Part shown: positions 1 through 64,000 of the stretch, in pieces
How the letters are laid out: the number at the start of each line of letters is the position of its first letter
Numbering within the stretch: the stretch's first letter is position 1
Source of the DNA: Byssovorax sp.
GTDB taxonomy: Bacteria > Myxococcota_A > Polyangia > Polyangiales > Polyangiaceae
Length of the DNA stretch: 64,000 nt
Assembly (NCBI GenBank): GCA_025362495.1
Contig: JANYGI010000026.1
Span: forward strand, 66,118 to 130,117
Direction of reading: 5' to 3'
Notes under the pieces: generated by a model
The model's database searches: none
Told to the model about the DNA's origin: nothing
What the model saw: only the letters and a program-made list of their open reading frames with translations
Made by a program: the position numbers and the translations under genes

Positions 1-1
1 C

Positions 2-166
2 GCGTATGCCGCCTTCGCCGCGCTGACCTCGAACAACGTCTCGGCGTTCTCGTGGGACGACGTCGGCGCGGCGGTGGCGCACCTCGATCTGAACGAGCCC
101 CACGCGGCGCGCGCGATGGCCGCGCTGGCGACGATGCGGCGCGGGCGCGCGGCGATCGCGGCCTGA
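2..166 (+). CDS. 3' end of an upstream gene (partial, product unknown)
   Basis: Frame-2 translation ...AYAAFAALTSNNVSAFSWDDVGAAVAHLDLNEPHAARAMAALATMRRGRAAIAA* has the high GC3 typical of coding sequence in this window. It runs off the 5' edge. No recognisable domain. Confidence 0.3.
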   Translation, partial: AYAAFAALTSNNVSAFSWDDVGAAVAHLDLNEPHAARAMAALATMRRGRAAIAA

Positions 167-311
167 TCGCCGCCGGAGCGCGCGCCGCAGGGCAAAGCGC
201 GCTTGCAGGGCGACGCGCGCCTTGGTACGCGGTGACGACGGACACCCCGCGCCTCACGCCGATCGCGCCGATCCGGGCGCGACGCGCCGACGACGCCGGT
301 CCCGAAGCCCG

Positions 312-2519
312 ATGACCGAGACCGTCACCACCTTCTGTCGCATCTGTGAAGTGCTCTGTGGCCTCGAGGCCGACGTCGACGGCGACGAGGTCGTCGAGCT
401 CCGCCCCGATCCGGCCCACGTGGCCACGGCGGGCTTCGCCTGCCCCAAGGGGCTGAAGCAGCACAAGCTCTATGCCTCGCCCGATCGCCTCCTTTACCCG
501 GAGAAGCGCGACGGCGACGCCTGGAAGCGCGTCTCGTGGGACGACGCGACCTCCGAGATCGGCGCGAAGGTGCGCCGCATTCGCGACGAGCACGGCCCCG
601 ATTCCATCGCCATGTACGTGGGTACGGCCGCCGGCTTCAGCGTGCTCCACCCCGTCTTCGCCCAGGGCTTCATGACCGGCCTCGGCTCGAAGAGCATGTA
701 CTCCTCGGCCACCCAGGACTGCTCGAACAAGTTCGCCGTGGCGCGGGAAATGTACGGGTTTCCCTTCACCCAGCCGTTCCCGGATCTCGACGAGACCCGC
801 TGCCTCATCGTCGTGGGCGCCAACCCCGTCGTCTCCAAGTGGAGCTTCCTCCAGGTGCCCAATCCGGCCGGGAAGCTCAAGGCGATCACCGCGCGCGGAG
901 GGCGGGTGTTCTTCGTCGATCCCCGGCGCACCGAGTCGGCCAAGAGCGCGGGAGAGCACGTGTTCATCCGCCCCGACACCGACGTGTTCTTCTACCTCGC
1001 GTTCCTCCACGAGCTCCTGGCGCAGGGCGGGATCGATCGGGCGAAGATCGCCGAGCACACCGCGGGATTCGAGGCTCTCTCGGCCCTGGTCGCGCCCTGG
1101 TCTCCCGAGCGCTGCGAGCGCGTCACGCGGATCCCCGCGGCCCGCCTGCGCGAGCTGGTCACGGCCTATCGCACCGCGAAGGGCGCGGCGCTCTACTCGT
1201 CCACCGGCGTCAACATGGGCTCCAACGGATCGCTCTGCTTCTGGCTCCAGGAGTGCATCAACGCCATCTCCGGCAACCTCGATCGCAAGGGCGGCCTGCT
1301 CGTCGGGCGCGGCGTGTTCGATTTTCCGGCCTTCGGCAAGCAGACTGGCACTCTCCTCCGCGACGATCGCTCGCGCGTCGGCGGCTTCCGCTCGGTCAAC
1401 GACGCCTTCCCGGGCGGCCTCCTCGCCGACGAGATCCTCACGCCGGGCCCGAAGCAGGTCAAGGCGCTCTTCGTCACCGGGGGCAATCCCCTGATCACCA
1501 TGCCCAACTCGGGCCGCCTCCGCGAGGCCTTCTCGAAGCTCGACCTCCTCGTGACGCTCGACATCTACAAGAACGAGACTGGCACTCTCGCGCACTACCT
1601 GCTCCCGGCGACCTCGCCGCTGGAGCGGCCGGATCTGCCCTTCATCTTCCCGCTGATGCTCGGGCTCCAGCAGAAGCCGTATCTCCAGGCGACGAAGCGC
1701 GTCGTCCGCGCGAAGGGCGAGCAGCGCGACGAGGCGACGATTTACCTCGATCTGTGCCGGGCCGTGGGCGTGGGCCTCTTCGGTTCGAAGATCGCGCAGA
1801 GGCTCCTCGAAGGGCTGAAGGCGTGGTCGTCGCGGCGCGCGCCGGACGAGCAGCCCGCGGTGCCGCAAGAAGCGCTCCTGTCGATGATCCTGCGCTTGAC
1901 GGGGCAGGGGAGCTTCGACGCGCTGCTGGAGCACGCCCACGGCCGCCTGCGCCCCGGCCACGTGGCGGGGAGCTTCCTCGGCTCACGCGTGCTGACGGAC
2001 GACGGCAAGGTGCAGCTCGCGCCCCCGGTGCTGATGAAGCAGGCCAGGGATCGCCTCGAGTCCACGTTCGAGCGCGAGATCCACGAGAGCCGGCGGCTCA
2101 AGCTGATCACCAGGCGCGCCGTCACCACCCACAACTCGTGGACGCACAACCTGCCCGAGTTCGTCGAGGGCGACCGCGGCACCAACTATCTTTACATGCA
2201 CCCCGACGACGCCGAGCGCGCCGGGATCGCCTCGGGAGACCTCGCCGATGTCTCGACCGACACGGCCACTGTGCGCGTCCCGGTGCGTCTTCTTTCCGAC
2301 CTGATGCCGGGCACGGTCGCCCTCCCGCACGGCTGGGGCCACCAGCACGCCAAGGGCCTCACCGTGGCCGGCAAGACGCGCGGCGTGAACGTGAACCTCT
2401 TGGCCGCCGACGGCCCGACCCACCTCGAAGCGGTGTCGGGGATGGCCCATCTCACCGGCTTCGTCGTCGACGTGGTGCCCGCGGCTGGACCGCAGGCGGC
2501 GAGCTGGTCCGGTATCTGA
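312..2519 (+). CDS. Molybdopterin (bis-MGD) oxidoreductase family protein, cytoplasmic
   Basis: N-terminal Fe-S cysteine cluster CRICEVLCG...FACPKG typical of Mo-bisPGD enzymes, with about 735 aa of collinear conservation. ATG at 312 (MTETVTTFCRIC) preferred over the TTG at 222 that the ORF track used. No Tat signal. Confidence 0.8.
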   Translation: MTETVTTFCRICEVLCGLEADVDGDEVVELRPDPAHVATAGFACPKGLKQHKLYASPDRLLYPEKRDGDAWKRVSWDDATSEIGAKVRRIRDEHGPDSIAMYVGTAAGFSVLHPVFAQGFMTGLGSKSMYSSATQDCSNKFAVAREMYGFPFTQPFPDLDETRCLIVVGANPVVSKWSFLQVPNPAGKLKAITARGGRVFFVDPRRTESAKSAGEHVFIRPDTDVFFYLAFLHELLAQGGIDRAKIAEHTAGFEALSALVAPWSPERCERVTRIPAARLRELVTAYRTAKGAALYSSTGVNMGSNGSLCFWLQECINAISGNLDRKGGLLVGRGVFDFPAFGKQTGTLLRDDRSRVGGFRSVNDAFPGGLLADEILTPGPKQVKALFVTGGNPLITMPNSGRLREAFSKLDLLVTLDIYKNETGTLAHYLLPATSPLERPDLPFIFPLMLGLQQKPYLQATKRVVRAKGEQRDEATIYLDLCRAVGVGLFGSKIAQRLLEGLKAWSSRRAPDEQPAVPQEALLSMILRLTGQGSFDALLEHAHGRLRPGHVAGSFLGSRVLTDDGKVQLAPPVLMKQARDRLESTFEREIHESRRLKLITRRAVTTHNSWTHNLPEFVEGDRGTNYLYMHPDDAERAGIASGDLADVSTDTATVRVPVRLLSDLMPGTVALPHGWGHQHAKGLTVAGKTRGVNVNLLAADGPTHLEAVSGMAHLTGFVVDVVPAAGPQAASWSGI

Positions 2520-2536
2520 GGGGTGTATCCGAGAGG

Positions 2537-3670
2537 CTATTCGGCGGCGTCGAAGGCTTCTTCGCGCGCGGCCTCGAAGCTGGCCATCTCGTAGAAGTCG
2601 TGGCCGGGCGAGCGCGCGATCATCGGCCGGGCCCACGATCGGCGCAGGTAACCGAAGCTGAAGACGCGCTCCTGGTACATCTCGGGGCGCTCTTTCTTGA
2701 TCGCCTCGGCGGCCTTGCGCAGGTTGTACCAGGGGATCTTCGGGGCGAGGTGATGGGGGAGGTGAATGTTGATGTCGAACCACATCGCCTCGATCCAGCG
2801 GGGGAATCGCACGTTGAACGTGGAGATCACCTGGCCGCGGAGAGGGGTCCAGTCCCTGGCGTCGAAGACGAGGGCGTCGGCGCTGGTGTGGTGGAGGTAC
2901 GTGAGCAGCGCGCCGTGGGTCGCCGCGATGAACGTGGGCACGAGGTAGTACTTGGCGGCCATCCACGCGCCGCCGAAGTGCACCAGCAGCGCGATGATCG
3001 AGCCGCTGACGGTGAGCATGAAGATCGACGAAAATAGCAGCTGACGCGGCGCCTCGCGGGTGATCGGGATCTGCGGCGCGAGCTGCTTCATGAAGGTGCG
3101 GCGGAACATGCCGACCCAGAAGCCCACCAGCATGCCGAGCGGCGTCCCGAAGCCGAGGCGCACATGGGCCTTGTCGCCGAGAGGAGCGTGATCGTACTCG
3201 TCGCGGGTGAGCATCCGCTCCGGCCAGTCGGGATCCTGGCCGCGGAGCTGCGTCTTGCCGTGATGGTGGTTGTGCCAGATCCGCCAGTTGTGAAAGGCCG
3301 TGTAGCCGACGGCGAGGCAGACGTGGCCGACGGCCTCGTTCACCCAGCGTCGCTTCGAGAAGGCCATGTGCGCGCAGTCGTGGCCGATGACGAAGATGCC
3401 AGTGAAGCACCAGCCCGAGAAGAGCCAGGCCGCCAGCAGCGCGGGGATCTGCCAGGCGAGGCCGGGGCCCCACACCGGCCTTATCTGCGTGAGGATCGCC
3501 GTGGCGAAGGCCAGGCGCGCAAACGCCATGAAGACGCCGCGCCACGAGCGGGCCTCGTCGATCTCGAAGCACTCCTTCGGGATGAGGGTGCGGATCGTCG
3601 CGATCGTGGTGCCGTCTTTGCGGGCCCGTCCGTCGATCACGCTCGGCGGCGCGGTTTCTGCTGAAATCAC
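2537..3670 (-). CDS. Membrane fatty-acid desaturase (histidine-box family)
   Basis: Three His boxes HDCAH, HNHHH and HLPHH separated by hydrophobic segments. Confidence 0.8.
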   Translation of the reverse strand: MISAETAPPSVIDGRARKDGTTIATIRTLIPKECFEIDEARSWRGVFMAFARLAFATAILTQIRPVWGPGLAWQIPALLAAWLFSGWCFTGIFVIGHDCAHMAFSKRRWVNEAVGHVCLAVGYTAFHNWRIWHNHHHGKTQLRGQDPDWPERMLTRDEYDHAPLGDKAHVRLGFGTPLGMLVGFWVGMFRRTFMKQLAPQIPITREAPRQLLFSSIFMLTVSGSIIALLVHFGGAWMAAKYYLVPTFIAATHGALLTYLHHTSADALVFDARDWTPLRGQVISTFNVRFPRWIEAMWFDINIHLPHHLAPKIPWYNLRKAAEAIKKERPEMYQERVFSFGYLRRSWARPMIARSPGHDFYEMASFEAAREEAFDAAE

Positions 3671-3739
3671 CGGCCGAGCGTAGCGTTTGTCGCGGCCGCG
3701 CGCTTCAGCTTTGCGTCACGATCCGCCGCGAAATCGCGT

Positions 3740-4438
3740 TCACATCCCGGGGAAAATCAGCTGCGTCGCGGTGACGGCGAGGGCCGTGGTCAGCGGGATC
3801 GTGAAGTTGTCGTCGAGGCGCGTGGAGACGAGCTCGGCGATCGCGCCGGCGACTGCGCCCGCGATCGCCAGGATGATCCGCGACGACCACGGCATGGCGT
3901 AGAACACCGCGAGCGAGGCCAGGGCGCCGACGGTGCCGGCGACGACGAAGGTGAGCGTGCCCTCGAGCGAGCGCCCGGTGCGAAGGCGCGTACGCCCGAA
4001 GCGACGGCCGATGAAGCCCGCGGCGGGATCGGCCAGGCCGAGGACGACGACGCCGATCTCGGCGGCGCGGAGCGGAAAGAAGAGCGTGAGGATCAGCAGC
4101 GCCGTGCAGTACCAGGTCGACGAGTTGACGTGGTAGCGCTCGCGCGGGTGGGCGATCGGCCTCAGGATCTTCATCAGCAGATCGTTCGCCGCGGGGCTCT
4201 GGCGGCGGATCGCCTCCAGCGTCCACGCGACGACGACGAACGTCGCGGCGATGGCGATCAGCGATCCACGTCCCGGCATCAGCCGCAGCAGCGCGAGCGA
4301 CAGGCCGCCCGACGCGACATGGAAAATGCTGCGGGTGTAATTCGCAGGGCGGGCAACCTGGGCAGGGGCGGGGACGGGCGCCTCGAAGGCGATGTCGCCG
4401 ATCTCCACTGCCGGGGCGTCGTAGGCAGGCTTGGACAA
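3740..4438 (-). CDS. CTP-dependent polyprenol kinase / phosphatidate cytidylyltransferase family membrane protein
   Basis: Multi-TM protein. Motif GRRFGRTRLRTGRSLEGTLTF resembles the Sec59/VTE5/CdsA family signature. The assignment is family-level only. Confidence 0.45.
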   Translation of the reverse strand: MSKPAYDAPAVEIGDIAFEAPVPAPAQVARPANYTRSIFHVASGGLSLALLRLMPGRGSLIAIAATFVVVAWTLEAIRRQSPAANDLLMKILRPIAHPRERYHVNSSTWYCTALLILTLFFPLRAAEIGVVVLGLADPAAGFIGRRFGRTRLRTGRSLEGTLTFVVAGTVGALASLAVFYAMPWSSRIILAIAGAVAGAIAELVSTRLDDNFTIPLTTALAVTATQLIFPGM

Positions 4439-4613
4439 GGTGCCCTCACAGTAACCTCGCGGGGGTGGGTGCGACCATCAGCGCTTCGTCACAAATCACG
4501 CCCCAGACCACGCCGCACCGCGTCGCGCGCGGGTCACGAAGGTTGAAGCGTGAGGCCTGGATCACGTACTTCTACGGGGAACCCCGCGCGACGCCGCGTG
4601 TCGGAGACGCCTC

Positions 4614-6422
4614 ATGCCCTCACCCCGCCTCGTGCCCACGATCCCGGACCTGCTCTCCGCCGATCCCGAGCTGCGCGTCGATCGAGCCGAGCTGAAGCAA
4701 ACCCTGATCTTCGCCTTCGCGGCCGGGAGCGCGGTCGACGCCTTCGACAGCGCCCTCGTCGGCGCGACGCTGCCGCGATCGCGCTGGGATCGCGGGCATT
4801 TCTCCAGGGATCTCTTCCTCGATCAGCTGATCGAGCGCTGCCTGCCGGTGCGGATCGGCGGGCGCGATCACGCGCCGTGCGCGGCGTACCTGCTCCGGGC
4901 GATCGCCGATCCTCCGCGCGACGCGGCGGTGACGGCGTTCCGTCGCGAGGTGCTGGAAGAGCTTGTTTCCTCGAAGGATCGTCGCGCCGAGCTCGAGCGC
5001 TGCTACCTGAAGATCGTCGAGCTGCGGACGCTGCTCTGCGCGGGGAGGCGCACCGGCGAGCGGCTGCGTCGCCTGGAAATTCTGCGCGCCGTTCACGACG
5101 TGATCGGCACCCTGGCGGGCTCGTTCGAGGGCGCGACCTCGGGGCTCGCGCGGGTCCGCGACTTCGGCGAGGCCGTGCGCGCGGGCGAGTCGTACCGTCG
5201 ACTCGACGCGCTGCTCGAGCACGAGCAGCACCTCGCGACGGTGGACCTGCGCGTGCGCATCGGCACCGACGGCGAGATCCGCGCCTTCCAGATCACGGCC
5301 GTCACCGAGAACCACGACAACCCGTTCCACGCCTCGGCCATCGGCCGATGGATCGCGAAGATACGCCTGTTTTTGCGGGGATATCGCGTCGACGGCGGCG
5401 AGGTCACCGAGCGGATCTTCGACGACGTGTTCACCGGCCTGGAAGAGAGCCTGGTGCTGATCTTCCAGCTCCTCGGCGACATGGAGTTCCACCTCGCGGC
5501 GCTCGGCTTCCGCGATCTCGCCGCGGCGAAGGGCCTCGCGGTCTGCTTCCCCGAGCTGGTCGTGGACGACGCGGAGGGCGCGCCCGGGATCAAGCTCGCG
5601 GGCCTCTTCAACCCGCTCTTGCTCGGCGAAAAGCGCGCTCCCGTGCCCTGCGACATCGACGTGGCGCGGGCCGGCTCGGTGGTGATCGTCACTGGCCCGA
5701 ACTCCGGCGGCAAGACGCGGCTGCTCCAGTCGGTGGCCTTCGCGCAGCTCCTCGGCGAAGCGGGGATGTTCGTGCCGGCGCGCGCGGCGCGGCTCCCGCG
5801 GGTGTCGGGGCTGTTCGTGTCGATCGTCGACGATTCGCGGGCCGATCAGCCCGAGGGGCAGCTCGGGATGGAGCTCTTGCGGATCCGGCGGATGTTCGAG
5901 GAGCTCGGCCCGGGCTCGCTGGTGCTGCTCGACGAGCTCTGCTCGGGGACGAACCCGTCGGAGGGCGAAGAGATCGCCCGCCTCGTGATCTCGCTCCTGC
6001 CCGAGCTCGGAGCGCAGGTGTTCGTGACGACGCATCTGCTGCATTTCGCGGCTCGCCTCGCCGAGGAGCCCTCGTTCTCGCGCACCGAGTTTCTCCAGGT
6101 CGAGCTCGACGAGCACGAGCGCGCGACGTACGGGTTCATCCCCGGCGTGGCCCGCACCTCGCTCGCGCACAAGACCGCCGCGCGCCTCGGTGTAACCCGC
6201 GACGAGCTGACCGCGTTGATCGCCGCGAAGAAGCGAGCCCCGCTGCTCGGGTCCAGCCCGCGCGCGAGTTCGCTGGCCACTCCCCCGGCCTCCGGCACTA
6301 CGATGCTCGCCGCCACCGCGGCGGCGATCGACGCTGCCGTGGGCCAGGCAGAACCCCACGAGGATCCCGATGCGCTCGTTCGCTCCGCTGCTCTCGCTCG
6401 CGTGCCTTCTCACGGCGTGTGA
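4614..6422 (+). CDS. MutS-family ATPase (domain V only, no Smr domain) with an unrecognised 350-aa N-terminal region
   Basis: Walker A VTGPNSGGKT and MutS signature LVLLDELCSGTNPSEGEEIA followed by VTTH. The 3' end overlaps the start of serpin 1 by 53 nt. Confidence 0.7.
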   Translation: MPSPRLVPTIPDLLSADPELRVDRAELKQTLIFAFAAGSAVDAFDSALVGATLPRSRWDRGHFSRDLFLDQLIERCLPVRIGGRDHAPCAAYLLRAIADPPRDAAVTAFRREVLEELVSSKDRRAELERCYLKIVELRTLLCAGRRTGERLRRLEILRAVHDVIGTLAGSFEGATSGLARVRDFGEAVRAGESYRRLDALLEHEQHLATVDLRVRIGTDGEIRAFQITAVTENHDNPFHASAIGRWIAKIRLFLRGYRVDGGEVTERIFDDVFTGLEESLVLIFQLLGDMEFHLAALGFRDLAAAKGLAVCFPELVVDDAEGAPGIKLAGLFNPLLLGEKRAPVPCDIDVARAGSVVIVTGPNSGGKTRLLQSVAFAQLLGEAGMFVPARAARLPRVSGLFVSIVDDSRADQPEGQLGMELLRIRRMFEELGPGSLVLLDELCSGTNPSEGEEIARLVISLLPELGAQVFVTTHLLHFAARLAEEPSFSRTEFLQVELDEHERATYGFIPGVARTSLAHKTAARLGVTRDELTALIAAKKRAPLLGSSPRASSLATPPASGTTMLAATAAAIDAAVGQAEPHEDPDALVRSAALARVPSHGV

Positions 6423-7716
6423 TCCCCCGACGCCGGCCGCCACGTCGTCGTCCGGCGGCGCGCCGATGCCGCCGCCCTCGGCCAGCCAGGTCGCTCCCGC
6501 GGAGTCGGCGACGCCCGCGCCCACCGCCTCGACGCCGCCCGTCGCTCCGCCCGCCGCCGGTGAGCTCGGCGCGCTCGCGAAGAGCAACAACGCTCTCGCG
6601 ATCGATCTCTACGGCAAGGCGCGCGCGCAGGCCGGCAACCTCGCGCTGTCGCCGATCAGCATCTCGACGGCGCTGACGATGACGTGGGGCGGCGCGAAGG
6701 GCGAGACCGCCGCGCAGATGAAGAAGGTGCTCCACGCCGAGGGCGAGCCGACCGCGGCGATGGACGTCTCGGGAAAGCTGCTCGCGAGCTTCGGCAACGA
6801 CGGCAACAAGGTCACCCTGCGCGTGGCCAACCGCCTCTTCGGCGAGAAGACGTACGCCTTCGAGCAGAGCTACCTCGATCGCACCAAGGCCGCGTTCGGC
6901 GCGCCGCTCGAAGCCCTCGATTTCAAGCACGCGGCCGATCCGTCGCGCGTCCACATCAACGAGTGGGTCGCGAAGCAGACCCAGGATCGGATCAAGGATC
7001 TCATCCCGAGCGGCGCCCTCACCATCGACACGCGGCTCGTGCTCACCAACGCCATCTACTTCCTCGGCGACTGGATGGAGCCGTTCGCGAAAGAGCAGAC
7101 GCGCCCCGCGGCGTTCCACGCGACCGCGAGCGCGACGAGCGACGTGCCGACGATGAACCAGGCGGCGCACTTCCGCTTCGCGGCGACCGATGGCGTGAAG
7201 GTCCTCGAGATGCCTTACCAGGGCGGCGAGGTGGCGATGGACTTCGTCCTGCCGGACGCGCCCGCGGGCCTCGACGCGGTGGAGAAGCGCCTCTCGACGG
7301 CGACCTTCGACGCGTGGATCGGCGCGATGAAGTTCGACCAGGTGAACGTCGCGCTGCCGAAGTTCGAGATCAACCCGGCGGCGTCGCTCTCGCTCGGCGA
7401 CACGCTGAAAGAGCTCGGGATGCCGCTCGCGTTCGACAAGGACAAGGCCGACTTCACCGGGATGGCCAACCCGCCGAGCCCGGCCGATCGGCTCTACATC
7501 AGCAAGGTCTTCCACAAGGCCTTCGTGAAGCTCGACGAGAAGGGGACCGAGGCCGCCGCGGCGACCGCCGTGGTGATGGCGCGCGCCGGCGCCGCCGCGC
7601 CGACTCAGCCGCCCTCGGTGTTCAAGGCCGACCACCCGTTCCTGTTCGTGCTCCGCCACGTGAAGTCGGGCGCGATCCTGTTCATGGGCCGCGTCAGCGA
7701 TCCCGCGGCGAAGTAG
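6370..7716 (+). CDS. Serpin (serine protease inhibitor) lipoprotein, paralogue 1
   Basis: Lipoprotein signal MRSFAPLLSLACLLTAC. Serpin core motifs NAIYFLGDW, hinge EKGTEAAAATAVV and C-terminal FKADHPFLFVLRH. About 45 kDa. Confidence 0.85.
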   Translation: MRSFAPLLSLACLLTACDPPTPAATSSSGGAPMPPPSASQVAPAESATPAPTASTPPVAPPAAGELGALAKSNNALAIDLYGKARAQAGNLALSPISISTALTMTWGGAKGETAAQMKKVLHAEGEPTAAMDVSGKLLASFGNDGNKVTLRVANRLFGEKTYAFEQSYLDRTKAAFGAPLEALDFKHAADPSRVHINEWVAKQTQDRIKDLIPSGALTIDTRLVLTNAIYFLGDWMEPFAKEQTRPAAFHATASATSDVPTMNQAAHFRFAATDGVKVLEMPYQGGEVAMDFVLPDAPAGLDAVEKRLSTATFDAWIGAMKFDQVNVALPKFEINPAASLSLGDTLKELGMPLAFDKDKADFTGMANPPSPADRLYISKVFHKAFVKLDEKGTEAAAATAVVMARAGAAAPTQPPSVFKADHPFLFVLRHVKSGAILFMGRVSDPAAK

Positions 7717-7819
7717 CCCCGCCGCGGCGATCGCGCCGATCGCGCCTCGCGGCGCCGAGATCGTCGCGGTCGCCGTGTCCCGTTCTCCCTCCCCAGCCAC
7801 CGACGAGAGACCCCTGCGC

Positions 7820-9169
7820 ATGCGCTTGCTCGCTTCGATTTTCCCTTTCGCGATCGTCGGCGCGGGGTGCAATCCGCCGCCGTCGACCGCGTCGACCGCG
7901 TCCGCCGAGGCGACGACGCCGTCCGCCGCGACGCGACCGCCGATCGTCTTCGCCACCACGCGCGCGCTCGCGCCGGTGAAGCCCGCACCGCGCGTCGATG
8001 CGCCCACGGACGCCGAGATCGCGGTGTTCGCGAAGAGCAACAACGCGTTCGGGCTCGATCTGTACGGGAAGGCGCGCGCGCAGGCCGGGAACGTGGCGAT
8101 CGCGCCGATCAGCGTCACGTCGGCGCTGACGATGACGTGGGGCGGGGCGCGCGGCGAGACCGCGGCGCAGATGAAGAAGGTGCTCCACGCCGAGGGCGAC
8201 GCGGGGCCCGCGATGGACGTCGCCGGGAAGCTTGTCGGGAGCTTCGGCAACGACGGCAACAAGGTGACGTTGCGCGTCGCCAACCGCCTCTTCGGCGAGA
8301 AGACGTACGCGTTCGATCCGGCCTACCTCGATCACACCAGGGCCGCGTTCGGGGCGCCGCTCGAAAGCCTCGACTTCAAGGGGGCGTTCGAGGCGAGCCG
8401 CGGGCACATCAACGACTGGGTCGCGGGGCAGACGCAGGATCGGATCAAGGAGCTGCTGCCCGCGGGCGCGCTCGACGCGGACACCAGCCTCGTGCTCACG
8501 AACGCCATCTATTTCCTCGGCGCGTGGGCCTCGCCGTTCGCGATCGCGGCGACGCGCCCGGCGCCGTTCCACGCGACCGCGAAGGCCGCGAGCGACGTGC
8601 CGACGATGAGCCAGACCGAGCAGTTTCGATTCGCGGCGACCGACGGCGTGCGGGTGCTCGAGATGCCGTACGCGGGCGGCGACGTGGCGATGACGTTCGT
8701 CTTGCCGGACGCGCCCGACGGGCTCGACGCCGTGGAGAAGCGGCTCTCGACGGCGACGATCGACGCGTGGACGAGCGCGCTGAAGCCCGATCGCGTGGCG
8801 GTCGCGCTACCGAAATTCGAGATCGCCCCGGCGGCGTCGCTCGCTCTCGGCGGCGCGCTGCAAGAGCTCGGCATGCCGATCGCGTTCGACAAGAGCAAGG
8901 CTGATTTCAGCGGCATGATCAACGCGAAGAGCCCCGCCGATCGGCTCTTCATCAGCAAGGTCTTCCACAAGGCCTTCGTGAAGCTCGACGAGAAGGGGAC
9001 CGAGGCCGCCGCGGCCAGCGCGGTGGTGATGAGCGGGCCCGGCGGGGTCGCGCCGAGCGCGCCGCCGTCGGCGTTCAAGGCCGATCACCCGTTCCTGTTC
9101 CTGCTTCGCCACGTGAAATCGGGCGCGGTGCTCTTCATGGGCCGCGTCTCCGACCCTTCGAAGAAGTGA
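7820..9169 (+). CDS. Serpin lipoprotein, paralogue 2
   Basis: Start taken at MRLLASIFPFAIVGAGC (lipobox); an in-frame ATG also exists at 7775. Same serpin motifs as paralogue 1 but a different reactive-centre loop, VVMSGPGGVAPSAPPSAF. Confidence 0.85.
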   Translation: MRLLASIFPFAIVGAGCNPPPSTASTASAEATTPSAATRPPIVFATTRALAPVKPAPRVDAPTDAEIAVFAKSNNAFGLDLYGKARAQAGNVAIAPISVTSALTMTWGGARGETAAQMKKVLHAEGDAGPAMDVAGKLVGSFGNDGNKVTLRVANRLFGEKTYAFDPAYLDHTRAAFGAPLESLDFKGAFEASRGHINDWVAGQTQDRIKELLPAGALDADTSLVLTNAIYFLGAWASPFAIAATRPAPFHATAKAASDVPTMSQTEQFRFAATDGVRVLEMPYAGGDVAMTFVLPDAPDGLDAVEKRLSTATIDAWTSALKPDRVAVALPKFEIAPAASLALGGALQELGMPIAFDKSKADFSGMINAKSPADRLFISKVFHKAFVKLDEKGTEAAAASAVVMSGPGGVAPSAPPSAFKADHPFLFLLRHVKSGAVLFMGRVSDPSKK

Positions 9170-9212
9170 CCGCGCGAGGACGAGCCTCGCGCGTGTCCCC
9201 CTGCATCCACGA

Positions 9213-10502
9213 ATGGAAGAGGCTGTCGTGCACCTGCGATTGATTGTTTCGACTTGCGCCTTCGCGCTCCTCGGCGCTGCTTGCAGCGGCTCCCCCATCA
9301 CCCCCGCGACGGGGGGCGACGACGCCCACCCGCCGCCACCCGGCGCGGCCGACGTCGGCAGCTTCGCGAAGAGCAGCAACGCGCTCGGGCTCGATCTGTA
9401 CGCCAGGGCGCGCGCGCGGCCGGGGAACCTGGCGCTCTCGCCGATCAGCGTCGCCGCGGCGCTGACGATGACGTGGGGCGGGGCGCGCGGCGAGACCGCG
9501 GCGCAGATGAAGAAGGTGCTCCACGCCGAGGGCGAGTCGGGTCCGGCGATGGACGTCGCGGGCCAGCTCCTCGCGAGCTTCGGCGGCGAGGGCAGCAAGG
9601 TCACGCTGCGCGTGGCCAACCGCCTCTTCGGCGAGAAGACCTATGCCTTCGAGCAGGCCTATCTGGATCACACCAAGGCGGCCTTCGGAGCGCCCCTGGA
9701 GGCCCTGGATTTCAAGGGCAACGTCGAGCCCAGCCGCGTGCACATCAACGCCTGGGTGGCCGGCCAGACGCAGGATCGGATCAAGGATCTCATCCCCGCA
9801 GGCGGGGTCAGCGGCGACACCCGCCTCGTGCTCACCAACGCCATCTATTTTCTGGGGAACTGGATGTCGCCGTTCACGAAGGAGGCCACGCGCCCCGCGG
9901 CCTTCCACGTGACGGCGAGCGCGTCGCGCGACGTGCCGACGATGAACCAGGACGCGCGCCTTCGCTTCGCGGCGACCGACGGCGTGAAGGTCCTGGAGAT
10001 GCCGTACGAGGGCGGCGAAGTGGCGATGGACTTCGTGCTACCCGACGCGGCCGACGGGCTCGACGCGGTGGAGAAGCGGCTCTCGACCGCGGCGATCGAC
10101 GCCTGGATCGGCGCGATGAAGTCGGAGCACGTGGACGTCGCGCTGCCGAAGTTCGAGATCAACCCGGCGGCGTCGATCTCGCTCGGCGACACGCTGAGAG
10201 AGCTCGGGATGCCGCTCGCTTTCACGGCGGGCAAGGCCGACTTCACCGGGATGGCCAACCCGCCGATCGCCGCGGATCGGCTCTACCTCGACAAGGTCTT
10301 TCACAAGGCCTTCGTGAAGCTCGACGAGAAGGGCACCGAGGCGGCCGCGGCGACCGCGGTGGTGATCAACGTCGAGACCGCGATGGTCCCGAGCCCGTCG
10401 GTGACCTTCAAGGCCGATCACCCGTTCCTGTTCGTGCTCCGCCACCTGAAGTCGGGGGCGATCCTGTTCATGGGCCGCGTCAGCGATCCCGCGGCGAAGT
10501 AG
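9213..10502 (+). CDS. Serpin lipoprotein, paralogue 3
   Basis: Signal/lipobox CAFALLGAAC; a GTG at 9228 may be the true start. Serpin motifs conserved. Reactive-centre loop VVINVETAMVPSPSVTF differs from paralogues 1 and 2. Confidence 0.85.
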   Translation: MEEAVVHLRLIVSTCAFALLGAACSGSPITPATGGDDAHPPPPGAADVGSFAKSSNALGLDLYARARARPGNLALSPISVAAALTMTWGGARGETAAQMKKVLHAEGESGPAMDVAGQLLASFGGEGSKVTLRVANRLFGEKTYAFEQAYLDHTKAAFGAPLEALDFKGNVEPSRVHINAWVAGQTQDRIKDLIPAGGVSGDTRLVLTNAIYFLGNWMSPFTKEATRPAAFHVTASASRDVPTMNQDARLRFAATDGVKVLEMPYEGGEVAMDFVLPDAADGLDAVEKRLSTAAIDAWIGAMKSEHVDVALPKFEINPAASISLGDTLRELGMPLAFTAGKADFTGMANPPIAADRLYLDKVFHKAFVKLDEKGTEAAAATAVVINVETAMVPSPSVTFKADHPFLFVLRHLKSGAILFMGRVSDPAAK

Positions 10503-12263
10503 TCACGCCGTGGCGAGCTGCCTCTCGACCAAGCGGCGATAGAGCCCCTCTTGCCCCATCAGGGCGCCGTGCGCGCCGCTCTGCACGATCTTTCCGCCGT
10601 CGATCACGCACACCCGATCCGCGCCCGCCACCGTCGAGAGGCGGTGGGCGATGATCAGCGTCGTGCGGCCCTTCATCAGGCGCTCCAGGGCCTCTTTCAC
10701 GAGGTGCTCGCTCTCGGCGTCGAGGGCGCTCGTGGCCTCGTCGAGCACGAGGATGCGCGGATCCTTGAGCACGGCGCGCGCGATGGCGACGCGCTGCTTC
10801 TGGCCGCCCGAGAGCTGCACGCCGCGCTCGCCCACCAGGGTCGCGTAGCCCTCGGGGAATTTCTCGATGAAGTCGTGCGCGTTGGCCGTGCGAGCGGCCG
10901 CGTAGATCTCGGCGTCGGTCGCGCCGAGGCGGCCGTAGCGGATGTTCTCGAGGATGCTGCACGAGAAGAGGATCGGCTCCTGCGCGACGACGCCGATCTT
11001 GCGGCGGAGGCCGTCGGGGGCGAGGTCGCGCAGATCGTGGCCGTCGATGCGGATGGCGCCGCCGTCGGGATCGTAGAGGCGCGTGAGGAGCCCGGCGATC
11101 GTCGATTTGCCGGCGCCTGAAGGCCCGACGAGCGCGACGACCTCGCCCGGCTTCACCGCGAGATTGATGCCGTTGAGCACGCGGGCGTCGGGGCGCGTCG
11201 GGTACGAGAACGTCACGTCGTCGAGCTCGACGCGGCCCTCGATCGACGCGAGCTCGAGGCCGCCGGTGGGCGCGATCGCCGGCGTGCGATCGAGCAGCTC
11301 GAAGATGCGCTCGGCCGCGCCGCTGGCCTTCATGAAGTCGGCCCAGAGATCGGTGAGGCCGCCGAGCGAGACGGCGACGAGCATCGTGTAGACGAGGAAC
11401 GACGTGAGGCCGCCCGCGCTGAGCGTGCCCGCGGCCACCAGGCGACCGCCGCGCCAGAGCACCGCCGCGATGGCCGCGTAGGCCGCGAACGAGGCGACGC
11501 CGATGAACGTGGAGGCCATCATCGCGCGCGTCCGGGCCAGATCGAACGAGCCGGTGACGGCCGCGGCGTAGCGCGCGACCTCGATCTGCTCGGCGGCGAA
11601 CGAGCGCACCGTGCGGATGCCCGAGAGCGTCTCCTCGGCGACCTCGCTGCTCTTGGCGAGCTTGTCCTGTACGTCGCGGGAAAGCTTGCGGACGCGGCGC
11701 CCGTAGGCGACGGCGCCGAGCGCGACCGGCGGCACGACCGCGAGCATCACCAGCGTCAGCTCGCCCGAGGTGTAGAACAGGCAGCCGATCCCGCCGAGGA
11801 TCGTGGCCATGAAGCGCAGCCCCATCGAGATGTTCACGCTCACCGTGCTCTGCAGCACGGTGGTGTCGGCCGCGAGGCGGTTGGTCAGCTCACCCGTCTT
11901 GCGCGCGTCGAAGAAGGCGATCTCCTGATCCATCAGCCGCGCGAAGAGATCCGATCGCAGCCGCGCCACGACGCGCTCGCCGGCGATGGTGAAGAGGGCC
12001 GATCGGGCCGCCACCGCGACGGCCTGGACGACGGCGATCCCCAGCAGCGCGAGGGCGGCGTGATCGAGCGCGGCGACGCTCTTTCCCGGGCCCGCGGCGC
12101 TGTCGACGATGTTGCCGATCGCCTTCGGAAGCACCAGGCCCGCGACGCTGCCGATCGCCAGGAACAACGTGCCGAGCACCAGGCTGCGGCCCTCCGGGCG
12201 CGCTAGCCGCAGCACTCGTCGGAAGGAGTCGGGGCGAAACATCGGCTTCGGATCGGCTGCCAT
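10503..12263 (-). CDS. ABC exporter, fused permease plus ATPase (MsbA-like)
   Basis: Six-TM N-terminal domain, Walker [13 protein letters not shown] signature LSGGQKQR and Walker [13 protein letters not shown]. Start verified at MAADPKPMF (12263). The upstream 313 codons of the track ORF are Arg-rich read-through. Confidence 0.85.
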
Positions 12264-12385
12264 CACGCTCTCGTGTAGCGGGTCAGGCGCGGGTGAAGTG
12301 GTAAAAACTGTTAAGCCCCGACAATGGGCGGCCGTTCTCTCCAGGCTTGATGGAGACGCGCTATCCCCCGAGCGAAGCAGCTCAC

Positions 12386-13531
12386 TCAGTCTCCGCCGAG
12401 CCTGATCCGCGCGCGGAGCATGAGCGCGCCGATCAGGTCCTCGTCGGCGTCGCTGCGCTGCGACCACCCGAGGGCCAGGTAACAGAGCAGCTCGCCGAGG
12501 GTGGTGCCGCTCGGCGTGACACGGCCGGGGCGCACGATCGCCAGCTGCTCGCCGTCCGCTGCGAGGCCCACGATCGCCTGCGTCGAGGACGCGCCCAGCG
12601 CCGAGCCCAGGATCCTCGCCACCGGGTAGAGGCCGGCGGCGGCGCCGCGCTCCCACGCGTCGTCGCTCTCGAGGGCCCGGAGCTCGGCCTCGCGGAGAAA
12701 CTGGAGCGTGCCTTCGATCGCGCCGATCGAGAGCTCGCGATAGCGGTCCGTCGGATCGCCGGGATCGACCCAGTCGTAGACGCTGACGAAGGCTGCGTGG
12801 CCTGCGGGCTGCGCGACGCCGCGGAGTGCTGGTGGCGCGGTGAATGCGCCACGGCCCGGGGTGCGGCGAAGCGCGCGCACGAGCCGGCGCGCCTCGTCGG
12901 CGATGGCCTCTGGCCCCGGCGCGATCAGCCGCACGTCGACGCGCCGCTCGGTGTCGAACAGCGCGCCCATCAGCGCCGGGAGCGCGGGCGCGCGGAGCTC
13001 GCTCGAGAGGAACGTCGAGCCGCGGTGCGGCCGGATCGCGGTGGCCTCGGCGGCGCGCTCCTCGGCGTCGGTCGCGTCGTCGTCGATCGCGATCGCGATC
13101 TCGTGCACCTCGCTGGCCTCGGCGCTCTCGACGCCGGCCTCGATCCCTTCCTCGCTCTCGCGCACGAAATGCCGCTGAAACGTGCCAGAAGCGAAGCTCC
13201 ACCCGTCGTCGTGGATCACGTCCTCCGCGAAGATCGCGCAGAGCACGCGCGCGTCGGGCGCGCCGAGCTCGGCGGCCGCGTCGATCACCCCGACCGCGGG
13301 CGAGACCTCGGCCTCGAAGAGCTCGACCAGGTGCTCGAGGTCCTCGCCGTCACGGCCGAGGCCGCTCGCGTAGAACGCGACCGAGTACCCGGGGACGCCG
13401 CGCAGCTCGGCGATCATCAGGTGCGGCGCGGGCACGTCGAAGCCGGCGAGCGCCACCGCGAAGCCCCGCGAGAGGGCTCGATCCGTGACCTCGGCGGGGC
13501 GAAACAGGAGCGCGGCGAAGGGAGAGGTCAT
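12386..13531 (-). CDS. Hypothetical protein
   Basis: Balanced amino-acid composition with high GC3. Start taken at MTSPFAALLF (cat at 13529-13531); the track ORF extends further upstream. No recognisable domain. Confidence 0.4.
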   Translation of the reverse strand: MTSPFAALLFRPAEVTDRALSRGFAVALAGFDVPAPHLMIAELRGVPGYSVAFYASGLGRDGEDLEHLVELFEAEVSPAVGVIDAAAELGAPDARVLCAIFAEDVIHDDGWSFASGTFQRHFVRESEEGIEAGVESAEASEVHEIAIAIDDDATDAEERAAEATAIRPHRGSTFLSSELRAPALPALMGALFDTERRVDVRLIAPGPEAIADEARRLVRALRRTPGRGAFTAPPALRGVAQPAGHAAFVSVYDWVDPGDPTDRYRELSIGAIEGTLQFLREAELRALESDDAWERGAAAGLYPVARILGSALGASSTQAIVGLAADGEQLAIVRPGRVTPSGTTLGELLCYLALGWSQRSDADEDLIGALMLRARIRLGGD

Positions 13532-13814
13532 CGCGGCAGAGGGTACGGCGAAGCCGTGGGCCGGTGTCAACAGCGAGGGGCCGACGCGCGAGGCCCGAGC
13601 CCGGTACGAAAGCATGAACGCAGCGCGCCGGCTGTGCATCCGATCGATCGACGAAGCGGTCGACGAGCGCTGGACGCGACACCGCCCGCGCCGAGGCACC
13701 ACGCGCGCGCCCACGCGGCCGAGGTCGCTCGATTTCGTCACTACGCCAGCACTGGCCTCGCCGCTCCGGCGGGGCTTCACCGGCGCGCGTCCGCGCACGC
13801 CAGGGAACCGATTC

Positions 13815-14723
13815 ATGAGCCATGTGTCCTCGAAGGGTCCGCCTCGCTGTTCGCCTCGCCGTCGCGCCTGGAGAGCGACATCGGCCTTCTCCGTGATCGC
13901 CGCGCTGGCGACGATCTTCGCGGCCTCCACCGCCGCCGCCGAGCCGCCGCCGTTGATGGGGTACGCGTCCGGATCCTGGCCGCCACCCACGCGTTTCGAC
14001 GGCTCGATCGAGGTGCAGATCGAGGCACCGACGCGGCCGCCCCCGGACGCGGTGACGCCGGCCCCGAAGGACGCGAGCTCGCCGAGCTTCGACCTCGGCT
14101 GCGCGACCGAGGTCCCCTTGATGGTCGGGGGCCAGCTGACGCTGGAGCTGCCGTATCGGATCTTGCTGCAGGGCGAGGTCGGCGTGCTCCCAGCGGCCTA
14201 TGTCAACGGGATCGACAGCGTGCTCGTCGGCAGCGGCGCCTATGACGCGACGACGTCGTCGCTGGTCCGCAGCACGCTGCAGAGCTCGCTCGTCGTCCGC
14301 GCCTCGGCGGGGTTTCGCCCCTTCACCGATCACGGCCTCGAGATCATGGGCGGCTACACGCTGACCTCGCTCGGCGGCGGCGTGAGCGCGCGCTCCGCCG
14401 TCGAGGCCGCCGCCGGCCTGACGATCCCCGCCGAGATCCCCGACGCGCAGATCCAGCTCAAGACCACCATCCACAGCGTCCACGCGTCGGTCGGGTGGCG
14501 CTGGATCGTGGGCGATCACTTCGTGGTGCGCGCGTCGCTCGCGTACCTCCAGGCCGTGGGATCGTCGTCGAGCCTCGCCGTGCCCGCGTCGATCTCGGCG
14601 GTCCCGGGCGCGGCCGCGCGTGTCGCGCAGGTGAGCCAGGCCATCGACTCGACGCTGAACACCAGCTTCACGAGGTACGCCAAGATGCCGGTGATGGGCC
14701 TCTCGCTGGGGTATCGCTTCTAG
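13815..14723 (+). CDS. Secreted hypothetical protein, possibly an outer-membrane beta-barrel
   Basis: Signal peptide RRRAWRATSAFSVIAALATIFAASTAAAEP. Alternating Ser/Gly/Val-rich strands and a terminal GYRF aromatic residue as in OM beta-barrels. Confidence 0.45.
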   Translation: MSHVSSKGPPRCSPRRRAWRATSAFSVIAALATIFAASTAAAEPPPLMGYASGSWPPPTRFDGSIEVQIEAPTRPPPDAVTPAPKDASSPSFDLGCATEVPLMVGGQLTLELPYRILLQGEVGVLPAAYVNGIDSVLVGSGAYDATTSSLVRSTLQSSLVVRASAGFRPFTDHGLEIMGGYTLTSLGGGVSARSAVEAAAGLTIPAEIPDAQIQLKTTIHSVHASVGWRWIVGDHFVVRASLAYLQAVGSSSSLAVPASISAVPGAAARVAQVSQAIDSTLNTSFTRYAKMPVMGLSLGYRF

Positions 14724-14839
14724 TCGGGTCGACCGCGACGGAACCGTGCGAGGCCTCCGTTTCGCGGTGATCCACGAGGCGATCGTCGTGCGGCGCGTCG
14801 CGGGTTCGCGCATACTCGGCCGCGGGGAGGAGCGGGCCG

Positions 14840-15790
14840 ATGATCGTCACCCAGAGCCAGATCGAGCGCCGGATCGACGAGGCCACAGCACGGGTCACCG
14901 ACCGCCGCGTCGGCCTCTTCGGGCCCGGCTCGATGACGTGGCGCATCTCGCGCGAGTCGATCGTCTTCCTCGGCGCCGGCCGGGCCGCGCTGCTCCAGCT
15001 CGCGCACCCGTTCGTGGCTCATGCGATCGAGCAGCACTCGGCCACGCGGGCCGATCCGGTCGGGCGCTTCAACCGCACCTTCCTCCACGTCTACGGGATG
15101 ATCTTCGGCGATCTCGACAGCGTCATCGGCGCCGCGCGGCGCGTCCGCGGCGTCCACGATCGCATCCACGGGCCAATCGACGAAGACGTCGGCGCGTACC
15201 ACCGCGGGCAGCGCTACACGGCCCACGACGAGGGCGCGCTCCTCTGGGTCTTCGCCACGCTGATCGAGACCAGCGTGATGGCCTACGAGCTCGGGATAGC
15301 CACGCTGTCACCCGCCGAGAAGAATGCCTATTACGAGGAGTCGAAGCTATTCGCCGCGCTCTTCGGGATCGCCGACGCCGCGCTGCCGCCCGACTGGCCG
15401 GCGTTCAAGGCCTACTGCGCCGACATGGCCTCGAGCGACGCCCTCGCCGTGGGCCGGCCGGCGCTGGACACCGCGCGCTTCCTGCTCACGCCGCCGCGCG
15501 GGGCGCTCGCGCCGCTGATGCGTGGCTATGGAGCGCTGACGACTGGCCTGCTCCCGCCCCGCGTCCGCGAGGGCTACGGCCTCCCGTTCGGCCCCGGGGA
15601 ACAGGCCTCGTTCCAGCGCACCCTGCGCGGCGTCGCGCTCGGCTGGCGCCACATCCCCGAGCGGCTGCGCTGGGTCCCCGACTACGTCGAGGCCCGGAGG
15701 CGCCTCGACGGCCGGCCGCGCCCCGACACGCTCGGACGCGCCGTCCAGCAGCGCATCCTCGACGGCATCAAGCCGCAGCGCGCCGGGTAG
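14840..15790 (+). CDS. DUF2236 (MpaB-like oxygenase family) protein
   Basis: N-terminal pattern PGSMTWRISRESIVFLGAGRAALLQLAHPFVAHAI is typical of the DUF2236/MpaB family. Confidence 0.65.
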   Translation: MIVTQSQIERRIDEATARVTDRRVGLFGPGSMTWRISRESIVFLGAGRAALLQLAHPFVAHAIEQHSATRADPVGRFNRTFLHVYGMIFGDLDSVIGAARRVRGVHDRIHGPIDEDVGAYHRGQRYTAHDEGALLWVFATLIETSVMAYELGIATLSPAEKNAYYEESKLFAALFGIADAALPPDWPAFKAYCADMASSDALAVGRPALDTARFLLTPPRGALAPLMRGYGALTTGLLPPRVREGYGLPFGPGEQASFQRTLRGVALGWRHIPERLRWVPDYVEARRRLDGRPRPDTLGRAVQQRILDGIKPQRAG

Positions 15791-15796
15791 CGCTCC

Positions 15797-17347
15797 TCAA
15801 CGCTTCTTGCTCTTCCAGACCTCGTCGATCCAGGCCTCCACGTCGTCGACCTGGCTCGGGATGTGGGAAGAGAGGTTATCGTAACCCTTCTTCGTCACCA
15901 CGATGTCGTCCTCGATCCGCACGCCGATACCGCGGTACTGCTCGGGCACGGTGAGATCGTTCTCCTGGAAATAAAGGCCCGGCTCGACGGTGAGCACCAT
16001 CCCGACCTCGAGCTTGCCGAACTTGTAGACCTCGGAGCGGGCCTGGGCGCAGTCGTGGACGTCGAGCCCGAGCATGTGGCTCACGTTGTGGAGCGAGTAC
16101 CGCTTGTAAAACTGGTGCTCCTCCTTCAGCGCCTCGGCCGCGGTGGTCTTGAGGATCCCGAGCGACTCCAGCCCTTCGGCCAGGACCTTCATCGCGGCGC
16201 GGTTCGGCTCCATGAAGTCGTTGCCCGGCTTCACCGCCTTGAACGCGGCCTTCTGGGCCCGGTAAACCAGCTTGTAGATCGTCCGCTGCTCCTTCGAGAA
16301 GCGGCCCTTGATCGGGAGCGTCCGGGTGATGTCGGCGGTGTAGAGCGAGTTGCCCTCGACCCCGGCGTCGAGCAACAAGAGCTCTCCTTTGTGGAGCGTA
16401 CCGTCGTTCTTCGTCCAGTGGAGCACGCAGGCGTGCGGGCCTGAAGCGGCGATGGTGCCATAGCCGACGTCGTTGCCCTCGATCCGCGCGCGGAGGTTGA
16501 AGATGCCCTCGACCTCGCGCTCGCTCTTCGCCTTGCGGAGGCCACGGATCACGTCCTCGAAGCCGCGCTTGGTCGAGTCGATCACGGCGCGGAGCTCGCC
16601 AATCTCGGCCTCGTCCTTGATCAACCGCATCTCCGCGAGCGAGGCGGCGAGCTGCTTGTCGCGGTCGCCCACGGCGAGCGCGTCGTCGACCTTGTGCGAG
16701 AAGCCACGGAGCACGCAGCGCTTCCGCTCGGCGTCGCCGGCCAGCGTCTCCAGGAGACCCTTCAAATCAGGGAGGCCCTGGCACTCGTGGACGCCGAAGC
16801 GGACCAGGCTCTCCGGCACGCCGAGGCGCGGCCCGACCCAGAGCTCGCCCTTGATCCGATCGGTGAAGAAGGTGGCGTCGGCGCGGCCGGGGTTGGGCTC
16901 GACATAAAGCACGTCGGTGTGGCCGTCCGCTGTCGGGACCATCACCAGCACGCAGTCGGGCTCGAGGTTGCCAGTGAGATAGTAGAAGTCGGTCGCGGGG
17001 CGAAAGCGATAATGGGTGTCGTTTGACCGGACCTTCTCGTGGCCGGTGGGGATGATCAGCGTCTCGCCCCGGAAAAGCTTCGACAGCGCGCGTCGGCGTC
17101 GCTCGAAATCGGCAACGTTGGTGAGTGGGTCGCTCGGCGCCGTCGGGCCCGCGCCCCACTCCGTCACCATGAAGTCGAGCAGCGCTTTCGGAGGCGGGGT
17201 GTCGTGCGACGCTGGGGGAGCCGCCGGCGCGCCCGGATCCGCGGAAATTTGCGGTGTCTCTGCGGCCGGAGCGGAGTGGGCGGCGCTTTCGTCGTTGAGC
17301 TGGTTCATGGCGATCCGCGATACTTTACCAATCGCGCGCCTTTGCAA
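15797..17347 (-). CDS. pepP: Xaa-Pro aminopeptidase (M24B)
   Basis: AMP_N region FRPATDFYYLTG and M24 metal ligands HNVSHMLGLDVHD and VEPGLYF...GIGVRIEDD. A roughly 70-aa Pro/Ala-rich N-terminal extension is present; an alternative start exists at 17308 (MNQLND). Confidence 0.85.
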   Translation of the reverse strand: MQRRAIGKVSRIAMNQLNDESAAHSAPAAETPQISADPGAPAAPPASHDTPPPKALLDFMVTEWGAGPTAPSDPLTNVADFERRRRALSKLFRGETLIIPTGHEKVRSNDTHYRFRPATDFYYLTGNLEPDCVLVMVPTADGHTDVLYVEPNPGRADATFFTDRIKGELWVGPRLGVPESLVRFGVHECQGLPDLKGLLETLAGDAERKRCVLRGFSHKVDDALAVGDRDKQLAASLAEMRLIKDEAEIGELRAVIDSTKRGFEDVIRGLRKAKSEREVEGIFNLRARIEGNDVGYGTIAASGPHACVLHWTKNDGTLHKGELLLLDAGVEGNSLYTADITRTLPIKGRFSKEQRTIYKLVYRAQKAAFKAVKPGNDFMEPNRAAMKVLAEGLESLGILKTTAAEALKEEHQFYKRYSLHNVSHMLGLDVHDCAQARSEVYKFGKLEVGMVLTVEPGLYFQENDLTVPEQYRGIGVRIEDDIVVTKKGYDNLSSHIPSQVDDVEAWIDEVWKSKKR

Positions 17348-17446
17348 GGGGTTTCACGGGCGAGCAAGACGCCGCCCCGGGGCATCGCGCTCGTGTAGGA
17401 TGCGGGCCGGCGGCGGGCTGGGCCCCGCACGAGAGGCAGCGCGGCG

Positions 17447-19762
17447 ATGCGGAGCGCGTGGATTCGAGGCGTGGGGTTCTTCGGCGCGGTGGTGTCGCTC
17501 GCCGCGGCTTGCTCCGTGGGGGTCGAGCCGCCTCCCGGCGTCGACGGCCCGGGTAGCCGGCTTCTCCAGATCACCATCGGCGGTGGCAGCAACATCGACG
17601 CCGGCGCCCCGCTGCCCGGCGTCGGCGGAGCCTTCTCCGGCAGCGGCGGGAGCGCGCAGTCGAGCTCGAGCTCGAGCAGCGTCGGCGTCGGCGTGGGCGT
17701 GGGCGGGGCGCCGACGAGCGGCGCGTCGTCGAGCTCGAGCAGCGTCGGCGTGGGCGGGGCGCCGACGAGCGGCGCGTCGTCGAGCTCGAGCAGCGTCGGC
17801 GTGGGCGGCGCGCCGACGAGCGGCGCGTCGTCGAGCGCCTCGTCAACGACGTCAACGACGTCGACCAGCGGCGCGTCGTCGAGCTCCACCGGCATCATGA
17901 CGACGTTGCCCAGCGGCGCGCCCTGCGTCGCGAACGGCGACTGCCAGTCGGTGAGCTGCGTCGACGGTGTCTGCTGCAACGGCGCCTGCGCCGGGACGTG
18001 CGTCGCGTGCTCGGCCGCGAAGAAGGGCGGCGGCCCCGACGGCGTGTGCGGCTCGATCGCCGTGGGGCTCGATCCCGACAGCGAGTGCGCCGTGCAAGGC
18101 GGCTGCGGCATGACGGGGGCTTGCAGCGGCTCGCCGTCGTGCGCGCTGGCCCCCGCGACGACGTCGTGCGCGAGCTGCGCTGCGACGGAGGGCTACGTCT
18201 ACCCGAGCCTCTGCGACGGCTCCGGCGCCTGCGTGCTGCCGCAGCCGGCGTCGTGCGGCTTCTACCGGTGCGCCGCGGCGGCGTGCCTGACGACGTGCCA
18301 GGCCGACACCGACTGCATCTCGACGGCGCATTGCCTCGGCGGCACGTGCCAGAAGAAGGCCCCGCAGGGCAGCGCATGCACCGGCAACAGCGCCTGCTCG
18401 GGGGGCCTGTCGTGCGTCGACGGCGTCTGCTGCGACTCCGCGTGCGCGGGCTCGTGCATGGCCTGCACGAACGCGAAGACGGGCAGCGGCGCCGACGGGG
18501 TCTGCGCCAACATCGCCGCCGCGACCGATCCCGACGGCGAGTGCCCGGATCCGGCGCCGCAATCGCCGTGTGCGGCGCCCGGCGTCTGCAATGGAAACGG
18601 CGCGTGCGCGCCGCCCGCGCCCGCGAACGTGCCCTGCGGCAACGGCTCGTGCTCGGGCAACCCGGGGACGGCGTTCGGCCCGTCGGCGTGCGACGGCCTC
18701 GGCGTGTGCACCCCGGGGATCACCACGGCGTGCACCGGGCCCTGCAACGGGACGATCTGCCAGAAGGGCTGCATGAACGACGCGCAGTGCCCCTCGACCG
18801 AGTACTGCGCGGGCATGATGTGCGCGCCGAAGAAAGGACTCGGGATCCCCTGCGGCGGCGCGGTCGAATGCTCGGTCGGCTACTGCGTGCAGGGGGTGTG
18901 CTGCGACTCGGCCTGCAACACCGGCGGCGCCTGCCAGACCTGCCTCAAGACGGCCGGCGTGCCGAACGACGGGACCTGCACGCTGCTGAACGGCAAGCTG
19001 CCGGGCTACCCGTGCGACGACGGCAAGCAATGCACCGACGACGCGTGCGGCGGAGGAGCCTGCGTGCACCCCGCGGTGGTGTGCGCTGCGCCGGGCCCGT
19101 GCATGGAGCCCGGCGTCTGCGACGACGCGACCGGGGCGTGCACCAGCGCGCCGACGACGTGCCCGGGAGCCGCGCTGTGCAAGCTCGCGAGCACCTGCGA
19201 TCCGACGACGGGTCAGTGCGCGGAGCCGGGCGCGATCAGCTGCCCCGCGCCGAGCGACGCGTGCCACATGGCCTCGGCGTGTGACGAGAGCACCGGGAAA
19301 TGCCTCGCCGAGCAGCCGGTGACGTGCCCCGTCGGCGGCCTCGCCGATTGCCTCACGCGCGTGTGCGACGTCACCGCGACCAACGGCCCGTGCGTCGTCC
19401 GATCGAGCCTCGACGGCGTCGCGTGCCACGCGGGCGCGCAGGCGGGGATCTGCCTCGCCGGGAGCTGCTTCACGGTGACCGGCATCGAGGGAACCGGCGG
19501 CGGCGCCGGCGGCGTCGCGGCGACGAGCAGCAACGCGACCGGGGCGAGCGCGGCGACGGGCGCCGTGGGCGTCGGCGGCGAGGGCGGCGGCGGCGCCTTC
19601 CACTTCGCGGGCGGAGCGTGCAACATCGTCAACATGGGTAAATCAAGCCTCGAAGGCGAAGTCGGGCGCGCGGCGTGGCTCCTCGCGGCGGCGCTGTTCG
19701 CGGCGCGTCGACGCGCGGCGCGCGCGGGGCTCACGGCGCGGCGAGGGTCGCGCGATGCGTGA
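17447..19762 (+). CDS. Cysteine-rich repeat surface lipoprotein with a MYXO-CTERM sorting tail
   Basis: Lipoprotein signal VVSLAAACS, a Gly/Ser linker with [18 protein letters not shown] x3, and more than 15 Cys-rich repeats of the form CxxGxC...C.DGVCC..AC.G.C.AC (TIGR02232-like). C-terminus GGACNIVN...[18 protein letters not shown] matches the MYXO-CTERM pattern. Confidence 0.8.
17677..17845. repeat. Near-perfect 51-bp tandem repeat (about 3.3 copies) inside the MYXO-CTERM gene
   Basis: The unit agcgtcggcgtgggcggggcgccgacgagcggcgcgtcgtcgagctcgagc is repeated in frame, encoding [17 protein letters not shown]. Confidence 0.7.
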
Positions 19763-20993
19763 GCGACGGGCCGCCGTCGCGGCCATCCTCGTGGTGTTCG
19801 CCGCGATCCTGCCCGCGTCGGCGCGCGCGCAGACGTTCGGCGGCATCGCGCTCGACAAGCTCGATCCGGCGCCTCCCGGCGACACGTTCACGGCGGTGCC
19901 GTCGCCGTTCGCCGCAGGGCACCTCGTCCCGCGCGGCCTCGCGCTCTTCGACTACGCGGCGCGCCCGCTCACGCTGGTGACGGCGTCGTCGTCGCGCCCC
20001 GTCGTCAGCGGCCAGGGCTTCCTCCACCTCGGCGCGTCGCTCGCGCTCTGGGATCGGCTCCTGCTCTCGGTGTCGCTGCCGATCGCGCTGGTGCAGAGCG
20101 GCGACGCGCCCACGGCCGGGCGCTTCACGTTCACGGCGCCGTCGTCGGCGCAGGTCGGTGATCTCCGCCTCGGCGCGCGGATCCGCGTCGCCGGCGACGA
20201 CGGCGGCCCGATCCAGCTCGGCGGCTCGGTCGACGTTCACGCGCCGACCGCGCCCGCGGGATCGTTCGCGGGTGAGCGCGCCGCCCGCCTCGCGCCGCGC
20301 CTGCTCGTGGGCGGCACGGTCGATCGCTTCGTGTGGACGGCGGCGGCCGGCTTCGACTTTCACGGCGATCCCAACCCGTCGACGTTCGCCTGGGGCGCGG
20401 CCGCCGGCGCGCGGCTCGGCGGCGATCGCGCGCAGCTCGGCGTGGAGATCACCGGCGCGACGCCGCTCTCGGCCTCGTTCTTCGATCTCGATCCGCAGAC
20501 GCGCGTGGCCCGCGGGCTGGTCTCCAGCGTCGAGCTCGCGATCGGCGGCAAGGTGCGCGTCGTCAGCCACCTGTTCTTCACCGTCGGCGCCGGCCCGGGG
20601 CTCACCGACGCCGTCGGAACGCCGACGTTCCGCGCTCTCGGCGGCCTCGCGTGGTCGCCGCCGGGGCCTTCGGTCGTCGCCGCGAACGAGGCCGCGCCCG
20701 ACGACACCGACGCCGATGGGATCGCCGATCGCGACGACGCGTGCCCCTACGCTCACGGCGTGAAGAGCGCCGATCGTCGGCGAAATGGCTGCCCGGTGCT
20801 CGACGCCGACGACGACGGGATCGACGATCGCGACGACGCGTGCCCCGCGCGCGCCGGCGTGAAGAGCGCCGACACGAAGCAGAACGGCTGCCCCGCCGAC
20901 ACCGACGGCGATGGCGTGCCCGACGGCCTCGACGGCTGCCCCACGGTCAAGGGCAGCGCCGCGACGAACGGCTGCCCGGCGCCTCCGAAATAG
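19755..20993 (+). CDS. Outer-membrane protein with C-terminal thrombospondin type-3 Ca-binding repeats
   Basis: Signal [12 protein letters not shown], beta-rich N-terminal domain, then three TSP3 repeats [30 protein letters not shown] and [15 protein letters not shown]. Its ATG overlaps the stop of the upstream gene by 8 nt. Confidence 0.7.
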
Positions 20994-20995
20994 CG

Positions 20996-22942
20996 TTACT
21001 TCGCGTGTCGAACGATCGCGCCGTCGGCCTTGTCGACGGAGCCTTCGTTGACCCAGAACACGGCGTCGGTCCCCACGACGATGGCCCCGGGGTTCCGCTG
21101 GTGGCTGGCGATCTCGGTGAGCGCGCCGCCCTTGAGGCGCATCACCGCGCCGCGCGTGCGGCTGGTCCAGTAGACGGCCGCGCCGTCGACCGCGATGCCG
21201 CCGGGATAGTCCTCGCCGTCGGCGAGACCCTTCGTCAAATCGGCGAGGCCGCTCCCGTCGGAGGACACCGAGAAGACGCCGCCGCCCGCGCTGTGATCAG
21301 CAAAGTTCGCGAAGTACACCGTCCCCGCGCCCGGGCTCCCGGCGGGGACGAGGGCGATCGCCCGCGGCGTGGACTGCATCTGCGCGACGGCGGTCGAGGT
21401 CGTCCCGTCGTTGCAGGCCACGACGCCGAGCTTGGATCCGAGCGTGTCCTCGTAGGTCCAGCAGCGGAGCCCGTTCGCGGCCACGACGCGACGGGGCGCG
21501 CCGGCGCTGGGGCTCGGCGCCATGAGCACCGTCGGCGGCGTTTTGTCGTAGGTCAGCATCATGTCGCTCACCGTGAGCGGGACCTGCGAGACCTGGTTCG
21601 ACGTGAGGTCGGTCCACACCATCGTCAGGCCGTCGAGCGCGAGGCCTTCGGGTCGAGCGAGCATGGGGATCAGCGGCGCCGCCGCGGGCTTCGCGAGCGG
21701 CGAGCTCATGATCGCGTTGCCCGACGCGCTGGTCCAGAACGCGTAGCCCTTGCTCGCGCTGATCACCAGATCGTGCGGCGAGGCTTGATCCTTCGCGAGG
21801 ATCTCGGCCTCTCCGCCGGTGGTCAGCGCGCGCTTCACGGCGCCGTCGCTCCGCGGGTTGCTGTTGGCGTCGAAGGTGCCGCGCGTGGTCCAGTAGACGC
21901 GGCTCGTGCCGTTGATCTCCTCGAGGCCGAGCGCGACGGGGTTCTGCTGGCTCGACGCGACGACGAGGGGCGCGGTGGTGCTCGGCGCGACGTATTTCCC
22001 CGCCGACGAGAACGGCCCGCAGATCGGGAGCGAGGCCTGCTTGCGCGCGCACGGGCTCTTGCCCGCGGCGACGGTGACGACGGCGCCGAGGGCGTGGCTC
22101 TTGAGCTTCTCGCACACCGCGGGCGGGAGCCGGAGCGCGCCGTTCTTGTCCGGCTGCCAGCCGGCGTCGCTCTCGGCGTCGAGCGGCACGAAGCACCCGG
22201 ACGGCCCGCAGCTGCCCGCGCCTTGCGTCAGGAGCGCGACGTTGACGTCGTTGCCCGCCTGGATCGTGCAGTTGCCAGTGTTGACGTCGGCGATCGTCGC
22301 GTCGTCGAAGCAGCTCGCGGCGTCGAAGCAGTCGCCGTCCTGGTTGCCGGTGCCGCCGCCGAACACGAGGCCGCCGCTGTAGTCCGCGAGCGACACCTCG
22401 GGGAGATTGACGTCGACGCATTTGCCCGCCGAGCACGTCATCCCGTCGTCGCAGGTGCTCTTGAAAACGAGGTTGCCCTCCTTGTCGGTGATCGGCTTGC
22501 CGGTGGTCGCGTCGGTCACCACCACGGCCGTGCCGTCGCAGAGGAACTCGATCGGGATGGGCAGCGTCGCGGCGCGATCGGTCGGCACCGTGGTCACCAC
22601 TTCGCGGATCATCCGCGGGGATCCGTCGCCGTGCAGCGCGAGGACGCGCACGCGCACCGCGGCCCCGGGATCGGTCTTCGACGCCGTCAGCGCCAGCGTG
22701 GCGGGGAGCTTGAACGTGTGGTCCGGCTGGAGCGCGTCGTACTCGACGTTGAACTTCGACTCGCCCGACTTCGCCAGCGTGACGTCGACGATGATCCGAT
22801 CGACGTCCTTGGGGATGGCGATGTCGGTGCGGATCGCGATCACGATCTCGCCGACCGGCGCCGTGGAGCACGAGGAGACCAGGGGCAGCGCCGCGAGGAG
22901 CGCGAGCGTGCCGAGCGTGCCGTGGGATCGCATCGTTCTCAT
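20996..22942 (-). CDS. Lipoprotein, hypothetical (beta-propeller-like)
   Basis: Signal/lipobox LAALPLVSSCS. Cys-rich central region, recurring YWT/FWT/VYW motifs suggest a propeller fold. No catalytic motif seen. Confidence 0.55.
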   Translation of the reverse strand: MRTMRSHGTLGTLALLAALPLVSSCSTAPVGEIVIAIRTDIAIPKDVDRIIVDVTLAKSGESKFNVEYDALQPDHTFKLPATLALTASKTDPGAAVRVRVLALHGDGSPRMIREVVTTVPTDRAATLPIPIEFLCDGTAVVVTDATTGKPITDKEGNLVFKSTCDDGMTCSAGKCVDVNLPEVSLADYSGGLVFGGGTGNQDGDCFDAASCFDDATIADVNTGNCTIQAGNDVNVALLTQGAGSCGPSGCFVPLDAESDAGWQPDKNGALRLPPAVCEKLKSHALGAVVTVAAGKSPCARKQASLPICGPFSSAGKYVAPSTTAPLVVASSQQNPVALGLEEINGTSRVYWTTRGTFDANSNPRSDGAVKRALTTGGEAEILAKDQASPHDLVISASKGYAFWTSASGNAIMSSPLAKPAAAPLIPMLARPEGLALDGLTMVWTDLTSNQVSQVPLTVSDMMLTYDKTPPTVLMAPSPSAGAPRRVVAANGLRCWTYEDTLGSKLGVVACNDGTTSTAVAQMQSTPRAIALVPAGSPGAGTVYFANFADHSAGGGVFSVSSDGSGLADLTKGLADGEDYPGGIAVDGAAVYWTSRTRGAVMRLKGGALTEIASHQRNPGAIVVGTDAVFWVNEGSVDKADGAIVRHAK

Positions 22943-23925
22943 CGTCGACCTCCGAACGAGAGTGAATAGGTTCCGAGCGTGCCGTCGATGGTGGGCCGCG
23001 CCTCGGGCTTGAAGAGGAACGCGCCGCCGACGATCGCGCCGCCCACGAGGACCGCGCCGCCCGCGATCCAGAGCACTTTCGAGAGGTTCGAGGCCTTGGG
23101 AAGCGGGGCCAGCGTCACCAGGATTTCGCGCGATTTATCGTCCTGCACGAGCACCTCGGACTGGTAGATCGACATGCCCGGGGCCGTGACGCGGAGCGTG
23201 TGTCCGCCGCTCGGCAGGGCGCCGTCCCACTTGCCCTGCGCCACCGCCTTGCCGTCGACGGCGATCAGATCCGCGGGCCCGGCGGTGACGGCGACGCGGC
23301 CCTGATGGAGATCTTTCTCGAGGGTCGCGGTCAGCGTCAGCTCCGTCCCGCCAGCGACGTCGAGGGCGCGATCGAAGGGCTTCCAGCCCGCCTTTTGCAC
23401 GTGGATCTTGCGCTTGCCGAGGTCGAGCCACACCACGTTCGCGAGCGGCGACGTACCCACCGACGCGTCGTCGACGAGGATCTCCGCGCCGGGCTCCGTC
23501 ACCGTGACGCGGAGGGCGCTGACGAGCGGCTTCGCGGCCGCGGCGAGGTCGCTGGCTTCCTGGCGGTCGGCGGCCGAGATCACCGAGCCGGCCTCGACGA
23601 GATACCGATCGAGCGTGGTGAGGACGCGGGTGTAGTGGCGGAGGTTCTTCTCGCAGACGGCGATGTTCCAGAGCAGCCGACCGTCGTGCGACAGCTCGTA
23701 CACGCGCTGGAATTTGATCATCGCGTTCTGGTAGTCGCCGTCCTGGTAGAGCAATTTACCGGCCTCGTACTCGGCGCGGGCCATGCCCGTGAGCGACGCC
23801 GAGAGGGGCGCTGCGGCCGCGGCCCGCGCGGGCGCACCCTGCGCGAGCGCCGGCGCGGGCGTCGCCGCGAGGACCAGCGCGAGGCCCATCGCAGGGCGCC
23901 AGAATGATCTGTGGCTCGGTCGCAT
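22939..23925 (-). CDS. Secreted TPR-like plus PEGA-domain protein with C-terminal TM anchor
   Basis: Signal peptide, a TPR-like helical stretch (AEYEAGKLLYQDGDYQNAMIKFQRVYELS), two PEGA-like beta modules (PGAEILVDDASVGTSPL and TAGPADLIAVDGK) and TM VLWIAGGAVLVGGAIVGGAFLF. Overlaps the downstream gene by 4 nt. Confidence 0.6.
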   Translation of the reverse strand: MRPSHRSFWRPAMGLALVLAATPAPALAQGAPARAAAAAPLSASLTGMARAEYEAGKLLYQDGDYQNAMIKFQRVYELSHDGRLLWNIAVCEKNLRHYTRVLTTLDRYLVEAGSVISAADRQEASDLAAAAKPLVSALRVTVTEPGAEILVDDASVGTSPLANVVWLDLGKRKIHVQKAGWKPFDRALDVAGGTELTLTATLEKDLHQGRVAVTAGPADLIAVDGKAVAQGKWDGALPSGGHTLRVTAPGMSIYQSEVLVQDDKSREILVTLAPLPKASNLSKVLWIAGGAVLVGGAIVGGAFLFKPEARPTIDGTLGTYSLSFGGRR

Positions 23926-23941
23926 CGTCGAGCTTTCCTCG

Positions 23942-25468
23942 CTACTTGATCGTGACGTCGAACGGACTCTTCTTGACGGTCGCCGTGGGCGGCGGCGTGA
24001 CCGCGACGGGCGGCGGTGACGCGACCGTCGGGGGGCGCGCGACCGCGCTCGAGCTCGATCGCGGAGCGGCGCTCGATCGCGGCGCGGTGATCGCCGGCGG
24101 GAGCGCGGCGGAGACGGCCACGTCGGGGATGGGATCGACGGCCGGATCTCGCGTGGGCGCCGTGGTCGTGGGCGCCGCGGTCGCGGCGATCAGCGGTGAG
24201 GCGCTGGTCATCGTCGACGGCGGAGCTTGCCCGTGCGAGGCCGCGCCGCCGGGGCGCACCAGGGCGAAGATGCCGATCAGGACGCCGGCGACGCCCATCG
24301 CCGCGCCGGCGGCGACGAGGCGGCGATCGCGCGGCGCGGCCTGCTCCGCCGTGGTGTCGGCGACGCTGGTGATCGACGCGGCCGCCGTCGAGCTTCCGGG
24401 ATCGAGGCTGCTCGCGCCGCGCGCCGACGCCGCGCCCCGGAGAGCGCTCTCGGGCCCGAGCCCGGTGCTCATCGTCCGGACGATCCGTCGCGCCGCAGCG
24501 GCGGCCTCGGGGTAGCCGAAGGGCGCGATCGCCTCGGCGAGATCGGCAACCGAGGCGAAGCGGGCGTCCCGCTTTTTTTCGAAGCAACGGAACGTCGCCG
24601 CCTCGAGCCCGGAGGGCACGTCGCTCCGACGCTTCGAGAGCGCGATCGGCGTCTGCATGTTCACCGCGAGGACGAGATCCGGGTACGTCTCGCCGTCGAA
24701 CGGGATCACCCCGGCGAGCAGCTCGTAGAGGATCACGCCGAGCGACCAGATGTCGGAGCGCGCGTCGGCGTCGCGGGCCGATCGCATCTGCTCGGGCGAC
24801 ATGTACGCCGGCGATCCGAACACCGTCGTCGTCCCGGTGAGCTTCTTCGCCGGCGCGCCGTCGTCGGGCTCGATCGATTTAGAGATGCCGAAGTCGAGCA
24901 CTTTGATCGAGTCCGAGCCGTCGGGAGCGCGGGTCAAGAAGAGGTTCGCGGGCTTGAGATCGCGGTGAATGATCCCCGCGGCGTGGGCCTCGGCGATGGC
25001 CTCGCAGGCGTGGAGCAGGTACTCGACCGCGTCTTTCACGGGGAGGGCGCCGCGCCGGTGGACGATCTCCGAGAGATCGCTCCCTTCGAGGTAATCCATC
25101 ACCATGAAGGGCACGCCGTCCTCGGTCTCGCCGACGTCGATGACCCGGGCCACGTGCTCGCTGCGGAGGCGGACCAGAGCGCGCGCCTCGCGGAGGAAGC
25201 GCTCGACGGCCTCGTCGTTGATGACCTCGCGGCGCATCAGCTTCACAGCCACGCGCTGGCCGAGCTGGAGGTGCGTCGCGGCGATGACCACGCCCATGCC
25301 GCCTTCGCCGAGGACGCGCTCCACGCGGTACTTTCCGGCGAGCAGATCCCCCGACTTCGGAGCGTCGGGTGTCATTCGGGGGTTCTCCACGGGGATCGCG
25401 TCATGCCGCTCCAGGCTCGGTCGCTGCGGGGGGATGGTAGAGCGCCGGACGCCGCGATCGTTCGACAA
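23942..25468 (-). CDS. Ser/Thr protein kinase, membrane-anchored, with Pro-rich extracytoplasmic tail
   Basis: Kinase subdomains VLGEGGMGVV, AVK, HRDLKPANLFL, DFGISK, APE. A TM helix LVAAGAAMGVAGVLIGIFALV follows a Pro/Ala-rich linker. An alternative start exists at 25375 (MTPDAPK). Confidence 0.85.
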   Translation of the reverse strand: MSNDRGVRRSTIPPQRPSLERHDAIPVENPRMTPDAPKSGDLLAGKYRVERVLGEGGMGVVIAATHLQLGQRVAVKLMRREVINDEAVERFLREARALVRLRSEHVARVIDVGETEDGVPFMVMDYLEGSDLSEIVHRRGALPVKDAVEYLLHACEAIAEAHAAGIIHRDLKPANLFLTRAPDGSDSIKVLDFGISKSIEPDDGAPAKKLTGTTTVFGSPAYMSPEQMRSARDADARSDIWSLGVILYELLAGVIPFDGETYPDLVLAVNMQTPIALSKRRSDVPSGLEAATFRCFEKKRDARFASVADLAEAIAPFGYPEAAAAARRIVRTMSTGLGPESALRGAASARGASSLDPGSSTAAASITSVADTTAEQAAPRDRRLVAAGAAMGVAGVLIGIFALVRPGGAASHGQAPPSTMTSASPLIAATAAPTTTAPTRDPAVDPIPDVAVSAALPPAITAPRSSAAPRSSSSAVARPPTVASPPPVAVTPPPTATVKKSPFDVTIK

Positions 25469-25537
25469 AATGCGCCCGACCTCGCCGGTGTCGGGAGCGT
25501 CACCGCCCCTCGCGCCCGCGCTCCCGCCTCCAACGCG

Positions 25538-26809
25538 TCAGCGCACGATCCGGCCCGCCACCATCGCACGATCGAGCGTTTCGTCCTCGAGATCGCCGTA
25601 GATCGCGTCGCGCAGGGCGGTGCGAACGTCCTGGTTCACGCACGTTTCCACGGCGATCCGCAGGCGGAGGGCCGTCTCGGGGTCCACGCCGCGCGGGAGG
25701 GTGTGCTCGCCGGGGCGCCCGCCCTCGGTGAGGGCCAGCGCCGCGCCGATGCGGAGCTCCCCCGGGGCGTGGCCGTCCTCGAGCACGGCCAGCGCTTGCT
25801 CTTTCGGCAGCATCGCCGTCCGGTAGCCGCCCGAGGCCTCGCTCACGAGCTCGGAAAGCGCGAGCCGCCAGGCCCGCACCGTCCTGCCGCGCCGCTCGAG
25901 CAACGCGGCCGCGCGCACCAGCTCCGGGCCGTCGGGGAGCATCCCTTCCTGCAGTAGCTGGAGGAGCCGGTCGCGTCGCCACGCGGAGAGCTGCGGCGTG
26001 AGCGATCCCGCCGGCACGTCGGCCCGCGGCACCGGGAGGATCTCGACGGCGACCCGCTCGTCGCCGATCAGCGTCAAGGTCGCGCCGGCGTCGGTGGCCT
26101 CGACGCGATCGATGGCGCCGAAGGCGATGAAGCGATCGGTTCCCCCGTATTTCAGGGCGATCCCGTCCTTGCCGACCACGATCGATCCGATGATGCCCGG
26201 CTTCGCGGCGCCCGCGGCGAGGACCCGCGCGCTGCCGCCGAGGAGCCCGGCGATGGCCGCCGCGAGATCGAGATCGACGAACGGCACCGCCAGCACGAAG
26301 CCCACGACGGCCGCGACGAGCGCGGTGAGCCACGGCCACTCGACCCAGCGCGCCGCGGGCGTCCGCTTGTGCAGGCTCGCCAGCCACGTGCCGTGGACCT
26401 TGCTCGTGGCGAGCTCGCGCACGATGGCCTCGCCCTCCGCGTGGCCGCTCACCTTGGTGCGGATCACGTCGCCGTCGCGGGTGCGGATCTCGAGCTCGTC
26501 GTCGATCAGTGACAGCGCCGCGCTCGTCACCGTCACCAGCGGGAGCACGGTCTCGAGGCCGGGTTCGCCGACGATCAGGCCATCGTCGACGTGGAGCGAT
26601 CCTTCGTGGAATCGCGCCAGGACCGCGCTCAGCCAGAGCAGCGGCGCGCCCACGGCGCAGAGGCTGACGACCACGACGAGGCCGAGCGACACCAGCAGGA
26701 ACGGGATCGCGAGCACCACGGCACCCGTCGTGAAGCTGGCGACGAGGACCCTGGTGATCGCTGCCATCAGCGCCAGGCCCGTGAGGCACCAGGCCGCGCC
26801 CTTGAGCAT
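25538..26809 (-). CDS. Integral membrane protein, hypothetical
   Basis: Start taken at MLKGAAWCL (26809). Four N-terminal TM helices then a soluble domain. It is the first gene of the minus-strand operon ending in the STK, PEGA and lipoprotein genes. Confidence 0.5.
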   Translation of the reverse strand: MLKGAAWCLTGLALMAAITRVLVASFTTGAVVLAIPFLLVSLGLVVVVSLCAVGAPLLWLSAVLARFHEGSLHVDDGLIVGEPGLETVLPLVTVTSAALSLIDDELEIRTRDGDVIRTKVSGHAEGEAIVRELATSKVHGTWLASLHKRTPAARWVEWPWLTALVAAVVGFVLAVPFVDLDLAAAIAGLLGGSARVLAAGAAKPGIIGSIVVGKDGIALKYGGTDRFIAFGAIDRVEATDAGATLTLIGDERVAVEILPVPRADVPAGSLTPQLSAWRRDRLLQLLQEGMLPDGPELVRAAALLERRGRTVRAWRLALSELVSEASGGYRTAMLPKEQALAVLEDGHAPGELRIGAALALTEGGRPGEHTLPRGVDPETALRLRIAVETCVNQDVRTALRDAIYGDLEDETLDRAMVAGRIVR

Positions 26810-26933
26810 GTCGCGCGGGCCGCCGAACCGTTGCACGCAGATCCGACGTGAGCCCCGGGCAGCGGCGGGAGAGGGAGGTGGCACGGCGTTGGCGCTCAGG
26901 ATGCCGGGACCGCGTCGCGCAGGCAAGCGCGTC

Positions 26934-27806
26934 TCAACCGGGGCTGCGGGCGGGGCTCCCGGGCAGCGCAGCATACGAGCCGAGGAGGCGCACCGTGGTC
27001 GCGCGCACGCCGATCTCGCGGATCGCGTCGCCGAGCGCCGGATCGGCCGCGTCGCCGACGAGATCGATGAAGAAGGCATACTCGAACGGCCTCCCGCGCA
27101 GAGGCCGGCTCTCGATCTTGCTGAGATCGATCGCCCGCTCGGCGAACACGTTGAGCGCCGCCGCGAGCGTCCCTGGCCGGTGCGCGAGGGTGACGATCAG
27201 CGACGTCTTGCGCTCCGCGCTCCAGGCGCCCGCGGGCGGCGAGGCGCCCACCTGCGCCACGAGGAGAAAGCGGGTGAAGTTCTGCGGGTGATCTTCCAGC
27301 TCGCGGAGGAGCACCGCGCCGCCGTGGACGTCGGCGGCGCGGCTCGACGCGATCGCGGCGGCGTCGCCTGTGTTCGCGAGGACAACGTCGCGGGCGGCGC
27401 CGGCGGTGTTGTAGGCCGCGACGGCCTCGATCTGCGGGTTCTTCCGGAAGAAATCCTCGCACTGGGCCAGCGCGACGGGGTGCGAGAGCACGCGGCGGAT
27501 GGCCTCGAAATGGACGCCGCGCGGGGCGATCAGCGCGTGCGAGACGCGGAGGACGACCTCACCCACGAGGCCGAGCGGGCGCGCCGCCAGCAGGTCGTAG
27601 CTGGGCAGCACCGGGCCCGCGAGCGAGTTCTCGATCGGCAGCGCCCCGAAGCGAGCCGCGCCGCTCTCGACGGCGTCGAACACCTCTTCGAGGCGATGGC
27701 AGGGCAGGGTGCGCGCCGCGGCGCCTCCGAACGCGAGGGCGGCCTCCTCGGCGAAGGCGGCGGCGACCCCTTGAAACGCGACGTCGTGGCGAGCGATTGC
27801 GTCCAT
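26934..27806 (-). CDS. pheA: Prephenate dehydratase (PDT plus ACT domains)
   Basis: PDT domain with FGALPIENSLAGPV and TRF motifs, followed by an ACT domain with ESRP. Start at MDAIARHDV (27806). Confidence 0.8.
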   Translation of the reverse strand: MDAIARHDVAFQGVAAAFAEEAALAFGGAAARTLPCHRLEEVFDAVESGAARFGALPIENSLAGPVLPSYDLLAARPLGLVGEVVLRVSHALIAPRGVHFEAIRRVLSHPVALAQCEDFFRKNPQIEAVAAYNTAGAARDVVLANTGDAAAIASSRAADVHGGAVLLRELEDHPQNFTRFLLVAQVGASPPAGAWSAERKTSLIVTLAHRPGTLAAALNVFAERAIDLSKIESRPLRGRPFEYAFFIDLVGDAADPALGDAIREIGVRATTVRLLGSYAALPGSPARSPG

Positions 27807-27956
27807 GTCGTGGCTTTGCTCCCCGGAGAATTGACGGCGGCGACGCGGGCCAAGTAGCATTTCGATCCGCTGTTTGCCGGCAAATAGCTTCACCCCGGCC
27901 CGGGCGCCGGAGGTCGATCGTCGGGGCCGCCCCGATCGATCCGCCAGGTCGGATCC

Positions 27957-28742
27957 ATGAACGCGACGCGCTACTCCTTCAGCCTGGCCCACGGGCCTTC
28001 AATCACCGTCCGCGCGACGCTGGGCGATCTCCCGTTCTACCGGGGCCGAGGGGCGGAGTCCGCCGCGCTGACGGGGCCGGCGAACCACCTTTTGCGGCCC
28101 GGCGACAATGTCCTCACGCTCGACATCGAGGCGCCTCGCGGCGGCGCTCGGGCGGACGAGCCGCCGCACCTGGCGTTCACGCTGCGCGTCGACGACGAGG
28201 CCGACACGCTGGTCCACGCGGTGAGCGCCGCAGCGCTCTGGGCAGAGCTGCCGCCCGAGCGACGGAAGCTGCCCTGGAAGCACGTCTCGCACTTCCACGC
28301 GGACTCTCGCCTCGGCCGACCGGGCTTCGCGGACTCGCCCCGCGCCCGCTTCAAGAACGACGGCACGGCCGAGCAAAAAGAGGCGGTGCGCGAGGTGTAC
28401 CGGGCCTTCGAATCCGGCGACGCGCAGGCGTTTCTCCGGGCGATCAAGCTCGAGCTCGAGGAGCGGCAGCGGGCCTATCCCGGCGCGGTGGAGCACTCGG
28501 CCGCGCGGCGGCGCGAGCTGATCGCGGCGCGGTTCGCGAAGCGGTGGCGGATCCGGCCTATCGATCTGCGAAGCCTGAAGGAGCTGTCGTTCGAGAGCCG
28601 CCTGGAAGGGCGAGTGGCCTTCGTGACCCGGCGCGACGGCGGCGCCGCGATCGAGGCAGTGGCGGCCGACGATCCGGGCAACCGCGTCGAGATGGATCTG
28701 CTGCTGATGCGCAAAGGCTCCTCCTGGCGGGTGTTCCGCTAG
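27957..28742 (+). CDS. Hypothetical protein with NTF2/SnoaL-like C-terminal domain
   Basis: AVREVYRAFESGDAQAFLRAI pattern typical of NTF2-like folds. Good coding statistics. Confidence 0.45.
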   Translation: MNATRYSFSLAHGPSITVRATLGDLPFYRGRGAESAALTGPANHLLRPGDNVLTLDIEAPRGGARADEPPHLAFTLRVDDEADTLVHAVSAAALWAELPPERRKLPWKHVSHFHADSRLGRPGFADSPRARFKNDGTAEQKEAVREVYRAFESGDAQAFLRAIKLELEERQRAYPGAVEHSAARRRELIAARFAKRWRIRPIDLRSLKELSFESRLEGRVAFVTRRDGGAAIEAVAADDPGNRVEMDLLLMRKGSSWRVFR

Positions 28743-28969
28743 GGCGTCTCCACGACAGGCACGCTGTCGAGACTGCCCTCCATCCTCCACAGCTCGTGGA
28801 CGATCGTCGCCCCGCTGGCCCGGAGCGCGTCGACGAGCGCGCGATCGCGGTCAATCGAGAAATCGAGGGTCGATGGCCCGTCGGGCAGCGCCGCTTGGTG
28901 GAGCGCGTCGAGGAGCCGACTCGCGAGCTCCGGCCGGGTGAGGCGGAAGCTGTGCGCGGTCGAGGTCAC
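28739..28969 (-). CDS. Small hypothetical protein (76 aa)
   Basis: GC3 is about 85% and composition is balanced (few Arg). No recognisable motif. Confidence 0.3.
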   Translation of the reverse strand: MTSTAHSFRLTRPELASRLLDALHQAALPDGPSTLDFSIDRDRALVDALRASGATIVHELWRMEGSLDSVPVVETP

Positions 28970-29122
28970 CGGATCGTCGCGAAATCGTCGGCTGTCGGCG
29001 TCGGATCGTGGACGCCCAGCTCGAGGAAGAGGCGCGCGAAGATCGGGTGATCGGCGAGCGTCGCGGGACGCACGGTGAACGGCGTGCTCATGTGCGGCCT
29101 CGCGATTCCCCCCGGAGCCCCG

Positions 29123-29533
29123 TCACGGCGAGGGATCCACGGTGTACTCGAAGTCGTACGAGTGCTTCCCGTCGGCGATGAGGATGCTCATCGTCCCCGC
29201 GAGGCCGGCGAGCTCGCTGGTGCCCGAGTCGGGGACGACCGAGATGACGAGCCCTGCTTTGCCGCGGTTCATCGTGCCCGAGTGCTGGAGCGCGAAGGTG
29301 CCAGTCTTGCCGTCGAGAGTGCCAGTCACGCGCTCGAGGGCCACGTAGCCCGCCGAGGCCGGGATCTCGGTGCGCACGGCGAGCATCTGCCCTTTGCTCG
29401 TGGCCTCGAGGTCGCCCGAGAACGTCTTGTCGAGTGCCATTCTGCCGACCGTCGGATCGCCGACGCCGGCCTCCGGCGCCTGGGGGACGATCTTGACCTC
29501 GAATGTTCCGCGCGCGCGCTTCGACATGGACAT
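29123..29533 (-). CDS. DUF3224-like small protein
   Basis: [12 protein letters not shown]...[10 protein letters not shown] pattern resembles the DUF3224 family. Start taken at MSMSK. Confidence 0.45.
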
Positions 29534-29650
29534 CGCCCCGGCGGTACCGGCGGCCGCCGCGCGCGTCAAGGCTCGGAGTCCTCGGGAGCTCCGCCCGCCT
29601 CCAGCTCGATGTCTATCTCCATCTCCATCCGAGCCGGCGTCGAGGCGGCA

Positions 29651-31048
29651 TTACACCCGCGCGATCCCCCGCCGCACGAGGAAGAAGAACCGCGCCGTGA
29701 GCAGCATGGAGACCGACACCAGCCCTGCCGTCAGGCCCCACCAGAGCCCCACCGCGCCGAGTCCGAGGCCGAATCCCAGGGTCAGCGCGATCGGCAATCC
29801 AACCAGCCAGTGCGCTCCCACGTTGGCGAGGAACGGAAACCGCACGTCCCCCGCGCCCCGCAAAGCCCCCGAGGCCACCGCCTGGATGCCGTCGAAGAGC
29901 GCGAACAGAGAGGCAATCCGGAGCAGGCGCGCTCCGATCTCGATCACCTGGGGATCGGTGGTGAACACGGCGATCAGCGGCCGCGGGATCAGCGCGAATA
30001 CCAGCGCTCCGAAGCTCATCACCGCCGCTCCGAGGCCGAGGCCGACCAGGCCCGATCGCCGCGGCGAGCGCCCCGCGCCGACGGCGTGACCGACGCGCAC
30101 CGCGGTCGCGCCGCCGACGCCGAGGGCGCCCATGAAGGTGAAGCTGGCGAGGCCCACCGCGATCTGATGCGCGGAAAGCACCGAGGTGCCGAGTCGCCCG
30201 GCGAGCAACGCCACCAGCGAGAACACGCCGATCTCGGCGAGGAGCTGGAGGCCGACCGGGAGGCCGAGGCGGAGCACCTGCACGAGCGAGACCGGATCGC
30301 CGTCGCCGCGCGTTGACGCGTCGGGCGGGAGCTCGGGCGCCGCCACCGCCACCGCGGGCCGGAAATTTCGGGCGGCCTGCAGCACGATGGCCGCGAGCAG
30401 GAGCGAGCCGACGCTCGACGCGATGCCGGCGCCGAGCGCGCCGAGCCGGGGCAGCCCGATCCCCGGGAGCCCGATCGCGACCAGGGCGTCGTCGCCGCGG
30501 ACGAGGAGGCTGCAAATCACCGCGTTGACGATGTTGGCCACGAGGGACGCGATCAGCGCGGGGCGCGTCGCGCCGTGCGCTTGCAGGAAGCTCTTCCCGG
30601 TGAGGAAGGCGAGGAACCCGAAGATGCCGGGCGCGCTGCCGATCAGGTACGCGTACACGCGCGGCAGGATCACCGGATCGACCCCGAGCGGCGTGAGCCC
30701 GACCGTCGCCAGGAACGAGAGGCCGATGATGGGCACGGTGACGAGCGCCGCGGCCAGGAGGCCCGCGCGCAGCGCCTGGAACGCGCGCTCCGGCTTGCCC
30801 GCGCCGACGGCCTGCGAGGCGAGGGGATCGAGCGCGAACCCGATGCCCATGCCGAGCGCCGAGACGCCGAAGCCGATCGAGCGCGCGATCGCCACCGCGG
30901 CGAGATCGTTGACCGACACGTGGCCGACGATCGCCGTGTCGACGAGGCCCATCCCCACGAGGCCGAGCTGCGCGAGCGAGATCGGGAGCGAGAGCCGGAC
31001 GAGGGCGCGGAGCTCGGCCCAGGCGCTGTCGTTCGAAGGGTCGGTCAT
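29651..31048 (-). CDS. MATE family efflux transporter
   Basis: Twelve predicted TM helices and MATE N-terminal pattern LRALVRLSLPISLAQLGLVGMGLVDTAIVGHV. Confidence 0.85.
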   Translation of the reverse strand: MTDPSNDSAWAELRALVRLSLPISLAQLGLVGMGLVDTAIVGHVSVNDLAAVAIARSIGFGVSALGMGIGFALDPLASQAVGAGKPERAFQALRAGLLAAALVTVPIIGLSFLATVGLTPLGVDPVILPRVYAYLIGSAPGIFGFLAFLTGKSFLQAHGATRPALIASLVANIVNAVICSLLVRGDDALVAIGLPGIGLPRLGALGAGIASSVGSLLLAAIVLQAARNFRPAVAVAAPELPPDASTRGDGDPVSLVQVLRLGLPVGLQLLAEIGVFSLVALLAGRLGTSVLSAHQIAVGLASFTFMGALGVGGATAVRVGHAVGAGRSPRRSGLVGLGLGAAVMSFGALVFALIPRPLIAVFTTDPQVIEIGARLLRIASLFALFDGIQAVASGALRGAGDVRFPFLANVGAHWLVGLPIALTLGFGLGLGAVGLWWGLTAGLVSVSMLLTARFFFLVRRGIARV

Positions 31049-31238
31049 GGAAGGGCGCGCACGCTAGCGCACGTGGAAGAACGGCGCTCGCGCGGGCGCG
31101 GTCCATTCTGGAGCGAGGTCGATCCAGATCGGTGCAGCGGGTCGGCCACAGGGCGGAAACTCCACGTTTCCCGGCCGAAAATGGCGCGATTCCCGCTGGC
31201 CCCGGATCTGCAATCGACGCAGGTCACGAGGTGCGTCG

Positions 31239-32762
31239 ATGAGCGGTGTCGATCAACGGAAGACGGCGATGGTGCAGCAGGGCGACATGAGCGAGGGCGG
31301 CCGAGGGAAGGCTCTGGAGGGCTGGCGCGTGGGCAAGCCGTCGGAGGATCCCGAGAAGCTGAAGCGCTGGGGCCGCGTCAGCGCGCGGCCGAGCGAGTAC
31401 CTGATCCACATGCGCGCCGGCAAGGTGCGGACGGCGTCGTCGGGGCAGGGCGCGTCGTGCTTCAAGCTGCCGAGCGACGCGGTCGCGGTGGTGCCGACGA
31501 CGGTGCAGAAACTTCGTTTCTCGGCCGATCAGGTCACGCGCGAGAAGGTCGGCGTCGAGGTCACCGGGCTCGCGGTGTACCGGATCGCCGAGCCGCTGAT
31601 CGCCTTCCGCATGCTCAACTTTTCGTTCCCGGAGCGCGCGCAGCAGAAGCTCGAGGAGATGCTCGTCGAGATGTTCGCCGGCGCGGCGCGGCGCCTCGTG
31701 GCAAACCTCACGGTCGACGAGTGCCTCTCGCGGCGCAAGGAGGGCATCGCGACCGAGCTGATGCGCGAAATCGCGCCGGTGGTGTCCGGGCACGGGCGCG
31801 TCGACGACGAGACCGACATGGGCTGGGGCGTGGTGATCGACACCATCGAGATCCAGGACGTGCGCATCCTCTCGTCGACGGTGTTCTCGAACATGCAGGC
31901 GCGCTACCGGCAGACGCAGGAGCTCGAGGCGCGCGAGGCGGCGCTGACGACGGAGCGCGCCGTGAAGCTCGGCGAGGCCGAGGCGACGCGGCGGATCGAG
32001 CTGGCGCAGCTCGCCGCGACGGCCGAGGTGCAGACGCGGCGGCTGGAGTCGGACGAGGCGGCGCGGCTCGGGGAGATCGCCACGACGGCGCGGGTGATGG
32101 AGGCCAAGCTCGCGCAGAAGCGAGCGACGGAGGAGGCCGAGATCGAGGCCGGGCGCGTGGTGCTGCTCGCGAAGATCGAGTCGGAGCGGCTGCTCTCGGA
32201 GCGGCGGCGGATCGCCGCCGAGCAGAGCCAGGTCGCCGAGCTGGCGACGGCGGCGCGCCTCGCCGAGGCTCGCCTCGTGGAGGAGCAGCGCGCCGCCGAG
32301 CAGCGCCTGGCGATCGAGGCCGCGCGCGCGCAGCTCGAGGCCGACGTCGAGGCCGCGCGCCACACGGCGACGCTGGCCCGCGTCGAGCACGAGCTCGCGC
32401 ACCTGCGCCTCCAGGCGGAGATCTCGGCGGCGCGTCGGGTCATCGCCGAGTCCGAGGTCGCGATCGCCGAGATCGCTTCCCGGCAAGCCATTCTGGCGCA
32501 GGAGCCGGAGCTTTCGCGGGCCCGGACGCTCCGCGAGATCGAGAACGCGGTGTCGCCCGAGGCGGTGCGGCTCGTGGTCGCGCAGCGGCTCCCGGATCTG
32601 GCCGCGGCGTTCCAGCAGAACATGGGGCAGGTCCACGTGACGGCGGTCGGCGGCGAGAACCCGTTCGGCTTCATCGTCGCGGCCGTCGACGGCGTCCTCG
32701 GGATGGCGAGGGCTGCAGGCCTCGATCTGCCGATGACCAGTGGCCGCACCCCGGCCTCGTAA
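31239..32762 (+). CDS. Flotillin-like SPFH/band-7 protein with long coiled coil
   Basis: SPFH core (YLIHMRAGKV...VPTTVQKLRFSADQVTREKVGVEVTGLAVYRI) followed by roughly 250 aa of Ala/Glu/Arg heptad-like coiled coil. SD GAGGTG lies 6 nt upstream of the ATG. Confidence 0.75.
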   Translation: MSGVDQRKTAMVQQGDMSEGGRGKALEGWRVGKPSEDPEKLKRWGRVSARPSEYLIHMRAGKVRTASSGQGASCFKLPSDAVAVVPTTVQKLRFSADQVTREKVGVEVTGLAVYRIAEPLIAFRMLNFSFPERAQQKLEEMLVEMFAGAARRLVANLTVDECLSRRKEGIATELMREIAPVVSGHGRVDDETDMGWGVVIDTIEIQDVRILSSTVFSNMQARYRQTQELEAREAALTTERAVKLGEAEATRRIELAQLAATAEVQTRRLESDEAARLGEIATTARVMEAKLAQKRATEEAEIEAGRVVLLAKIESERLLSERRRIAAEQSQVAELATAARLAEARLVEEQRAAEQRLAIEAARAQLEADVEAARHTATLARVEHELAHLRLQAEISAARRVIAESEVAIAEIASRQAILAQEPELSRARTLREIENAVSPEAVRLVVAQRLPDLAAAFQQNMGQVHVTAVGGENPFGFIVAAVDGVLGMARAAGLDLPMTSGRTPAS

Positions 32763-32839
32763 CCGCGCACGTACAGCTTGTCTTCGAGCTTCCCGCGCGT
32801 GGTACGGCGCGTGCTGGGAGGTCCCTCGAACACGGGGGA

Positions 32840-33361
32840 ATGGAAGCTCTTATGGCCTACCGGAGACTCTCAATCGAAGACATCGCGACGCTCGTCGGCC
32901 ACTGGCAGGGCCGGGAGAGCGAGCGCAAGATCGCCCGGCTCACGGGCATCGATCGCAAGACCGTGCGGCGCTACCTCGCCGCCGCCGAGGTGGCCGCGCT
33001 GCAGCGCGATCAGCCGCTGGCCGAGGCCGATTTCGCCGATCTGGCCAGGCGCGTGCAGTCGCGATCGAAGGCCGTGTCGAGCACGACGCGCGCCGAGCTC
33101 GCGGGGCACGAGGCCCAGATCGGCTCGTGGCTCGCGGAGGATCCGCCGGTGCGCCTGCGCGAGGTGCACCGGCGCCTGGTGGCGGAGGGCGTCCGCGTGA
33201 CGTACTGGACGCTGCGTCGCTTCACCTTGCTGGTGCGCTCGTCGCGCGAGCCGCAGCCGACGGTGATCCCGCCGCCTCGCGACAGCGGGGTGCAGACCTC
33301 GGATCGCGCCGTCACCGCGGCCTTTGCCCCTCAGCTCCGCGCGGCCGGAGTCACGGCGTGA
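32840..33361 (+). pseudogene. IS21-family IstA-like transposase, N-terminal HTH fragment (truncated, no DDE domain)
   Basis: Two HTH motifs laid out as in IstA: KIARLTGIDRKTVRRYL and LREVHRRLVAEGVRVTYWTLRRF. The reading frame stops after about 170 aa, directly before a convergent MFS gene. The first codons have locally lower GC3. Confidence 0.45.
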
Positions 33362-33443
33362 GGCGACCCGGGGAAGGGGGCGCGGGCTCCCTTTCTTCGC
33401 GGCGTCGATGTTCGGGAAGGCGTGCGAACGCGGGGCGCGAGCC

Positions 33444-34829
33444 TCACGCCGAGGCGGGCGGCAGCTCCGCGCTGCGCTCGCGCGGGGCCTCTTCGAGCTG
33501 GCTCGGCGCGAGGACGACGAGCAGCATCAGCGCCGCGAGCGCGAGGGCTGCGATCGACTCGAAGCGGACGGCGGGAACGCCGCCTTCGGACGCGTGGACC
33601 GAGCCGAGGACGGCGACGAACAGCGCGCCGCCGAGCATCCGCGCGGCGTAGACGGCGCTGGTGATCATCCCGCGCTGATCCCACGCGACCTGGCTCTGCG
33701 GGGCGATCAGCGCCGTGCTCGCGGCCGGTCCGACGCCGAGGCCGAGCACGGCGAGCGCGGCGTACGCGGCTCCGATCGTGAGCTGGAGCCGGACGACGAC
33801 CGCGAGGCCGATCGCGCCGACGAGCGCCACGGCGAAGCCTCCGGCGACGCTCGCGCGCATGCCGTGACGGACGAGCACGTGCACGCCGAACGTCGATCCC
33901 ACCGACCATCCGACGAGGAGCGGGATCAGCGCGGCGCCGGCGCCGATGGCGTCGCGCCCGAGCTTCTGCGCCATCCAGAGCGGGACATACGCCGTCGTCG
34001 CGTAGAGCAGCCCGCCGGCGAACATGCCTGCGAGGAGGCCGGCGCGGATCACCGGGCTCCGCAGAAGCGCGGGCGCGAGGACGGGGTTCGACGAGCGCCG
34101 CTGCTGCCGCGCGACCAGGACGACGGCGACGATCGCGGCCGCCGCGAACGCGAAGCGAGGCGCGCCCTCGAGGCCGGCCGGCTCGATCGCCAGCAGCACC
34201 AGGCCCGCCGCGAGCCCGGCCAGCGCGGCGCCGCCCGCGCCCGACGAGGCGGCGCGGGCGCGCGAGGGATCGCGAAACGAGGCAAAAAGAAGCGTCACCG
34301 CGAGCAGCCCGGCCGGCACGTTGACGAAGAACACCCAGCGCCACGAGAGGTGCACGACGAGGAACCCGCCGAGCAGCGGCCCGAGCGCGTTGGCCGCGCC
34401 CCACGTCGCCGTGAACAGCGCCTGCACGCGGGCGCGCTCCGTCATCGAGTACAGATCGGCGCTGATGGTCATGGCCACGGGCTGGATCGCGCCCGCGCCG
34501 AGGCCCTGGAGCACGCGGAAGAACACCAGCGCTTCCATCGATCGCGCCGCCCCGCAGCCCGCCGACGCGACGAGGAAGAGCCCCATGCCCGCGGCGAACA
34601 CCGGGCGCCTCCCGTGCGCGTCCGCGAGCTTGCCGCAGGTGAGCACGCCCAGCGTGGAGGCGATCAGGAAGGCCGAGAACACCCACGAGTACGCGGCCAG
34701 GCCGCCGAGGCTCGCGACGATCGACGGCATGGCGCCCGTGACGCCAGTCCCCTCGAACGCGGCCACGACGAGGCTGAGGACGATGGCCGCGGTGGCGACG
34801 CGGCGGCGCGTGGTGGGATCGGTGAGCAC
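33444..34829 (-). CDS. MFS transporter (DHA2-like, 14 TM)
   Basis: MFS motif GKLADAHGRRPVF and multiple TM helices. Confidence 0.85.
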   Translation of the reverse strand: MLTDPTTRRRVATAAIVLSLVVAAFEGTGVTGAMPSIVASLGGLAAYSWVFSAFLIASTLGVLTCGKLADAHGRRPVFAAGMGLFLVASAGCGAARSMEALVFFRVLQGLGAGAIQPVAMTISADLYSMTERARVQALFTATWGAANALGPLLGGFLVVHLSWRWVFFVNVPAGLLAVTLLFASFRDPSRARAASSGAGGAALAGLAAGLVLLAIEPAGLEGAPRFAFAAAAIVAVVLVARQQRRSSNPVLAPALLRSPVIRAGLLAGMFAGGLLYATTAYVPLWMAQKLGRDAIGAGAALIPLLVGWSVGSTFGVHVLVRHGMRASVAGGFAVALVGAIGLAVVVRLQLTIGAAYAALAVLGLGVGPAASTALIAPQSQVAWDQRGMITSAVYAARMLGGALFVAVLGSVHASEGGVPAVRFESIAALALAALMLLVVLAPSQLEEAPRERSAELPPASA

Positions 34830-34872
34830 GGGTTCGTGCGCTCACCCTAGGGGCTGATTCACCCGCGGGGAA

Positions 34873-35640
34873 CTACAGCACGAAGTGATCGCCGAGCTGG
34901 AGCACCTCGAGCGAGAGGCCCTTGATCGCGGCGCACTCGTGCTCGACGATCGCCTGGAAAACAGGTTTGATGTGATAGAGCAGCGTCGGCAGCGCGTCGG
35001 GCGTCTTGTACTTGCGCAGCTCGCGCGCGAGGGTCTGCGGCGTGTGATGGCCGCTCGACGTGGCGAGCCCCTGCTCGTGGTTGGGGAAGCTCACTTCCAT
35101 CAGCAGCGCCTTGAGATCGGTGAGCTCGTTGAGCACCTCCCACAGGCGCTCGGTCGGGCCGGTATCGCCGCTGTAGGCGATCGATCCGCCCGGGCCCTCG
35201 ATCACGAACGCGGCCGCCTCGATGGTGTGCGAGACGAGGACGGCGCGCACGTCGTGCCCGGCGATCGCCACGCGCTTCTCGGGCACGAGCTCGAGGTAGC
35301 GGATCGTCGGCTCCCGCGGCGAGGGGATCTGCGTGAAGTCGGGCCAGAGCAGCCCGTTGAAGAAGTGCCGCTTCAAGAGGGCGATCGTCTCGGCCGTCGC
35401 GGCGATCGTCAGCGGGGGCGCGCGCATCTGGCAGCGGTTGTCGGCGAGCGTCGATAGATCGCGGATGTGATCCATGTGCGCGTGGCTGACGAGGCACGCC
35501 GTGAGCTTCATCTGGTCGGCGATCTCGAGCCCGCTCGTGAGCGCGCCCGCGTCCACGGCGAGCGTGTCGCCGATCACGAACGCGCTCGTGCGGTGCTTCG
35601 GGGTCTCCCCCCCGTGGCAGCCGATCACCCGGAGATCCAC
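34873..35640 (-). CDS. Class II 3',5'-cyclic-nucleotide phosphodiesterase (MBL fold)
   Basis: Starts MDLRVIGCHGG and carries the class II PDE signature SHAHMDH, with further metal ligands downstream. Confidence 0.75.
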   Translation of the reverse strand: MDLRVIGCHGGETPKHRTSAFVIGDTLAVDAGALTSGLEIADQMKLTACLVSHAHMDHIRDLSTLADNRCQMRAPPLTIAATAETIALLKRHFFNGLLWPDFTQIPSPREPTIRYLELVPEKRVAIAGHDVRAVLVSHTIEAAAFVIEGPGGSIAYSGDTGPTERLWEVLNELTDLKALLMEVSFPNHEQGLATSSGHHTPQTLARELRKYKTPDALPTLLYHIKPVFQAIVEHECAAIKGLSLEVLQLGDHFVL

Positions 35641-35648
35641 CTTGGAAT

Positions 35649-36296
35649 TCAGCCTTCTCCGCCGAACTTCTGCGGCATCTCCAGGAACTCGAGGAAATCC
35701 TGGAGGCGTCCAACGTCGGCGACGATGACCGCGCCGGGCTCCTCCGTCACGAGGCGCAGGCGGCGCAGGCGCGCCATGACCTCTTCGGCCACCGAGAGCT
35801 CGACGCCGACCTCGCGCGCGATCTCTTCGGGCGTGGTGCGGATGCGGATCCCCTCCTCCGTCGGCTCGCCGAATGCGTCGGCGTGGCGCGCGAGCGCGAG
35901 CATGACCCGAGCCTTGGGATCGCGGTGCATCAGGATCTCGACGAGCGTGTCGGCCGAGTCGAGGCGCTTCGCGAGCTTCTTGATCAGCCGCAGCGCGATC
36001 TCGGCGTTGCGCGCGACCATCGACTCCAGCGTCTTCGCTTCGATCACCAGGCAGCGCGTGGTCTCGACCACGGTCGCCGTCGCGGTGCGCGGCTTCCCGT
36101 TGAGGATGGCCATCTCACCGAGGAACTCGCCGGGGCCGAGGACCGCGAGGCTCTTGGCTTCGCCGCCGACTTCTTTCGTGATCCGGACCGCGCCGGACTG
36201 GATCACGAACATCACCTCGCCCGACTCCCCTTCGCGAAACAGGACATCGCCCGGTTGGTACTCGCGCCCGAAGCGGGCGAACAACGGGTCGGACAT
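35649..36296 (-). CDS. CRP/FNR-family transcription regulator (cNMP-binding domain plus HTH)
   Basis: cNMP-binding motifs FREGESGEVMFVIQSGAVRI and GPGEFLGEMAIL, and a C-terminal HTH (TPEEIAREVGVELSVAEEVMARL). ATG verified at 36296; the track ORF uses an upstream GTG. Confidence 0.8.
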   Translation of the reverse strand: MSDPLFARFGREYQPGDVLFREGESGEVMFVIQSGAVRITKEVGGEAKSLAVLGPGEFLGEMAILNGKPRTATATVVETTRCLVIEAKTLESMVARNAEIALRLIKKLAKRLDSADTLVEILMHRDPKARVMLALARHADAFGEPTEEGIRIRTTPEEIAREVGVELSVAEEVMARLRRLRLVTEEPGAVIVADVGRLQDFLEFLEMPQKFGGEG

Positions 36297-36340
36297 GATG
36301 TCGTCGAGTCTACAGTGATGCGCGTTCACGGGTCAAAAAG

Positions 36341-36387
36341 CGCCCGGACAAAATGCGAAAGGGCCCACGAAGCGCTTCGCGGGCCCT
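36341..36387 (-). terminator. Intrinsic terminator downstream of groEL
   Basis: Near-perfect 28-nt palindrome AGGGCCCaCGAAGCGCTTCGcGGGCCCT. On the minus strand it is followed by UUCGCAUUUUGUCC. Confidence 0.5.
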
Positions 36388-36444
36388 CTCACGGCGAGGC
36401 ACCCCGAGCGCAGCACGGCGCCCGGGGAAGCCTCGCGGCTCGGC

Positions 36445-38157
<1,713 letters not shown>

Positions 38158-38211
38158 TCACGGCGCCGCGCGCCGCATGAATCTTGGAATTCCCCCGCGA
38201 CGAACCGGAAA

Positions 38212-38517
38212 TCAGGAGGCGGCGGCCTCGGAGCGCGTGACGGCGAGGATGTCGTCCTCGCGGATCAGCATGTGCTCCTCGCCATCGAGCTTGACCTCGG
38301 TGCCGCTGTACTTGCCGAAGAGGACGACGTCGCCGACCTTGACGTCGACGGGGCGAACCTTGCCGTCCTTCAGCACCTTGCCGTTGCCCACGGCGACGAC
38401 GCGACCCTCGATCGGCTTCTCCTTCGCCGAGTCGGGGATGATGATCCCTCCCTTGGTCACGCTCTCGCCCTCGAGGCGCTTGATCACGATGCGGTCCTGC
38501 AGCGGCCTGATCTTCAT
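38212..38517 (-). CDS. groES: Co-chaperonin GroES (Cpn10)
   Basis: [35 protein letters not shown]...[17 protein letters not shown]. Start verified at 38517 with SD AAGGAAGAG upstream. Confidence 0.95.
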
Positions 38518-38640
38518 GGTGCTCTTCCTTTTCCGTGTGGCTGTTGCATCGATCCGGCCGCGGGGGAGGCCCCCCTCGCGCTCCTCGCCGCCACCGCCTT
38601 GGCTCGCCCCGGCCCGCGAACGGACCGAGCAGACAGGCGG

Positions 38641-38667
38641 CTGGCACTCGACCGGCTCGATGGCTAA
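38641..38667 (-). promoter_or_regulatory. CIRCE-like inverted repeat (putative HrcA operator) upstream of groES
   Basis: On the minus strand TTAGCCATC-N9-GAGTGCCAG matches the consensus TTAGCACTC-N9-GAGTGCTAA at 14 of 18 positions. It lies about 125 nt upstream of the groES ATG. Confidence 0.45.
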
Positions 38668-38832
38668 AACCGGGCGCAAAGTAAATCACAGGGGGAACGC
38701 GTCAAGGGCGCTGAAGGAATCGCGGATTCATTTCGAGTACGCTGGCGTTCGGCCGTCCGAGGTGCTACAAGGGGTCCCGTTCAGAGCGGCCGAGTACATT
38801 CCCGCAGCGTCGGCGGTCCCGTAAAAAAGAAG

Positions 38833-38860
38833 TTGACGGGAACGTTCTTGTGAGTAGTAT
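38833..38860 (+). promoter_or_regulatory. Sigma70-like promoter for the tRNA-Gln/tRNA-Glu pair
   Basis: TTGACG-N16-TAGTAT about 45 nt upstream of tRNA-Gln, preceded by an A-tract. Confidence 0.4.
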
Positions 38861-38907
38861 CCCGCGCCCCGGCCGACGAAGTTGGTGAAGCCGGTCTGAA
38901 GGCCCAT

Positions 38908-38978
38908 TGGGGGATCGTCTAACGGCAGGACGCCAGATTCTGGCTCTGGCTATCGGGGTTCGAATCCCTGTCCCCCAG
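38908..38978 (+). tRNA. tRNA-Gln (anticodon CTG)
   Basis: Cloverleaf folded by hand: acceptor TGGGGGA/TCCCCCA, anticodon stem CCAGA/TCTGG, loop TTCTGGC, T-arm CGGGG-TTCGAAT-CCCTG, discriminator G. No encoded CCA. Confidence 0.85.
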
Positions 38979-39014
38979 CTCGTTGTTGAAAATTTAGTTT
39001 CGTCAGTTGCAGCA

Positions 39015-39089
39015 GGTCCCATCGTCTAGTGGTTAGGACGCTGGCCTCTCACGCCGGTAACGCGGGTTCAAATCCCGCTGGGATCACCA
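39015..39089 (+). tRNA. tRNA-Glu (anticodon CTC)
   Basis: Acceptor GGTCCCA/TGGGATC, D-arm TC-GTC-TAGTGGTTAG-GAC as in E. coli tRNA-Glu, anticodon stem CTGGC/GCCGG, loop CTCTCAC, T-arm GCGGG-TTCAAAT-CCCGC, discriminator A, encoded CCA. Confidence 0.85.
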
Positions 39090-39099
39090 AAGTGAGAAC

Positions 39100-39154
39100 G
39101 ACCCCCGGATTGTGTCCATCAGGCGCAGTCCGGGGTCTGTCGTCGTTTGTGCTT
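39100..39154 (+). terminator. Hairpin plus T-rich tract downstream of the tRNA pair (possible bidirectional terminator)
   Basis: GACCCCCGGA-N19-TCCGGGGTC followed by TGTCGTCGTTTGTGCTT. Confidence 0.3.
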
Positions 39155-39239
39155 CGGATCCGGGCTGGCTGGCACGAGCTGGGGGCCAGCCCAAGGACTG
39201 CTCGAGCCACAGCCGCCAGACCTGGGATCGCGATCCGCT

Positions 39240-40031
39240 CTACGCCGGTATCGGCGGCCGTCCCGGGCCCTCTTCGATGCGCACCAGGATGGCGGTGATG
39301 TTGTCGGTGCCGCCGAAGAAGTTCGCGCGATCGATCAGCGTCTTGCAGGCCTCGTCGAGGTCGGGCGTCTTGGTGATCGTCTCGAGGATTTGCTCGTCGG
39401 TCATCATCCCGGACAGGCCATCCGAGCAGAGCAAGTACACGTCGCCGAGGGCGGTCGGCTCGGTCGCGAGGTCGACGAGCACGTCCTCGCGGATGCCGAG
39501 GGCGCGGGTGATCACGTTGGGCGGGAGCTGACGCATCTCTTCCGGCGTCATCCACGGGGCCATGTGGCGGGCGTCGCTGATCAGCGAGTGATCGCGCGTC
39601 ATCTGCAGGATTTCGCCGTCGCGGATGCGGTAGCAGCGGCTGTCGCCCACGTGCCCCACCGAGACCCGGTCGGCCTCGGGCGTGAAGATGGCCGCCACGA
39701 TCGTCGTGCCCATCCCGAAGTCGGCCATCGTCCGCAGCGAGCGGTCGAAGATGCGCCGGTTCGCGAGGCGCAGGCTCGTGACGATGTAGTTCTCCTCGTC
39801 CGAAAGCATCGGATCAGCGGGGAACGGCCACGTGCCGTCGCGCCCGACGACCACGGTGAAAAAATCGGTGAGGGTGGAGACGGCGAGCTGGCTGGCTACG
39901 TCGCCCGAGCGGTGACCGCCCATGCCGTCGGCCACGGCAACGATGCCGTACTCGAGCATGAGCACGAGGCTGTCCTCGTTGTGCTCGCGCAACAAACCAA
40001 CGTCCGTCATCCCGGCGAACCGGGTTTGCAT
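39240..40031 (-). CDS. PP2C-family Ser/Thr protein phosphatase
   Basis: PP2C motifs DVGLLREHNEDS, AVADGMGGH, GTTIVAA, DSRCY, LLCSDGL and GGTDNITAI. Start MQTRFAGMTD verified at 40031. Only the 3' quarter of the 833-aa track ORF is real. Confidence 0.8.
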   Translation of the reverse strand: MQTRFAGMTDVGLLREHNEDSLVLMLEYGIVAVADGMGGHRSGDVASQLAVSTLTDFFTVVVGRDGTWPFPADPMLSDEENYIVTSLRLANRRIFDRSLRTMADFGMGTTIVAAIFTPEADRVSVGHVGDSRCYRIRDGEILQMTRDHSLISDARHMAPWMTPEEMRQLPPNVITRALGIREDVLVDLATEPTALGDVYLLCSDGLSGMMTDEQILETITKTPDLDEACKTLIDRANFFGGTDNITAILVRIEEGPGRPPIPA

Positions 40032-40232
40032 GGGTCGAGAGTAGACGCGGAGCGACGCTCCGGCGCAAGTTCGAAGGCGGGGCGAGCGCGCGGAGGCCGT
40101 GGTCGCGCGAGCTCGTCGGGCCTGACGACCCGGGCGAACGAGCCGAAAAAGCCCCCTGGTCGCGGACGCTTCGAGCCGCCATGAACACGCCCCGGGCCAA
40201 GGGGCGGCCCGGGCTGAGGGGGAGAGTCGATC

Positions 40233-41648
40233 GTGGAGATCTGCGAGAACCTGGTCGGTGGCGAGCGTCGCGGCGGCGATCCGCTCCTGGTGCGGAGCCC
40301 GTTCGATGGAGAGGTGATCGGCGAGGCCGCGCTCGGCGGCCCCGAGGTGATCGAGGCAGCGATCGACGCCGCCGTGCGCGCCCAGCCGGCGATGGCGGCG
40401 CTCACGCGCGAGGCCCGCGCCGCGATCCTCGAACGCATGGCCGAGGCCGTGGCGAAGCGGAGCGAGGAGCTCGGGCGCCTGATCCAGCGCGAGTCGGGCA
40501 AGCCGATCACCTACGCGCGGCTCGAGGTCAGCCGCTGCGTCGACACGCTGCGCGCGAGCGCCGACGCCGCGCGCGGGATCGCCGGCGCCGAGATCCCGCT
40601 CGACGCCGCCAGGCCCGGCGAGGGGCGCCTGGCCTTCACGCGGCGCTTTCCCGTGGGGCCCATCGCGTCGATCACGCCCTTCAATTTCCCCCTCAACCTC
40701 GTCGCGCACAAGGTCGGCCCGGCCATCGCCGCGGGCTGCGCCAACGTCGTCAAGCCCGCCTCGCAGACGCCGCTCTCGGCGATCCGGCTCGGCGAGATCG
40801 CCATGGCCGCGGGCCTCCCGCGCGGCGGGATCAACGTCGTCGCCTGCGATCGTCGCACCGGTCAGCGCCTCGTCGAGGACGATCGCTTGCGCCTGCTCAC
40901 CTTCACGGGGAGCCCCGACGTGGGCTTCAAGATGAAGCGCGACGCCGGTAAAAAGCGCGTGGTGCTCGAGCTCGGCGGCAACGCGGCGGCGATCGTGCTG
41001 CCCGACGCCGACGTCGATCACGCGGCCGCGCGCTGCGCCGTCGGCGGCTACTACCAGGCGGGGCAGTCGTGCATCTCGGTGCAGCGGGTGATCGTGCACC
41101 GCGATGTCTACCCGCGGTTTCGCGACGCCCTCGCCGACCGCACGCGGGCGATCCCGTTCGGCGATCCGGCCGACGACGTCACGGTGTGTGGCCCGCTCAT
41201 CGACGAGGGCAACGCCGAGCGGGTGATGACGTGGATCGACGAGGCGCGCGGCCTCGGCGGCAAGATCCTCGTCGGCGGCGATCGCCGCGGCGGCGTGGTC
41301 CCGCCGACGCTGATCGAGGGCGCGCCGGCCACCGCGCGCGTGGTGGCCGACGAGGTCTTCGGCCCGGTGATCGCCCTCTCGATCGCCGACTCGATGGAGC
41401 ACGCCGTCGCCCTCGCCGGCGCGACGCGCTTCGGCCTCCAGTGCGGGATCTTCACCCACGATCTCCGCGCCGTGCTCCACGCGTGGGATCACCTCGATGT
41501 AGGCGGCCTGATCCACAACGATACGCCGGCGTTTCGCGTCGATCTGATGCCGTACGGCGGCGTGCGCGACAGCGGCCTCGGCCGCGAAGGCCCGCGCTAC
41601 ACGGTCGAAGAGCTGACCGAGCAGCGCCTCCTCGTGCTCTCGCGGTGA
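40233..41648 (+). CDS. NAD(P)-dependent aldehyde dehydrogenase
   Basis: ALDH motifs FNFPLNLVAHKVGPAIAAGCANVVKPAS, ELGGNAAAIV, catalytic Cys in GQSCISVQR and EVFGPV. GTG start with SD GGGGGAGAG. Confidence 0.85.
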   Translation: MEICENLVGGERRGGDPLLVRSPFDGEVIGEAALGGPEVIEAAIDAAVRAQPAMAALTREARAAILERMAEAVAKRSEELGRLIQRESGKPITYARLEVSRCVDTLRASADAARGIAGAEIPLDAARPGEGRLAFTRRFPVGPIASITPFNFPLNLVAHKVGPAIAAGCANVVKPASQTPLSAIRLGEIAMAAGLPRGGINVVACDRRTGQRLVEDDRLRLLTFTGSPDVGFKMKRDAGKKRVVLELGGNAAAIVLPDADVDHAAARCAVGGYYQAGQSCISVQRVIVHRDVYPRFRDALADRTRAIPFGDPADDVTVCGPLIDEGNAERVMTWIDEARGLGGKILVGGDRRGGVVPPTLIEGAPATARVVADEVFGPVIALSIADSMEHAVALAGATRFGLQCGIFTHDLRAVLHAWDHLDVGGLIHNDTPAFRVDLMPYGGVRDSGLGREGPRYTVEELTEQRLLVLSR

Positions 41649-41692
41649 CCACCAGATCCAGAGCATCTCCGATTCAGATCTGGATCTCCCTC

Positions 41693-41838
41693 TGATGTGG
41701 GGCGGGCCTCCGCGCCCGCCGCATGGACCGGCTCGAGCCACAAAGCCGAGTGAAACCGGTTCGAGAGTGGATCCGGCTCAGGTCGGGGCTGCTGTAGAGG
41801 TTCCATGTGGCGGGCACGGAGGCCCGCCCCACACCAGA
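41693..41838. repeat. Nested inverted-repeat element (35-bp arms with 3 mismatches around a palindrome-rich 76-bp core)
   Basis: Arm 41693-41727 ctgatgtggggcgggcctccgcgcccgccgcatgg versus the RC of 41804-41838 ctggtgtggggcgggcctccgtgcccgccacatgg. The core contains the perfect palindromes GGCTCGAGCC and AACCGGTT. A 9-bp hairpin AGATCCAGA/TCTGGATCT sits just upstream (41655-41690). Confidence 0.7.
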
Positions 41839-41857
41839 AAATGCACCAGAAAAGGCT

Positions 41858-44149
41858 TCAGAGACCGAAGCGCTCGATGATCGCCGCCTGGCGCTCCAGC
41901 TCGCCCGTGAGCTCGAGCGCCTGGGCGAGGCCCGGCCACACCAGCGGTGACTCGTCGGCTCCCCCGTGGCGCGCCAGCAGATCGTGGAGCTCGCGGCGCG
42001 AGCAGCCTGCCGGGGCCGCGAGGTACGCGAGCAGCCCCGGGCGCGCCGCGTCGGTCGCCGCTTCGGTCACGACGTAGGTCGCGTCGCTCTGCACCGCGAG
42101 CACGCAGCCGCGCGCCTTGAGATCCGCGCGCAGGGCCTCCAGCCGCTCGGCCCCCGGGTGGACGCCGTCGAGCAAATAAGACTCGTATTCGCCTGGTTTT
42201 CGCGTCGTGATCGCCGGGTAGAGGTAGGTGTGATTCTCCTCGCCCGCGCCGGGCGCGGGGTTACGCGGGGCGGCCTCGAAGACGATCTCGTCGCCGTAGT
42301 GCTGCGGCGCGCGCGGCCGCGCGACCTCGAGGATCCGCGCCGTCACCGGCCCGGTGCGCAGCGCGTGGTGGACGCCGACCTCGCCGTCGGGCTCGCGCAG
42401 CTCGATCCGGCAAAGGCCCCAGGCCTCCTCGATCGGGCCCTCGCCCTGCACGTTCATCCCGATGCGGATCGCCGACGCGCGCACCGCGTCCCAGCGGCCG
42501 AGGAGCGTGGCCGTGACCATTCGATCCCAGTCGTGGTTGCCCGCGCGCGGCTCGCGCTCGACCAGCCGATCGAGGCGCGCGAGCGACTCTTCCAGGCGAC
42601 CCGCTTCGCGATCGAGGCTCGCCAGGAGCAGCTCGAGCCGCAGGTTCCCGGGCTCCAGCGCGAGCATCGCTTCGAGGTGCGGGCGAGCCTTCTCGCGCTC
42701 GTCTTCCTGCTGATAGGCCGTCGCGAGGAGGAAGTGCGCGCCCACCGCGATCTCGCCCTTCGGCTCCGCGGCGAGCGACGCCTCCGCGAGCGCGCGCGCC
42801 TCGGGGGATCGCTTCTGATCCAGCAGCGACTGGCCGAGCGTCATCAGCACGCCGTGCGCGCCGGGGAAGGCCGTGAGGTGCGCGCGCAGCCCGGCCTCGG
42901 CCTCGGCGTGGCGCGAGAGGGCGCGGCGCGCCGACGCCGCGATGATCGCCAGCCGCTCCTCGTCGGGAAAGCGCGCGCGCCCCGCCGCGAGGATCTCCAG
43001 ATCGGTCTCGGGATCGCTGGTGAGCTGAGCGAGCGCGAGCTCGGCGCTGCCCGGCGGATGGCGCGCATCCTTCACGGCCTCGCGCGCGGCCGCGATCGCC
43101 GTGTCGAGCCGCGCGAGATCGTCGTCGGCGCCGAGCGGCCGCCGCAAGCGCGGGACGAGCGCGCGGATCGACGCGGCGGCGTGCTCCGCGGTGCCGAGGC
43201 GATCGCGGGCGATGGCGAGCTCGGCGCGCCGATGCGCGATGCCGATCGCGACGCGCACCACGCCGCTGTCGGCGAGCTTGGTCTCGAGCTCGAAGAAGCG
43301 GGCCTCGAGCTTCCAGTCACCGGGCGCGGCCAGCGCGAGCGCGAGGGCGTGCATGGCCTGCGTCCAGCGCTCGTAGAGGCTCGGCGTCGGGAGGATCCGA
43401 TCGAACGGCGGCAGCGCGAGCAGCGCCTCTTCGCAGCGTCCGAGCCTCGCCAGGAGCCTGGCCGCGTCGAGCGCGTGGGTGAGCTGATCGTTGACGTCGG
43501 TCTCGGTCTCGCGCGCCCGCAGCGCCACCGCGAGCGCCTCGTCGAGGCGATCGAGCCGGAACAGCGCCTCGGTCCGCGCGGTCGCGAGGTGGCGCGTCGC
43601 GGCCCCGCGCCCGGCGCCCACCAGCGCCTCGGCCTGGGCGTCGAGGAACGCGACCGCGGCCGCCGCCCTGCCGTCGTCGATCAGGCCGTAGGCGTACTCG
43701 CTTGAAATGCAGGTGAAACAGGGCCATTTCGCGTCGATGCGCGCCAGCGTCTCGCGGGCGACGGCGATCCGATCCGGGGCGTAGCCCGGCCCGTCGAGCT
43801 CGGCGTAGCAGCCCGCGAGATCCTGGATCACGCACACGCTCTGCGGGCAGTCGCGCGCCTCGTCGCGCGACGCGAGCTCGAGCAGGCGCACCGCCTCGGG
43901 CAGGTACGCCGTGGCCTCGTGGCGGTGGAGGATGCGGCTCTGCAGGTTCCAGTGGCGAATGAAGAGCTCGAGCCAGGGGCTCTTGGCCTCGCGCGCGAGG
44001 GCCAGCGCCTCGGGCACGATGGCGTCGAGCTGCGCGTGCTCGTGGTTGACGACGTGGCCGGGGATGCGGCGGGTGAGCTCGGCTAGGCGGGGCCTCCCGC
44101 TCTCGTTCAGCTCGCGTTGCAGATCGTGAACCCAGCGCCAGATGTCCAT
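41858..44149 (-). CDS. Large alpha-helical (TPR-like) hypothetical protein, co-operonic with an Hsp90-like ATPase
   Basis: 763 aa, Ala/Leu/Arg-rich helical repeats, two Cys pairs near the N-terminus (CPQSVC and CFTC). No motif I can assign. Its start lies 4 nt after the stop of the upstream Hsp90-like gene. Confidence 0.55.
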   Translation of the reverse strand: MDIWRWVHDLQRELNESGRPRLAELTRRIPGHVVNHEHAQLDAIVPEALALAREAKSPWLELFIRHWNLQSRILHRHEATAYLPEAVRLLELASRDEARDCPQSVCVIQDLAGCYAELDGPGYAPDRIAVARETLARIDAKWPCFTCISSEYAYGLIDDGRAAAAVAFLDAQAEALVGAGRGAATRHLATARTEALFRLDRLDEALAVALRARETETDVNDQLTHALDAARLLARLGRCEEALLALPPFDRILPTPSLYERWTQAMHALALALAAPGDWKLEARFFELETKLADSGVVRVAIGIAHRRAELAIARDRLGTAEHAAASIRALVPRLRRPLGADDDLARLDTAIAAAREAVKDARHPPGSAELALAQLTSDPETDLEILAAGRARFPDEERLAIIAASARRALSRHAEAEAGLRAHLTAFPGAHGVLMTLGQSLLDQKRSPEARALAEASLAAEPKGEIAVGAHFLLATAYQQEDEREKARPHLEAMLALEPGNLRLELLLASLDREAGRLEESLARLDRLVEREPRAGNHDWDRMVTATLLGRWDAVRASAIRIGMNVQGEGPIEEAWGLCRIELREPDGEVGVHHALRTGPVTARILEVARPRAPQHYGDEIVFEAAPRNPAPGAGEENHTYLYPAITTRKPGEYESYLLDGVHPGAERLEALRADLKARGCVLAVQSDATYVVTEAATDAARPGLLAYLAAPAGCSRRELHDLLARHGGADESPLVWPGLAQALELTGELERQAAIIERFGL

Positions 44150-44153
44150 GATT

Positions 44154-46025
44154 TCAAGCCGATTTCAGGAGCGCGAGCAGCGCGTCCGAGAGGGCCGCGA
44201 GGTGATCTCCGACCTCGCCCGAGGCGCCGTCGTCGCGCCCGGCCATCAGCCCGGCGACGCCGCGCAGGAGCCGCGCGGCCTGCTCGGCGCGCGCCTCCTC
44301 GGCGGGCCCGCTCGCCGCGAGGATCCGCGCGATCACCGGCGTGTCGAGGTTGACGTAGAGCCGCGCCTCGACGCCCGCGTCGATGGTCTTCGTGAAGAGG
44401 CGCGCCATGCCGAGGACCGCCGTCGAGACCTTCTTGTCGGCCTCGTCGCGCTCGAGGATCTCCTTCAGCGCCACGTCGCGATCGGGCACCAGGACCAGCG
44501 GGAGCGTGTCGGGAGCGAAGCGCGCGGGGACGACCTCCTGCCGCTCGCCATGGAAAAGCGCGCGGAGCCGCGCGGCGTGCGCGTCCGACACCTCCGCGCG
44601 CGGGAACAGCGACTGGTTGCCCTGCTTGGTGCCGAGCTGGACGACGGCGCCGCCGACGCGCTGCGCGTAGGCCTGGCAGAAGGGCAGGGCCGCGTAGCGC
44701 ACGCCGGTCACCACCGGGACGCGGAGCGCGCGGAAGAGGATCTCCTCGTAGCCGCCCTGTTCGCCCATGGAAACGTGGATCTTCCCGCCGCTCTTCTTGC
44801 GCACCGCGGGCACGGTGAGACCGCCCTCGCTCGTCGGCACCTTGAGGTCGGGCGCCAGCAGATCGAAGAGCCGCGGATCGCAGATCGCCGCGCCGAGCAG
44901 GGCCTCGTTGTGGCGCAGCAAGACGCGGCGCCACGTGGCCGGCTCGTGCTCGGCGAGGTGCGCGAGCCCGCTGATCAGCGCCCCCTGGATCTGCCCGGCG
45001 AGGTGGTGGTACGCGGCGTCGCGCTGCACGTCCTCGCGGCTCGCCGTCGGCGTGAGCGCGTCGGCCTCGATCACGCCGCCGACGAAGCCGGCCCACGGCG
45101 GCAGCAGATCGCGCTCGTCGGGGCTGACGAGCATGCCGCGCACGAAGACCGAGATGTTGCGGTTGTCCGAGGTGCCGTAGGTCGCGCCGTCCTGCACCCA
45201 GAGCAGGCCGCGCGGGCCGCCGCCGACGTCGTTGGCGGACGCGGTCGGGTCGGCCTCGGGCTTGACGTCGAAGGTGCAGAGCGGCTCGAACCGCGACTCG
45301 AAGCGGCGCGCGAAATCGAGGCTCCGGCGGCGGTGGAGCAGGGGCGAGTCGCCCTCGTCGCGCCAGGGCGGGGCGGGGCGATTCACGGCGTCGCTCGTCG
45401 CGCTCCCGAGGTGGATCGGGAACGTGAGCATGCAGGCGTAGCGCTCGAGCAGGCGAGGCACGAGATCCACGCTCGCGAGCAGCGCGAACGCCTCGCCGAG
45501 GTGGAGCACGACGCGCGTGCCGACGAGCCCCGCCGGCGCCGGGCCGAGCTGGTAGCGCTCGCCGCCGCGGCTCTGAAAATGCCACCCGAGCGTGGGCTCC
45601 TGGTACGAAGTGGTGAACAGGTCGACGCGCTCGCTCACCACGAACGCCGAGAGAAAGCCGAGGCCGAACGCGCCGATCAGCGCCTCTCCGCCGCGCCCTT
45701 CGGCCCGCAATTTCCCGGTGTATCCCGCGCCGACGGTGGCCAGGTACTTCACGATCTCGTCGTGGGTGAGCCCGGCGCCCGTGTCGGTGATCGTCAGCGT
45801 GCGCTTCACCGGATCGGGCGTGACCACGATCATCGGCTCGAACGGCGACGGGTCCTCGAGCTGCCGGCGCACGCACGAGTCGTGCGCGTTCTGCACCAGC
45901 TCCCGCAGCGCGACGTGGGGCGTGGAATAGAGGTTGTTCCCGAGCACCCGCATCAGACCGGCGAGGTCGACCTGGGTGCGCAGCAGCTCGACCGGCTCGC
46001 TCATGCGAGCGGGATCAGAGCGCAC
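44154..46025 (-). CDS. Divergent Hsp90/HtpG-family ATPase (GHKL N-domain plus Hsp90 middle domain)
   Basis: [27 protein letters not shown] aligns with HtpG [40 protein letters not shown] aligns with [26 protein letters not shown] with LIGQFGVGFYSAF, and the middle-domain catalytic-Arg region VFVRGMLVS...[10 protein letters not shown] with VFIMDD...NVSREILQDS. An alternative start exists at 46004. Confidence 0.7.
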   Translation of the reverse strand: [623 protein letters not shown]

Positions 46026-46109
46026 CTCGGCCGCGAAATCGAGCGCGGCGGCCTCCCCGCGCGATCGACGCGGAAATAGAGCGCTTTCACGCCCGCAGCG
46101 TGGCCGCGG

Positions 46110-46523
46110 TCAGCGGAACTTCGAGTGGCACTCCTTGCACGTGGCCTTCATGTCGCCGAGGGCCGCGCTCGCGCCCGCCGAGTCCTTCGCGGTCGCGGCG
46201 ACGCCGAGGGCCTTGGCCTTGTCGTTGAGCTTCGTGGCCAGCGCGTCGAAATCGGGACCCTTCGTGAAGTCCTTCGTTTTCAGGCTCGTCGCCTGGATGC
46301 GCTCGGAAACGAGGGTGAACGCCGCCCAGTCCGCGTCGACGTAGCTCGTCGCGCCGATCTTCTTCCACTGCGGATCGGCCACGGTCGCCTGGTTGTCCAT
46401 CACGATCGTCAGGCTGGTGAGCTTGGGGATGTCGTTGACGGGCGTGTTGGTGATCGGCGCTCCGCAGTGGACGGCGGCGAGAGCGAGCGTGGCGGCGAGG
46501 ATCGTGGTCGGGGCGAGGCGCAT
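46110..46523 (-). CDS. Cytochrome c' (class II c-type cytochrome), periplasmic
   Basis: Signal peptide MRLAPTTILAATLALAAVHC, a roughly 110-aa helical body, and a single C-terminal haem site CKECH eight residues from the end. Confidence 0.6.
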   Translation of the reverse strand: MRLAPTTILAATLALAAVHCGAPITNTPVNDIPKLTSLTIVMDNQATVADPQWKKIGATSYVDADWAAFTLVSERIQATSLKTKDFTKGPDFDALATKLNDKAKALGVAATAKDSAGASAALGDMKATCKECHSKFR

Positions 46524-46614
46524 GAGGGATTTCCTGAGGAAGCGGGCGGCGATTATCCACGCCGATGCTCGGAGGCGGTCCAGAAATCGATCGCCTGGGT
46601 TATCCTGCGCCGCC

Positions 46615-48210
46615 ATGCGGGTCTGGACTGATGGAACGATTCATCTCGTCTCCGGCGAGGAAGGAATCGAAGTGCACCGGCCGAACACGGCAGCGGTGCT
46701 TCACGCGCTCGGGAAACCCCAGAAGCGCGCTCACGCGCCGCGCGACGTGCTCGCGGTCGTGACGAGCGAGCCGCTCCGCGCCTGGGTCGGCAGCGGATCG
46801 GACGTGAAGCTCGTGACGATCGACGAGGGCGCGAACGTCGACAAGACGATCGCGGCCAACGTCCTCGACGCGATCGGGCTCGGCGACGGCCGCGTGCTCG
46901 CGTGCGTGGTGCTCCCCGGCGAGCGTAGCCCGCGCCTCGTCGTCGTCGACGGCGTGTCCCCCGATTTCGCCGGCGCGACCGACCTGTCGATCCCGACAGC
47001 GAAGCGGATCACCTGGCCCGGCGGCATCTGGGACAAAGAGGTCGCCTGGCCCGAAGACGACGTGGAAGAGGGCGACGAGCCCCTCGCGCTCGACGCGCTG
47101 GCCCTCGGCTACCCCCAGACCGACGGCCGCTTTCTCTACGACGAGGTCCTGATCTCGGCCAACGAGCACGGCATCACGGTGACGGGCGTGTACGTCGGCA
47201 TCGTCGCCGCGCTGCCGCCCGACGCGAGCAAGATCGACTTCGCCTTCCGCGTGCCGACGCAGGCGGGCGAGACCGAGATCTTCGCGGCGCGCACCGGCAC
47301 GGGCGGCGTGGTCGTCGTCCACGCCATCGAGGGTCGGAGCTCGGCGGTGACGCACCTCGCGAGCGACGGCGCCGTCCTCGGGAGCCGCCACAAGATCGGG
47401 CGCGATCTCGCGATGGGAATGGGCCCGCCCGTCGTGCAGGGCGAGCGCGTCCTCGTCTTCGAGGCCGGCGCAAAAGAAGCCGATCGTCTCCACGAGCTGA
47501 AGCTTCCCGCGCTCGAGGTCGCGAAATCGGCCGAGCTCGGCGATCACCCGACGGGGCGCCTCTCGGTGGCCGTCGCGCCGACGGGTGATCCGTTCGTCCT
47601 CGGCCTCGGCGGCAAGGCGCGGCTCGTGAAGCGCGGCGCGCGCGGCCGGCTCGACACCGAGGCGCTGGTGCGTCCGGTGCCCAAGGTCGTCGCGCTGCCG
47701 CGAGCGATCGTGCAGGCGCCGTCGCTGCGCGTGCAAGGCCCGCCGGCGCTGGCGCTGTCGAAGGGGGATCAGCGCCCGGCGCCCTGGATGATGATGGCCG
47801 GCGAGGCCTTCGTGATCGAGATCCCGTTCACCAACCAGGGCGGCGCCAGCCGCGGGATCGCGATCGAGATCTCGGGCCCCGCGCTCCAGACCGGCCTCGT
47901 GCGCACGGCGCGGGCCCGCGTCGGCGACGTCGAGACGATGCTCGAGAGCAAGCCTGGCGCGACGTCGGTGCGCGGCGAGCTCGGCGACGTGGCGATGGAG
48001 GCCGGCTTCACGCCGATCGGCGGCGACAAGAAGGGCGCGCTGCCGCCCCCCGCGGCGCCCTCGCTCTACCTGCGGATCGAGGTCTTCGGCGTCACGCCGG
48101 GCAACGGCGTGCTCACCGTCCGCATCACGCCGCTCAGGGCCCCGCCGGGCCGCGGCTCGGTGCTGCAAGGCAAGAGCGTCACCGTCAGCGCGACCATCCC
48201 CGAGCTCTGA
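46615..48210 (+). CDS. Hypothetical protein (531 aa)
   Basis: Start MRVWTDGTIHLV verified at 46615. Good composition with no signal peptide. Divergently transcribed from the cytochrome c' gene. No recognised domain. Confidence 0.45.
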   Translation: MRVWTDGTIHLVSGEEGIEVHRPNTAAVLHALGKPQKRAHAPRDVLAVVTSEPLRAWVGSGSDVKLVTIDEGANVDKTIAANVLDAIGLGDGRVLACVVLPGERSPRLVVVDGVSPDFAGATDLSIPTAKRITWPGGIWDKEVAWPEDDVEEGDEPLALDALALGYPQTDGRFLYDEVLISANEHGITVTGVYVGIVAALPPDASKIDFAFRVPTQAGETEIFAARTGTGGVVVVHAIEGRSSAVTHLASDGAVLGSRHKIGRDLAMGMGPPVVQGERVLVFEAGAKEADRLHELKLPALEVAKSAELGDHPTGRLSVAVAPTGDPFVLGLGGKARLVKRGARGRLDTEALVRPVPKVVALPRAIVQAPSLRVQGPPALALSKGDQRPAPWMMMAGEAFVIEIPFTNQGGASRGIAIEISGPALQTGLVRTARARVGDVETMLESKPGATSVRGELGDVAMEAGFTPIGGDKKGALPPPAAPSLYLRIEVFGVTPGNGVLTVRITPLRAPPGRGSVLQGKSVTVSATIPEL

Positions 48211-48606
48211 GCCAGCAAGATCGGGGGGGAACGATCAGCCGATCGTTCCTCCTCGATTCGCCTTTATTTCTAGGCGATCCGCGATCCCGCAGGGAGAGTC
48301 GACCGCGGAGTTCGTGCACGAGCCCGCGCACAGCGTCGAGCCGGGGCAGGTGACCGGGGCGCCGGCTGCTTCGCGCAGCCCGCCCAGCCGCCCGCGGCCG
48401 CCACCAGAAGAAGGCCGATCCCGGCCGCGCTGGCGATGGACCACCCTGACTTGACCGTGAAACACCTCATCTCCAAGAAGAGCTCGCCCCCGCCGGACGG
48501 CCTCCTCACGCCTCGAATCGCGCCGCAAACAGAGAAACCGGAGGCGACCCGCCCGCAATCAGTCCTCGCCAGTGCGGCCGATTTCGCGTACACTGCGCGC
48601 CCTTTC

Positions 48607-50631
48607 ATGCCAAGCCCCGCATTCGAAGCCCTCTCGCCCGCCATCGCCGCTGCTCTCACGAGCCGCGGTTTCACCGCTCTCACCACCGTCCAGGAGGCTG
48701 TGCTCGATCCGGCGCTCGCCGGGCGGGATCTCCGGATCTCCTCGCAAACTGGTTCGGGAAAGACGGTGGCGGTCGGCCTCGTCCTCGTCGCTGGCCTCGA
48801 GGCCGCCGTGAAGGAGCGCGCCGAGGCGGCCGCTGCTGCGCCCTCCGCGCAGCCCGGTCCTTGCCGGCCGGCCGCCCTGCTCGTCGCCCCCACGCGCGAG
48901 CTCGCGGCGCAGCTCCAGAAGGAGCTGAGCTGGCTCTTCCAGCCGATCGGCGTCCGCGTCGCGGCCGTGGTCGGCGGCACCAGCTACGGCGGGGAGCTCC
49001 GCTCGCTCCGCACCGGCCCGCTCGTCATCGTCGGCACGCCCGGTCGCCTGCTCGATCACCTCGAGCGCGGCTCGATCGATCCCTCGGCCGCCTTCTCGGT
49101 CGTCCTCGACGAGGCCGATCAGATGCTCGACCTCGGCTTCCGCGACGAGCTCGAGGCCATCCTCGGCAAGACGCCCACCGATCGCCGCACCCACCTCGTC
49201 TCGGCCACGTTCCCGCGCGAGGTGCTCTCGCTCGCGAACCGCTACCAGCGCAACGCAGCCGACGTGCAGGGCACGCAGCGCGGCGAGGCCAACGAGGACA
49301 TCACCCACATCGCCCACATGGTTCGCTCCGGCGAGCGCGAAGCGGTGATCGTCAACCTGCTGCTGCTCAACCCGGGCGAGCGCACGCTGGTGTTCGTCCG
49401 CACCCGCGCCGACGCGGCCGACATCGCCGATCGCCTCGCAAACAGGGGCTTCGGAGCCCGCGCCCTCAGCGGCGAGATGGAGCAGTGGGAGCGCACCAAG
49501 ACGCTCGACGCCTTCCGCAATGGCAACATCTCCACGCTGGTCGCGACCGACGTCGCCGCCCGCGGGCTCGACGTGCCCGACGTGAGCCGCGTCATCCACG
49601 CCGATCCGCCCAACGATCCCGAGGCCTTCACCCACCGCAGCGGCCGCACCGGGCGCGCCGGGCGCAAGGGCACGAGCATCGTCCTCCTCCCGCCGTCGGC
49701 GCGCGAGGGCGTCGGTCGCCTCTTCCGCCGCGCCCGCGTCGAGGCCACCTTCCAGCCCGCGCCCACCGTGGCCGACGTGCTCCGCGCCGCCGACGATCGC
49801 CTGATCGCCGAGCTCACGGCCGCTCCGGCGGAGGACGCCAAGGAAGACGCGCGGCTCCGCGGCCTCGCCGATCGCCTCCTCGCCACCGAGGATCCGGCCA
49901 AGCTCGTGACGGCGCTCCTCGGGCGCGCCCGTCACACCGGCGCCTGCGCCCCCGAGGTCGTGACCCCGATCAGCCTCACGGCCCAGCGTCCCCAGTCGTT
50001 CGAGCGGGGCGGCCCGGCGCGCGGCTACGACAACGGCCCTCGCGGCGGGTACGACAACGGTCCTCGCAACCAGGACAACGGTCCTCGCGGCGGCCAGGGT
50101 CAGGCCCCGAGCCACGCGCCGAATCACCTTGGATTCGTGCCGTTTCGCGTCACCTGGGGCGAGCGCCACGGCGCCGATCCCCGGCGCGTCCTCGCCCTCG
50201 TGTGTCGCCGCGGCGGCATCCAGGGCAACCAGGTCGGGGCCATCCGCATCGGTGAGGTCGAGTCGACGTTCGAGGTCGCGACGCCCGTCGCCGCCGAGTT
50301 CGCCGAGCTCGTGCGCAAGCCCGACACGCGCGATCCCCGCATCCGCATCGAGGCCCTCGTGAACGTCGGGCCGCCCGCCGCTCCGGGGGCAGCGTCGCGT
50401 CCGCCGTTTCAAGAGCGGTCCGAAGGTGGTGCGCCGCAAATGACGCCGCCCGCGCAGGGCGCCCCCGGTCAGCCTGCGGGTCCCCGCGCGCCCGCGGCGT
50501 CGTACTCGCGCCGCGACGATCGTCGGCCGGCCGGGCCGCCCTCGGTCCCGCCGGTGGTCGCCACGCCGATCGCCGGCGAGGGCTTCACGCCGCCGCGCCG
50601 CAAGCTGGTGAACGCCGCGCGCTGGCAGTGA
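48607..50631 (+). CDS. DEAD-box ATP-dependent RNA helicase with C-terminal DbpA-type RNA-binding domain
   Basis: Q motif (TTVQ), Walker A SQTGSGKT, PTRELA, DEAD, SAT and HRSGRTGRAG, then a Gly/Arg-rich linker and a DbpA-like RBD. Start at MPSPAFEAL; an upstream in-frame ATG exists at 48436. Confidence 0.85.
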   Translation: MPSPAFEALSPAIAAALTSRGFTALTTVQEAVLDPALAGRDLRISSQTGSGKTVAVGLVLVAGLEAAVKERAEAAAAAPSAQPGPCRPAALLVAPTRELAAQLQKELSWLFQPIGVRVAAVVGGTSYGGELRSLRTGPLVIVGTPGRLLDHLERGSIDPSAAFSVVLDEADQMLDLGFRDELEAILGKTPTDRRTHLVSATFPREVLSLANRYQRNAADVQGTQRGEANEDITHIAHMVRSGEREAVIVNLLLLNPGERTLVFVRTRADAADIADRLANRGFGARALSGEMEQWERTKTLDAFRNGNISTLVATDVAARGLDVPDVSRVIHADPPNDPEAFTHRSGRTGRAGRKGTSIVLLPPSAREGVGRLFRRARVEATFQPAPTVADVLRAADDRLIAELTAAPAEDAKEDARLRGLADRLLATEDPAKLVTALLGRARHTGACAPEVVTPISLTAQRPQSFERGGPARGYDNGPRGGYDNGPRNQDNGPRGGQGQAPSHAPNHLGFVPFRVTWGERHGADPRRVLALVCRRGGIQGNQVGAIRIGEVESTFEVATPVAAEFAELVRKPDTRDPRIRIEALVNVGPPAAPGAASRPPFQERSEGGAPQMTPPAQGAPGQPAGPRAPAASYSRRDDRRPAGPPSVPPVVATPIAGEGFTPPRRKLVNAARWQ

Positions 50632-50765
50632 AATCGCCGTGATCCCCGGCGGATCACGGCACGCTCGCGCCCCTCGACGGCCTCGCCTCCGTCGCTGACG
50701 CCTCCGGGGCAACACCGGGCAGCACCGCCGCGAAAACCCGCGGCGGTGCTGCTAGGCTCGCCACG

Positions 50766-51815
50766 ATGCACCTTGCTTTGCTCGGCCGCCGTGCGCTCGG
50801 AGCCTGGTTTTTCCCCGCGATCGTGGCCTTCACGACCGCGGCGTGCGGCGGGGGCGGCGACACCGCGGGTCCCTCGCCGTCCACGTCGAGCGGCGGCGAA
50901 GGCGGCGCGGGCGGCGCGGGCGGCGCCACCAGCAGCGGTGTCACCGGGGGCAACGACGGCCACGGCGGCTACGCCGGGACGGGCGACGCCGTGCCTTGCA
51001 TGGTCGACGGCCGCAAAGGCCTCTGCCTCGACGTCGCGGACTGCACTGGCATGTTCGCCCCGACTCCGGGATTCTGCCCGGGCTCGTCCGGTATCCAGTG
51101 CTGCACCGAGCTCCCGCCGGGCAAATGCGATCCGACCGAGATGCCGAACCCCAACGAGGGCCTGGTCGAGGCTCCGGGCGAGGGCGGCTGTCTCCCGGGG
51201 ATGCTCCCTGTCGCGGGGATATGCGTCGATCGCTACGAGGGCTCGCTCGTGATGGTCAACGGCGGCGCCGCCCATTCACCCTTCTTCAACCCTGGAGTCG
51301 AGGACGTGCGCGCCGTATCGATCCTCGGCGCCGTCCCCCAGGGCTACATCGATCAGGTCCAGGCGGCCTCGGCCTGCCTCGCCTCCGGCAAACGCCTCTG
51401 CGCCGACGACGAGTGGCTGCGTGCCTGTCAGGGCCCCAAGGGCACCACGTACCCTTATGGCGACGTGCTCGAGCCGGGCGTCTGCAACGACGCTCGCGCC
51501 GTTCACCCGGCGGTGGAGTACTTCGGCACCACCGATCCGTCGATCTTCTCGCACCTCGACAACGCCTGCTTGAACCAGCTCCCCGACTCGCTCGATCCCT
51601 CGGGGGCGCGCTTCGGGTGCGAGACGGACGAGGGCGCCTTCGACATGATGGGCAACCTCCACGAGTGGACCGATGATCCCGCCGGGACCTTCCGCGGCGG
51701 CTACTACGTCGACACCGTGAAGAACGGGCCCGGGTGCCTCTATGCCACCACGGCCCACGACACCTCGTACTGGGACTACTCCACCGGATTCCGCTGCTGC
51801 GCCGACTTGCCCTGA
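50766..51815 (+). CDS. FGE-sulfatase (SUMF1/DUF323) family lipoprotein
   Basis: Lipobox FTTAACGG, Gly-rich linker, FGE-type motifs MGNLHEWTDD, FRGGYY and GFRCC. Confidence 0.65.
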   Translation: MHLALLGRRALGAWFFPAIVAFTTAACGGGGDTAGPSPSTSSGGEGGAGGAGGATSSGVTGGNDGHGGYAGTGDAVPCMVDGRKGLCLDVADCTGMFAPTPGFCPGSSGIQCCTELPPGKCDPTEMPNPNEGLVEAPGEGGCLPGMLPVAGICVDRYEGSLVMVNGGAAHSPFFNPGVEDVRAVSILGAVPQGYIDQVQAASACLASGKRLCADDEWLRACQGPKGTTYPYGDVLEPGVCNDARAVHPAVEYFGTTDPSIFSHLDNACLNQLPDSLDPSGARFGCETDEGAFDMMGNLHEWTDDPAGTFRGGYYVDTVKNGPGCLYATTAHDTSYWDYSTGFRCCADLP

Positions 51816-51949
51816 TCCCGCGAGAAAGCTCTGGCTCACGCCGTCGCCGCCCGCCGGAAAGCGCCGATCGCTTCCATTGCAGAAGTAATCGGCCTTTCGC
51901 AGTCGGCGAAGAATGAACTAACCTGCTCACGATCGGCCCACCCTCGCCG

Positions 51950-52768
51950 ATGACGAGGCAGAAGCACGTGCGGCACGACTCCACCAACCGTCTCCCCACC
52001 AACCCGTTCGCGGAGGTCGGCGCCAGCATCGCGCCGCCGAGCAACCGGCACAGCTCGCAGTTCGCGTTGCAACAGCTCGTGCGCACCGACGACCTCTCGG
52101 TCGTTTTCCAGCCGATCGTCACGCTCGCGACGATGAAGATCTTCGCCTACGAGGCCCTCGCGCGCTGCGCCGTGCCGGCGTTCTCGAACCCGATGGTGCT
52201 GTTCGAGCGCGCGGTCCGCGATCGCTGCTGCGGGCGCCTGGGCCGCGCCATCCGCGAGGCGGCGATCCCGCTCTGCGAGGGCGTCCCGGTCTTCATCAAC
52301 GTTCACCCGCACGAGCTGGAAGAGCGCTGGCTGGTGCAGCCGGACGATCCGCTCTACTTCCACGATCGCGTCGTCTACCTCGAGATCACCGAGGCCGTGC
52401 CGCTCACCCATTTCGAGCTCTGCCGCAGCGTGCTGAAAGACGTGCGGCGCCGGGCGGACGTGCGCCTCGTGGTCGACGATCTCGGCGCGGGCTACTCCAA
52501 CCTCAAGCACATCGCCGACCTCGAGCCGGCCATCGTCAAGCTCGATCGCAACCTGATAATCGATCTCGACCGGAGCAAGCGGCACCAGACGCTGGTCGCC
52601 GGCATCGTGCGCCTCTGCGCCGACCTCGGCGCCGAGGTCGTGGCCGAGGGCATCGAGACGATCGAGGAGCTCAAGGCCATCCGCGACACCGGCGTGCACT
52701 ACGTGCAAGGGTTCCTGCTGGCCCGGCCCGGCTTCCCTCTGCCCGCGCTGAACCGAATTTCGATCTGA
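51950..52768 (+). CDS. Stand-alone EAL-domain protein (putative c-di-GMP phosphodiesterase)
   Basis: EAL motifs YEALAR, VDDLGAGYSNL, EGIET and QGF. No GGDEF or sensor domain. Confidence 0.8.
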   Translation: MTRQKHVRHDSTNRLPTNPFAEVGASIAPPSNRHSSQFALQQLVRTDDLSVVFQPIVTLATMKIFAYEALARCAVPAFSNPMVLFERAVRDRCCGRLGRAIREAAIPLCEGVPVFINVHPHELEERWLVQPDDPLYFHDRVVYLEITEAVPLTHFELCRSVLKDVRRRADVRLVVDDLGAGYSNLKHIADLEPAIVKLDRNLIIDLDRSKRHQTLVAGIVRLCADLGAEVVAEGIETIEELKAIRDTGVHYVQGFLLARPGFPLPALNRISI

Positions 52769-52876
52769 TCCCCGGACAATCCGCGCTCCTTGCGCTGCCG
52801 CGCTCGCGCGTCCCGGTCGGGAATCTTCGTCCCGCAAACGTGGTGGTTTCGCCCCGCGAGGTGCTCTAGGGTGGCG

Positions 52877-52898
52877 CGCGAGCGAATCATCGCTCGCG
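52877..52898 (+). promoter_or_regulatory. Perfect 9-bp-arm palindrome 20 nt upstream of the tkt start (candidate operator or attenuator hairpin)
   Basis: CGCGAGCGA-atca-TCGCTCGCG immediately 5' of the SD GGAGG of tkt. Confidence 0.3.
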
Positions 52899-52918
52899 TA
52901 TTTGCGCGGAGGATTTCG

Positions 52919-54976
52919 ATGAACAGCAAGCTTCCCGTGGACAGCCTCGCCCGAGCGGCGACCGTGGCGCGCGGCCTGGCGATGGACGCCGTCCACCAGG
53001 CCCAGAGCGGCCACCTCGGCTTGCCCCTCGGGTGCGCGGAGATCGGCGCGGTGCTCTACGGCGAGGTGCTCCAGCACAGCCCCGACCACCCCGCCTGGCT
53101 CAACCGCGATCGGTTCGTCCTCTCGGCCGGCCACGGCTCGATGTTCCTCTATGCCTGGCTCCACCTCGCCGGCTACCACGACCTCACGCTCGAAGAGATC
53201 AAGCGCTTCCGCCAGCTCGACTCGAAGACGCCCGGCCACCCCGAGCTCACCCACGCGCCGAGCGGCGTCGAGACCACGACTGGCCCGCTCGGGCAGGGGA
53301 TCGGCAACGCCGTCGGAATGGCCGTCTCCGCCAAGATGGCCGAGGCGCGCTTCAACACCAGCGATCACGCCATCTTCGATCATCACGTCTTCTGCCTCGC
53401 CGGCGACGGCTGCATGCAGGAGGGCGTGGCCATGGAAGCCCTGGAGTTCGCGGGCCACCAGAAGCTCGACAACCTCGTCGTCATCTACGACTCGAACGCC
53501 GTCACGCTCGACGCGATGGCCAAGGAGACGCAGAGTGAAGACTCGGCCAAGCGCTTCGAGGCCATGGGCTTCGACGTCGAGACGGTCGACGGCCACGAGC
53601 TCGAGGCGCTGGCCTCGGCGCTCGAGCGCGCGCGCCACGCCGGTAGCGGCAAGCCGCAGATGATCATCGCCAAGACCCTGATCGGCAAGGGGATCCCCGA
53701 GGTCGCGGGCACCCAGAAGGCCCACGGCGAGGCCGGCGCCAAGTTCTACGAGGCCGCCCGCAAGGGCCTTGGCCTGCCCGACGCGCCGTGGTTCGTCGCC
53801 CCCGAGGTCACGGCGTTCTTCGCCGCGCGACGCGAGCAGCAAGAGGCCGCCCACGCCGCGTGGACGAAGACGTTCGAGGCCTGGCGGGCCGCCAATCCCG
53901 CGCTCGCCGCCGAGCTCGGCGTGGCGCGCGCCTACGCCCACACCGTGCCTGCCGATACCGCGTCGCGCACACCGGACAAGGCCGCTCTCTTCGCGGCGAT
54001 CCCCGCGTTCCCCGCCGGGACGAAGATCGCCACGCGCAAGGCCGGGCAAGACGTGCTCCAGCCCCTCGCGGCCAAGGTGCCTCTGCTCATCGGCGGCAGC
54101 GCCGATCTCTATGGCTCCACGCTCAACTACATCGGCGATCTCAAGGCCGGCGACGACGACTTCAAGCCCGGTCACCGCACCGGCCGCAACATCCGCTTCG
54201 GCATCCGCGAGCACGGCATGTGCTCGATCCTCAACGGCATCGCGGCGCATGGCATCTTCCGCCCGAGCGGCGCCACGTTCCTGGTCTTCGCCGACTACTG
54301 CCGCGCTTCGATCCGCCTCGCGGCGCTCAGCCACCTTCCGGTGCTCTACATCTTCACCCACGACAGCGTGGGTGTCGGCGAAGACGGCCCGACCCACGAG
54401 CCCGTCGAGACCATCCCGGGCCTGCGCGTGATTCCCAATCTCGACGTGATCCGCCCCGCGGATCCCGAGGAGACCGCGGGCGCCTACGTCGCCGCGCTCG
54501 ACCGGACCGACGGCCCCACGCTGCTCGCGCTCTCGCGGCAAGCGCTGCCGCCGCAGGACCAGATCCCGGTGCAGACCCGGCGCGACGGCGCGCTCCAGGG
54601 CGGCTACATCGCCCGCAAGGAGACCGCCGCTCTCGATCTCATCCTCCTCGCCACCGGGAGCGAGCTCCAGCACGCGATGGCCGCGGCCGAGCGCCTCGGC
54701 CCGGGCACGCGCGTCGTCAGCATGCCTTGCTTCTCGCGCTTCAATCGCCAGACTCCCGAGTACCGTGAGCAGGTGTTGCCGCTCTCGTGCCGGCGCCGCG
54801 TGGCCATCGAGGCCTCGGTCACCTCGACGTGGGGCCGCTACGTCGGGCTCGACGGTGTGGCGATTGGCATCGATCGCTTCGGCATGTCGGCCCCGGGCGA
54901 CGTGGTCATGAAGCAGCTCGGGATCACGGCGGATCACGTCGTGTCCGCGGCGCAGGCGCTGCTCTCCGCCAAGTAG
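52919..54976 (+). CDS. tkt: Transketolase
   Basis: TPP-binding motifs [29 protein letters not shown] and GDGCMQEGV, plus a full-length collinear sequence. SD GGAGG precedes the start. Confidence 0.95.
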
Positions 54977-54989
54977 CCTCGACGCCGGC

Positions 54990-55016
54990 GAAACCGACGC
55001 TCACCCCGTCGGTTTC
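54990..55016 (+). terminator. Hairpin terminator after tkt
   Basis: GAAACCGACG-ctcaccc-CGTCGGTTTC, a perfect 10-bp stem with A/T-tract ends. Confidence 0.45.
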
Positions 55017-55066
55017 GTGCCCGGCTCGCATCCCGCGCGCGCGGCCCCGTCCATCCGCGGCCGCGC

Positions 55067-55972
55067 ATGGACCACCGCTTCTCCACGCTCCCGCTGATCC
55101 TCGCCGCCGCCGTCTCGTGGCTCCCTGCCTGCGACGGCGGCGAGTCCGCGGTGGCAGGCGCCGCCCTCGGCGACGCGATTTCCCCTTCAACCACTGACGA
55201 ATCGGCGCCGAAGCTGTGCGCCGAGGGCCCGATGATCGAGGGCGTCGACGTCTCTTATTATCAGCCGCGCGTCGACTGGACGCTTGCCCGCAAAGCCGGC
55301 GTCTCGTTCGCATTCCTGCGCGTCTCCGACGGCGCGAGCTTCCTCGATCCCGAGTTTGCAACGAGCTTTGCCGCGTCTGGCAAGGCGGGCGTCGTCCGCG
55401 GTCCTTATCAGTTCTTCCGCCCGGGCGAGGACCCGATCGCGCAAGCCGATCTCCTGATCTCCACCGTCCGCGCCCAGGGTGGCCTCCAGGCCGGCGATCT
55501 CCCGCCGGTGCTCGACATCGAGGTCACCGACGATATGCCCGCTGCGGCGATCCGCGCCGGGATGCGCCGCTGGCTCGATCGCGTCGAGGTGGCCTTCAAC
55601 CGCCGTCCGCTCCTCTACACATCACCCGGCTTCTGGGACGGCCTCGGCGCCGAGGCCTCGTTTGCGCGCTATCCGCTCTGGGTTGCCCACTGGGACACAG
55701 CGTGTCCGGGAGTACCCGGCGCGTGGACGACGTGGACGTTCTGGCAAACCACCGACAGCGGCGAGGTCCCCGGGGTCCCCGGCGCCGTGGACCGCGACCG
55801 CTTCAATGGCACCCTCGCGGATCTCCGCGCCTTCACGGGCGCCGTGGATCCCGCGCCCCCGAGGCCCCGCGCGCCGACGAAGCCTCGGCCGGCCCCGAAG
55901 CCGAAGGGCCGCTCCCACGGCCGTAAATGGCCATGGCCGGCGTCGCTGCCGTGGCCCTTGCCCTGGAAATAG
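55067..55972 (+). CDS. GH25-family lysozyme (muramidase) lipoprotein with Trp/Pro-rich C-terminal tail
   Basis: Lipobox SWLPACDG. GH25 motifs GVDVSYYQ...DW and GVSFAFLRVSDG. C-terminal tail KWPWPASLPWPLPWK. Confidence 0.8.
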   Translation: MDHRFSTLPLILAAAVSWLPACDGGESAVAGAALGDAISPSTTDESAPKLCAEGPMIEGVDVSYYQPRVDWTLARKAGVSFAFLRVSDGASFLDPEFATSFAASGKAGVVRGPYQFFRPGEDPIAQADLLISTVRAQGGLQAGDLPPVLDIEVTDDMPAAAIRAGMRRWLDRVEVAFNRRPLLYTSPGFWDGLGAEASFARYPLWVAHWDTACPGVPGAWTTWTFWQTTDSGEVPGVPGAVDRDRFNGTLADLRAFTGAVDPAPPRPRAPTKPRPAPKPKGRSHGRKWPWPASLPWPLPWK

Positions 55973-56086
55973 CTCACCCGTCGACGGTCATTCTTCGTCC
56001 GAGCTAGCGCCCCGGACGCATTGAAGCGACGTCGTCGCGGGCTTACGACATCTCCTCCGGCTCACCCCCGCTGAAGAGGAGATCGA

Positions 56087-56395
56087 ATGTCCCGATACGC
56101 GCTGATCCTGGCACCTTCCGCCGCCGCGATCCTCATCGTCCTGGCAGTATCGCAGGCTCGTGGCGACTCGATGGCCGGTGAGACGGATCTCGCCCCGGAT
56201 GCTGCCGATCCGCGGTCGGTCTGCACGGCGAGCCGGAGCCTCGGCGGGCTCACCAGCTGCAAATCGGCGCTGCTCTGGCACGAGTATGCCAACCAGGACT
56301 GCATCGTCCGCGGTTATCCGAAGGTCGGCGCGATAGACTACGACGGCGCCTGCTGGAAGGGCTTCCGCAGCGTCGAGTACACCTGCTGTAACTGA
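56087..56395 (+). CDS. Small secreted cysteine-rich protein (102 aa, 6 Cys)
   Basis: Strong SD GAGGAG, signal peptide ALILAPSAAAILIVLAVSQARG, and six Cys including a terminal CC. No known motif. Confidence 0.55.
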   Translation: MSRYALILAPSAAAILIVLAVSQARGDSMAGETDLAPDAADPRSVCTASRSLGGLTSCKSALLWHEYANQDCIVRGYPKVGAIDYDGACWKGFRSVEYTCCN

Positions 56396-56398
56396 CGC

Positions 56399-56436
56399 GC
56401 CTGCTCCGGGAAGGCCCCGGAACAGGCACATTTTCG
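56399..56436 (+). terminator. Hairpin plus T-tract after the small Cys-rich gene
   Basis: GCCTG-CT-CCGGG-aaggc-CCCGG-AA-CAGGC followed by ACATTTTCG. Confidence 0.35.
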
Positions 56437-56440
56437 CCGA

Positions 56441-58120
56441 TCAGCTCCGCAGACCGGGGGCCTCGTGGCCGCTTTGAGCCACGTACTCGGTGTAGCCGCC
56501 GCCGTAGAGGTGCGGCCCCTCGGCGGTGAGCTCGAGCACCCGGTTCGAGAGCATGCCGAGGAAGTTTCGATCGTGGCTGACGAAGAGCATCGTCCCCTCG
56601 AAGTTCTTCAACGCGTCGACCAGCATCTCCTTCGTGGCCATGTCCAAATGGTTGGTCGGCTCGTCGAGGATCAGGAAATTCGGCGGATCGAAGAGCATCT
56701 TTGCGAGGACGAGGCGAGCCTTCTCGCCACCCGAGAGGATGCGACAGGGCTTCTCCACGTCGTCGCCCGAGAAGCCGAAGACGCCGGCCAGGGTGCGGAG
56801 CGCGCCGATGGAGGCCTGGGGGAACTCGTTGAAGATCTCGTCCCAGACCGAGTTTTCGGGCTTGAGCAGCTCCATCGCGTGCTGGGCGAAATAGCCCACC
56901 TTCACGCTGGCGCCGACGGCGATGCTCCCGGCGTCGGGCTTCGAGGCGCCGGCGATCAGCTTGAGGAGCGTGGATTTGCCCGCGCCGTTGATCCCCATCA
57001 CGCACCACCGCTCGCGGCGGCGGATCAGCATGTCGAAGCTCTCGTAGATCTTCTTCGAGCCATAGGCCTTCTTCAGGCCCTGGACATTGACCACGTCGTC
57101 GCCGGAGCGGGGCGCGGGCTTGAAGTCGAACTGCACTGATTTGCGGCGCTTCGGGGCCTCGATCCGCTCGATCTTGTCGAGCTTCTTCACCCGGGACTGC
57201 ACCTGGGCGGCGTGGCTGGCGCGGGCCTTGAAGCGGGCGATGAAGGCCTCTTCCTTGGCGAGCATGGCCTGCTGGCGGTCGAACTGGGCCTCGGCGTGGA
57301 TCTCGTTGAGCGCGCGCTGCTTCTCGTAGAACTCGTAGTCGCCGGAGTAGGTGGTGATCTCGCCGCCGTCGATCTCCAGGATCTTGGTGACGATGCGGTT
57401 CATGAACTCGCGATCGTGGGAGGTTATCACCAGGGCGCCCTCGTACCCCTTCAAATAGCCTTCCAGCCAGATGATCGACTCGATGTCGAGGTGGTTGGTC
57501 GGCTCGTCGAGGAGGAGCGCGTCGGGGCGCATCAGGAGGATCTTCGCGAGCGCGACGCGCATCTTCCAGCCGCCGGAGAGGGCGCCGGTGTCGCCATCCA
57601 TGACCTCCTGGCTGAAGCCGAGGCCGGCGAGGATCTCGCGCGCGCGAGCGTCGAGCGCGTAGCCGCCGAGCTCTTCGTAGCGGGCCTGGACGTGGCCGAA
57701 GCGATCGACCAGCTCTTCCATCTCGTCGAGGCGCTCGGGATCGGCGAGGGCCAGCTCGAGCTCGCGCAGCTCGGTGGCGATGGCCGAGATCGGGCCGGCG
57801 CCGTCCATCGTCTCGGCGACGACGCTCTTGCCCGTCATCTCGCCGACATCCTGGCTGAAGTAGCCGATGGTCACGCCGCGATCGACCGAGACCTGGCCGC
57901 CGTCGGGCTGCTCTTCCCTGGTGATCAGCCGGAAGATCGTGGTCTTTCCGCAGCCGTTGGGGCCGACGAGGCCGACCTTCTCACCGCGGTTGATCGCCGC
58001 GGAGGCCTCCATGAAGAGGATCTGTCTGCCGTGCTGCTTGCCGATGCCGTCGAGTCGGATCACTGAGAAGGCCTTGCTGCGGTGGTGCTCGGAGGGGAGG
58101 GGGGCCCCTCCATATCGCAT
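56441..58120 (-). CDS. ABC-F family ATPase (two ABC domains, no TM)
   Basis: Two Walker A sites (GPNGCGKTT and GINGAGKST), two ABC signatures (LSGGWKMR and LSGGEKAR) and an inter-domain linker. Confidence 0.85.
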   Translation of the reverse strand: MRYGGAPLPSEHHRSKAFSVIRLDGIGKQHGRQILFMEASAAINRGEKVGLVGPNGCGKTTIFRLITREEQPDGGQVSVDRGVTIGYFSQDVGEMTGKSVVAETMDGAGPISAIATELRELELALADPERLDEMEELVDRFGHVQARYEELGGYALDARAREILAGLGFSQEVMDGDTGALSGGWKMRVALAKILLMRPDALLLDEPTNHLDIESIIWLEGYLKGYEGALVITSHDREFMNRIVTKILEIDGGEITTYSGDYEFYEKQRALNEIHAEAQFDRQQAMLAKEEAFIARFKARASHAAQVQSRVKKLDKIERIEAPKRRKSVQFDFKPAPRSGDDVVNVQGLKKAYGSKKIYESFDMLIRRRERWCVMGINGAGKSTLLKLIAGASKPDAGSIAVGASVKVGYFAQHAMELLKPENSVWDEIFNEFPQASIGALRTLAGVFGFSGDDVEKPCRILSGGEKARLVLAKMLFDPPNFLILDEPTNHLDMATKEMLVDALKNFEGTMLFVSHDRNFLGMLSNRVLELTAEGPHLYGGGYTEYVAQSGHEAPGLRS

Positions 58121-58197
58121 CGGCGCGCGCGGGCAAGCCGCAAACGGTTCGCGAATCGTCCCGCCTCCTGCCGCGGCCGAGTACCCTCGAGGGCTCC

Positions 58198-59919
58198 ATG
58201 CTCCGCCTTCGTACCGTCCGCGCCAAGCTGACCGCGCTCGTCGCGCTGTCCATCGTCGCGATGCTCGCGACGCTGCCGCTGCTCTCGTGGATGCTGCGCG
58301 AGCAGCTCGTGGACGAGGTGGACGATCGCGTCGCCGACGCCGAGAAATCGTTCCAGGAAGAGCTCGACGACGATCTCTCGGATCTACTGCTGGCAGCGAG
58401 GGTGATCGCCGCCGACACCGACACCGAGCGGGCGCTCCAGGCCCATGACGGCGCGAAGGCGCGCGAGCTCGCCGCGATGTTCGTGGGGATCTACCCGGAG
58501 ATTGACGTCCTCGTCGTCGAGCCGGACGGGCGCGTGCTCGCGCAGGTCGGGTGCTCGTCGGCGCTCGCGAACGTCGGCGGCGCGCGCGAGATTGCCGGCG
58601 TGCTGGCCGCGAAGCGCGAGGTCCGCGGGATGATGGCTCACGGCTGCGAGACGGGGGCGAACGCGCCCCCCGCGTACGTGATCGCCGCGCCGATCCCGAG
58701 CGGCGGCGCCGTCGTCGTGTGCTTGCCGCTCAACGCCGCGCACCTCGCCAACGCGGGCAAGAAGCTCGGGCTCGAGCTGGCGTTGCTCGGCGTTTCGCCT
58801 GCAAATACGGTGATCGAGCGCACGCCGGGGTTCCCGGCGATCGCGCTCGCGACCGTCGTGCAGGAGCCGGTGCTCGTCGAGGCGGGGAGCTCGGCGTGGG
58901 CCGCGGCTCGCTTCGCGCCGCCCCAGCTCGCGTTCGCACAGGGGGGCCGCCTCTCGCTCGTGGCGGCGCTCGACGTGACCGACATCCGCAGCCTCGTGCG
59001 TCGGCACCTGCTCCTCGCCCTCGGCGTGCTGGCCGTCGCCGCGGCGATCTCGCTCGGCTTCGGGACGCGGCTCGCGCGGGTGATGTCGGTCGCTCTCACG
59101 CGGGTCAACGTCGCGCTGAAGCGCCTCGAACAGCAGGACTACGTGCACATCGACGCGCTGCGCACCGGCGACGAGCTCGAGGATCTCGCGACGGGATTCA
59201 ACACCATGGTCGACGGGCTCAAGGACCGCGACAACCTTCGCGCCACCTTCGGCAAGTACATGACGGCGACGGTGATGGATCACCTGCTCGCGGGGAAGGT
59301 CGAGCTCGGCGGCAAGACGCTCACCGTCACCATCCTGTTCACCGACATCCGCGGCTTCACCGGCATCAGCGAGAACATGGACGCGCACTCGCTCGTGGCC
59401 CTCTTGAACGAGTATTTCACCGCGATGGTGGGCATCGTGATGGAAGAGAACGGCGTCGTGGACAAGTACATCGGCGACGCGATCATGGCGGTGTTCGGCG
59501 CGCCGGTGCCGAAGCCCGACGACGCGGTCAACGCGGTGCGCGCCGCGGTGCGGATGCGACGCGCCCTGGTGACGCTCAACGCGCGGCTCGTCGCGCGCGG
59601 CCAGCCGCCGCTGCGGACCGGGATCGGGATCCACACCGGCGAGGTCGTCGCGGGCAACATCGGGAGCGAAGCGCGCATGGAGTACACCGTGATCGGCGAC
59701 GCGGTGAACCTGGCCTCGCGGCTCGAGAGCAACACCAAGGAGCTCGGCGTCAACGTGCTGATCAGCGAGGACACGTACGAGGCCGTGAAGGCCCACGTAG
59801 TCGCCAAGGCGATCCGCGAGATCACCGTGAAGGGGCGCGCCCAGCCGGTGATGACGTACGAGGTGCTGGGCCTCGTCGGCGAGCCCGCGCTGGCGAAGGA
59901 CGCGGACGCCGGGCCCTGA
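58198..59919 (+). CDS. Membrane-bound class III adenylate/guanylate cyclase with periplasmic sensor and HAMP domain
   Basis: TM1, a roughly 230-aa extracytoplasmic region, TM2, HAMP (LEDLATGFNTMVDGLKDRD), and cyclase motifs FTDIRGFT, DKYIGDAIMAVFG and IHTGEVVAGNIGS. Confidence 0.85.
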   Translation: MLRLRTVRAKLTALVALSIVAMLATLPLLSWMLREQLVDEVDDRVADAEKSFQEELDDDLSDLLLAARVIAADTDTERALQAHDGAKARELAAMFVGIYPEIDVLVVEPDGRVLAQVGCSSALANVGGAREIAGVLAAKREVRGMMAHGCETGANAPPAYVIAAPIPSGGAVVVCLPLNAAHLANAGKKLGLELALLGVSPANTVIERTPGFPAIALATVVQEPVLVEAGSSAWAAARFAPPQLAFAQGGRLSLVAALDVTDIRSLVRRHLLLALGVLAVAAAISLGFGTRLARVMSVALTRVNVALKRLEQQDYVHIDALRTGDELEDLATGFNTMVDGLKDRDNLRATFGKYMTATVMDHLLAGKVELGGKTLTVTILFTDIRGFTGISENMDAHSLVALLNEYFTAMVGIVMEENGVVDKYIGDAIMAVFGAPVPKPDDAVNAVRAAVRMRRALVTLNARLVARGQPPLRTGIGIHTGEVVAGNIGSEARMEYTVIGDAVNLASRLESNTKELGVNVLISEDTYEAVKAHVVAKAIREITVKGRAQPVMTYEVLGLVGEPALAKDADAGP

Positions 59920-59922
59920 TCG

Positions 59923-60582
59923 CTACGGCCCGCCGAGCTGCGCGAGGGCGCGCGCCACGGCGCGAAACAGCCGCAAGAGCGGGTGATCATCGTCGTCGCT
60001 CGCGCCCTCGTTGAGCGCGCGGCGATGCCACTCGAGGGGGACGTCGAAGACCAGCGTCGTCCCGTCGTCGCTGCGGACGACGGCGCCGGCCTCGTCGAGC
60101 AGGCGGCGGATCGGCGCGTTGGTGGCGAGCACCTCGGCGCGGATCGTCCGCACGCCGCGCTCGTAGGCGGCCTCGGCGACGGTGCGCACGAGGAGGCGCC
60201 CGATCCCCTTGTGCTGAGCGTCGTCGCTCACCGTGACGGCGGCCTCGGCCACGGTGGGATCGCCCTCGAGTCGGATCACCCGCGCGACGCCGAGGCCGAT
60301 CTCGGTCTTGAGATCGAGCGAGTCGGTGGTGGCGACGATGGCCACGTGGTTGACGCCGTCGACGTCGGTCAGGTAGCGGACCATGTCGTCGGAGAGCTCG
60401 GTCATCCCCGAGAGAAAGCGGCGATAGCGCGAGGTGGGCGAGAGGCGGCTGAAGCCCTCGCGGAGCGGCTCGCCGTCATCCGGCCGGATCGATCGCAGCG
60501 TGACCTTCGTGCCGCCCTCGAGCACGTGCTCCTCGCGGTAGTCCGCGTCGATGCGGTACTCGGGCGCTGGCCCGGCGCTCAT
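59923..60582 (-). CDS. GNAT-family N-acetyltransferase
   Basis: Acetyl-CoA motif HKGIGRLLVRTV plus an acidic C-terminal tail. Confidence 0.75.
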   Translation of the reverse strand: MSAGPAPEYRIDADYREEHVLEGGTKVTLRSIRPDDGEPLREGFSRLSPTSRYRRFLSGMTELSDDMVRYLTDVDGVNHVAIVATTDSLDLKTEIGLGVARVIRLEGDPTVAEAAVTVSDDAQHKGIGRLLVRTVAEAAYERGVRTIRAEVLATNAPIRRLLDEAGAVVRSDDGTTLVFDVPLEWHRRALNEGASDDDDHPLLRLFRAVARALAQLGGP

Positions 60583-60749
60583 CGGCCTTGCCAGTCGTGG
60601 CCGAAGATCCGGTGACGCCGGCCAGGCCGCGGCCAGGCATCGAGGGGTATCGCCGCGTCGGGAGGCGGGTGTTGCCGGGTCATTTTCTGGGCCTTCCGGG
60701 TGCGTGTCGGGGTGCGATGGTAGCGGAGCCTCGTGCTAGAGTCGCGCCC

Positions 60750-62051
60750 ATGCGACTTGCGATGGTGGGTACGGGTTACGTCGGCCTGGTGGCCGGTGCC
60801 GGGTTCGCGGACTTTGGCAACGACGTGGTCTGCGCGGACGTCAACGCCGAGAAGATCGCCTGTCTCGATCGCGGCGAAGTCCCAATCTACGAGCCCGGCC
60901 TCGACGCCCTGATCGCCTCGAACGTGAAGGCGGGCCGCCTCCGCTTCTCGACCGACGTGGTGAAGGCGATCCGCGACGCCGAGGTGGTGTTCATCGCCGT
61001 CGGTACGCCCTCCGCCGAGGACGGCTCGGCCGACCTCTCGCACGTGTTCAAGGTCGCCGAGACCATCGGCAAAAACCTCGAAGGCTTCAAGGTCATCGTC
61101 ACGAAGAGCACCGTGCCCGTCGGCACCGCCGACAAGATCAAAGCGATCATCGCCAAGCACACCAAGCACGATTTCGCGGTGGCCTCGAACCCCGAGTTCC
61201 TCAAGGAAGGCGCCGCGATCAACGATTTCATGAAGCCGGATCGGGTGGTCATCGGCTCCGATCACCCGAAGGCGCGCGAGGCGCTGCGGCATCTGTACTC
61301 GGCGTTCGTGCGCGCGACGGACCGCATCCACGTGATGGACGCGCGCTCGGCCGAGCTGACGAAGTACGCGTCGAACGCCCTCCTGGCGACGCGCATCTCC
61401 TTCATGAACGACCTCGCGGTGCTGGCCGAAAAACTGGGCGCCGACATCGAGCTGGTGCGCAAGGGCGTCGGCGCCGATCCGCGCATCGGGCCGAAATTCC
61501 TCTTCCCCGGGCCGGGATTCGGCGGATCGTGCTTCCCGAAGGACATCTCGGCGCTGCTCTTCGCGGGGCGCGAGGTCGGCATCGAGCTCGAGATGGTGCG
61601 CGCCACCGAGGTCGTGAACGCGCGCCAGAAGAAGATCCTCGGCCGCAAGATCGTCGAGCACTTCGGCGGCTCGCTCGCGGGCAAGACGATCGCCGTGTGG
61701 GGACTGGCGTTCAAGCCGCAGACCGACGACATCCGCGAGGCCCCGGCGCTGACGCTGATCGACGATCTGCTCGCCGCGGGCGCGAAGGTGCAGGCCCACG
61801 ATCCGCAGGCGATGGACAACGTGAAGGCCATCTACGGCGACCGCGTTCACTTCGCGGAGGGGATGTACGGCGCGGTCGAGGGCGCCGACGCGCTGGCCCT
61901 CGTCACCGAGTGGCACGAGTTCCGGACGCCCGATTTCCAGCGGATGAAGCTCGCGATGCGCACGCGATCGCTCTTCGACGGCCGCAACATGTGGGCCCCG
62001 GACGAGCTGCGGGAGATGGGCTTTTACTACACCGGCATCGGCCGGCAGTAG
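60750..62051 (+). CDS. ugd: UDP-glucose 6-dehydrogenase
   Basis: NAD motif MVGTGYVGLV, catalytic Cys in GFGGSCFPKD and WGLAFKPQTDD. Start verified at 60750. Confidence 0.9.
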   Translation: MRLAMVGTGYVGLVAGAGFADFGNDVVCADVNAEKIACLDRGEVPIYEPGLDALIASNVKAGRLRFSTDVVKAIRDAEVVFIAVGTPSAEDGSADLSHVFKVAETIGKNLEGFKVIVTKSTVPVGTADKIKAIIAKHTKHDFAVASNPEFLKEGAAINDFMKPDRVVIGSDHPKAREALRHLYSAFVRATDRIHVMDARSAELTKYASNALLATRISFMNDLAVLAEKLGADIELVRKGVGADPRIGPKFLFPGPGFGGSCFPKDISALLFAGREVGIELEMVRATEVVNARQKKILGRKIVEHFGGSLAGKTIAVWGLAFKPQTDDIREAPALTLIDDLLAAGAKVQAHDPQAMDNVKAIYGDRVHFAEGMYGAVEGADALALVTEWHEFRTPDFQRMKLAMRTRSLFDGRNMWAPDELREMGFYYTGIGRQ

Positions 62052-62069
62052 CCGTCGAGCAGGCGCCGA

Positions 62070-63017
62070 TCACCCCGGCGCCGCGCGCGCCCACGCCGAG
62101 AGGGCCCGCGATCGGCCCGCGAAGCCGGGGCTCTCGCCCTCGTGGCGCGCGAGCTCGCGCAGGGTCGCCTCGCGCTCGCGCGCCCAGGCCGCGAGCCGCG
62201 TCGCGCCGAGCGCCAGCGCCCGCCGTCGCGCCGCCGCGTAGCGCCGCGCCGAGGCGTCGAGCAGCCTCGCCAGCACACCCGATCGCAGCACGGCGCCGCG
62301 CACCGAGATCCCGTTCTCGTCGCGCGACAGGCTCGCGGCTCCGCCCGCGAGCGCCACCGCCCACGCGCCGCCGCGGGCGAAATCGGCTTCCCAATCGACC
62401 ACGTCGTCGTGGAGCTGCAAGCCCATCCACACGGCGTCGAGCAGCCGCGCGAGGATCCGCCGGCGGCGCGGCTCCCACCCCGCCGCGCGCGCCAGCGCCA
62501 GCGACGCGGGGAGGCCGAGGCGCTGCTTCGCGAGCGACACCGCGACGTAACGATCGAGCCCGATCCCCGCGCCCGACAGCACGATCCGCCGCTCGTCGGC
62601 GACGGCTTCGCGGGTCTCGGCGTCGGCGTCGACGCAGGCGCTCGCGTCCTCTGCGGCCACGCGTCCGAGCGCTCCATCGCGCGCCAGCCGCGCCTGATCG
62701 AGCACGGCGTCGAGCTCCGCCGAGGCCACGATCTGGCCGCCCGCCGTGCGGTCGATCGCGAACGCCAGGATCACCGCGAGCAGGTGCGCGAGCACCGCGT
62801 CGTGGATCACCGCACCGCCGAGCCCCGGCGTCGCGTCGGCGACCAGCAGCGGCGCGCTCAGCGTGACGGCGTCGCGGAACACCGCGCTCCACGGTGTCTC
62901 GGGCGCGTCCGCGAGCCCGAGCGCGCACGCGAGCCGGCGCGCTTGCGGCTGCAACGAGGCCGGGAGCGAGCCCACGAAGGCCTCGTAAAGCGCGTCGACG
63001 AGCGCCGTCCGGCTCAA
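62070..63017 (-). CDS. Hypothetical alpha-helical protein with an aspartate-rich LHDDVVD motif
   Basis: Ala/Leu-rich. The single motif LQLHDDVVDWEADFARGG resembles a prenyl-synthase FARM, but its position is atypical. Confidence 0.4.
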   Translation of the reverse strand: MSRTALVDALYEAFVGSLPASLQPQARRLACALGLADAPETPWSAVFRDAVTLSAPLLVADATPGLGGAVIHDAVLAHLLAVILAFAIDRTAGGQIVASAELDAVLDQARLARDGALGRVAAEDASACVDADAETREAVADERRIVLSGAGIGLDRYVAVSLAKQRLGLPASLALARAAGWEPRRRRILARLLDAVWMGLQLHDDVVDWEADFARGGAWAVALAGGAASLSRDENGISVRGAVLRSGVLARLLDASARRYAAARRRALALGATRLAAWAREREATLRELARHEGESPGFAGRSRALSAWARAAPG

Positions 63018-63072
63018 CCGTCGCTCGCCTTCGTCGCTCGCATCATGCAGCCAACCCGGACCACCAGGCTCC

Positions 63073-63996
63073 CTACGGATGAATGAACACCACGGTTCCC
63101 GTGAGCGATCGAGCGACGCCGTGCCAGCCCGGAGGCACCTGCGGCTCGCTCCACCAGAACAGCCGCCGAGCGTCCTCCGGGGCGAGGTTCACGCACCCGT
63201 GGCTCTTCGGTTGACCGAAGACATCGTGCCAGTACGAGCCGTGGAGCGCGAAGCCGTTCTCGAAATATTGCACGTAAGGCACGTCGCGGAGCTCGAACTC
63301 TTCACCGACCGTGTCCGAGTCCATCGTGATCGAGATGTACTTGGTGTGGATGCGGAAGATCCCTCGCTTGGTGCTCTTGCTCGTCTCGGGATCGCCGAGC
63401 CCAGCCTCGCCGCTGGAGACCAGCGTCGCGTACACGGCCTTCGTCCCCTCGTACGCCACCAGCACCTGCTTGGTGATGTTGACGTCGATCCATTTTTCGC
63501 CGTTCTTCCCCCACGCGGGCATCTTCTTGGCGGGGTCGACGCGGCCGGCGCTGTGATCGTCGATCCAGTCGCCCTCCTTCGTCTCGTAGAAGAGCTTGCC
63601 GCCCTCCATCCGCTGCTTGCCGGTGAGGTTCACCGCGCTCCGCCAGGCCAGATCGCCGGCGACGACCAGCCGCTTCCCGTCGACGTGGTAGCGCTTCGCG
63701 CCCTTCTTGCGCACCAGGGCGAAGGGGAACTCGACGTCCTCGCCGATGGTGAACCCGTGGAAATCCGAGCCCCTGATCGGTCGCATCCGATCGGCCGGGA
63801 TCACCCGCAGATCGGTCGAGACGTTGTAGCGGCGCCCCTCCCACAGGAACGAGTCGACGAAGGCCACGCCGTTGTGGTGGGCCACCTCGTCGATCTTCAT
63901 CGCGCTCTCGGTCTTGATCAGGCCCGAGAGGTTCGGCGCGGCGCCGCCGTTGACGAGGTACCACGGGAGATCTTTGTCGGTGACTTTGTTCTCCAT
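63073..63996 (-). CDS. L,D-transpeptidase (YkuD domain), possibly 5'-truncated by the window edge
   Basis: Catalytic motif HGSYWHD...KSHGCVNL. No signal peptide at the apparent start, so the true start may lie beyond position 64000. Confidence 0.75.
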   Translation of the reverse strand: MENKVTDKDLPWYLVNGGAAPNLSGLIKTESAMKIDEVAHHNGVAFVDSFLWEGRRYNVSTDLRVIPADRMRPIRGSDFHGFTIGEDVEFPFALVRKKGAKRYHVDGKRLVVAGDLAWRSAVNLTGKQRMEGGKLFYETKEGDWIDDHSAGRVDPAKKMPAWGKNGEKWIDVNITKQVLVAYEGTKAVYATLVSSGEAGLGDPETSKSTKRGIFRIHTKYISITMDSDTVGEEFELRDVPYVQYFENGFALHGSYWHDVFGQPKSHGCVNLAPEDARRLFWWSEPQVPPGWHGVARSLTGTVVFIHP

Positions 63997-64000
63997 GGCC

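Follow-up and report, generated by a model that had tools for sequence, protein, structure and literature searches.

Organization of the Serpin Locus

Within the window, i.e., the whole 64-kb (64,000-nucleotide) stretch of DNA analyzed here, three serpin genes (S1, S2, and S3) lie head to tail on the forward strand, in the open reading frames 6370-7716, 7775-9169, and 9213-10502 that the initial annotation had singled out. The neighbors it named are also correct, with a MutS_V ATPase gene upstream and a convergent exporter gene with ABC_membrane and ABC_tran domains downstream. The genes and RNA features of the locus are as follows:

4614..6422, + strand: upstream MutS_V ATPase, 602 aa (PF00488, 75.7 bits); its final 53 nt overlap the start of S1
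6370..7716, + strand: serpin S1, 448 aa; serpin domain at residues 72-445; ancestral-type loop
7723..7777, + strand: GC-rich RNA hairpin after the S1 stop codon, without a U tract (MFE -45.9 kcal/mol for 7714-7822, z -1.9)
7820..9169, + strand: serpin S2, 449 aa with ATG 7820 as its start; GTG 7775 is the start listed mechanically for the ORF
9168..9197, + strand: GC-rich, 12-bp RNA hairpin after the S2 stop codon, without a U tract (z -3.4, 1/200 shuffles equal)
9213..10502, + strand: serpin S3, 429 aa from ATG 9213; alternative start GTG 9228
10503..12263, - strand: convergent downstream ABC exporter, 586 aa (PF00664 and PF00005; fused transmembrane and ATPase parts, MsbA/ABCB type)

All three serpin genes are on the same strand, with spacers of 103 nt (S1-S2) and 43 nt (S2-S3), and are probably co-transcribed. 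The ATG of S1 is preceded at 5 nt by a GAGGA Shine-Dalgarno sequence. S2 likely starts at ATG 7820 rather than at GTG 7775, which gives it the same length as database entry P0030, and S3 may start at GTG 9228, with GGAAGAGG just before it. The related locus L046 has hairpins at both places equivalent to those after the S1 and S2 stop codons. A scan for sigma-70 promoters and intrinsic terminators returned nothing meaningful, as expected in a myxobacterium of 70% GC. The motifs and the three loop sequences quoted in the initial annotation are exact, except for S1, which has K for R in LTMTWGGA(K/R)GETAAQMKKVLHAEG.

The stop codon of the exporter abuts that of S3, with 0 nt between them. Its flank is syntenic in the related loci L003, L046, L049, and L052, and that of the ATPase in L001, L046, L049, and L052; the NCBIfam matches of the ATPase to MutS2 and KamC lie far below cutoffs. 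We do not claim a functional tie between the serpins and either neighbor, the support for which is synteny within close relatives only. A reading of the locus as a defense system was rejected, as the similarity that PADLOC detected in the ATPase and the exporter was no more than generic P-loop/ABC similarity, and the serpins had no match. No serine-protease gene is present in the 64-kb window or adjoins any related serpin locus examined, and Pfam scans of 34 window proteins (the 3 serpins and 31 GC3-supported ORFs) yielded a single peptidase, an aminopeptidase P of family M24, an enzyme that serpins do not target. Assignment of target proteases through guilt by association was rejected, since neither the window nor the related loci offer a protease neighbor.

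Serpin Fold and Inhibitory Hallmarks

The profile search proposed in the initial annotation identifies all three proteins as full-length members of the serpin superfamily, MEROPS I4. With Pfam PF00079, whose cutoff is 27 bits, S1, S2, and S3 score 373, 355, and 358 bits; the matches span profile positions 2-370 of 370, at E-values on the order of 1e-106 to 1e-111 (1.9e-111, 6.8e-106, and 7.2e-107, respectively); NCBIfam holds no model matching them. A search of the PDB gave 208 serpin matches, headed by chloropin (8gxv; E 2.5e-83 for S1). The AF2 model of S2 has a pLDDT of 82 overall and above 90 in the core, and its best Foldseek matches in the PDB are all serpins (probability 1.00, target-normalized TM-scores 0.81-0.92), among them native MENT, antithrombin, and chloropin. 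S1 and S3, being 70-77% identical to the modeled S2, are expected to share this fold. Pfam, PDB, AF2, and Foldseek results all point to a serpin and to no other fold.

The hinge of inhibitory serpins follows a consensus of Glu at P17, Gly at P15, Thr or Ser at P14, and small uncharged residues at P12-P9. All three copies fit this consensus, reading E-K-G-T-E-A-A-A-A-[TS]-A. We further compared the copies with alpha1-antitrypsin at the conserved shutter, breach, and core residues, a list of ~51 positions that reportedly goes back to Irving et al. in 2000; one listed position that did not match the alpha1-antitrypsin sequence was dropped. Each copy is identical to alpha1-antitrypsin at 47/51 positions, including S56, N186, W194, K290, H334, and E342, compared to 45/51 for chloropin. 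At shutter position 53, S2 alone carries Ala instead of the conserved Ser53. These hallmarks suggest that S1-S3 are inhibitory serpins.

Lipoprotein Features and Localization

In addition to the serpin domain, all three proteins carry the lipobox signal peptides previously claimed for them. The N-termini preceding the lipobox Cys read MRSFAPLLSLACLLTA-C in S1, MRLLASIFPFAIVGAG-C in S2, and (M)HLRLIVSTCAFALLGAA-C in S3. In S1, a signal peptide (residues 1-16) ends in lipobox LTAC with Cys17 (codon 6418-6420), followed by a linker of residues 18-69. S2 has lipobox GAGC with Cys17, as counted from ATG 7820 (codon 7868-7870), and a linker of residues 18-70; S3 has lipobox GAAC (Cys codon 9282-9284) and a linker of 27 residues. 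These linkers of 27-53 residues are disordered and rich in Pro, Ala, Ser, and Thr. With Gly at -3, S2 and S3 presumably fit only the broad PROSITE-type lipobox pattern. In the 45 homologs compared, conservation of the lipobox Cys is 90% or higher.

The initial annotation regarded bacterial serpins as uncommon, which is partly true but overstated, as the subfamily has more than 7,000 database matches, and among the best 120 of these, a lipobox-like motif is present in 108. The rarity of lipoprotein serpins was overstated as well, since these are the norm in the clade and one, miropin, has been published; it is the tandem array that we did not find described for bacteria in the literature searched.

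None of the copies has Lys at position +2, which marks inner-membrane lipoproteins in Myxococcus, whereas S1 has Asp there, an inner-membrane retention signal in E. coli (PMC3222651). S1 also has Ala at position +7, a residue conserved among the extracellular-matrix lipoproteins of Myxococcus (PMC3222651), and long disordered linkers are typical of outer-membrane lipoproteins (bioRxiv 10.1101/2021.01.05.425367). Because no copy bears the Myxococcus-type +2 Lys, a position at the outer membrane or the cell surface is the most probable one for S1-S3. If the E. coli sorting rule held in Polyangia, the +2 Asp of S1 may count against outer-membrane placement.

Alternatively, the serpins could face the periplasm, on the inner or the outer membrane, and hold in check the serine proteases that the cell itself secretes or keeps in the periplasm while these are being exported. 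Myxobacteria secrete many proteases, which pass through the periplasm, and the majority of diderm lipoproteins face this compartment; together with the +2 Asp of S1, this makes the alternative a real, if less likely, possibility. The missing +2 Lys, the linker length, and the +7 Ala of S1 all point away from it, as does miropin, which is surface exposed. Where Polyangia are concerned, none of these arguments is conclusive.

Reactive-Center Loops

The reactive-center loops (RCLs), each beginning at P17 and ending just ahead of strand s1C, are as follows, with the canonical P1-P1' bond marked by an arrow:

7537..7620, + strand: RCL of S1, EKGTEAAAATAVVMARA↓GAAAPTQPPSV; canonical P1 Ala406 (codon 7585-7587), P2 Arg
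8990..9073, + strand: RCL of S2, EKGTEAAAASAVVMSGP↓GGVAPSAPPSA; canonical P1 Pro407 (codon 9038-9040); Gly/Pro/Ala-rich, unusual
10326..10406, + strand: RCL of S3, EKGTEAAAATAVVINVE↓TAMVPSPSVT; canonical P1 Glu388 (codon 10374-10376); prime side one residue shorter

The register was set at P17 Glu + 16 and anchored on P1 Arg383 of chloropin, which was mapped by mass spectrometry. The P4-P1↓P1' residues in this register are MARA↓G in S1, MSGP↓G in S2, and INVE↓T in S3, and these P1 assignments are putative. In the S1 type of loop, the strongly conserved basic residue (Arg or Lys) falls at canonical P2, as it does in 59/107 parsed relatives; the bond actually cleaved in this type may thus be the one between Arg and Ala, which would shorten the loop by one residue. 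Loops with Glu at P1 recur in 12/107 parsed relatives. The S2 type, among the best 120 of more than 7,000 matches, is found in the window and one close relative only. In the AF2 model of S2, residues 395-412 have a pLDDT below 50, and the loop is predicted to be flexible and exposed rather than buried. To our knowledge, a canonical P1 Pro has no precedent in a serpin, and because of this, S2 could be non-inhibitory or be cleaved at another bond.

Tandem Paralogy and Locus History

In nucleotide sequence, the three copies share 79-82% identity, and in amino acid sequence 70-77%; the nucleotide comparison had been proposed in the initial annotation, along with that of the locus across genomes. 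An orthologous triple array with the same order is present in contigs of three independent JGI samples. At the same MutS_V/ABC-exporter locus, relatives form a series of three, two, and one copies, with three at flank identities of 95/96%, two at 91/86%, and one each at 89/87% and 85%. That the three ORFs are an assembly artefact, i.e., a collapse or duplication of a single gene, is a general risk of metagenome-derived assemblies and nothing more. It is refuted by the divergence of the copies, by their differing linker lengths, and by the presence of a separate ortholog for each copy with the order kept in the three JGI samples, and its probability is practically nil.

In a distance tree, whose deep nodes are unsupported, S2 and S3 are sister paralogs (bootstrap 99) inside a clade dominated by MARA↓G loops; MARA↓G, the type of S1, is both the ancestral and the dominant loop type. 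The window and the related locus L050 contain the same three loop classes in a different order. Gene conversion occurred between J_S2 and J_S3 of a relative, where 32 polymorphic sites in a row are concordant (p = 0.0002), while conversion inside the array of the window has weak support (p = 0.013, with no correction for the six tests made).

Divergence of the Loops

Divergence between the copies is concentrated in the RCL, where 5/18 columns are invariant versus 256/363 in the core elsewhere (Fisher p = 3e-4). Among all 18-column windows of the core, conservation is lowest in the RCL, and 12/12 windows of lowest invariance overlap it. Between paralogs, pN is 0.27-0.51 in the RCL versus 0.10-0.14 in the core, and dN/dS is about 0.63-1.7 versus 0.36-0.50, the RCL value being based on 18 codons from few sequences and not significantly above 1. 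Between orthologs, RCL dN/dS is 0.37-0.50, and the loop types are kept in a related organism as MARA↓G, M[SN]GP↓G, and I[NS]VE↓[TS]; the S2 loop differs from its L046 ortholog at 2/18 positions. Ortholog dN/dS of the whole genes is 0.26-0.34 (0.28 for S2), indicating purifying selection on all three. The succession of duplication and loop diversification suggested in the initial annotation is well supported by these data, and the P4-P4' region does differ between the copies.

The residues from P4 to P1' determine the specificity of a serpin. On this basis the changes in the loops would amount to changes in protease specificity, and the three copies most likely cover three different ones.

The copies might also be redundant dosage duplicates with the same target specificity, their loops differing through neutral drift. 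The RCL is inherently the least constrained part of any serpin, its paralog dN/dS fits neutrality, and copy numbers from one to three among close relatives indicate that extra copies are dispensable. Drift would not readily account for loop types that are conserved between orthologs, for purifying selection on all three genes, or for shifts in charge and class at the specificity-determining positions (Ala/Arg, Gly/Pro, Glu). Moreover, the two- and three-copy arrays of other relatives again pair MARA↓G with a Glu-type loop. We regard simple dosage duplication as very improbable.

It is somewhat more plausible, though still unlikely, that only S1 and S3 are inhibitors and that S2 is non-inhibitory or repurposed, its loop MSGP↓GGVAPSAPPS being no productive bait. 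The P1 Pro flanked by Gly at P2 and P1', the narrow occurrence of this loop type, and the Ala in place of shutter Ser53 hint in this direction. Yet the S2 hinge, GTEAAAASA, is of a fully inhibitory type, as many conserved residues are retained in S2 as in the other copies, and the gene is under purifying selection with a nearly unchanged loop. Proteases specific for small residues could conceivably cut at a Gly or Ala within the loop, and miropin-like serpins can use non-canonical bonds.

Proposed Mechanism and Significance

Our preferred explanation, which we hold with good but not full confidence, is that S1-S3 are paralogous, lipid-anchored inhibitory serpins that were duplicated in tandem in situ, that their loops diverged, likely toward three specificities, and that they form an envelope shield. 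In a Byssovorax-like member of the Polyangiaceae (Myxococcota), a soil myxobacterium, one ancestral serpin gene with a MARA↓G loop, located between the genes of the MutS_V ATPase and the ABC exporter, would have been duplicated in tandem. Each product would be exported by Sec, lipidated on the lipobox Cys in the Lgt/LspA/Lnt pathway, and held on its disordered tether, with the exposed RCL serving as bait for a serine protease. Trapping of this protease as a suicide substrate would proceed via cleavage at P1-P1', an acyl-enzyme intermediate, and incorporation of the loop into beta-sheet A. Once the genes had been duplicated, their loops would have diverged and then stayed constant, with scaffolds exchanging sequence by gene conversion in at least one related lineage. 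The resulting specificities would most likely be small-residue- or Arg-directed for S1, an unusual Gly/Pro-directed or some other one for S2, and Glu-directed for S3. Jointly, the three serpins would shield the envelope against secreted proteases, be they the cell's own or those of competitors. Family membership, fold, inhibitory hallmarks, lipoboxes, paralogy in tandem, the history of the locus, the focus of divergence on the loop, and gene conversion in the relative are demonstrated here; inhibitory activity, P1 assignments, target classes, localization, and ecological role are put forward as suggestions from sequence.

A bolder version, which we consider speculative and rather improbable, sees the locus as an animal-style arms-race locus with fast birth and death of surface serpins, gene conversion, and loops tracking the proteases of competitors or prey. 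Here the bait classes (Ala/Arg, Glu, Pro) would have come together more than once, a view prompted by the three classes that the window and L050 share in different order, and the Gly-rich S2 loop with its P1 Pro would represent an undescribed specificity. The target of such a loop might, for instance, be a protease directed toward Pro or Gly, or one of a non-S1 kind.

If the three loops do correspond to three specificities, bacteria would diversify inhibitors in the manner of animals, by tandem duplication, loop change, and homogenization of the scaffold. The array would then provide, in compact natural form, a series of nearly identical scaffolds that carry different baits, of use in the study or engineering of serpin specificity, and an envelope-protection layer would be added to the biology of predatory, competitive soil myxobacteria. 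Bacterial serpins, lipoprotein serpins such as miropin, and variable-loop clusters in animals are already known, S1-S3 themselves are ordinary serpins, and no new mechanism is indicated. The practical value is modest. The main point of interest lies in the unusual loops with Pro and Glu at P1.

Comparison with Known Systems

Chloropin from Chlorobium limicola (PDB 8GXV; PMC10090351) is the closest solved structure, matching over the whole domain. It is a canonical inhibitory serpin with a P1 mapped by mass spectrometry (PMC10090351), and it shares with S1-S3 the hinge EKGTEAAAATAVVM, the s1C strand FKADHPFLF, and the C-terminus ...LFMGR[VI]SDP. In contrast to S1-S3, it has Arg at P1 (VVMQLR↓S), is the product of one lone gene, and has DNA and heparin as modulators, whereas S1-S3 have lipoboxes, long tethers, and Ala, Pro, or Glu at P1 in the same register, and belong to a three-gene array.

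Two systems of Tannerella forsythia are also comparable. Potempins are paralogous outer-membrane lipoprotein inhibitors, each directed at a different secreted peptidase (PMC9890683). As described there, they resemble the array in being multiple paralogous lipoprotein protease inhibitors, and differ in being non-serpin proteins of 98-132 residues with genes immediately upstream of their cognate proteases, while the array has no linked protease gene. Miropin, a lipoprotein serpin of the cell surface, binds proteases of the host and of other bacteria in covalent complexes (bioRxiv 10.1101/2025.09.05.674453, citing Ksiazek 2015 and Goulas 2017). Of the known systems, it offers the best analogy in function to a tethered shield of the envelope, in a bacterium of the Bacteroidota from another niche. 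Miropin is one gene and owes its breadth to several bonds in one loop, whereas the array would gain breadth through three genes, each with a loop of its own.

Tandem serpin clusters of animals include bovine SERPINA3 (PMC4593666), the SERPINA duplications of woodrats (PMC12646145), and the serpin clusters of Drosophila (PMC2770083). These serpins belong to eukaryotes, are secreted or intracellular, and serve in immunity, venom resistance, or development, unlike the small bacterial array of lipoproteins in the window. What they have in common with it are head-to-tail paralogs on similar scaffolds, a concentration of divergence in the RCL, and a copy number that follows a birth-and-death pattern.

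Serpin fold, lipoprotein signals and gene layout

The three serpin genes S1, S2 and S3 lie head to tail between two conserved neighbours:

4614-6422, + strand: MutS_V ATPase gene
6370-7716, + strand: S1 serpin, 448 aa, from ATG 6370
7723-7777: GC-rich RNA hairpin without a U tract, directly 3' of the S1 stop (z -1.9)
7775-9169 as listed ORF, + strand: S2 serpin, probable start ATG 7820
9168-9197: GC-rich RNA hairpin without a U tract, directly 3' of the S2 stop (z -3.4)
9213-10502, + strand: S3 serpin, 429 aa from ATG 9213, with GTG 9228 as a possible start
10503-12263, - strand: ABC exporter gene

All three proteins cover positions 2-370 of the 370 in the Serpin profile PF00079, at 373, 355 and 358 bits for S1, S2 and S3 against a cutoff of 27, which bears out their initial annotation as full-length serpins. 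Searched against the PDB, S1 matched 208 distinct serpin sequences, the best being 8GXV (E 2.5e-83), the Chlorobium limicola serpin chloropin (PMC10090351). An AlphaFold2 model of S2 built from 45 homologs has a mean pLDDT of 82 and a core above 90, and drops below 50 only in residues 1-52 (signal peptide and linker) and 395-412 (reactive-centre loop). Foldseek retrieved nothing but serpins from the PDB for this model, with probability 1.00 and target-normalised TM-scores of 0.81-0.92, pointing to a predicted serpin fold. Aligned to a sequence that we take to be that of alpha1-antitrypsin, in which M358 and E342 were confirmed, each copy keeps 47 of the 51 conserved serpin residues checked, including S56, N186, W194, K290, H334 and E342. 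The hinge E-K-G-T-E-A-A-A-A-[T/S]-A of S1-S3 is the inhibitory consensus, and shutter position 53 is Ala in S2 alone among the three copies.

The lipobox signal peptides attributed to all three copies are likewise apparent in their sequences. The N-termini read MRSFAPLLSLACLLTA/C for S1, MRLLASIFPFAIVGAG/C for S2 and (M)HLRLIVSTCAFALLGAA/C for S3, and the Cys is followed by a Pro/Ala/Ser/Thr-rich segment of 52, 53 and 27 residues, respectively, which is unstructured in the S2 model. Conservation of this Cys is 90% or higher among 45 family members, and 108 of the best 120 matches contain a lipobox-like motif.

With a GC3 of 0.91-0.93, the three ORFs show the GC pattern by codon position that real genes have in this DNA of 70% GC. 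A GAGGA Shine-Dalgarno sequence stands 5 nt before the S1 ATG. For S2, the most likely start, ATG 7820, would give 449 aa, the length of database entry P0030, while S3 may start at GTG 9228, preceded by GGAAGAGG, instead of ATG 9213. Spacers of 103 nt (S1-S2) and 43 nt (S2-S3) separate the copies. The last 53 nt of the MutS_V gene are shared with the start of S1, both in the window (6370-6422) and in the related contig L046 from a JGI metagenome (10001-10053); where a single serpin copy is present, at L001 and L052, a gap of ~23-27 nt lies between the MutS_V and serpin genes. The overlap suggests co-transcription of the MutS_V gene with S1, with no functional link evident between them. The S3 stop directly abuts the stop of the ABC exporter gene, leaving no intergenic base (10500-10505), and no terminator was predicted at this junction for either gene. 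In L046, hairpins recur at the same places (about 11341-11370 and 12760-12788) although the sequence has changed. Possible roles are termination or attenuation without a U tract, or a stabilisation of 3' ends that would determine how strongly the copies are expressed relative to one another.

Loop divergence between the copies

S1-S3 share 70-77% amino acid and 79-82% nucleotide identity pairwise. The same triple array is found in contigs from three JGI samples (L046-L048), where a desaturase, a 230-aa protein, the MutS_V ATPase, three serpins and the ABC exporter are arranged as in the window. Together, these observations identify three real copies rather than assembly duplicates. The flanking proteins of L046-L048 are 95-97% identical to those of the window, but the orthologs of S1, S2 and S3 only 91%, 87% and 81%.

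The P1 register was taken from chloropin, whose P1 Arg383, 16 residues after P17 Glu, has been confirmed by mass spectrometry (PMC10090351).

Reactive-centre loops, P4-P1/P1'-P4', with the slash at the canonical scissile bond
S1: MARA/GAAA, canonical P1 Ala406
S2: MSGP/GGVA, canonical P1 Pro407
S3: INVE/TAMV, canonical P1 Glu388

Only 5 of the 18 loop columns from P7 to P11' are invariant among the paralogs, compared with 256 of 363 in the remaining core (Fisher p=3e-4), and all 12 of the lowest-invariance 18-column core windows overlap the loop. Loop pN between paralogs is 0.27-0.51 and core pN 0.10-0.14; the corresponding pairwise dN/dS values are 0.70-1.66 (18 codons) and 0.36-0.50. Between orthologs, the loop dN/dS of 0.37-0.50 indicates constraint of the same kind as in the core, and the JGI relative (the L046-type array) keeps the loop cores as MARA/G, MNGP/G and ISVE/S. 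The retained loop cores and the core-like constraint argue that loop divergence followed duplication and that the diverged loops were then kept. The initial proposal of duplication followed by loop diversification is thus supported.

Amino acid change proceeds two to five times as fast in the serpins as in the flanking genes (ortholog dN of 0.050-0.107 against 0.013-0.026). Ortholog dN/dS is 0.26-0.34 for the serpins (6370-10502) and 0.10-0.24 for the flanks (2537-6422 and 10503-12263). Ortholog dS is 0.10-0.17 in flanking genes and 0.15, 0.23 and 0.40 in S1, S2 and S3. The inflated S3 value is at least partly due to an S2/S3 conversion tract in the JGI relative. In a sliding-window comparison, the nucleotide identity of that relative's S2 and S3 is 97-98% at alignment columns of about 106-195, where the window's own pair shows 81-96%. 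In a Sawyer-type permutation test on 378 polymorphic sites, 32 consecutive sites spanning 114 nt agree in the JGI pair (p=0.0002), and S1/S3, the top-scoring pair of the window, reached p=0.013 without correction for six tests. Gene conversion between scaffolds occurs in this array family, which limits scaffold trees as a guide to loop history.

Locus history and loops across the family

In the database, serpins from MAGs of Byssovorax and other Polyangiaceae are the nearest relatives, and at most GTDB representative loci only one serpin lies within 10 kb on either side. Syntenic loci were ranked by the identity of their MutS_V and ABC proteins to those of the window.

Serpin copies at syntenic loci
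L046: MutS_V/ABC 95/96%, three copies
L049: MutS_V/ABC 91/86%, two copies
L052: MutS_V/ABC 89/87%, one copy
L001: MutS_V 85%, no ABC match, one copy

In a neighbour-joining tree of the serpin core, with loop and linker left out, S2 and S3 are sisters (bootstrap 99) and the S1 orthologs group together (bootstrap 98); deeper nodes are unsupported. Both groups are nested in a clade in which the S1-type loop prevails. The simplest reading of these sequences is that one ancestral S1-type gene was duplicated in situ in a shallow, Byssovorax-like lineage.

A loop could be parsed in 107 of the best 120 matches. At canonical P1, 62 of these have Ala, 12 Glu, 11 Arg, five Lys, four Pro and four Gly; at P2, 52 have Arg and seven Lys. 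The S1-type loop VVM-A-R-A-G-x-A-A-P-S-K-P-P is the common form, with a conserved basic residue at canonical P2. Because of this residue, the S1-type scissile bond may be Arg-Ala, in a loop one residue shorter, or else Ala-Gly. A shorter loop is reportedly tolerated by some serpins, with CrmA and the loop-length studies by Zhou et al. of 2001 as examples. Glu-type loops (MSKE/S, MTKE/S, MGIE/S, VSRE/S) are spread over several sub-clades, and within the best 120 matches the GPGG loop of S2 is confined to the window and its close relative.

Loops in other serpin arrays
L049, 986-3626: MARA/G, then MSKE/S
L050, 1-2735: MARA/G, MTKE/S, MAIP/T (P1 classes identical to the window's three, differently ordered)
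L051: MARA/G, then MTPR/A, in a different genomic context
L036 (Victivallales MAG), 2943-5728: two adjacent serpins with very different loops, MRRR/S and MFAL/C

The L036 pair indicates that tandem serpins with differentiated loops are not confined to Myxococcota. The Glu-type copies of L049 and L050 do not group with S3 in the scaffold tree; either loop types arose repeatedly, or gene conversion erased the orthology signal.

Downstream of their arrays, L049 (3849-5672) and L050 (5069-6892) both carry an AAA-ATPase_like/PDDEXK_9 gene of 607 aa that the window, L046 and L052 lack. In L049 it separates the array from the ABC exporter; the L050 contig stops short of any exporter. Insertion and rearrangement seem to have taken place at the serpin-ABC junction. 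MAGs carrying the labels Thermoanaerobaculia, Acidobacteriota and Rhodocyclaceae (L008, L009, L011, L018, L044) also contain serpins with 53-59% identity to S1, no more distant than many homologs from Myxococcota, possibly through horizontal transfer or binning contamination.

Predicted location, mechanism and targets

In Myxococcus xanthus, Lys at +2 marks inner-membrane lipoproteins and Ala at +7 matrix lipoproteins (PMC3222651); outer-membrane lipoproteins of E. coli typically have long disordered linkers, which they need for sorting (bioRxiv 10.1101/2021.01.05.425367). The +2 residues of S1-S3 are Asp, Asn and Ser, none of them Lys, and the +7 residue of S1 is Ala. Together with the long disordered linkers, these features make the outer membrane or surface the best inference for location, by Myxococcus and E. 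coli rules that may not be those of Polyangia. Following established serpin and lipoprotein biology, S1-S3 would be exported by Sec, lipidated by Lgt, LspA and Lnt, transferred to the outer membrane in a Lol-dependent manner and then possibly surface exposed, with a tether of several nanometres keeping the serpin domain off the membrane. A protease cutting the loop at P1-P1' would form an acyl-enzyme, and insertion of the loop into sheet A would inactivate it irreversibly. By P1 chemistry alone, plausible targets are alpha-lytic or elastase-like (Ala) or trypsin-like (Arg at P2) proteases for S1, and chymotrypsin-fold glutamyl endopeptidases for S3. S2 could plausibly act on a Gly/Pro-accepting protease, use another bond or have no inhibitory activity at all.

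Genomic context

Throughout the 64-kb window, 34 proteins were scanned against Pfam, made up of S1-S3 and another 31 ORFs with GC3 support. The families identified besides serpins are enzymes (molybdopterin oxidoreductase, fatty-acid desaturase, MpaB/Lcp-type oxygenase, M24 aminopeptidase P, prephenate dehydratase, aldehyde dehydrogenase, transketolase), transporters (ABC exporter, MatE, MFS), signalling and regulatory proteins (Ser/Thr kinase, Crp-type regulator, EAL protein, adenylate cyclase), GroES/GroEL, an Hsp90-like ATPase, a DEAD-box helicase, the MutS_V ATPase, and SPFH/Band 7, TPR and FGE-sulfatase domain proteins. No serine protease was found among the 34 proteins, no protease adjoins the related serpins at any locus examined, and PADLOC returned nothing specific. 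The MutS_V ATPase and ABC exporter are conserved flanks among close relatives only, and we do not infer a functional link to the serpins from such limited synteny.

Near the exporter, two long ORFs without a Pfam match overlap as listed (12386-13990, - strand; 13485-14723, + strand). Their L046 counterparts, of 417 aa (-) and 302 aa (+), are 90-92% identical to the window; these shorter called genes indicate that the real window genes are shorter than listed and encode conserved proteins. The Cpn10 (GroES) ORF (38212-38679, - strand) is listed at 155 aa with the domain in residues 56-147, so translation probably begins at an internal codon; GroEL (36445-38142, - strand) comes after it.

Comparison with known serpins

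Bacterial serpins have been known since 2002, and most prokaryotic ones carry N-terminal targeting signals, some being membrane anchored (PMC8233489; PMC6718151). In a literature search of incomplete coverage, no account was found of myxobacterial serpins or of bacterial arrays of this sort. The array is real, and its interest would rise with biochemical proof of three specificities, above all an unprecedented one for the P1-Pro loop, or with evidence of an inhibitor-protease arms race. Conceptually, it belongs to already known kinds. A lipoprotein serpin is documented in miropin of Tannerella forsythia, a surface protein able to neutralise the proteases of neighbouring bacteria (bioRxiv 10.1101/2025.09.05.674453), and animals offer classic cases of tandem serpin clusters whose loops vary (PMC4593666, PMC12646145, PMC2770083).

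Follow-up and report, generated by a model that had tools for sequence, protein, structure and literature searches.

Two overlapping genes in the window (the whole stretch of 64,000 nucleotides that was analysed, from a myxobacterial genome of the Polyangiaceae, to which all positions refer) encode a Cys-rich stalk protein, A, and an outer-membrane protein, B, which on balance we regard as a translationally coupled TraA/TraB-like pair, a paralogous and reduced version of that system and not its ortholog. It resembles a pared-down cousin of the TraA/TraB system for cell-cell recognition rather than a new machine, the basic kind of system being already known from TraA/TraB. To our knowledge, TraA/TraB is also the only studied case of a MYXO-CTERM surface protein that works with a TraB-type barrel. 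The homology between B and TraB, the missing OmpA domain of B, the hypervariable nature of A and the linkage to PEGA, lipoprotein and kinase genes are all new relative to an earlier note on this DNA.

TraA and TraB are a surface receptor and barrel pair encoded by overlapping genes (PMC3325183, PMC12045341). TraA consists of a signal peptide, a head, a Cys-rich stalk and a MYXO-CTERM tag, TraB of a barrel, TSP3 repeats and an OmpA domain, and the two genes overlap by 4 nt (PMC3325183, PMC12045341, PMC6372800). Within TraB, the TSP3 repeats join the barrel to the peptidoglycan-binding OmpA domain (PMC12045341).

Gene overlap and coupling signals

The two genes and the region that couples them are as follows:

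17447..19762, + strand: gene A, 771-aa Cys-rich stalk protein; open reading frame with GC3 of 0.94; identical to public protein P0121; orthologs in L001-L003, P0172 and P0214
19755..20993, + strand: gene B, 412-aa outer-membrane protein; open reading frame with GC3 of 0.93
19715..19762, + strand: coupling region, last 15 codons of A, read from the sequence; R766, G767, R769, D770 and A771 invariant

Both genes are genuine, their reading frames being strongly coding. The stop/start overlap described in the earlier note is present and comprises 8 nt (ATGCGTGA, 19755-19762), compared with 4 nt in traA/traB, with the TGA stop codon of A (19760-19762) lying inside it. The Shine-Dalgarno sequence of B, GAGGG, is located within A at 19743-19747, 7 nt 5' of the ATG of B (19755). 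The 8-nt overlap is kept in all close orthologs examined (L001-L003, L005) as well as in the distant L086, whereas in L084/L085 the two genes are separated by a 12-nt gap instead. The RG(S/A)RDA codons, which carry the ribosome-binding site of B, are conserved although the A orthologs are only 45-60% identical; together with the overlap, this supports the co-production of the two proteins that had been suggested. A promoter and terminator scan of 17200-21200 returned no promoter-like site and a single terminator-like match, which is uninformative since it lies on the minus strand inside A and occurs at about the chance rate.

Coupling of this kind is not confined to A and B. A MYXO-CTERM protein precedes a TraB-like barrel in L064, L072, L078 (4-nt overlap) and L022 (14-nt gap), and L074 and L079 are natural fusions that combine an adhesin, an internal MYXO-CTERM and a barrel. 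Such a fusion, with an additional OmpA domain, is known from MXAN_5598 (PMC11980579). A and B share with these MXAN_5598-type proteins the order of surface protein, sorting tag and TraB-like barrel, but they are encoded by separate overlapping genes, contain a Cys-rich rod in place of Ig-like repeats, and lack OmpA. The combination of a MYXO-CTERM protein with a TraB-type barrel is a recurrent Myxococcota cassette with interchangeable passengers.

Structure of the rod protein and the barrel protein

Protein A can be divided into the following segments, all on the + strand:

17447..17512, + strand: signal peptide ending in lipobox-like LAAAC; A21, C22 and S23 invariant in 6 orthologs
17516..17914, + strand: Gly/Ser-rich disordered tether, aa 24-156; 71% G/S/A/T; pLDDT <50
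17915..19477, + strand: disulfide rod, aa 157-677; 80 Cys; three supermodules of ~150 aa, CX5-6C repeats and a knob
18053..18508, + strand: extra supermodule-length segment, aa 203-354; window allele only; 152-residue gap in 5/5 orthologs
19082..19324, + strand: short CX5-6C repeats, aa 546-626; copy number varies; 53-76 residues gapped in orthologs
19325..19477, + strand: conserved C-terminal knob, aa 627-677, C..R.CDV...C...S.LDG..C...GIC.AGSCF; 50-67% identity among orthologs
19478..19594, + strand: second flexible tether, aa 678-716; 82% G/S/A/T; low pLDDT
19595..19714, + strand: MYXO-CTERM-type tripartite tail, aa 717-756; FHFAGGAC725, 16-aa spacer, 12-residue hydrophobic helix, RRR

Read from the sequence, the conserved N-terminus has a basic n-region, a hydrophobic core and AAAC. 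A lipobox calls for [LVI][ASTVI][GAS]C, with the Cys invariant, where the signal peptide ends; the region in A reads A-A-A-C, with Ala or Val but not Leu at position -3. Cys22, the +1 residue, is a putative lipidation site and is shared by the distant P0245. That A is a lipoprotein is plausible at most, because Leu is missing from position -3 and A-x-A would equally suit signal peptidase I. The lipobox-like N-terminus and the Gly/Ser spacer noted earlier were both recovered, the former with an invariant Cys and the latter as a 133-aa tether that is only 30-45% identical among orthologs and contains a 51-nt tandem repeat (17691-17836; 2.9 copies with 97% matches in TRF). The combination of lipobox and C-terminal tag had been called unusual, but judged by sequence pattern it recurs among homologs in the same Polyangia protein family, which is a new point. 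The supplementary files of PMC11980579 contained nothing on lipoprotein-type signal peptides among M. xanthus MYXO-CTERM proteins. Protein A is a candidate for lipidation at both its N-terminal and its C-terminal end.

The 82 Cys residues of A comprise C22, 80 residues at aa 160-674, and C725; the even number in the rod leaves C22 and C725 unpaired. More than 15 copies of a Cys motif had been counted in the earlier note; however, C..DGVCC...C...C..C occurs only three times (aa 171, 323 and 480), and the true unit of the rod is a supermodule of ~155 aa with ~20 Cys. The best matches of the extra segment at aa 203-354 are modules of non-orthologous proteins (P0154, 52%) and not other modules of A itself. 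The identity of the knob lies at the upper end of the range seen in the rod, and a query combining knob and tail returned only 9 clusters among 1.84 billion representatives.

Neither TIGR02232, TIGR04201 nor the TraA model matched whole A or any of three fragments at E<=10. TIGR02232, which had been put forward as a check, describes the wrong repeat family; its type of motif is visible by eye in the L064 partner protein, but not in A. The whole-protein test for TraA (NF033759, cut-off 750 bits) likewise gave no match to A at E<=10, and a search for a TraA protein with the 43-aa TraA tag peptide (PMC11980579) found none. Among Pfam families only DUF7107 scored, weakly and below threshold (18.5-19.1 bits), and a PDB sequence search with A returned no match. 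No Pfam or NCBIfam match to a PA14-like or any other globular head was obtained, and the segment at aa 24-156 is a disordered tether.

Protein B begins with a signal peptide (aa 1-25) and a conserved N-terminal segment (aa 26-57), followed by a 12-stranded barrel (aa 58-300) and three TSP3 repeats (aa 315-408). This agrees with the outer-membrane protein with three TSP3 repeats anticipated in the earlier note: Pfam TSP_3 (PF02412) scores 33.2 bits against a gathering threshold of 25 and covers three stretches, each with a Cys pair, while the barrel was predicted with a mean pLDDT of 89.9. The barrel is confidently modelled as a member of the 12-stranded FapF/COG4313 class (PDB codes 5o65 and 4rl8; identity 13-16%), a class assignment that does not imply channel or secretion activity. 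Pfam Phenol_MetA_deg (PF13557) remained below its cut-off (14.3 versus 22 bits).

The only NCBIfam family matched by B is TraB (NF033763), at 70 bits and hence one tenth of the family cut-off of 700. When aa 1-306 were used alone, this was again the sole family match, with profile positions 43-296 aligned at an E-value of 1.1e-8, and long, OmpA-bearing paralogs of B reach 174-236 bits. By these profile matches, the barrel of B is homologous to the N-terminal barrel of TraB, and B is a distant TraB relative. An OmpA domain was not detected (no PF00691 match); B ends after the third TSP3 repeat, and the stop codon of a convergent gene follows 3 nt beyond its end. A barrel with an even number of strands has its C-terminus on the periplasmic side. 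This topology and the analogy with TraB (PMC12045341) suggest that the TSP3 repeats are probably periplasmic and would not be a surface adhesion or matrix module.

The resemblance to TraA/TraB of Myxococcus xanthus (NF033759/NF033763) extends over several levels. Both gene pairs are bicistronic with overlapping stop and start, and in both the first protein is polymorphic and the second conserved. Like TraA, protein A has a signal peptide, a Cys-rich rod, a disordered segment and a Cys/helix/Arg tail; like TraB, protein B has a signal peptide, a homologous barrel and TSP3 repeats. Protein A differs from TraA in lacking the PA14-like variable head and the TIGR04201 repeats, its Cys module belonging to a different family, and in possessing a lipobox-like N-terminus with a long Gly/Ser tether, whereas B differs from TraB in lacking OmpA. 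Sorangium and Minicystis possess separate, true traAB orthologs (PMC6372800), which identifies the A/B pair as a paralogous cassette.

On this basis, A would be exported by Sec, and its 80 rod Cys would form ~40 disulfides in the periplasm while its C-terminal tail keeps it anchored to the inner membrane. Cys725 would then be lipidated and the hydrophobic/RRR segment cut off by a Polyangia myxosortase (MrtC type), and Cys22 would probably bear a second, N-terminal lipid. The result would be a rigid rod hung on the outer membrane via two flexible tethers. B would form a 12-stranded barrel in the outer membrane, its TSP3 tail binding calcium on the periplasmic side, and the knob, at the membrane-proximal end of A, might sit on B as modelled for TraA on TraB. 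The TraA-TraB AlphaFold model (PMC12045341) makes the knob a candidate docking element for the barrel. A TraB mutant without OmpA retains foci and adhesion but loses membrane exchange (PMC12045341). Since A has no TraA head and B has no OmpA, which TraB needs for membrane exchange, the pair is more likely to be an adhesion or recognition device than a membrane-fusion device. Natural variants of the cassette exist without recognition head and without cell-wall anchor, and the locus offers a natural experiment for separating the TraAB parts required for docking from those required for membrane fusion.

Genomic context and alternative readings

An operon that converges on B accompanies the pair:

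20996..25468, - strand: neighbouring operon, convergent on B, encoding kinase, PEGA protein and lipoprotein
23942-25468, - strand: Ser/Thr kinase
22939-23925, - strand: PEGA-domain protein (Pfam PEGA)
20996-22942, - strand: 648-aa lipoprotein, probable YWTD-type propeller

A faint Ldl_recept_b match was seen in the L084 homolog of the 648-aa lipoprotein. Homologs of the lipoprotein and the PEGA protein flank the orthogroup of B in ~30 loci across five genera, oriented either convergently or divergently, and the kinase/PEGA/lipoprotein neighbourhood also occurs in L082-L086. The orthogroup of B is linked more constantly to the PEGA protein and the lipoprotein, and often also to the kinase, than to A. 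No description of this paralogous family or of the PEGA/lipoprotein/barrel linkage was found in the literature.

Related loci were gathered with an alignment of 12 sequences. Only some loci contain A (those of the window clade, L084/L085 and L086), and it is missing from L007, L082 and L083. The orthogroup of B also occurs in Polyangium, Minicystis, Sorangium and L082 with no A beside it, so that B can do without A. The five-gene neighbourhood of A, B and the operon is nevertheless intact even where the left flank differs, which suggests that A is part of the same unit. With a dN of 0.34 compared with 0.03-0.07 for its neighbours, A diverges about tenfold faster than they do, and it has gained a whole module. 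The fast dN and the module indels fit an exposed, polymorphic surface protein. As a fast-evolving surface locus with a linked kinase module, it may serve as a marker of strain identity in Polyangiaceae.

There is an alternative that we consider unlikely: B would serve an envelope module of kinase, PEGA protein and propeller lipoprotein, and A would be a lineage-specific, fast-evolving surface protein, inserted upstream, that shares the transcript but forms no complex with B. The widespread flanking of B by lipoprotein and PEGA homologs in both orientations, the patchy occurrence of A, the 12-nt gap without overlap in L084/L085, and the rarity of the C-terminal region of A (the 9 clusters mentioned above) speak for this alternative. 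However, the overlap and the ribosome-binding-site codons are, that gap apart, conserved wherever A is present, TraB-like barrels at other loci are repeatedly coupled or fused to a MYXO-CTERM protein, and the five genes stay together despite their differing left flank.

It is quite improbable that B is a dedicated outer-membrane translocator of A, comparable to FapF or an autotransporter, with the tether or all of A passing through the barrel. The natural fusions are indeed ordered passenger first and barrel second, and A has a long disordered N-terminal tether, but a rod with ~40 periplasmic disulfides cannot cross a 12-stranded barrel, and the orthogroup of B exists without A. Moreover, the route taken by MYXO-CTERM proteins is type II secretion, and neither TraA nor TraB depends on the other to arrive at the outer membrane (PMC11980579, PMC12045341).

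The TraA/TraB-like reading might be taken further, into what is at present a highly speculative scheme. A would be a headless rod, doubly lipid-anchored at Cys22 and Cys725, with its specificity in the hypervariable disulfide modules, and surface contact would be relayed via the TraB-like barrel and its periplasmic TSP3 tail to the PEGA protein, propeller lipoprotein and kinase. If true, this would constitute contact-dependent trans-envelope signalling in Polyangiaceae, distinct from membrane exchange.

The C-terminal tail

The tail has the tripartite build of a MYXO-CTERM signal, with an invariant Cys, a hydrophobic helix and an Arg cluster, and its invariant residues in 6 orthologs are F718 to G723, C725 and R754-756. 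The hydrophobic stretch spans 12-13 residues between Arg741 and Arg754. As in substrates of the MYXO-CTERM/MrtX/MrtC system, the tail is preceded by a disordered segment and stands, in a member of the Polyangia, on a protein with an N-terminal signal peptide, here read from the sequence. It departs from TIGR03901 in its signature, FHFAGG(A/G)C rather than GCGC, and in the 15 residues that follow RRR, which are explained by the overlap with the start signals of B.

The MYXO-CTERM assignment of the earlier note holds in part. The build and the TIGR03901 scores of two orthologs (P0172, 17.9 bits; P0214, 17.5 bits; cut-off 20 bits) speak for it, whereas whole A and its 64-aa tail had no match at E<=10. 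Positive controls were detected, at 16-23 bits. As neither the MYXO-CTERM model nor the Cys-repeat model matches A of the window, the HMM check formally went against that note.

That the tail is a plain membrane anchor, leaving A as an inner-membrane-tethered periplasmic protein not sorted to the surface, would agree with the missing TIGR03901 match and with the 15 residues after the RRR cluster, but is very unlikely indeed given the invariant FHFAGG.C motif and its Cys, the ortholog scores, the alternative explanation for the extra residues, and a hydrophobic segment that resembles TraA's tag in length and would be short for a stable membrane span. Genes for a CPBP protease, a myxosortase or type II secretion were not present among the scanned proteins of the 64-kb window, as expected for housekeeping genes. 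The Cys-to-helix spacing in the tail of A also resembles that of TraA's own tag (peptide from PMC11980579).

The overlapping genes and their orthologs

Both members of the pair were found where the earlier note had placed them, with an operon on the opposite strand converging on the second gene:

17447-19762, + strand: A, a Cys-rich stalk protein of 771 aa
19755-20993, + strand: B, a TraB-like barrel protein of 412 aa
20996-25468, - strand: Ser/Thr kinase, PEGA-domain protein and 648-aa lipoprotein

A and B are real genes, as their third-position GC contents (0.94 and 0.93) are those expected in DNA of ~70% GC, and an NCBI contig of 231,910 bp in the public collection encodes proteins identical to both. 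The proposed overlap of stop and start was borne out: the ATG of B lies within the final codons of A (ATGCGTGA, 19755-19762), with GAGGG 7 nt 5' of it. This 8-nt overlap is kept in the related loci L001-L003 and L005 and in the distant L086, while L084 and L085 have a gap of 12 nt in its place. The final residues of A are invariant because their codons hold the ribosome-binding site and start codon of B. Relatives of the two proteins were found only in Polyangiaceae (Byssovorax, Sorangium, Minicystis, Chondromyces, Polyangium).

Read through past the public gene calls, the orthologs of A are ~555 aa long and share the N-terminus M.SAWIR...AACS, a knob domain, the motif FHFAGG(A/G)C and the ending AARRR...RG(S/A)RDA. 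The public calls are too short (L001 6740-8008, 422 aa; L002 6806-8008, 400 aa; L003 7253-8008, 251 aa), and the antisense M24 peptidase gene is over-extended (700 aa in L001 and 843 aa in L003, versus ~500 aa), so that the true orthologs were missed by the protein homolog search.

TraB kinship and genomic partners of B

Of the NCBIfam families, B matches only that of TraB, an outer-membrane-exchange protein and the partner of TraA in the Myxococcus xanthus receptor pair (70 bits against a cut-off of 700; E = 1e-19), and the barrel alone (aa 1-306) matches the N-terminal domain of TraB (E = 1e-8). TraB has TSP3 repeats and an OmpA domain in addition to its barrel, and a mutant without OmpA retains adhesion and foci but loses membrane exchange (PMC12045341). 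Pfam identifies three TSP3 repeats in B but no OmpA domain. Short (~412 aa) and long (560-610 aa) forms make up the 589 relatives of B. The long ones have an OmpA domain and score 174-236 bits on the TraB model; all B proteins coupled to an A lack OmpA. The TSP3 repeats of B should be periplasmic, judging by analogy with TraB and by the topology usual for barrels with an even number of strands. The segment PAP(A/P)GD.F..VPSP...GHLVPR (aa 26-57; window 19830-19925), which separates the signal peptide from the first strand, is among the best-conserved parts of TraB-like barrels, including the distant L064, L069, L072, L074 and L078, and may be a plug or docking element.

We surveyed 77 genomic loci with TraB-like barrels. 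In L064, L072 and L078 the stop of a MYXO-CTERM protein gene overlaps the start of the barrel gene by 4 nt, the very overlap that is reported for traA-traB; the corresponding gap is 14 nt in L022 and 116 nt in L069. In each of L074 (1-6273) and L079 (1-3684), one naturally fused gene encodes a large adhesin together with an internal MYXO-CTERM, another segment resembling a signal peptide, and a TraB-like barrel; L079 has TSP3 and OmpA in addition. Both fusions resemble MXAN_5598, the one such case noted in the literature (PMC11980579). All five TraB-like proteins that were scanned from these loci (L064, L069, L077, L078, L079) scored below the TraB cut-off, and true traAB orthologs are reported from Sorangium and Minicystis (PMC6372800); the pair in the window is therefore a paralogous cassette. 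The best-supported reading, which we hold with modest confidence, is that A and B form a TraAB-like surface pair. The locus is an uncharacterised, reduced form of a known type of system with some features that merit the attention of specialists. The co-produced surface complex envisaged in the earlier note is supported in part.

At ~30 loci in five genera, members of the B orthogroup (identity of at least 45%) have homologs of the PEGA protein and of the 648-aa lipoprotein as flanking genes, in convergent or divergent orientation and often with a Ser/Thr kinase nearby. A occurs at only some of the ~30 (the window clade, plus L084/L085 and L086) and is absent from L007, L082 and L083, so that the lipoprotein and PEGA protein, rather than A, are the more constant partner of B. 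It is conceivable, if somewhat doubtful, that the PEGA, lipoprotein and kinase module is the main functional partner of B, with A as an accessory passenger; a role of B as translocator for A is unlikely. The lipoprotein, probably a YWTD-type propeller, and the PEGA protein lie beside B in the window (20996-25468, - strand) and in L007-L028, L060, L061, L073 and L082-L086, with or without A, and this linkage extends over Sorangium, Chondromyces, Minicystis, Polyangium and Byssovorax.

Architecture and variability of A

Of the 82 cysteines in A, 80 lie in aa 160-674; of the other two, Cys22 closes the signal peptide and Cys725 belongs to the tail. The Cys count of the rod is even, so that Cys22 and Cys725 remain available to carry lipids. 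In M. xanthus lipoprotein sorting, Ser, the residue following Cys22 in A, is not known as the inner-membrane retention signal. Three copies of the Cys motif were counted, each forming the head of a supermodule of ~150-155 aa with ~20 Cys. A large protein family of Polyangia (891 matches in the homolog search) has this supermodule as its repeat; most members begin with a lipobox-like sequence and carry various other domains (for example CBM3, RCC1, Kelch, FG-GAP, malectin, PA14). The other parts of A are:

aa 24-156: tether, 71% Gly/Ser/Ala/Thr, encoded in part by a 51-nt tandem repeat that is nearly perfect
aa 546-626: short CX5-6C repeats
aa 627-677: conserved knob
aa 678-716: second flexible tether
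tail: FHFAGGAC, a 16-aa spacer, a helix/Arg segment and 15 more residues

An AlphaFold2 model shows strings of short β-hairpins at aa 150-500 (pLDDT 85-97), with low confidence for the remainder, and a comparison with solved structures found no significant likeness.

TIGR03901 (MYXO-CTERM; cut-off 20 bits) does not match A of the window. With the same library, the TraA tag scores 20.6 bits, several homologs whose tails are canonical (GCGC) 16-23 bits, and the A orthologs P0172 and P0214 17.9 and 17.5 bits, just under the cut-off. The Cys-to-helix spacer of A is longer, at 16 aa, and resembles that of the TraA tag (peptide in PMC11980579). We treat the tail, from its architecture and orthology, as a putative divergent MYXO-CTERM-type signal and not as a certified family member. 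At only 12-13 residues, its hydrophobic stretch is a short one for anchoring a protein permanently in the membrane, and a plain anchor is very improbable. Lipobox and MYXO-CTERM-like tail recur together among homologs, with a clear lipobox in P0154, P0172, P0214 and P0245 and a less certain one (LYAC/LYGC) in the P0122 group. The outline in the earlier note largely holds; in detail, its count of more than 15 Cys motifs, its HMM families and the rarity it claimed for a lipobox with a C-terminal tag were wrong.

Against the closest relative, L001, flanking proteins are 89-95% and B 92% identical, whereas the identity of A is only 60% when aligned columns are counted, and a further 228 columns are gaps; dN is 0.34 for A and 0.03-0.07 for its neighbours. 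Within A, dS is 0.56-0.76 in tether and rod and a flank-like 0.19 at both ends, which suggests that the middle of A is an old or imported allele set between conserved flanks, through allele replacement or long-lived polymorphism. A is a divergence hotspot (window 17516-19477 against L001 6341-8008), dS in its middle being 3-5 times that of the flanks. Compared with its orthologs, A has ~54 aa of additional short repeats and an extra segment of 152 aa, one supermodule long. This module is closer in sequence to modules of non-orthologous proteins than to A's own, which points to probable module shuffling.

Other genes in the window

6370-7716, 7775-9169 and 9213-10502, + strand: tandem array of three genes; all have a lipobox-like N-terminus and share one C-terminal serpin signature
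13485-14723, + strand: 412-aa ORF, weak match to TIGR04565 (myxobacterial outer-membrane β-barrel; 14 bits, cut-off 60)
36445-38679, - strand: putative GroES/GroEL pair, judged by a GGM-repeat C-terminus
50766-51815, + strand: lipoprotein with an FGE-sulfatase domain
51950-52768, + strand: EAL-domain protein
58198-59919, + strand: HAMP-adenylate cyclase

The last four entries are ordinary neighbours. The first of the tandem genes matches Pfam Serpin (E = 2e-111), and the other two are judged serpin-like by sequence similarity. The ORF at 13485-14723 overlaps long antisense ORFs, and a gene of ~300 aa is called at the homologous positions in L001-L003.

Follow-up and report, generated by a model that had tools for sequence, protein, structure and literature searches.

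The DNA between an aldehyde dehydrogenase gene and a TPR-repeat protein gene of the Polyangiaceae myxobacterium Byssovorax sp. holds a long and highly structured inverted repeat, and the question arises whether it is a mobile element, a transcription terminator or a structured RNA. We analyzed this repeat within the 64-kb stretch of contig sequence that contains it (hereafter, the window) and at the corresponding sites of related genomes. In our opinion, the repeat is very probably a REPIN, i.e., a non-autonomous mobile element that consists of two inverted REP units with their heads outside, was inserted between two convergent genes and is presumably dependent on a RayT transposase.

The convergent arrangement of the flanking genes, already pointed out in a preliminary description of this DNA, was borne out: the stop codon of the aldehyde dehydrogenase gene ends at position 41648 on the plus strand and that of the TPR gene at 41858 on the minus strand. 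The intergenic gap is 209 nt long, and the element lies wholly outside the genes (Table 1). Among the other genes of the window we noted three consecutive serpin genes (6220-10499, plus strand; PF00079, E = 1e-106 to 1e-111) and two tRNA genes (Rfam RF00005; 38908-39086) located upstream of the aldehyde dehydrogenase region, between the genes for Cpn10 and a PP2C-like protein.

Table 1. Features of the element and its surroundings (positions in the window)
Feature	Position	Strand	Description
Aldehyde dehydrogenase gene, flanking	40233..41648	+	Pfam PF00171, E = 4.9e-136; converges on the element
Left remainder of intergenic DNA	41649..41690		Lineage-specific; holds a 9-bp hairpin, 41654-41662 / 41679-41687
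Whole element (148 nt), very probably a REPIN built of two REP units with their heads outside (HH dimer)	41691..41838		Inverted repeat; foldable as one long imperfect hairpin
Left REP unit	41691..41727	+	GTGG head 41697-41700; stem 41701-41707 (GGCGGGC) / 41714-41720 (GCCCGCC); loop 41708-41713 (CTCCGC); conserved tail GCATGGA
Spacer, 74 nt	41728..41801		Internal hairpins, including the palindromes GGCTCGAGCC (41730-41739) and AACCGGTT (41754-41761)
Right REP unit, inverted	41802..41838	-	GTGG head 41832-41829; stem 41828-41822 / 41815-41809; loop 41821-41816 (CTCCGT on the minus strand)
Right remainder of intergenic DNA	41839..41857		A 12-nt tandem repeat reaches in
TPR-repeat protein gene, flanking	41858..44149	-	Pfam TPR_19; converges on the element

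A blastn self-match sets the two arms in exact register over 37 nt with three mismatches, and the inverted repeat stretches to 48 nt at 83% complementarity (41691-41738 versus 41791-41838). The element had been described as two 35-nt arms with three mismatches around a 76-bp core; the inverted repeat is real, but its right arm had been placed 2 nt out of register and the spacer is shorter by the same amount. The perfect palindromes and the extra 9-bp hairpin upstream, reported at the same time, are present. What had been overlooked is that each arm contains a hairpin of its own, with a 7-bp stem (GGCGGGC / GCCCGCC) and a 6-nt loop (CTCCGY), and that the tetranucleotide GTGG stands at the outer foot of both arm hairpins. 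Rather than a mere long palindrome, the element thus consists of a unit of roughly 31-37 nt present twice with the heads outward. REPINs are composed of two inverted REPs (PMC3116915, PMC3337134), and REPs of the GTAG type form HH dimers with spacers of 20-100 bp, GTGG heads being a variant (PMC3733652). Since each arm combines a hairpin with a GTGG head, we interpret the arm as a GTAG-type REP and the pair as a heads-outside REP dimer, that is, a REPIN. We counted against this reading that the head is GTGG and not GTAG, and that it is partly base-paired with the tail.

The structure of the intergenic element is far beyond chance. Its predicted RNA folds reach -120 kcal/mol on the plus strand (z = -7.8) and -127 kcal/mol on the minus strand (z = -8.5), and the DNA fold of a 154-nt unit reaches -56.6 kcal/mol (z = -8.6); in each of the three cases, none of 200 shuffled sequences folded as well. 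It is also the strongest inverted repeat in the 64-kb window, where every other one is at most 82% complementary. On its right side, 12 nt are repeated in tandem (CACCAGAAAATG / CACCAGAAAAGG, 41832-41855), partly within the outer end of the right REP, and a similar sequence, CCACCAGATC (41649-41658), opens the intergenic DNA just after the aldehyde dehydrogenase stop codon; the tandem repeat and its look-alike may be a footprint of slippage or insertion. The left 42 nt of the intergenic DNA had no relative at any compared locus in blastn searches and matched only the source's own contigs.

Very strong folds on both strands, exactly between two convergent stop codons, are also what could be seen in a large bidirectional terminator or 3'-end stabilizer that evolved in place and has no mobile origin, and REP-like hairpins have been credited with termination and mRNA stabilization (PMC3733652). 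We consider such an origin improbable. A consensus scan revealed no T-run after the big hairpin on either strand, and its sole hit was a small minus-strand hairpin of 7 bp (41871-41855). Moreover, as described below, related genomes manage with a few nucleotides between the same genes, and the arm sequence recurs at unrelated loci and beside RayT genes. A terminator-like effect may exist as a secondary consequence.

We traced orthologues of the TPR gene to their contigs and read the junction with the aldehyde dehydrogenase gene in each of them. The orthologues were 94-79% identical to the TPR protein of the window; several came from genomes named Byssovorax sp., and the window was placed in the same group. 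At several of these sites the junction is very short and has no element: 15 nt separate the stop codons in one contig (L135; TPR identity 83%) and 9 nt in three others (L136-138; 81%), while the genes overlap by 4 nt in two more (L139 and L140; 83%). The short gap is likely to be the ancestral state, and hence about 200 nt of the window is likely to be inserted DNA. A filled site was found in a contig with a TPR identity of 85% (L134), where a GTAG-headed REP with a similar inner flank lies beside the TPR stop codon and the JGI contig ends in the spacer. The closest orthologues (L127-131; 94%) gave a third picture, a 184-nt gap with an inverted repeat of its own, 32 nt long and 88% complementary. 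By eye, this insert has no similarity to the gap of the window; it is unrelated to the REPIN, and its palindrome is not repeated in the compared loci. Its sequence (L127:12293-12476, identical in L128-L131) has the arms TTCAACGCAGAGACGCAGAGGCGCAGAGGCGC / GCGCCTCTGCGTCTCCGCGCCTCCGCGTTGAA with 48 nt between them.

Two further loci differ in their gene content. In the Byssovorax MAG contig JBDTXR010000024 (L132, 7737-7857; TPR identity 80%) there is no aldehyde dehydrogenase gene, and the TPR gene is directly followed by a PP2C gene; the aldehyde dehydrogenase neighbor of the REPIN is thus itself variable. In L133, a gene call of 1075 aa on the other strand seems to run across the aldehyde dehydrogenase gene.

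The preliminary description had suggested looking at the same intergenic region in related strains, and this comparison revealed empty (L135-140), filled (L134) and replaced (L127-131) sites. The site is therefore polymorphic for the presence and absence of the element. As the element is present in the window and in the 85% relative and absent from the 94% relatives, its distribution needs at least two events, either a gain and a replacement or two gains, which we counted as a point against the REPIN reading. Insertions may possibly favor the tiny space between the convergent genes, where sister lineages have two unrelated palindromic insertions.

An insertion polymorphism of this kind, arms that are long (37 nt) and terminal, and a total of 148 nt, which is a typical MITE size, would also suit a conventional MITE, i.e., the terminal inverted repeats of an insertion sequence of the DDE type whose interior was deleted and whose transposase acts in trans. 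This explanation appears very improbable to us. The element is bordered by ...GGATCTCCC on the left and AAATGCACC... on the right (...ATCTCCC and AAATGCA..., respectively) and no target-site duplication was found; the lack of a direct repeat at its ends speaks against a DDE-type MITE. In addition, the arms are themselves hairpins and, as shown below, often occur as singlets.

Within the window, only the two arms themselves match the arm sequence (three mismatches allowed; gapped stem pattern), and other GT[AG]G hairpins are not in excess (10 hits in a generic scan versus 2-16 in shuffled sequences). A scan of the collection, with one genome per species and a strict pattern, detected the 31-nt arm in four contigs, all of them from one related MAG, Byssovorax sp. 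JBDTXR01. Three of them contain singlets and one (L002) an inverted doublet, in which the hairpin cores are 87 nt apart versus 88 nt in the window; the geometry is kept, as far as two doublets can tell. The left copy in L002 and the copy in L134 have a GTAG head, and both arms of the window have GTGG. A diverged copy from the same MAG (L132:8683-8723) has GCATGGACC[A/G]GCTCGAGCCAC in common with the window, which means that the GGCTCGAGCC palindrome belongs to the sequence of the family. In total, at least six units were counted on five contigs of the Byssovorax MAG and two in the 64-kb window. Since 64 kb yielded a single doublet and the related MAG about six units, the REP population of the Byssovorax group may be small, old or inactive, which also weighs against a REPIN. 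The preliminary description had allowed for a single-copy and unconserved element that would be just a large terminator; this does not apply here because the arm is multi-copy elsewhere.

In the alignment of this subfamily, conservation extends over about 50 nt (TCTCNTGTGGGGCGGGCCTCCGTGCCCGCCGCATGGA and about 15 nt of the inner side), after which the copies diverge. Accordingly, the first 15-20 nt at each side of the spacer are common to other Byssovorax-type copies, and its center is not, as seen when the window is compared with the L002 doublet; blastn found no relative of the spacer center at any compared locus. Six of the eight aligned full copies have CT dinucleotides at a distance of 3-6 nt from the head on its outer side (e.g., TCTGATGTGG and TCTCATGTGG). 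Binding by the E. coli RayT depends on the 5' GTAG at the foot of the hairpin, as does cleavage, which occurs at CT dinucleotides (PMC3479197); the CT dinucleotides observed here are compatible with this cleavage model.

Both arms interrupt the short-read (Logan) assembly of the source sample: one contig (L005) ends at the position corresponding to 41724 and another (L006) at that corresponding to 41809. The two arms of the window have no 31-mer in common with each other. These breaks fit the presence of extra copies elsewhere in the source genome and are suggestive only, as poor sequencing coverage of a strong hairpin could also explain them.

The inner part of the arm is distributed much more widely. 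Its 21-nt core, GGGCGGGCCTCCGYGCCCGCC (41700-41720), was found at no fewer than 120 metagenome loci in a scan of metagenome contigs, and these loci span 46% to 75% G+C. The core is directly preceded by GTG, GTA or TAG in 108 of 129 copies (84%), versus about 5% by chance, although these bases lay outside the search pattern. Thus, the arms of the window belong to a repeated family of GT[AG]G-headed hairpins (REPs). Pairs of the same core occur at seven loci; they are inverted at five, always with the heads outside, and direct at two (L018 and L083). The cores are 78 nt apart in L071 and 17-243 nt apart elsewhere in other taxa. Such heads and HH dimers are what defines the GTAG-tagged REP superfamily (PMC3733652). 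We found no sign of carriage by phages, the core being present in only 4 of 2.9 million viral contigs, and no paper on this core was found in the searchable literature.

Within 5-10 nt after many copies of the core stands another G+C hairpin of a different kind, which ends with CCCACC or CCCTAC (e.g., L010, L019, L054, L057, L060). As these endings correspond to an inverted head, such pairs of the core and a second hairpin can be read as heterodimers. The second hairpins found with the core in metagenome contigs are of several types, for example GGCGGCCAGGGACGGCCGCCCCACC and GGTGCGCAGTGCGCACCCTAC, and in one group of metagenome copies a conserved CCCGTAAA-CATGAAAAG motif precedes the core. In other taxa, the core thus seems to take part both in REP heterodimers and in a larger composite repeat.

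The loci described above were chosen by the DNA core alone, so any protein that recurs among them is informative. RayT-like open reading frames were revealed in five of the at least 120 loci by a probe search followed by a local HMM, and in four of the five the core is within about 100 nt of the gene. The first probe was an approximate E. coli RayT sequence, and the matches were confirmed with Pfam: four of the five open reading frames reach the gathering score of Y1_Tnp (PF01797), the one in L053 stays below it (18 bits versus a cut-off of 23), and all five contain the HUH motif. The protein from L076 is 45% identical to this approximate E. coli RayT (YafM) probe. According to our estimate, which assumes one gene per genome, about 0.1 RayT genes are expected in 569 kb. 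In L071, the RayT gene (1726-2217) has doublets of the same core on both sides (1524/1643 and 2230/2348; 78 nt between cores), and the sequence around it is visibly A+T-rich. The gene in L018 lies between cores at 8068 and 8743, and in L053 and L080 the core is located 30-60 nt from the gene. RayT genes therefore adjoin the same core in other genomes.

A protein profile built from L018 and L071 retrieved 1690 relatives, many of them labeled 'REP element-mobilizing transposase RayT' by JGI; their hosts include Azospirillaceae, Syntrophobacterales, Planctomycetota, Calditrichota and Desulfomonile. As an independent check, we inspected two relatives picked on protein similarity alone. One of them, from a Desulfomonile MAG (L143), is flanked by the GTAG hairpins GTAGGGCCGGCGTCCCTGCCGGCC and GTAGCTACCGGCCTCCGTGCCGGTAG; the second hairpin shares the loop CCTCCGTG with the core and differs from it in the stem, ACCGGC/GCCGGT, in which the pairing is kept. 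The other, from Azospirillaceae (L141), has a degenerate core 70 nt upstream. It can be added that the L143 contig, assigned to Desulfomonile tiedjei, contains three RayT-like open reading frames within 11 kb (2013-2615, 9965-10453 and 12784-13248), one of which has GTAGCTACCGGCCTCCGTC partial hairpins in short tandem arrays upstream.

A point against the REPIN reading came from the source organism and its relatives. A local HMM run over all open reading frames of at least 60-80 aa detected no RayT gene in the window and none in about 300 kb of Byssovorax-like loci, none was among the best 25 of the 70 families listed in a Pfam scan of 46 open reading frames of the window, and no Polyangiaceae protein was among the best 120 of the 1690 homologues.

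The only gene that recurs beside the core is a Y1/HUH RayT and not a DDE transposase, which is a further argument against a MITE. The preliminary description had offered two names together, MITE and REP-like mobile palindrome; the first is very improbable for the reasons given, and the second is supported by an arm family that is recurrent, adjacent to RayT genes and absent from the sites of relatives. A structured non-coding RNA gene, either a small RNA or a cis-regulatory element with a fold under selection, which had also been suggested and for which the very stable predicted structure and the G-U pairing tolerated at some arm pairs could be cited, is about as hard to accept as a MITE and received no support, since Rfam 15 recognized only the two tRNAs in the whole window at the gathering threshold and nothing overlapping the element in 41500-42000 at E values of up to 10, no promoter-like site was found, the spacer is unconserved beyond about 15-20 nt from the arms so that the two doublets of the Byssovorax-type subfamily differ in its center, and the unit occurs in both orientations and also as half-elements.

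A REPIN could have reached this site in the following way. A single-copy RayT, an HUH/Y1 enzyme akin to the transposases of the IS200/IS605 family, would recognize the folded REP hairpin and its head on single-stranded DNA and cut near the REP. The doublet would then be moved or copied to a new extragenic site with no target-site duplication. In the case considered here, a copy would have landed in the few base pairs between the convergent stop codons, so that a gap of about 10 nt became one of 209 nt. Being transcribed into the 3' ends of both genes, the element would form a strong stem-loop barrier to 3' exonucleases or to read-through as a by-product; located in both 3' untranslated regions, it probably acts as such a barrier, which would be a side-effect and would not account for its existence. 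From E. coli TnpA-REP and Pseudomonas REPINs, we infer a RayT-dependent mechanism in the source organism, together with any current activity of the element and any effect at the RNA level.

The element shares most of its organization with the REPINs and RAYTs of Pseudomonas fluorescens SBW25 (Bertels and Rainey, 2011; PMC3116915, PMC3337134). In both cases two inverted REP hairpins separated by a short spacer are foldable into one long hairpin and are located outside genes, singlets occur beside doublets, and RayT genes are flanked by the same units, as in L071 and L018. The differences are in the sequence, in the host phylum (Myxococcota, family Polyangiaceae, in our case) and in the size of the population, which is apparently small here versus hundreds of copies in SBW25. 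The closest parallels in the REP unit itself are found in the GTAG-tagged REP superfamily (Di Nocera et al., 2013, PMC3733652), which includes SMAG of Stenotrophomonas and the GTGG-headed GTAG-20 of Opitutus terrae. Its members likewise have a G+C stem of 6-9 bp, a short loop and a tetranucleotide head of the unpaired type; they form heads-outside dimers with spacers of 20-100 bp, possibly with small stem-loops, and favor sites between convergent or co-directional genes. In contrast to them, the head is mostly GTGG here, and in the Byssovorax-type unit it pairs in part with an additional conserved tail, RCATGGA.

Two other systems are comparable in their recognition signals. In the E. coli REP/BIME system with TnpA-REP (RayT, YafM), described by Messing et al. 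(2012, PMC3479197), a hairpin is likewise recognized together with the 5' tetranucleotide at its foot. However, BIMEs pair two types of REPs (y and z) with linkers that bind IHF or gyrase, whereas both arms of the present element, as known from its sequence, are of the same type. The subterminal hairpins of IS200/IS605 elements resemble it in being imperfect hairpins of single-stranded DNA, served by an HUH/Y1 enzyme with no target-site duplication, but in IS200/IS605 elements two different hairpins in direct orientation enclose a transposase gene of the element itself, and the element studied here is non-coding and only 148 nt long.

Identification of the element as a REPIN would explain its striking structure without a new RNA or regulatory device. 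It also documents a REP/REPIN family in myxobacteria of the family Polyangiaceae; no papers linking RayT or REPINs with Polyangiaceae were found in the searchable literature. The comparison of filled and empty orthologous sites could be used to date the gain and loss of the REPIN. From the practical point of view, the element breaks short-read assemblies at this locus and splits it over several contigs, which matters for the quality of MAGs.

What goes beyond the routine is solely the letter-perfect 21-nt core beside RayT genes in hosts that differ widely in base composition. Such a wide occurrence of an identical core bears on the question of how strongly RayT constrains its DNA partner. The sequences of REPINs are usually pictured as lineage-specific and vertically inherited. 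It can tentatively be proposed, as a possibility that we hold to be rather doubtful at present, that GGGCGGGCCTCCGYGCCCGCC and the RayT clade associated with it belong to one REP/RayT lineage, in which the DNA core has been kept letter for letter across very different bacteria, the Polyangiaceae copy being one outpost. If this is true, the conservation of the core would be in conflict with the usual view of REPINs and would point either to a very tight co-constraint between RayT and its DNA or to repeated horizontal spread.

What the first reader, a model, noticed from the sequence alone, without database searches (positions are those of the whole stretch)
41858..46025. Divergent Hsp90/HtpG paralogue fused into an operon with an unrecognisable 763-aa helical protein
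The 623-aa protein retains the Hsp90 N-domain ATP-binding residues ([28 protein letters not shown]) and the middle-domain catalytic-Arg segment (SREDVQRD), but is otherwise strongly diverged from canonical HtpG. It is followed after 4 nt by a large TPR-like or all-helical protein. Bacterial HtpG normally works without dedicated partners. A dedicated Hsp90-like ATPase with a co-encoded helical client or co-chaperone-like subunit would be a new kind of two-component chaperone or conflict system.
Basis: partly seen in the sequence, partly recalled or inferred. Interest (0 to 1): 0.55.

Follow-up and report, generated by a model that had tools for sequence, protein, structure and literature searches.

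The report
Hsp90-like ATPase with conserved TPR partner
The two genes are real and belong to a widespread, uncharacterised bacterial gene pair: a divergent Hsp90-type ATPase that almost always sits next to one particular ~760-residue helical-repeat protein, which matters because no partner protein is known for bacterial Hsp90.

Summary
On the minus strand, a 616/623-aa Hsp90-like ATPase (44154-46025) is followed after 4 nt by a 763-aa TPR-solenoid protein (41858-44149).

The pair is not peculiar to this Polyangiales (Byssovorax-like) genome. At least 508 species-representative genomes encode a relative of the ATPase. In 75 of 83 fetched loci the partner is adjacent on the same strand. These loci span Myxococcota, Xanthomonadales, Pseudomonas, Escherichia, Salmonella, Holophaga, Chloroflexi, Fibrobacterota and Actinomycetota. 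The two proteins diverge in parallel (r = 0.94), and no third gene is conserved.

The ATPase keeps every Hsp90 catalytic residue. It falls below the NCBIfam cutoffs for both HtpG and the "HSP90 family protein" model PRK14083, and its C-terminal 270 aa match nothing solved.

The partner has an invariant N-terminal module with two Cys pairs, a variable TPR superhelix and an unclassified alpha+beta C-terminal domain. No enzyme or toxin fold was found.

Contexts are housekeeping. The pair is almost absent from plasmids and phages, appears vertically inherited in Escherichia and Salmonella, and by gene order is P. aeruginosa PA1068-PA1069.

Best reading: a dedicated Hsp90-type remodelling ATPase with a cognate TPR adaptor or client, not a defence system. 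Function is untested.

The parts
44154..46025 (-). Hsp90-like ATPase gene: 623 aa from the GTG at 46025, but more likely 616 aa from the ATG at 46004
   Evidence: ORF and translation. Homologue lengths and N-termini. NCBIfam PRK14083 236 bits and HtpG 167 bits, both below cutoff.
44964..45974 (-). Hsp90 N-domain (GHKL/Bergerat ATP-binding fold) plus the first part of the middle domain through the catalytic-Arg loop. This is residues 11-347 in 616-aa numbering. Invariant residues: E35, N39, D42, D74, G76, G78, G111, G114, G116, S322-R323-E324.
   Evidence: A profile of the family matches TRAP1, HtpG, Grp94 and Hsp90 chains over exactly this stretch, E about 1e-49. Invariance was measured across 71 sequences.
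44157..44963 (-). Family-specific C-terminal half of the ATPase (residues 348-616). It is well conserved within the family ([41 protein letters not shown]) but not recognisably Hsp90 middle or C-terminal domain.
   Evidence: No PDB chain matches at E <= 10 and no Pfam model at E <= 10. It aligns only to NCBIfam PRK14083, up to model position 572 of 604. Conservation.
44150..44153 (-). 4-nt spacer between the ATPase stop codon (TGA) and the partner's ATG, suggesting coupled expression
   Evidence: Sequence. In related loci the gap is usually between -4 and +50 nt.
41858..44149 (-). Partner gene, 763 aa: N-terminal conserved module, TPR-like superhelix and C-terminal alpha+beta domain
   Evidence: ORF. 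AlphaFold2 model pLDDT 93.5. 77 word-indexed homologues. 2,996 clusters at 50% identity with E <= 1e-30, the top 150 all collinear and 716-830 aa long.
43670..44149 (-). Most conserved part of the partner (residues 1-160), helical. Invariant residues: W6, E47, W59, H66, W67, R72, C101-P-Q-x-x-C106, Q109, D110, D119, G120, R127, C144-x-x-C147, E151. Candidate docking surface for the ATPase.
   Evidence: Column identity is 0.66-0.70 here against 0.40-0.48 in the middle repeats. Invariant list. This is the main region that aligns in the Kitasatospora homologue. No Pfam hit.
43709..43849 (-). Two invariant cysteine pairs (C101/C106 as CX4C; C144/C147 as CX2C): a putative metal-binding or redox site
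   Evidence: At least 95% conserved in 71 sequences from at least seven phyla.
42464..43669 (-). Variable TPR-like helical repeats (residues 161-562)
   Evidence: TPR_19, TPR_2 and TPR_14 hits at 420-535. Helix hairpins in the model. Foldseek finds only generic TPR scaffolds such as APC/C, OGT, IFT-A and Ski3.
41861..42418 (-). C-terminal beta-rich alpha+beta domain (residues 578-763), an independent module with no classified fold
41855..41871 (-). Terminator-like hairpin with a T-run overlapping the partner's stop codon; probable end of the operon
   Evidence: Consensus scan only: 4 sites found against 1.7 expected in the region. Weak evidence.

Best explanation
The two genes form a dedicated two-component Hsp90-type machine. 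The 616-aa protein is an ATP-hydrolysing Hsp90 paralogue: a GHKL N-domain, a catalytic-Arg loop and a family-specific C-terminal half. Its cognate ~760-aa partner is a TPR superhelix. I propose that the partner's invariant N-terminal module docks on the ATPase, while its variable repeats and C-terminal alpha+beta domain bind whatever is being remodelled or assembled.

In other words, the partner acts as a built-in adaptor or co-chaperone. Less distinguishably, it may be an obligate large solenoid client whose folding or conformational state is set by the ATPase.

The module is an old, mostly vertically inherited chromosomal operon. It serves cellular physiology (stress, biofilm-type conditions), not heat shock and not phage defence.

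Shown: gene pairing, co-divergence, conservation of ATPase residues, domain anatomy, distribution and genomic contexts. Inferred: physical interaction, ATPase activity, the adaptor/client role and the physiological function.
For: **Pairing**
- The partner is adjacent on the same strand in 75 of 83 loci drawn from at least seven phyla. The gap is mostly between -4 and +50 nt, and the order is reversed in four loci.
- Kitasatospora (Actinomycetota) also has the pair, with a 4-nt overlap.
- Only these two genes are conserved across the loci.
- Identity to the window copy correlates between the two proteins at r = 0.94 over 70 pairs.
- In one Byssovorax MAG the genes lie on different contigs, yet both are retained. 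The partner there keeps the window's synteny of ALDH, PP2C, cNMP-binding protein and Cpn10.

**ATPase**
- E35, N39, D74, the G-boxes and the S-R323-E loop are invariant.
- The N-domain plus part of the middle domain matches TRAP1 and HtpG at E 1e-49.

**Partner**
- The model is confident and shows a TPR solenoid plus a C-terminal domain.
- The N-terminal 160 aa are the most conserved part.
- No catalytic or toxin fold was found.

**Housekeeping character**
- Neighbours are ABC transporters, purA, the isc operon, citrate synthase and groESL.
- Only 3 plasmid records and 1 mis-filed 'phage' record carry the partner.
- The pair's E. coli-Salmonella divergence (76.8%) equals that of the flanking fdhD (77.8%), and its GC content equals the host's.
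- By gene order the pair lies in the P. aeruginosa core region between a LysR gene and braG/livG.

**Expression in P. aeruginosa**
- PA1069 protein is detected, is Ca2+- and biofilm-associated, and is described as 'operonic' with an Hsp90 gene (PMC4053335).
- It is AmrZ-activated (PMC3946381).
- It is 4-fold down at elevated temperature (PMC4957987).
- No sigma-32-like promoter lies upstream in E. coli, Salmonella or P. aeruginosa.

**Suggestive**
- In Nannocystaceae, Hsp90-like genes of the same family abut Ser/Thr-kinase-TPR proteins instead. This fits an ATPase that services large TPR proteins.
Against: - No experiment exists on either protein, and no interaction prediction could be run.
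- The C-terminal half of the ATPase shows no detectable similarity to Hsp90 middle or C-terminal domains. Dimerisation and client-binding surfaces typical of Hsp90 are therefore unverified.
- The ATPase lacks a C-terminal MEEVD-type peptide (it ends ...LLKSA), so the eukaryotic mode of TPR docking does not apply.
- Adaptor and client roles cannot be separated with the present data.
- Six of the 83 loci lack any detectable partner within the fetched flanks.
- A Nonomuraea partner homologue has no adjacent Hsp90-like gene.
- The pair is dispensable in most E. coli: it is present in 4.7% of complete genomes.
Confidence: 0.5

Rival explanations
1. ATP-gated switch or sensor rather than a chaperone. 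The GHKL ATPase works like MORC- or MutL-type clamps, and the TPR protein is the ligand- or protein-sensing and output subunit. Together they would form a signalling module that changes state on ATP binding. The invariant Cys pairs would serve as a redox or metal sensor, analogous in logic to the Zn-Cys4 switch of Hsp33.
For: - The two Cys pairs and H66 are invariant across phyla.
- The N-terminal ATPase domain also gives weak hits to sacsin, Tiamat TmtA and BbrUII-type GHKL modules.
- The pair is not heat-induced and has no sigma-32 promoter.
- It is Ca2+- and biofilm-responsive in P. aeruginosa.
- It is occasionally adjacent to isc/hsc genes, to cytochrome c' and to fdhD.
Against: - The ATPase is much closer to Hsp90 than to MORC or MutL. 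The catalytic-Arg loop SRE and the region up to residue 350 align to TRAP1 and HtpG at E 1e-49.
- No output domain (DNA-binding, kinase, cyclase or nuclease) is recognisable in either protein.
- The metal- and Fe-S-related neighbours are not conserved.
- From the secondary-structure layout of the model, the two Cys pairs may lie far apart on a long helix. A single Cys4 site is therefore unproven.
Confidence: 0.2
2. Anti-phage or other conflict system. A GHKL ATPase paired with a TPR sensor would detect an invader protein and trigger abortive infection.
For: - The pair is a compact two-gene cassette with a patchy distribution across phyla.
- It is accessory in E. coli (255 of 5426 genomes), sitting between the core genes fdhD and yiiG.
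- TPR arrays are common sensors in STAND/Avs-type immunity (general knowledge).
- The N-domain gives weak PADLOC hits to Tiamat TmtA and a type II REase.
- There are two divergent allele classes in E. coli.
Against: - PADLOC gives no full-length hit for the ATPase and none at all for the partner.
- No nuclease, protease, NADase, pore or other effector fold was found.
- Neighbours are housekeeping genes, not defence islands.
- The pair is essentially absent from plasmids and phages.
- In Escherichia and Salmonella it diverges like the flanking core gene and has host GC content.
- It appears to be core in P. aeruginosa, and it is syntenic across Xanthomonas and Stenotrophomonas.
- Length and collinearity are very uniform across 150 top representatives, unlike diversifying sensors.
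Confidence: 0.1
3. The adjacency has no functional meaning. The ATPase is just a second general HtpG-like chaperone, and the TPR gene is an unrelated neighbour.
For: Some loci lack the partner. One MAG has the genes on separate contigs.
Against: - Adjacency is kept in 75 of 83 loci across at least seven phyla while every other neighbour changes.
- Start and stop codons frequently overlap by 4 nt.
- The two proteins co-diverge at r = 0.94.
- Both genes are retained when split.
Confidence: 0.03

Closest known systems
Canonical bacterial Hsp90, HtpG (NCBIfam PRK05218; 'Hsp90A' of Chen et al. 2006, PMC1525184)
   Same: - GHKL N-domain with the catalytic Glu, the Mg-binding Asn, the adenine-binding Asp and the Gly-rich boxes.
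- Middle-domain S-R-E catalytic loop.
- Similar length, about 610 aa.
- Residues 11-350 align to HtpG and TRAP1 structures at E about 1e-48.
   Different: - It scores 167 bits against a cutoff of 371, and only over residues 17-369.
- The C-terminal 270 aa are unalignable to any solved Hsp90.
- GQFG is GAFG here.
[quoted passage not shown]
- It does not appear to be heat-inducible.
NCBIfam NF010683 / PRK14083 'HSP90 family protein', probably one of the divergent HtpG groups B or C (PMC1525184, PMC3708813)
   Same: This is the best-scoring curated model, and it is alignable over nearly the full length: residues 17-595 to model positions 8-572 of 604.
   Different: - It scores 236 bits against a cutoff of 455.
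- The E. coli, P. aeruginosa, Xanthomonas, Holophaga and Kitasatospora members also fall short, at 266-293 bits. PGAP names the annotated E. coli and P. aeruginosa members only 'ATP-binding protein'.
- Whether PRK14083 proteins have a similar partner was not tested.
- Which of Chen's groups this clade corresponds to could not be determined from the text.
Eukaryotic Hsp90 with TPR co-chaperones (Hop/Sti1, PP5, CHIP, FKBP51/52, Tom70, Tah1)
   Same: An Hsp90-type ATPase working with a TPR-containing protein. The logic of an adaptor that brings clients or sets the ATPase cycle is also shared.
   Different: - The ATPase has no C-terminal MEEVD-like acidic peptide (it ends LLKSA).
- The partner is a ~560-residue superhelix with an invariant Cys-containing N-module and an alpha+beta C-domain, not a 3-TPR carboxylate clamp.
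- No homology to any co-chaperone family was detected.
- This would be an analogy, at most convergent.
Pseudomonas aeruginosa PA1068 ('probable heat shock protein, hsp90 family') and PA1069 (hypothetical, UniProt Q9I4Q5)
   Same: It is the same two-gene family: the ATPase is followed by a 764-aa partner about 35% identical to the window's. The locus lies between a LysR gene and braG/livG, upstream of flgB. PMC4053335 notes that PA1069 appears operonic with an Hsp90 gene.
   Different: Assigning the fetched locus to the PA1068/PA1069 numbers rests on gene order and my knowledge of PAO1, not on a direct look-up. Only omics observations exist for these genes; I found no functional study.
GHKL ATPases of defence and restriction systems (Tiamat TmtA, BbrUII/HgiDII, MORC/paraMORC, sacsin SRR)
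   Same: The Bergerat-fold N-domain is shared. Hits are weak: TmtA 28.6 bits, BbrUII 29 bits and the sacsin N-domain 27 bits, covering only residues about 18-150.
   Different: No similarity extends beyond the ATP-binding domain. There is no nuclease or effector, and no defence-island context.

Membership tests
Hsp90 superfamily (GHKL ATPase with an Hsp90-type middle-domain catalytic loop) | Bergerat-fold motifs: catalytic Glu and Mg-binding Asn in ExxxNAxD, DxGxG, and the GxxGxG lid | tested here: met
   E35, N39, D42, D74, G76, G78, G111, G114 and G116 are invariant in 71 sequences. The region aligns to TRAP1 and HtpG. Pfam HATPase_c_3 scores 27.1 bits against a cutoff of 25.
Hsp90 superfamily (GHKL ATPase with an Hsp90-type middle-domain catalytic loop) | Middle-domain catalytic Arg in the conserved SRE loop (the universal Hsp90 marker in PMC1525184, Table 4) | tested here: met
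   S322-R323-E324 is invariant. TASRED aligns with TRAP1 NLSRE. Pfam HSP90 scores 27.6 bits against a cutoff of 24.4, over residues 283-342.
Hsp90 superfamily (GHKL ATPase with an Hsp90-type middle-domain catalytic loop) | Hsp90-type second half of the middle domain and C-terminal dimerisation domain | tested here: inconclusive
   A profile of residues 340-616 finds no PDB chain at E <= 10 and no Pfam model. This half aligns only to PRK14083.
HtpG equivalog (NCBIfam NF003555 / PRK05218) | Whole-protein score at or above the curated cutoff of 371 bits | tested here: not met
   166.8 bits, residues 17-369 only. Relatives score 178-195 bits.
PRK14083 'HSP90 family protein' equivalog (NCBIfam NF010683) | Whole-protein score at or above the curated cutoff of 455 bits | tested here: not met
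   236.3 bits. Relatives score 266-293 bits.
Eukaryote-type Hsp90/TPR co-chaperone pair | C-terminal MEEVD-like acidic peptide on the Hsp90, recognised by a carboxylate-clamp TPR domain | tested here: not met
   The C-terminus is ...ALLALLKSA, and this end is poorly conserved in the family.
Eukaryote-type Hsp90/TPR co-chaperone pair | Physical binding of the TPR protein to the Hsp90 and modulation of its ATPase | not testable with these tools
   This needs co-purification and ATPase assays, or AlphaFold-Multimer.
TPR-repeat proteins | Tandem 34-residue helix-turn-helix repeats forming a superhelix | tested here: met
   TPR_19 scores 27.8 bits against a cutoff of 25. The model has about 30 helices in hairpins. 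Foldseek probability is 1.00 to TPR scaffolds.
Known anti-phage defence systems (PADLOC-DB v2) | Full-length match of the component proteins to a defence-system model | tested here: not met
   Only the N-terminal GHKL domain hits TmtA and REase_II, at 14-29 bits. The partner has no hit at all.
Known anti-phage defence systems (PADLOC-DB v2) | Location in defence islands or on mobile elements, with a recognisable effector | tested here: not met
   Housekeeping neighbours. Three plasmid hits and one phage-collection hit, most of them mis-filed chromosomal DNA. No effector fold. Vertical signal in Enterobacteriaceae.
Known anti-phage defence systems (PADLOC-DB v2) | Protection against phage when expressed | not testable with these tools
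   Requires plaque assays.

The most novel reading that the evidence does not exclude
This family is the first bacterial Hsp90-type chaperone with an obligate, co-evolving partner: a prokaryotic Hsp90-plus-TPR-adaptor machine, independent of or ancestral in logic to the eukaryotic Hsp90 co-chaperone system. The partner's invariant Cys-bearing N-module would clamp the ATPase. Its TPR superhelix and novel C-terminal domain would select a specific class of clients, for example large repeat proteins or kinases, as hinted by the kinase-TPR neighbours in Nannocystaceae.
Probability: 0.3. Interest if true: 0.8.

Novelty: new variant of a known kind. Interest (0 to 1): 0.6.

Why it matters
The field's working statement is that bacterial Hsp90 acts without co-chaperones (PMC7926864). 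The divergent bacterial Hsp90 paralogues (hsp90B/C) have been set aside in comparative work (PMC3708813 ignored them).

Here, an Hsp90 paralogue is locked to one specific large TPR protein in Myxococcota, Gamma- and Betaproteobacteria, Acidobacteriota, Actinomycetota and other phyla. If the two proteins form a complex, this gives a simple, genetically tractable Hsp90-partner system. It is present in P. aeruginosa and in about 5% of E. coli genomes, which could be used to study how partners steer an Hsp90 ATPase cycle. It would also assign a function to two widespread 'hypothetical' families.

Three regions would define new domain families, because none matches Pfam or the PDB:
- the ATPase's C-terminal half;
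- the partner's N-terminal module;
- the partner's C-terminal domain.

Tried and rejected
- **Defence-system reading.** The PADLOC scan gave only weak N-domain hits. Plasmid and phage searches gave 3 and 1 records, most of them mis-filed chromosomal DNA. Neighbourhoods are housekeeping. Rejected as the leading model.
- **Fusion (Rosetta-stone) evidence.** The over-long ORFs in high-GC loci are only upstream read-through. The partner always starts at query residue 1, so no fusion was found.
- **A conserved third gene.** All-vs-all clustering of ORFs from the 83 loci then held plus the window found none. The other clusters are antisense shadow ORFs or clade-specific synteny.
- **Pfam at E <= 10** on the partner's N- and C-terminal parts and on the ATPase's C-terminal half found nothing meaningful.
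- **Literature.** Searches by accession, by PA numbers and by 'HtpG paralog', 'Hsp90-like', 'TPR', 'defence' and 'conflict' terms found no functional study, only omics lists.
- **Heat-shock promoter.** No sigma-32-like site lies upstream in E. coli, Salmonella or P. aeruginosa. No sigma-70 consensus was found in the window region either. Myxobacterial promoters are poorly covered by that scan.
- **Mapping to Chen et al.'s HtpG groups B and C.** This could not be decided from the text.
- **Cys geometry.** I could not check whether the four Cys cluster in space, because model coordinates are not exposed.
- **Structure of the ATPase.** I did not predict it.

Full report
**1. Observation**

The window is 71% GC. 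Its best protein matches come from Byssovorax and Polyangiales MAGs.

On the minus strand, ORF 44154-46025 (623 aa from a GTG) is followed by ORF 41858-44149 (763 aa from an ATG). Both show the GC1 > GC2 << GC3 pattern of genuine genes in this genome. The junction reads TGA-aatc-ATG, a 4-nt spacer.

Homologues are 600-618 aa and start MSxxxEL. The real start is therefore probably the ATG at 46004, giving 616 aa; residue numbers for the ATPase below use that start. A terminator-like hairpin overlaps the partner's stop codon.

Flanking genes are:
- cytochrome c' upstream on the same strand;
- a divergent aldehyde dehydrogenase;
- PP2C phosphatase;
- groES-groEL;
- a Crp-type regulator;
- a DEAD-box helicase.

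**2. The ATPase**

Pfam sees only HATPase_c_3 and a 60-residue piece of HSP90. NCBIfam gives two sub-threshold matches:

| Model | Score (bits) | Cutoff (bits) | Residues matched |
|---|---|---|---|
| PRK14083 'HSP90 family protein' | 236 | 455 | 17-595 |
| HtpG (PRK05218) | 167 | 371 | 17-369 |

A profile of 16 family members matches TRAP1, HtpG, Grp94 and Hsp90 structures at E about 1e-49, but only over residues 11-350. That stretch is the N-domain plus the start of the middle domain, including the SRE catalytic loop.

Across 71 sequences from many phyla, these residues are invariant:
- the catalytic Glu (E35);
- the Mg-binding Asn (N39);
- D42 and D74;
- G76 and G78;
- G111, G114 and G116;
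- S322-R323-E324.

The C-terminal 270 residues are well conserved within the family. They hit no solved structure at E <= 10 and no Pfam model.

Relatives from E. coli, P. aeruginosa, Xanthomonas, Holophaga and Kitasatospora behave the same way: 266-293 bits on PRK14083 and 178-195 bits on HtpG. PGAP names the annotated E. coli and P. aeruginosa members only 'ATP-binding protein'.

This is therefore a coherent clade of Hsp90-like ATPases, distinct from both curated bacterial Hsp90 models. Chen et al. 2006 and Press et al. 2013 describe divergent bacterial HtpG groups B and C and set them aside. Whether this clade is one of those groups could not be settled.

**3. The partner**

AlphaFold2 with a 53-sequence alignment gives a confident model (pLDDT 93.5). 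It has about 30 helices forming a solenoid (residues 1-562) and a beta-rich domain (578-763).

Conservation is highest in the first 160 residues, with column identity 0.66-0.70. The middle repeats score 0.40-0.48 and the C-terminal domain about 0.5.

Residues invariant in at least 95% of sequences include W6, E47, H66, W67, C101-P-Q-x-x-C106, Q109, D110, D119, G120, R127, C144-x-x-C147 and E151.

The fold searches gave no functional assignment:
- The full-length model retrieves only generic TPR scaffolds.
- Below that come generic ferredoxin-like folds such as CutA1 and uL10.
- No Pfam family covers the N- or C-terminal parts.

A profile search of 1.84 billion representatives finds 2,996 clusters at E <= 1e-30. 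The top 150 are all collinear and 716-830 aa long. The family is large and architecturally uniform.

**4. The pair is a conserved module**

A scan of one genome per species found at least 508 loci encoding a relative of the ATPase, and the best 80 were fetched. With three further loci (two from encoding-contig look-ups, one from E. coli SE15), 83 loci were examined.

| Arrangement | Loci |
|---|---|
| Partner on the same strand within the fetched flanks | 75 of 83 |
| of which the partner is upstream rather than downstream | 4 |
| Partner detected only at reduced coverage | 2 |
| No partner detected by tblastn or the partner HMM | 6 |

The downstream gap is usually between -4 and +50 nt. A few loci have an inserted gene or a duplicated partner.

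Taxa with the pair include:
- Myxococcota;
- Bradymonadia;
- Xanthomonas, Stenotrophomonas, Lysobacter, Dyella and Luteibacter;
- Pseudomonas;
- Escherichia and Salmonella;
- Parabeggiatoa;
- Burkholderiales and Methylophilaceae;
- Holophaga and other Acidobacteriota;
- Chloroflexi;
- Fibrobacterota.

Kitasatospora (Actinomycetota) also has the pair, with a 4-nt overlap and an ATPase 49% identical to the window's.

Further points:
- All-vs-all clustering of ORFs shows that only these two genes are conserved.
- Identity to the window copies correlates between the two proteins at r = 0.94 over 70 pairs.
- In Byssovorax MAG JAXLYT01 the genes lie on different contigs, but both are retained. The partner there keeps the window's synteny of ALDH, PP2C, cNMP-binding protein and Cpn10.

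**5. Mobile defence cassette or resident operon?**

PADLOC gives only weak N-domain hits for the ATPase and none for the partner.

Neighbours in annotated contigs are housekeeping genes:
- citrate synthase;
- ABC permeases and purA;
- iscSUA-hscBA-fdx;
- the LysR gene and bra/liv genes in P. aeruginosa.

The partner occurs in only 3 of 72,556 plasmid records. One of these is an 11.85-Mb Nonomuraea record that is clearly chromosomal. Another is an 847-kb P. aeruginosa record, typed as a conjugative plasmid, whose fetched stretch carries core genes. In the phage collection it occurs once, in a mis-filed Salmonella contig.

In E. coli the pair is chromosomal and single-copy in 255 of 5,426 complete genomes. 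It lies between fdhD and yiiG. Salmonella Infantis carries it near fdhD too. The E. coli-Salmonella nucleotide identity of the pair is 76.8%, against 77.8% for fdhD, and its GC content equals the host's. This argues for ancestral presence with repeated loss, not recent transfer.

E. coli strains carry two allele classes: 147 genomes at >= 99% identity to the SE15 copy and 108 at about 92%.

**6. Link to a model organism**

The P. aeruginosa locus has this order: mrp/sha antiporter genes, then a LysR gene, the pair, braG/livG-M-H-J and flgB. By gene order this is PA1068-PA1069. That assignment rests on my knowledge of PAO1 numbering.

The published observations on PA1069 are:

| Paper | Observation |
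|---|---|
| PMC4053335 | PA1069 'appears operonic' with an Hsp90 gene; the protein is Ca2+- and biofilm-associated |
| PMC3946381 | Activated 3.2-fold by AmrZ |
| PMC4957987 | About 4-fold down at elevated temperature |
| PMC13411936 | Listed as an uncharacterised protein (Q9I4Q5) in a co-IP |

No sigma-32-like promoter precedes the pair in E. coli, Salmonella or P. aeruginosa. I found no functional study.

**7. Mechanism**

What is shown:
- an ATPase-competent Hsp90 paralogue;
- a co-inherited TPR protein with an invariant N-module;
- no effector;
- resident-operon behaviour;
- no sign of a heat-shock gene.

The best-supported model (confidence 0.5) is a dedicated Hsp90-type remodelling ATPase with a cognate TPR adaptor, or an obligate solenoid client. 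The adaptor and client roles cannot yet be separated.

The Nannocystaceae loci fit an ATPase that services large TPR proteins. There, family ATPases instead abut Ser/Thr-kinase-TPR proteins. Myxobacteria are rich in such kinases, so this is only suggestive.

Rivals:
- An ATP-gated sensor or switch, perhaps redox- or metal-regulated through the Cys pairs (0.2).
- A defence or conflict system (0.1).
- Meaningless adjacency (0.03).

**8. Comparison and novelty**

The ATPase belongs to the Hsp90 superfamily: its N-domain and catalytic-loop features are met. It fails the curated membership tests for both HtpG and PRK14083, and its C-terminal half is unclassified.

The resemblance to eukaryotic Hsp90-TPR co-chaperone pairs is one of logic only. 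There is no MEEVD tail and no carboxylate-clamp module.

[quoted passage not shown] A conserved Hsp90-paralogue/partner module would therefore be a new variant of a known kind. It is directly testable in P. aeruginosa and E. coli.

The window's copy is an ordinary member of that family, and the family, not this locus, is the finding. Interest: 0.6.

Noticed in passing
L034:11877-15011, L038:6404-9586, L002:5647-8004: In Nannocystaceae, Hsp90-like genes of this family are immediately followed by large Ser/Thr protein kinase + TPR proteins (gaps about 14-16 nt). In Nannocystis the gene is instead preceded by one, with a 4-nt overlap. L034 and L038 lack the usual partner. The arrangement recalls the eukaryotic Hsp90-kinase client relationship.
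   Followed up: partly
L089:6001-8298 and L004:10001-11821 (same assembly, JAXLYT01): In one Byssovorax MAG the pair is split. The partner keeps the window-like neighbourhood of ALDH, PP2C, cNMP-binding protein and Cpn10. The ATPase lies on another contig, followed by an MFS transporter.
   Followed up: partly
E. coli genomes (hits H15-H26); L083:11965-16108: E. coli carries two allele classes of the pair: 147 genomes at >= 99% identity to SE15 and 108 genomes at about 92%. That divergence is much larger than typical E. coli core divergence. The upstream intergenic region in SE15 is very AT-rich.
   Followed up: no
L085:4770-13707: In one metagenomic contig the pair directly follows iscS-iscU-iscA-hscB-hscA-fdx on the same strand, and the partner there is a shorter 636-aa variant. 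Given the partner's invariant Cys pairs, a link to metal or Fe-S handling is conceivable. The arrangement is not conserved elsewhere.
   Followed up: no
L010:11857-16297; L006:4593-8017; L056:11832-14233: Three partner-gene variants were seen. Bradymonadia has two tandem full-length partner paralogues. Parabeggiatoa has an extra 352-aa copy covering only the N-terminal part. One Polyangiaceae locus encodes the C-terminal alpha+beta domain as a separate ORF.
   Followed up: partly
L088:5995-8271 (Nonomuraea gerenzanensis chromosome, filed as a plasmid in PLSDB): A 758-aa partner homologue sits next to miaA with no Hsp90-like gene within 6 kb. The partner family is therefore not always linked to the ATPase in Actinomycetota.
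   Followed up: partly
window 46393-48210 (+): A 605-aa ORF with good coding statistics lies next to the cytochrome c' gene on the opposite strand. It has no Pfam hit at E <= 0.001.
   Followed up: no
window 38212-38679 (-) and 36445-38142 (-): A groES-groEL operon lies about 3.2 kb from the pair, beyond the aldehyde dehydrogenase and PP2C genes. The listed groES ORF (155 aa) has the Cpn10 domain only at residues 56-147, so its true start is probably further downstream.
   Followed up: no
L089:10789-12215: Next to the cNMP-binding regulator in the Byssovorax MAG is a metallo-beta-lactamase-fold or class II phosphodiesterase gene, with a weak hit to the anti-Pycsar Apyc1 family. It is probably a cyclic-nucleotide phosphodiesterase.
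   Followed up: no
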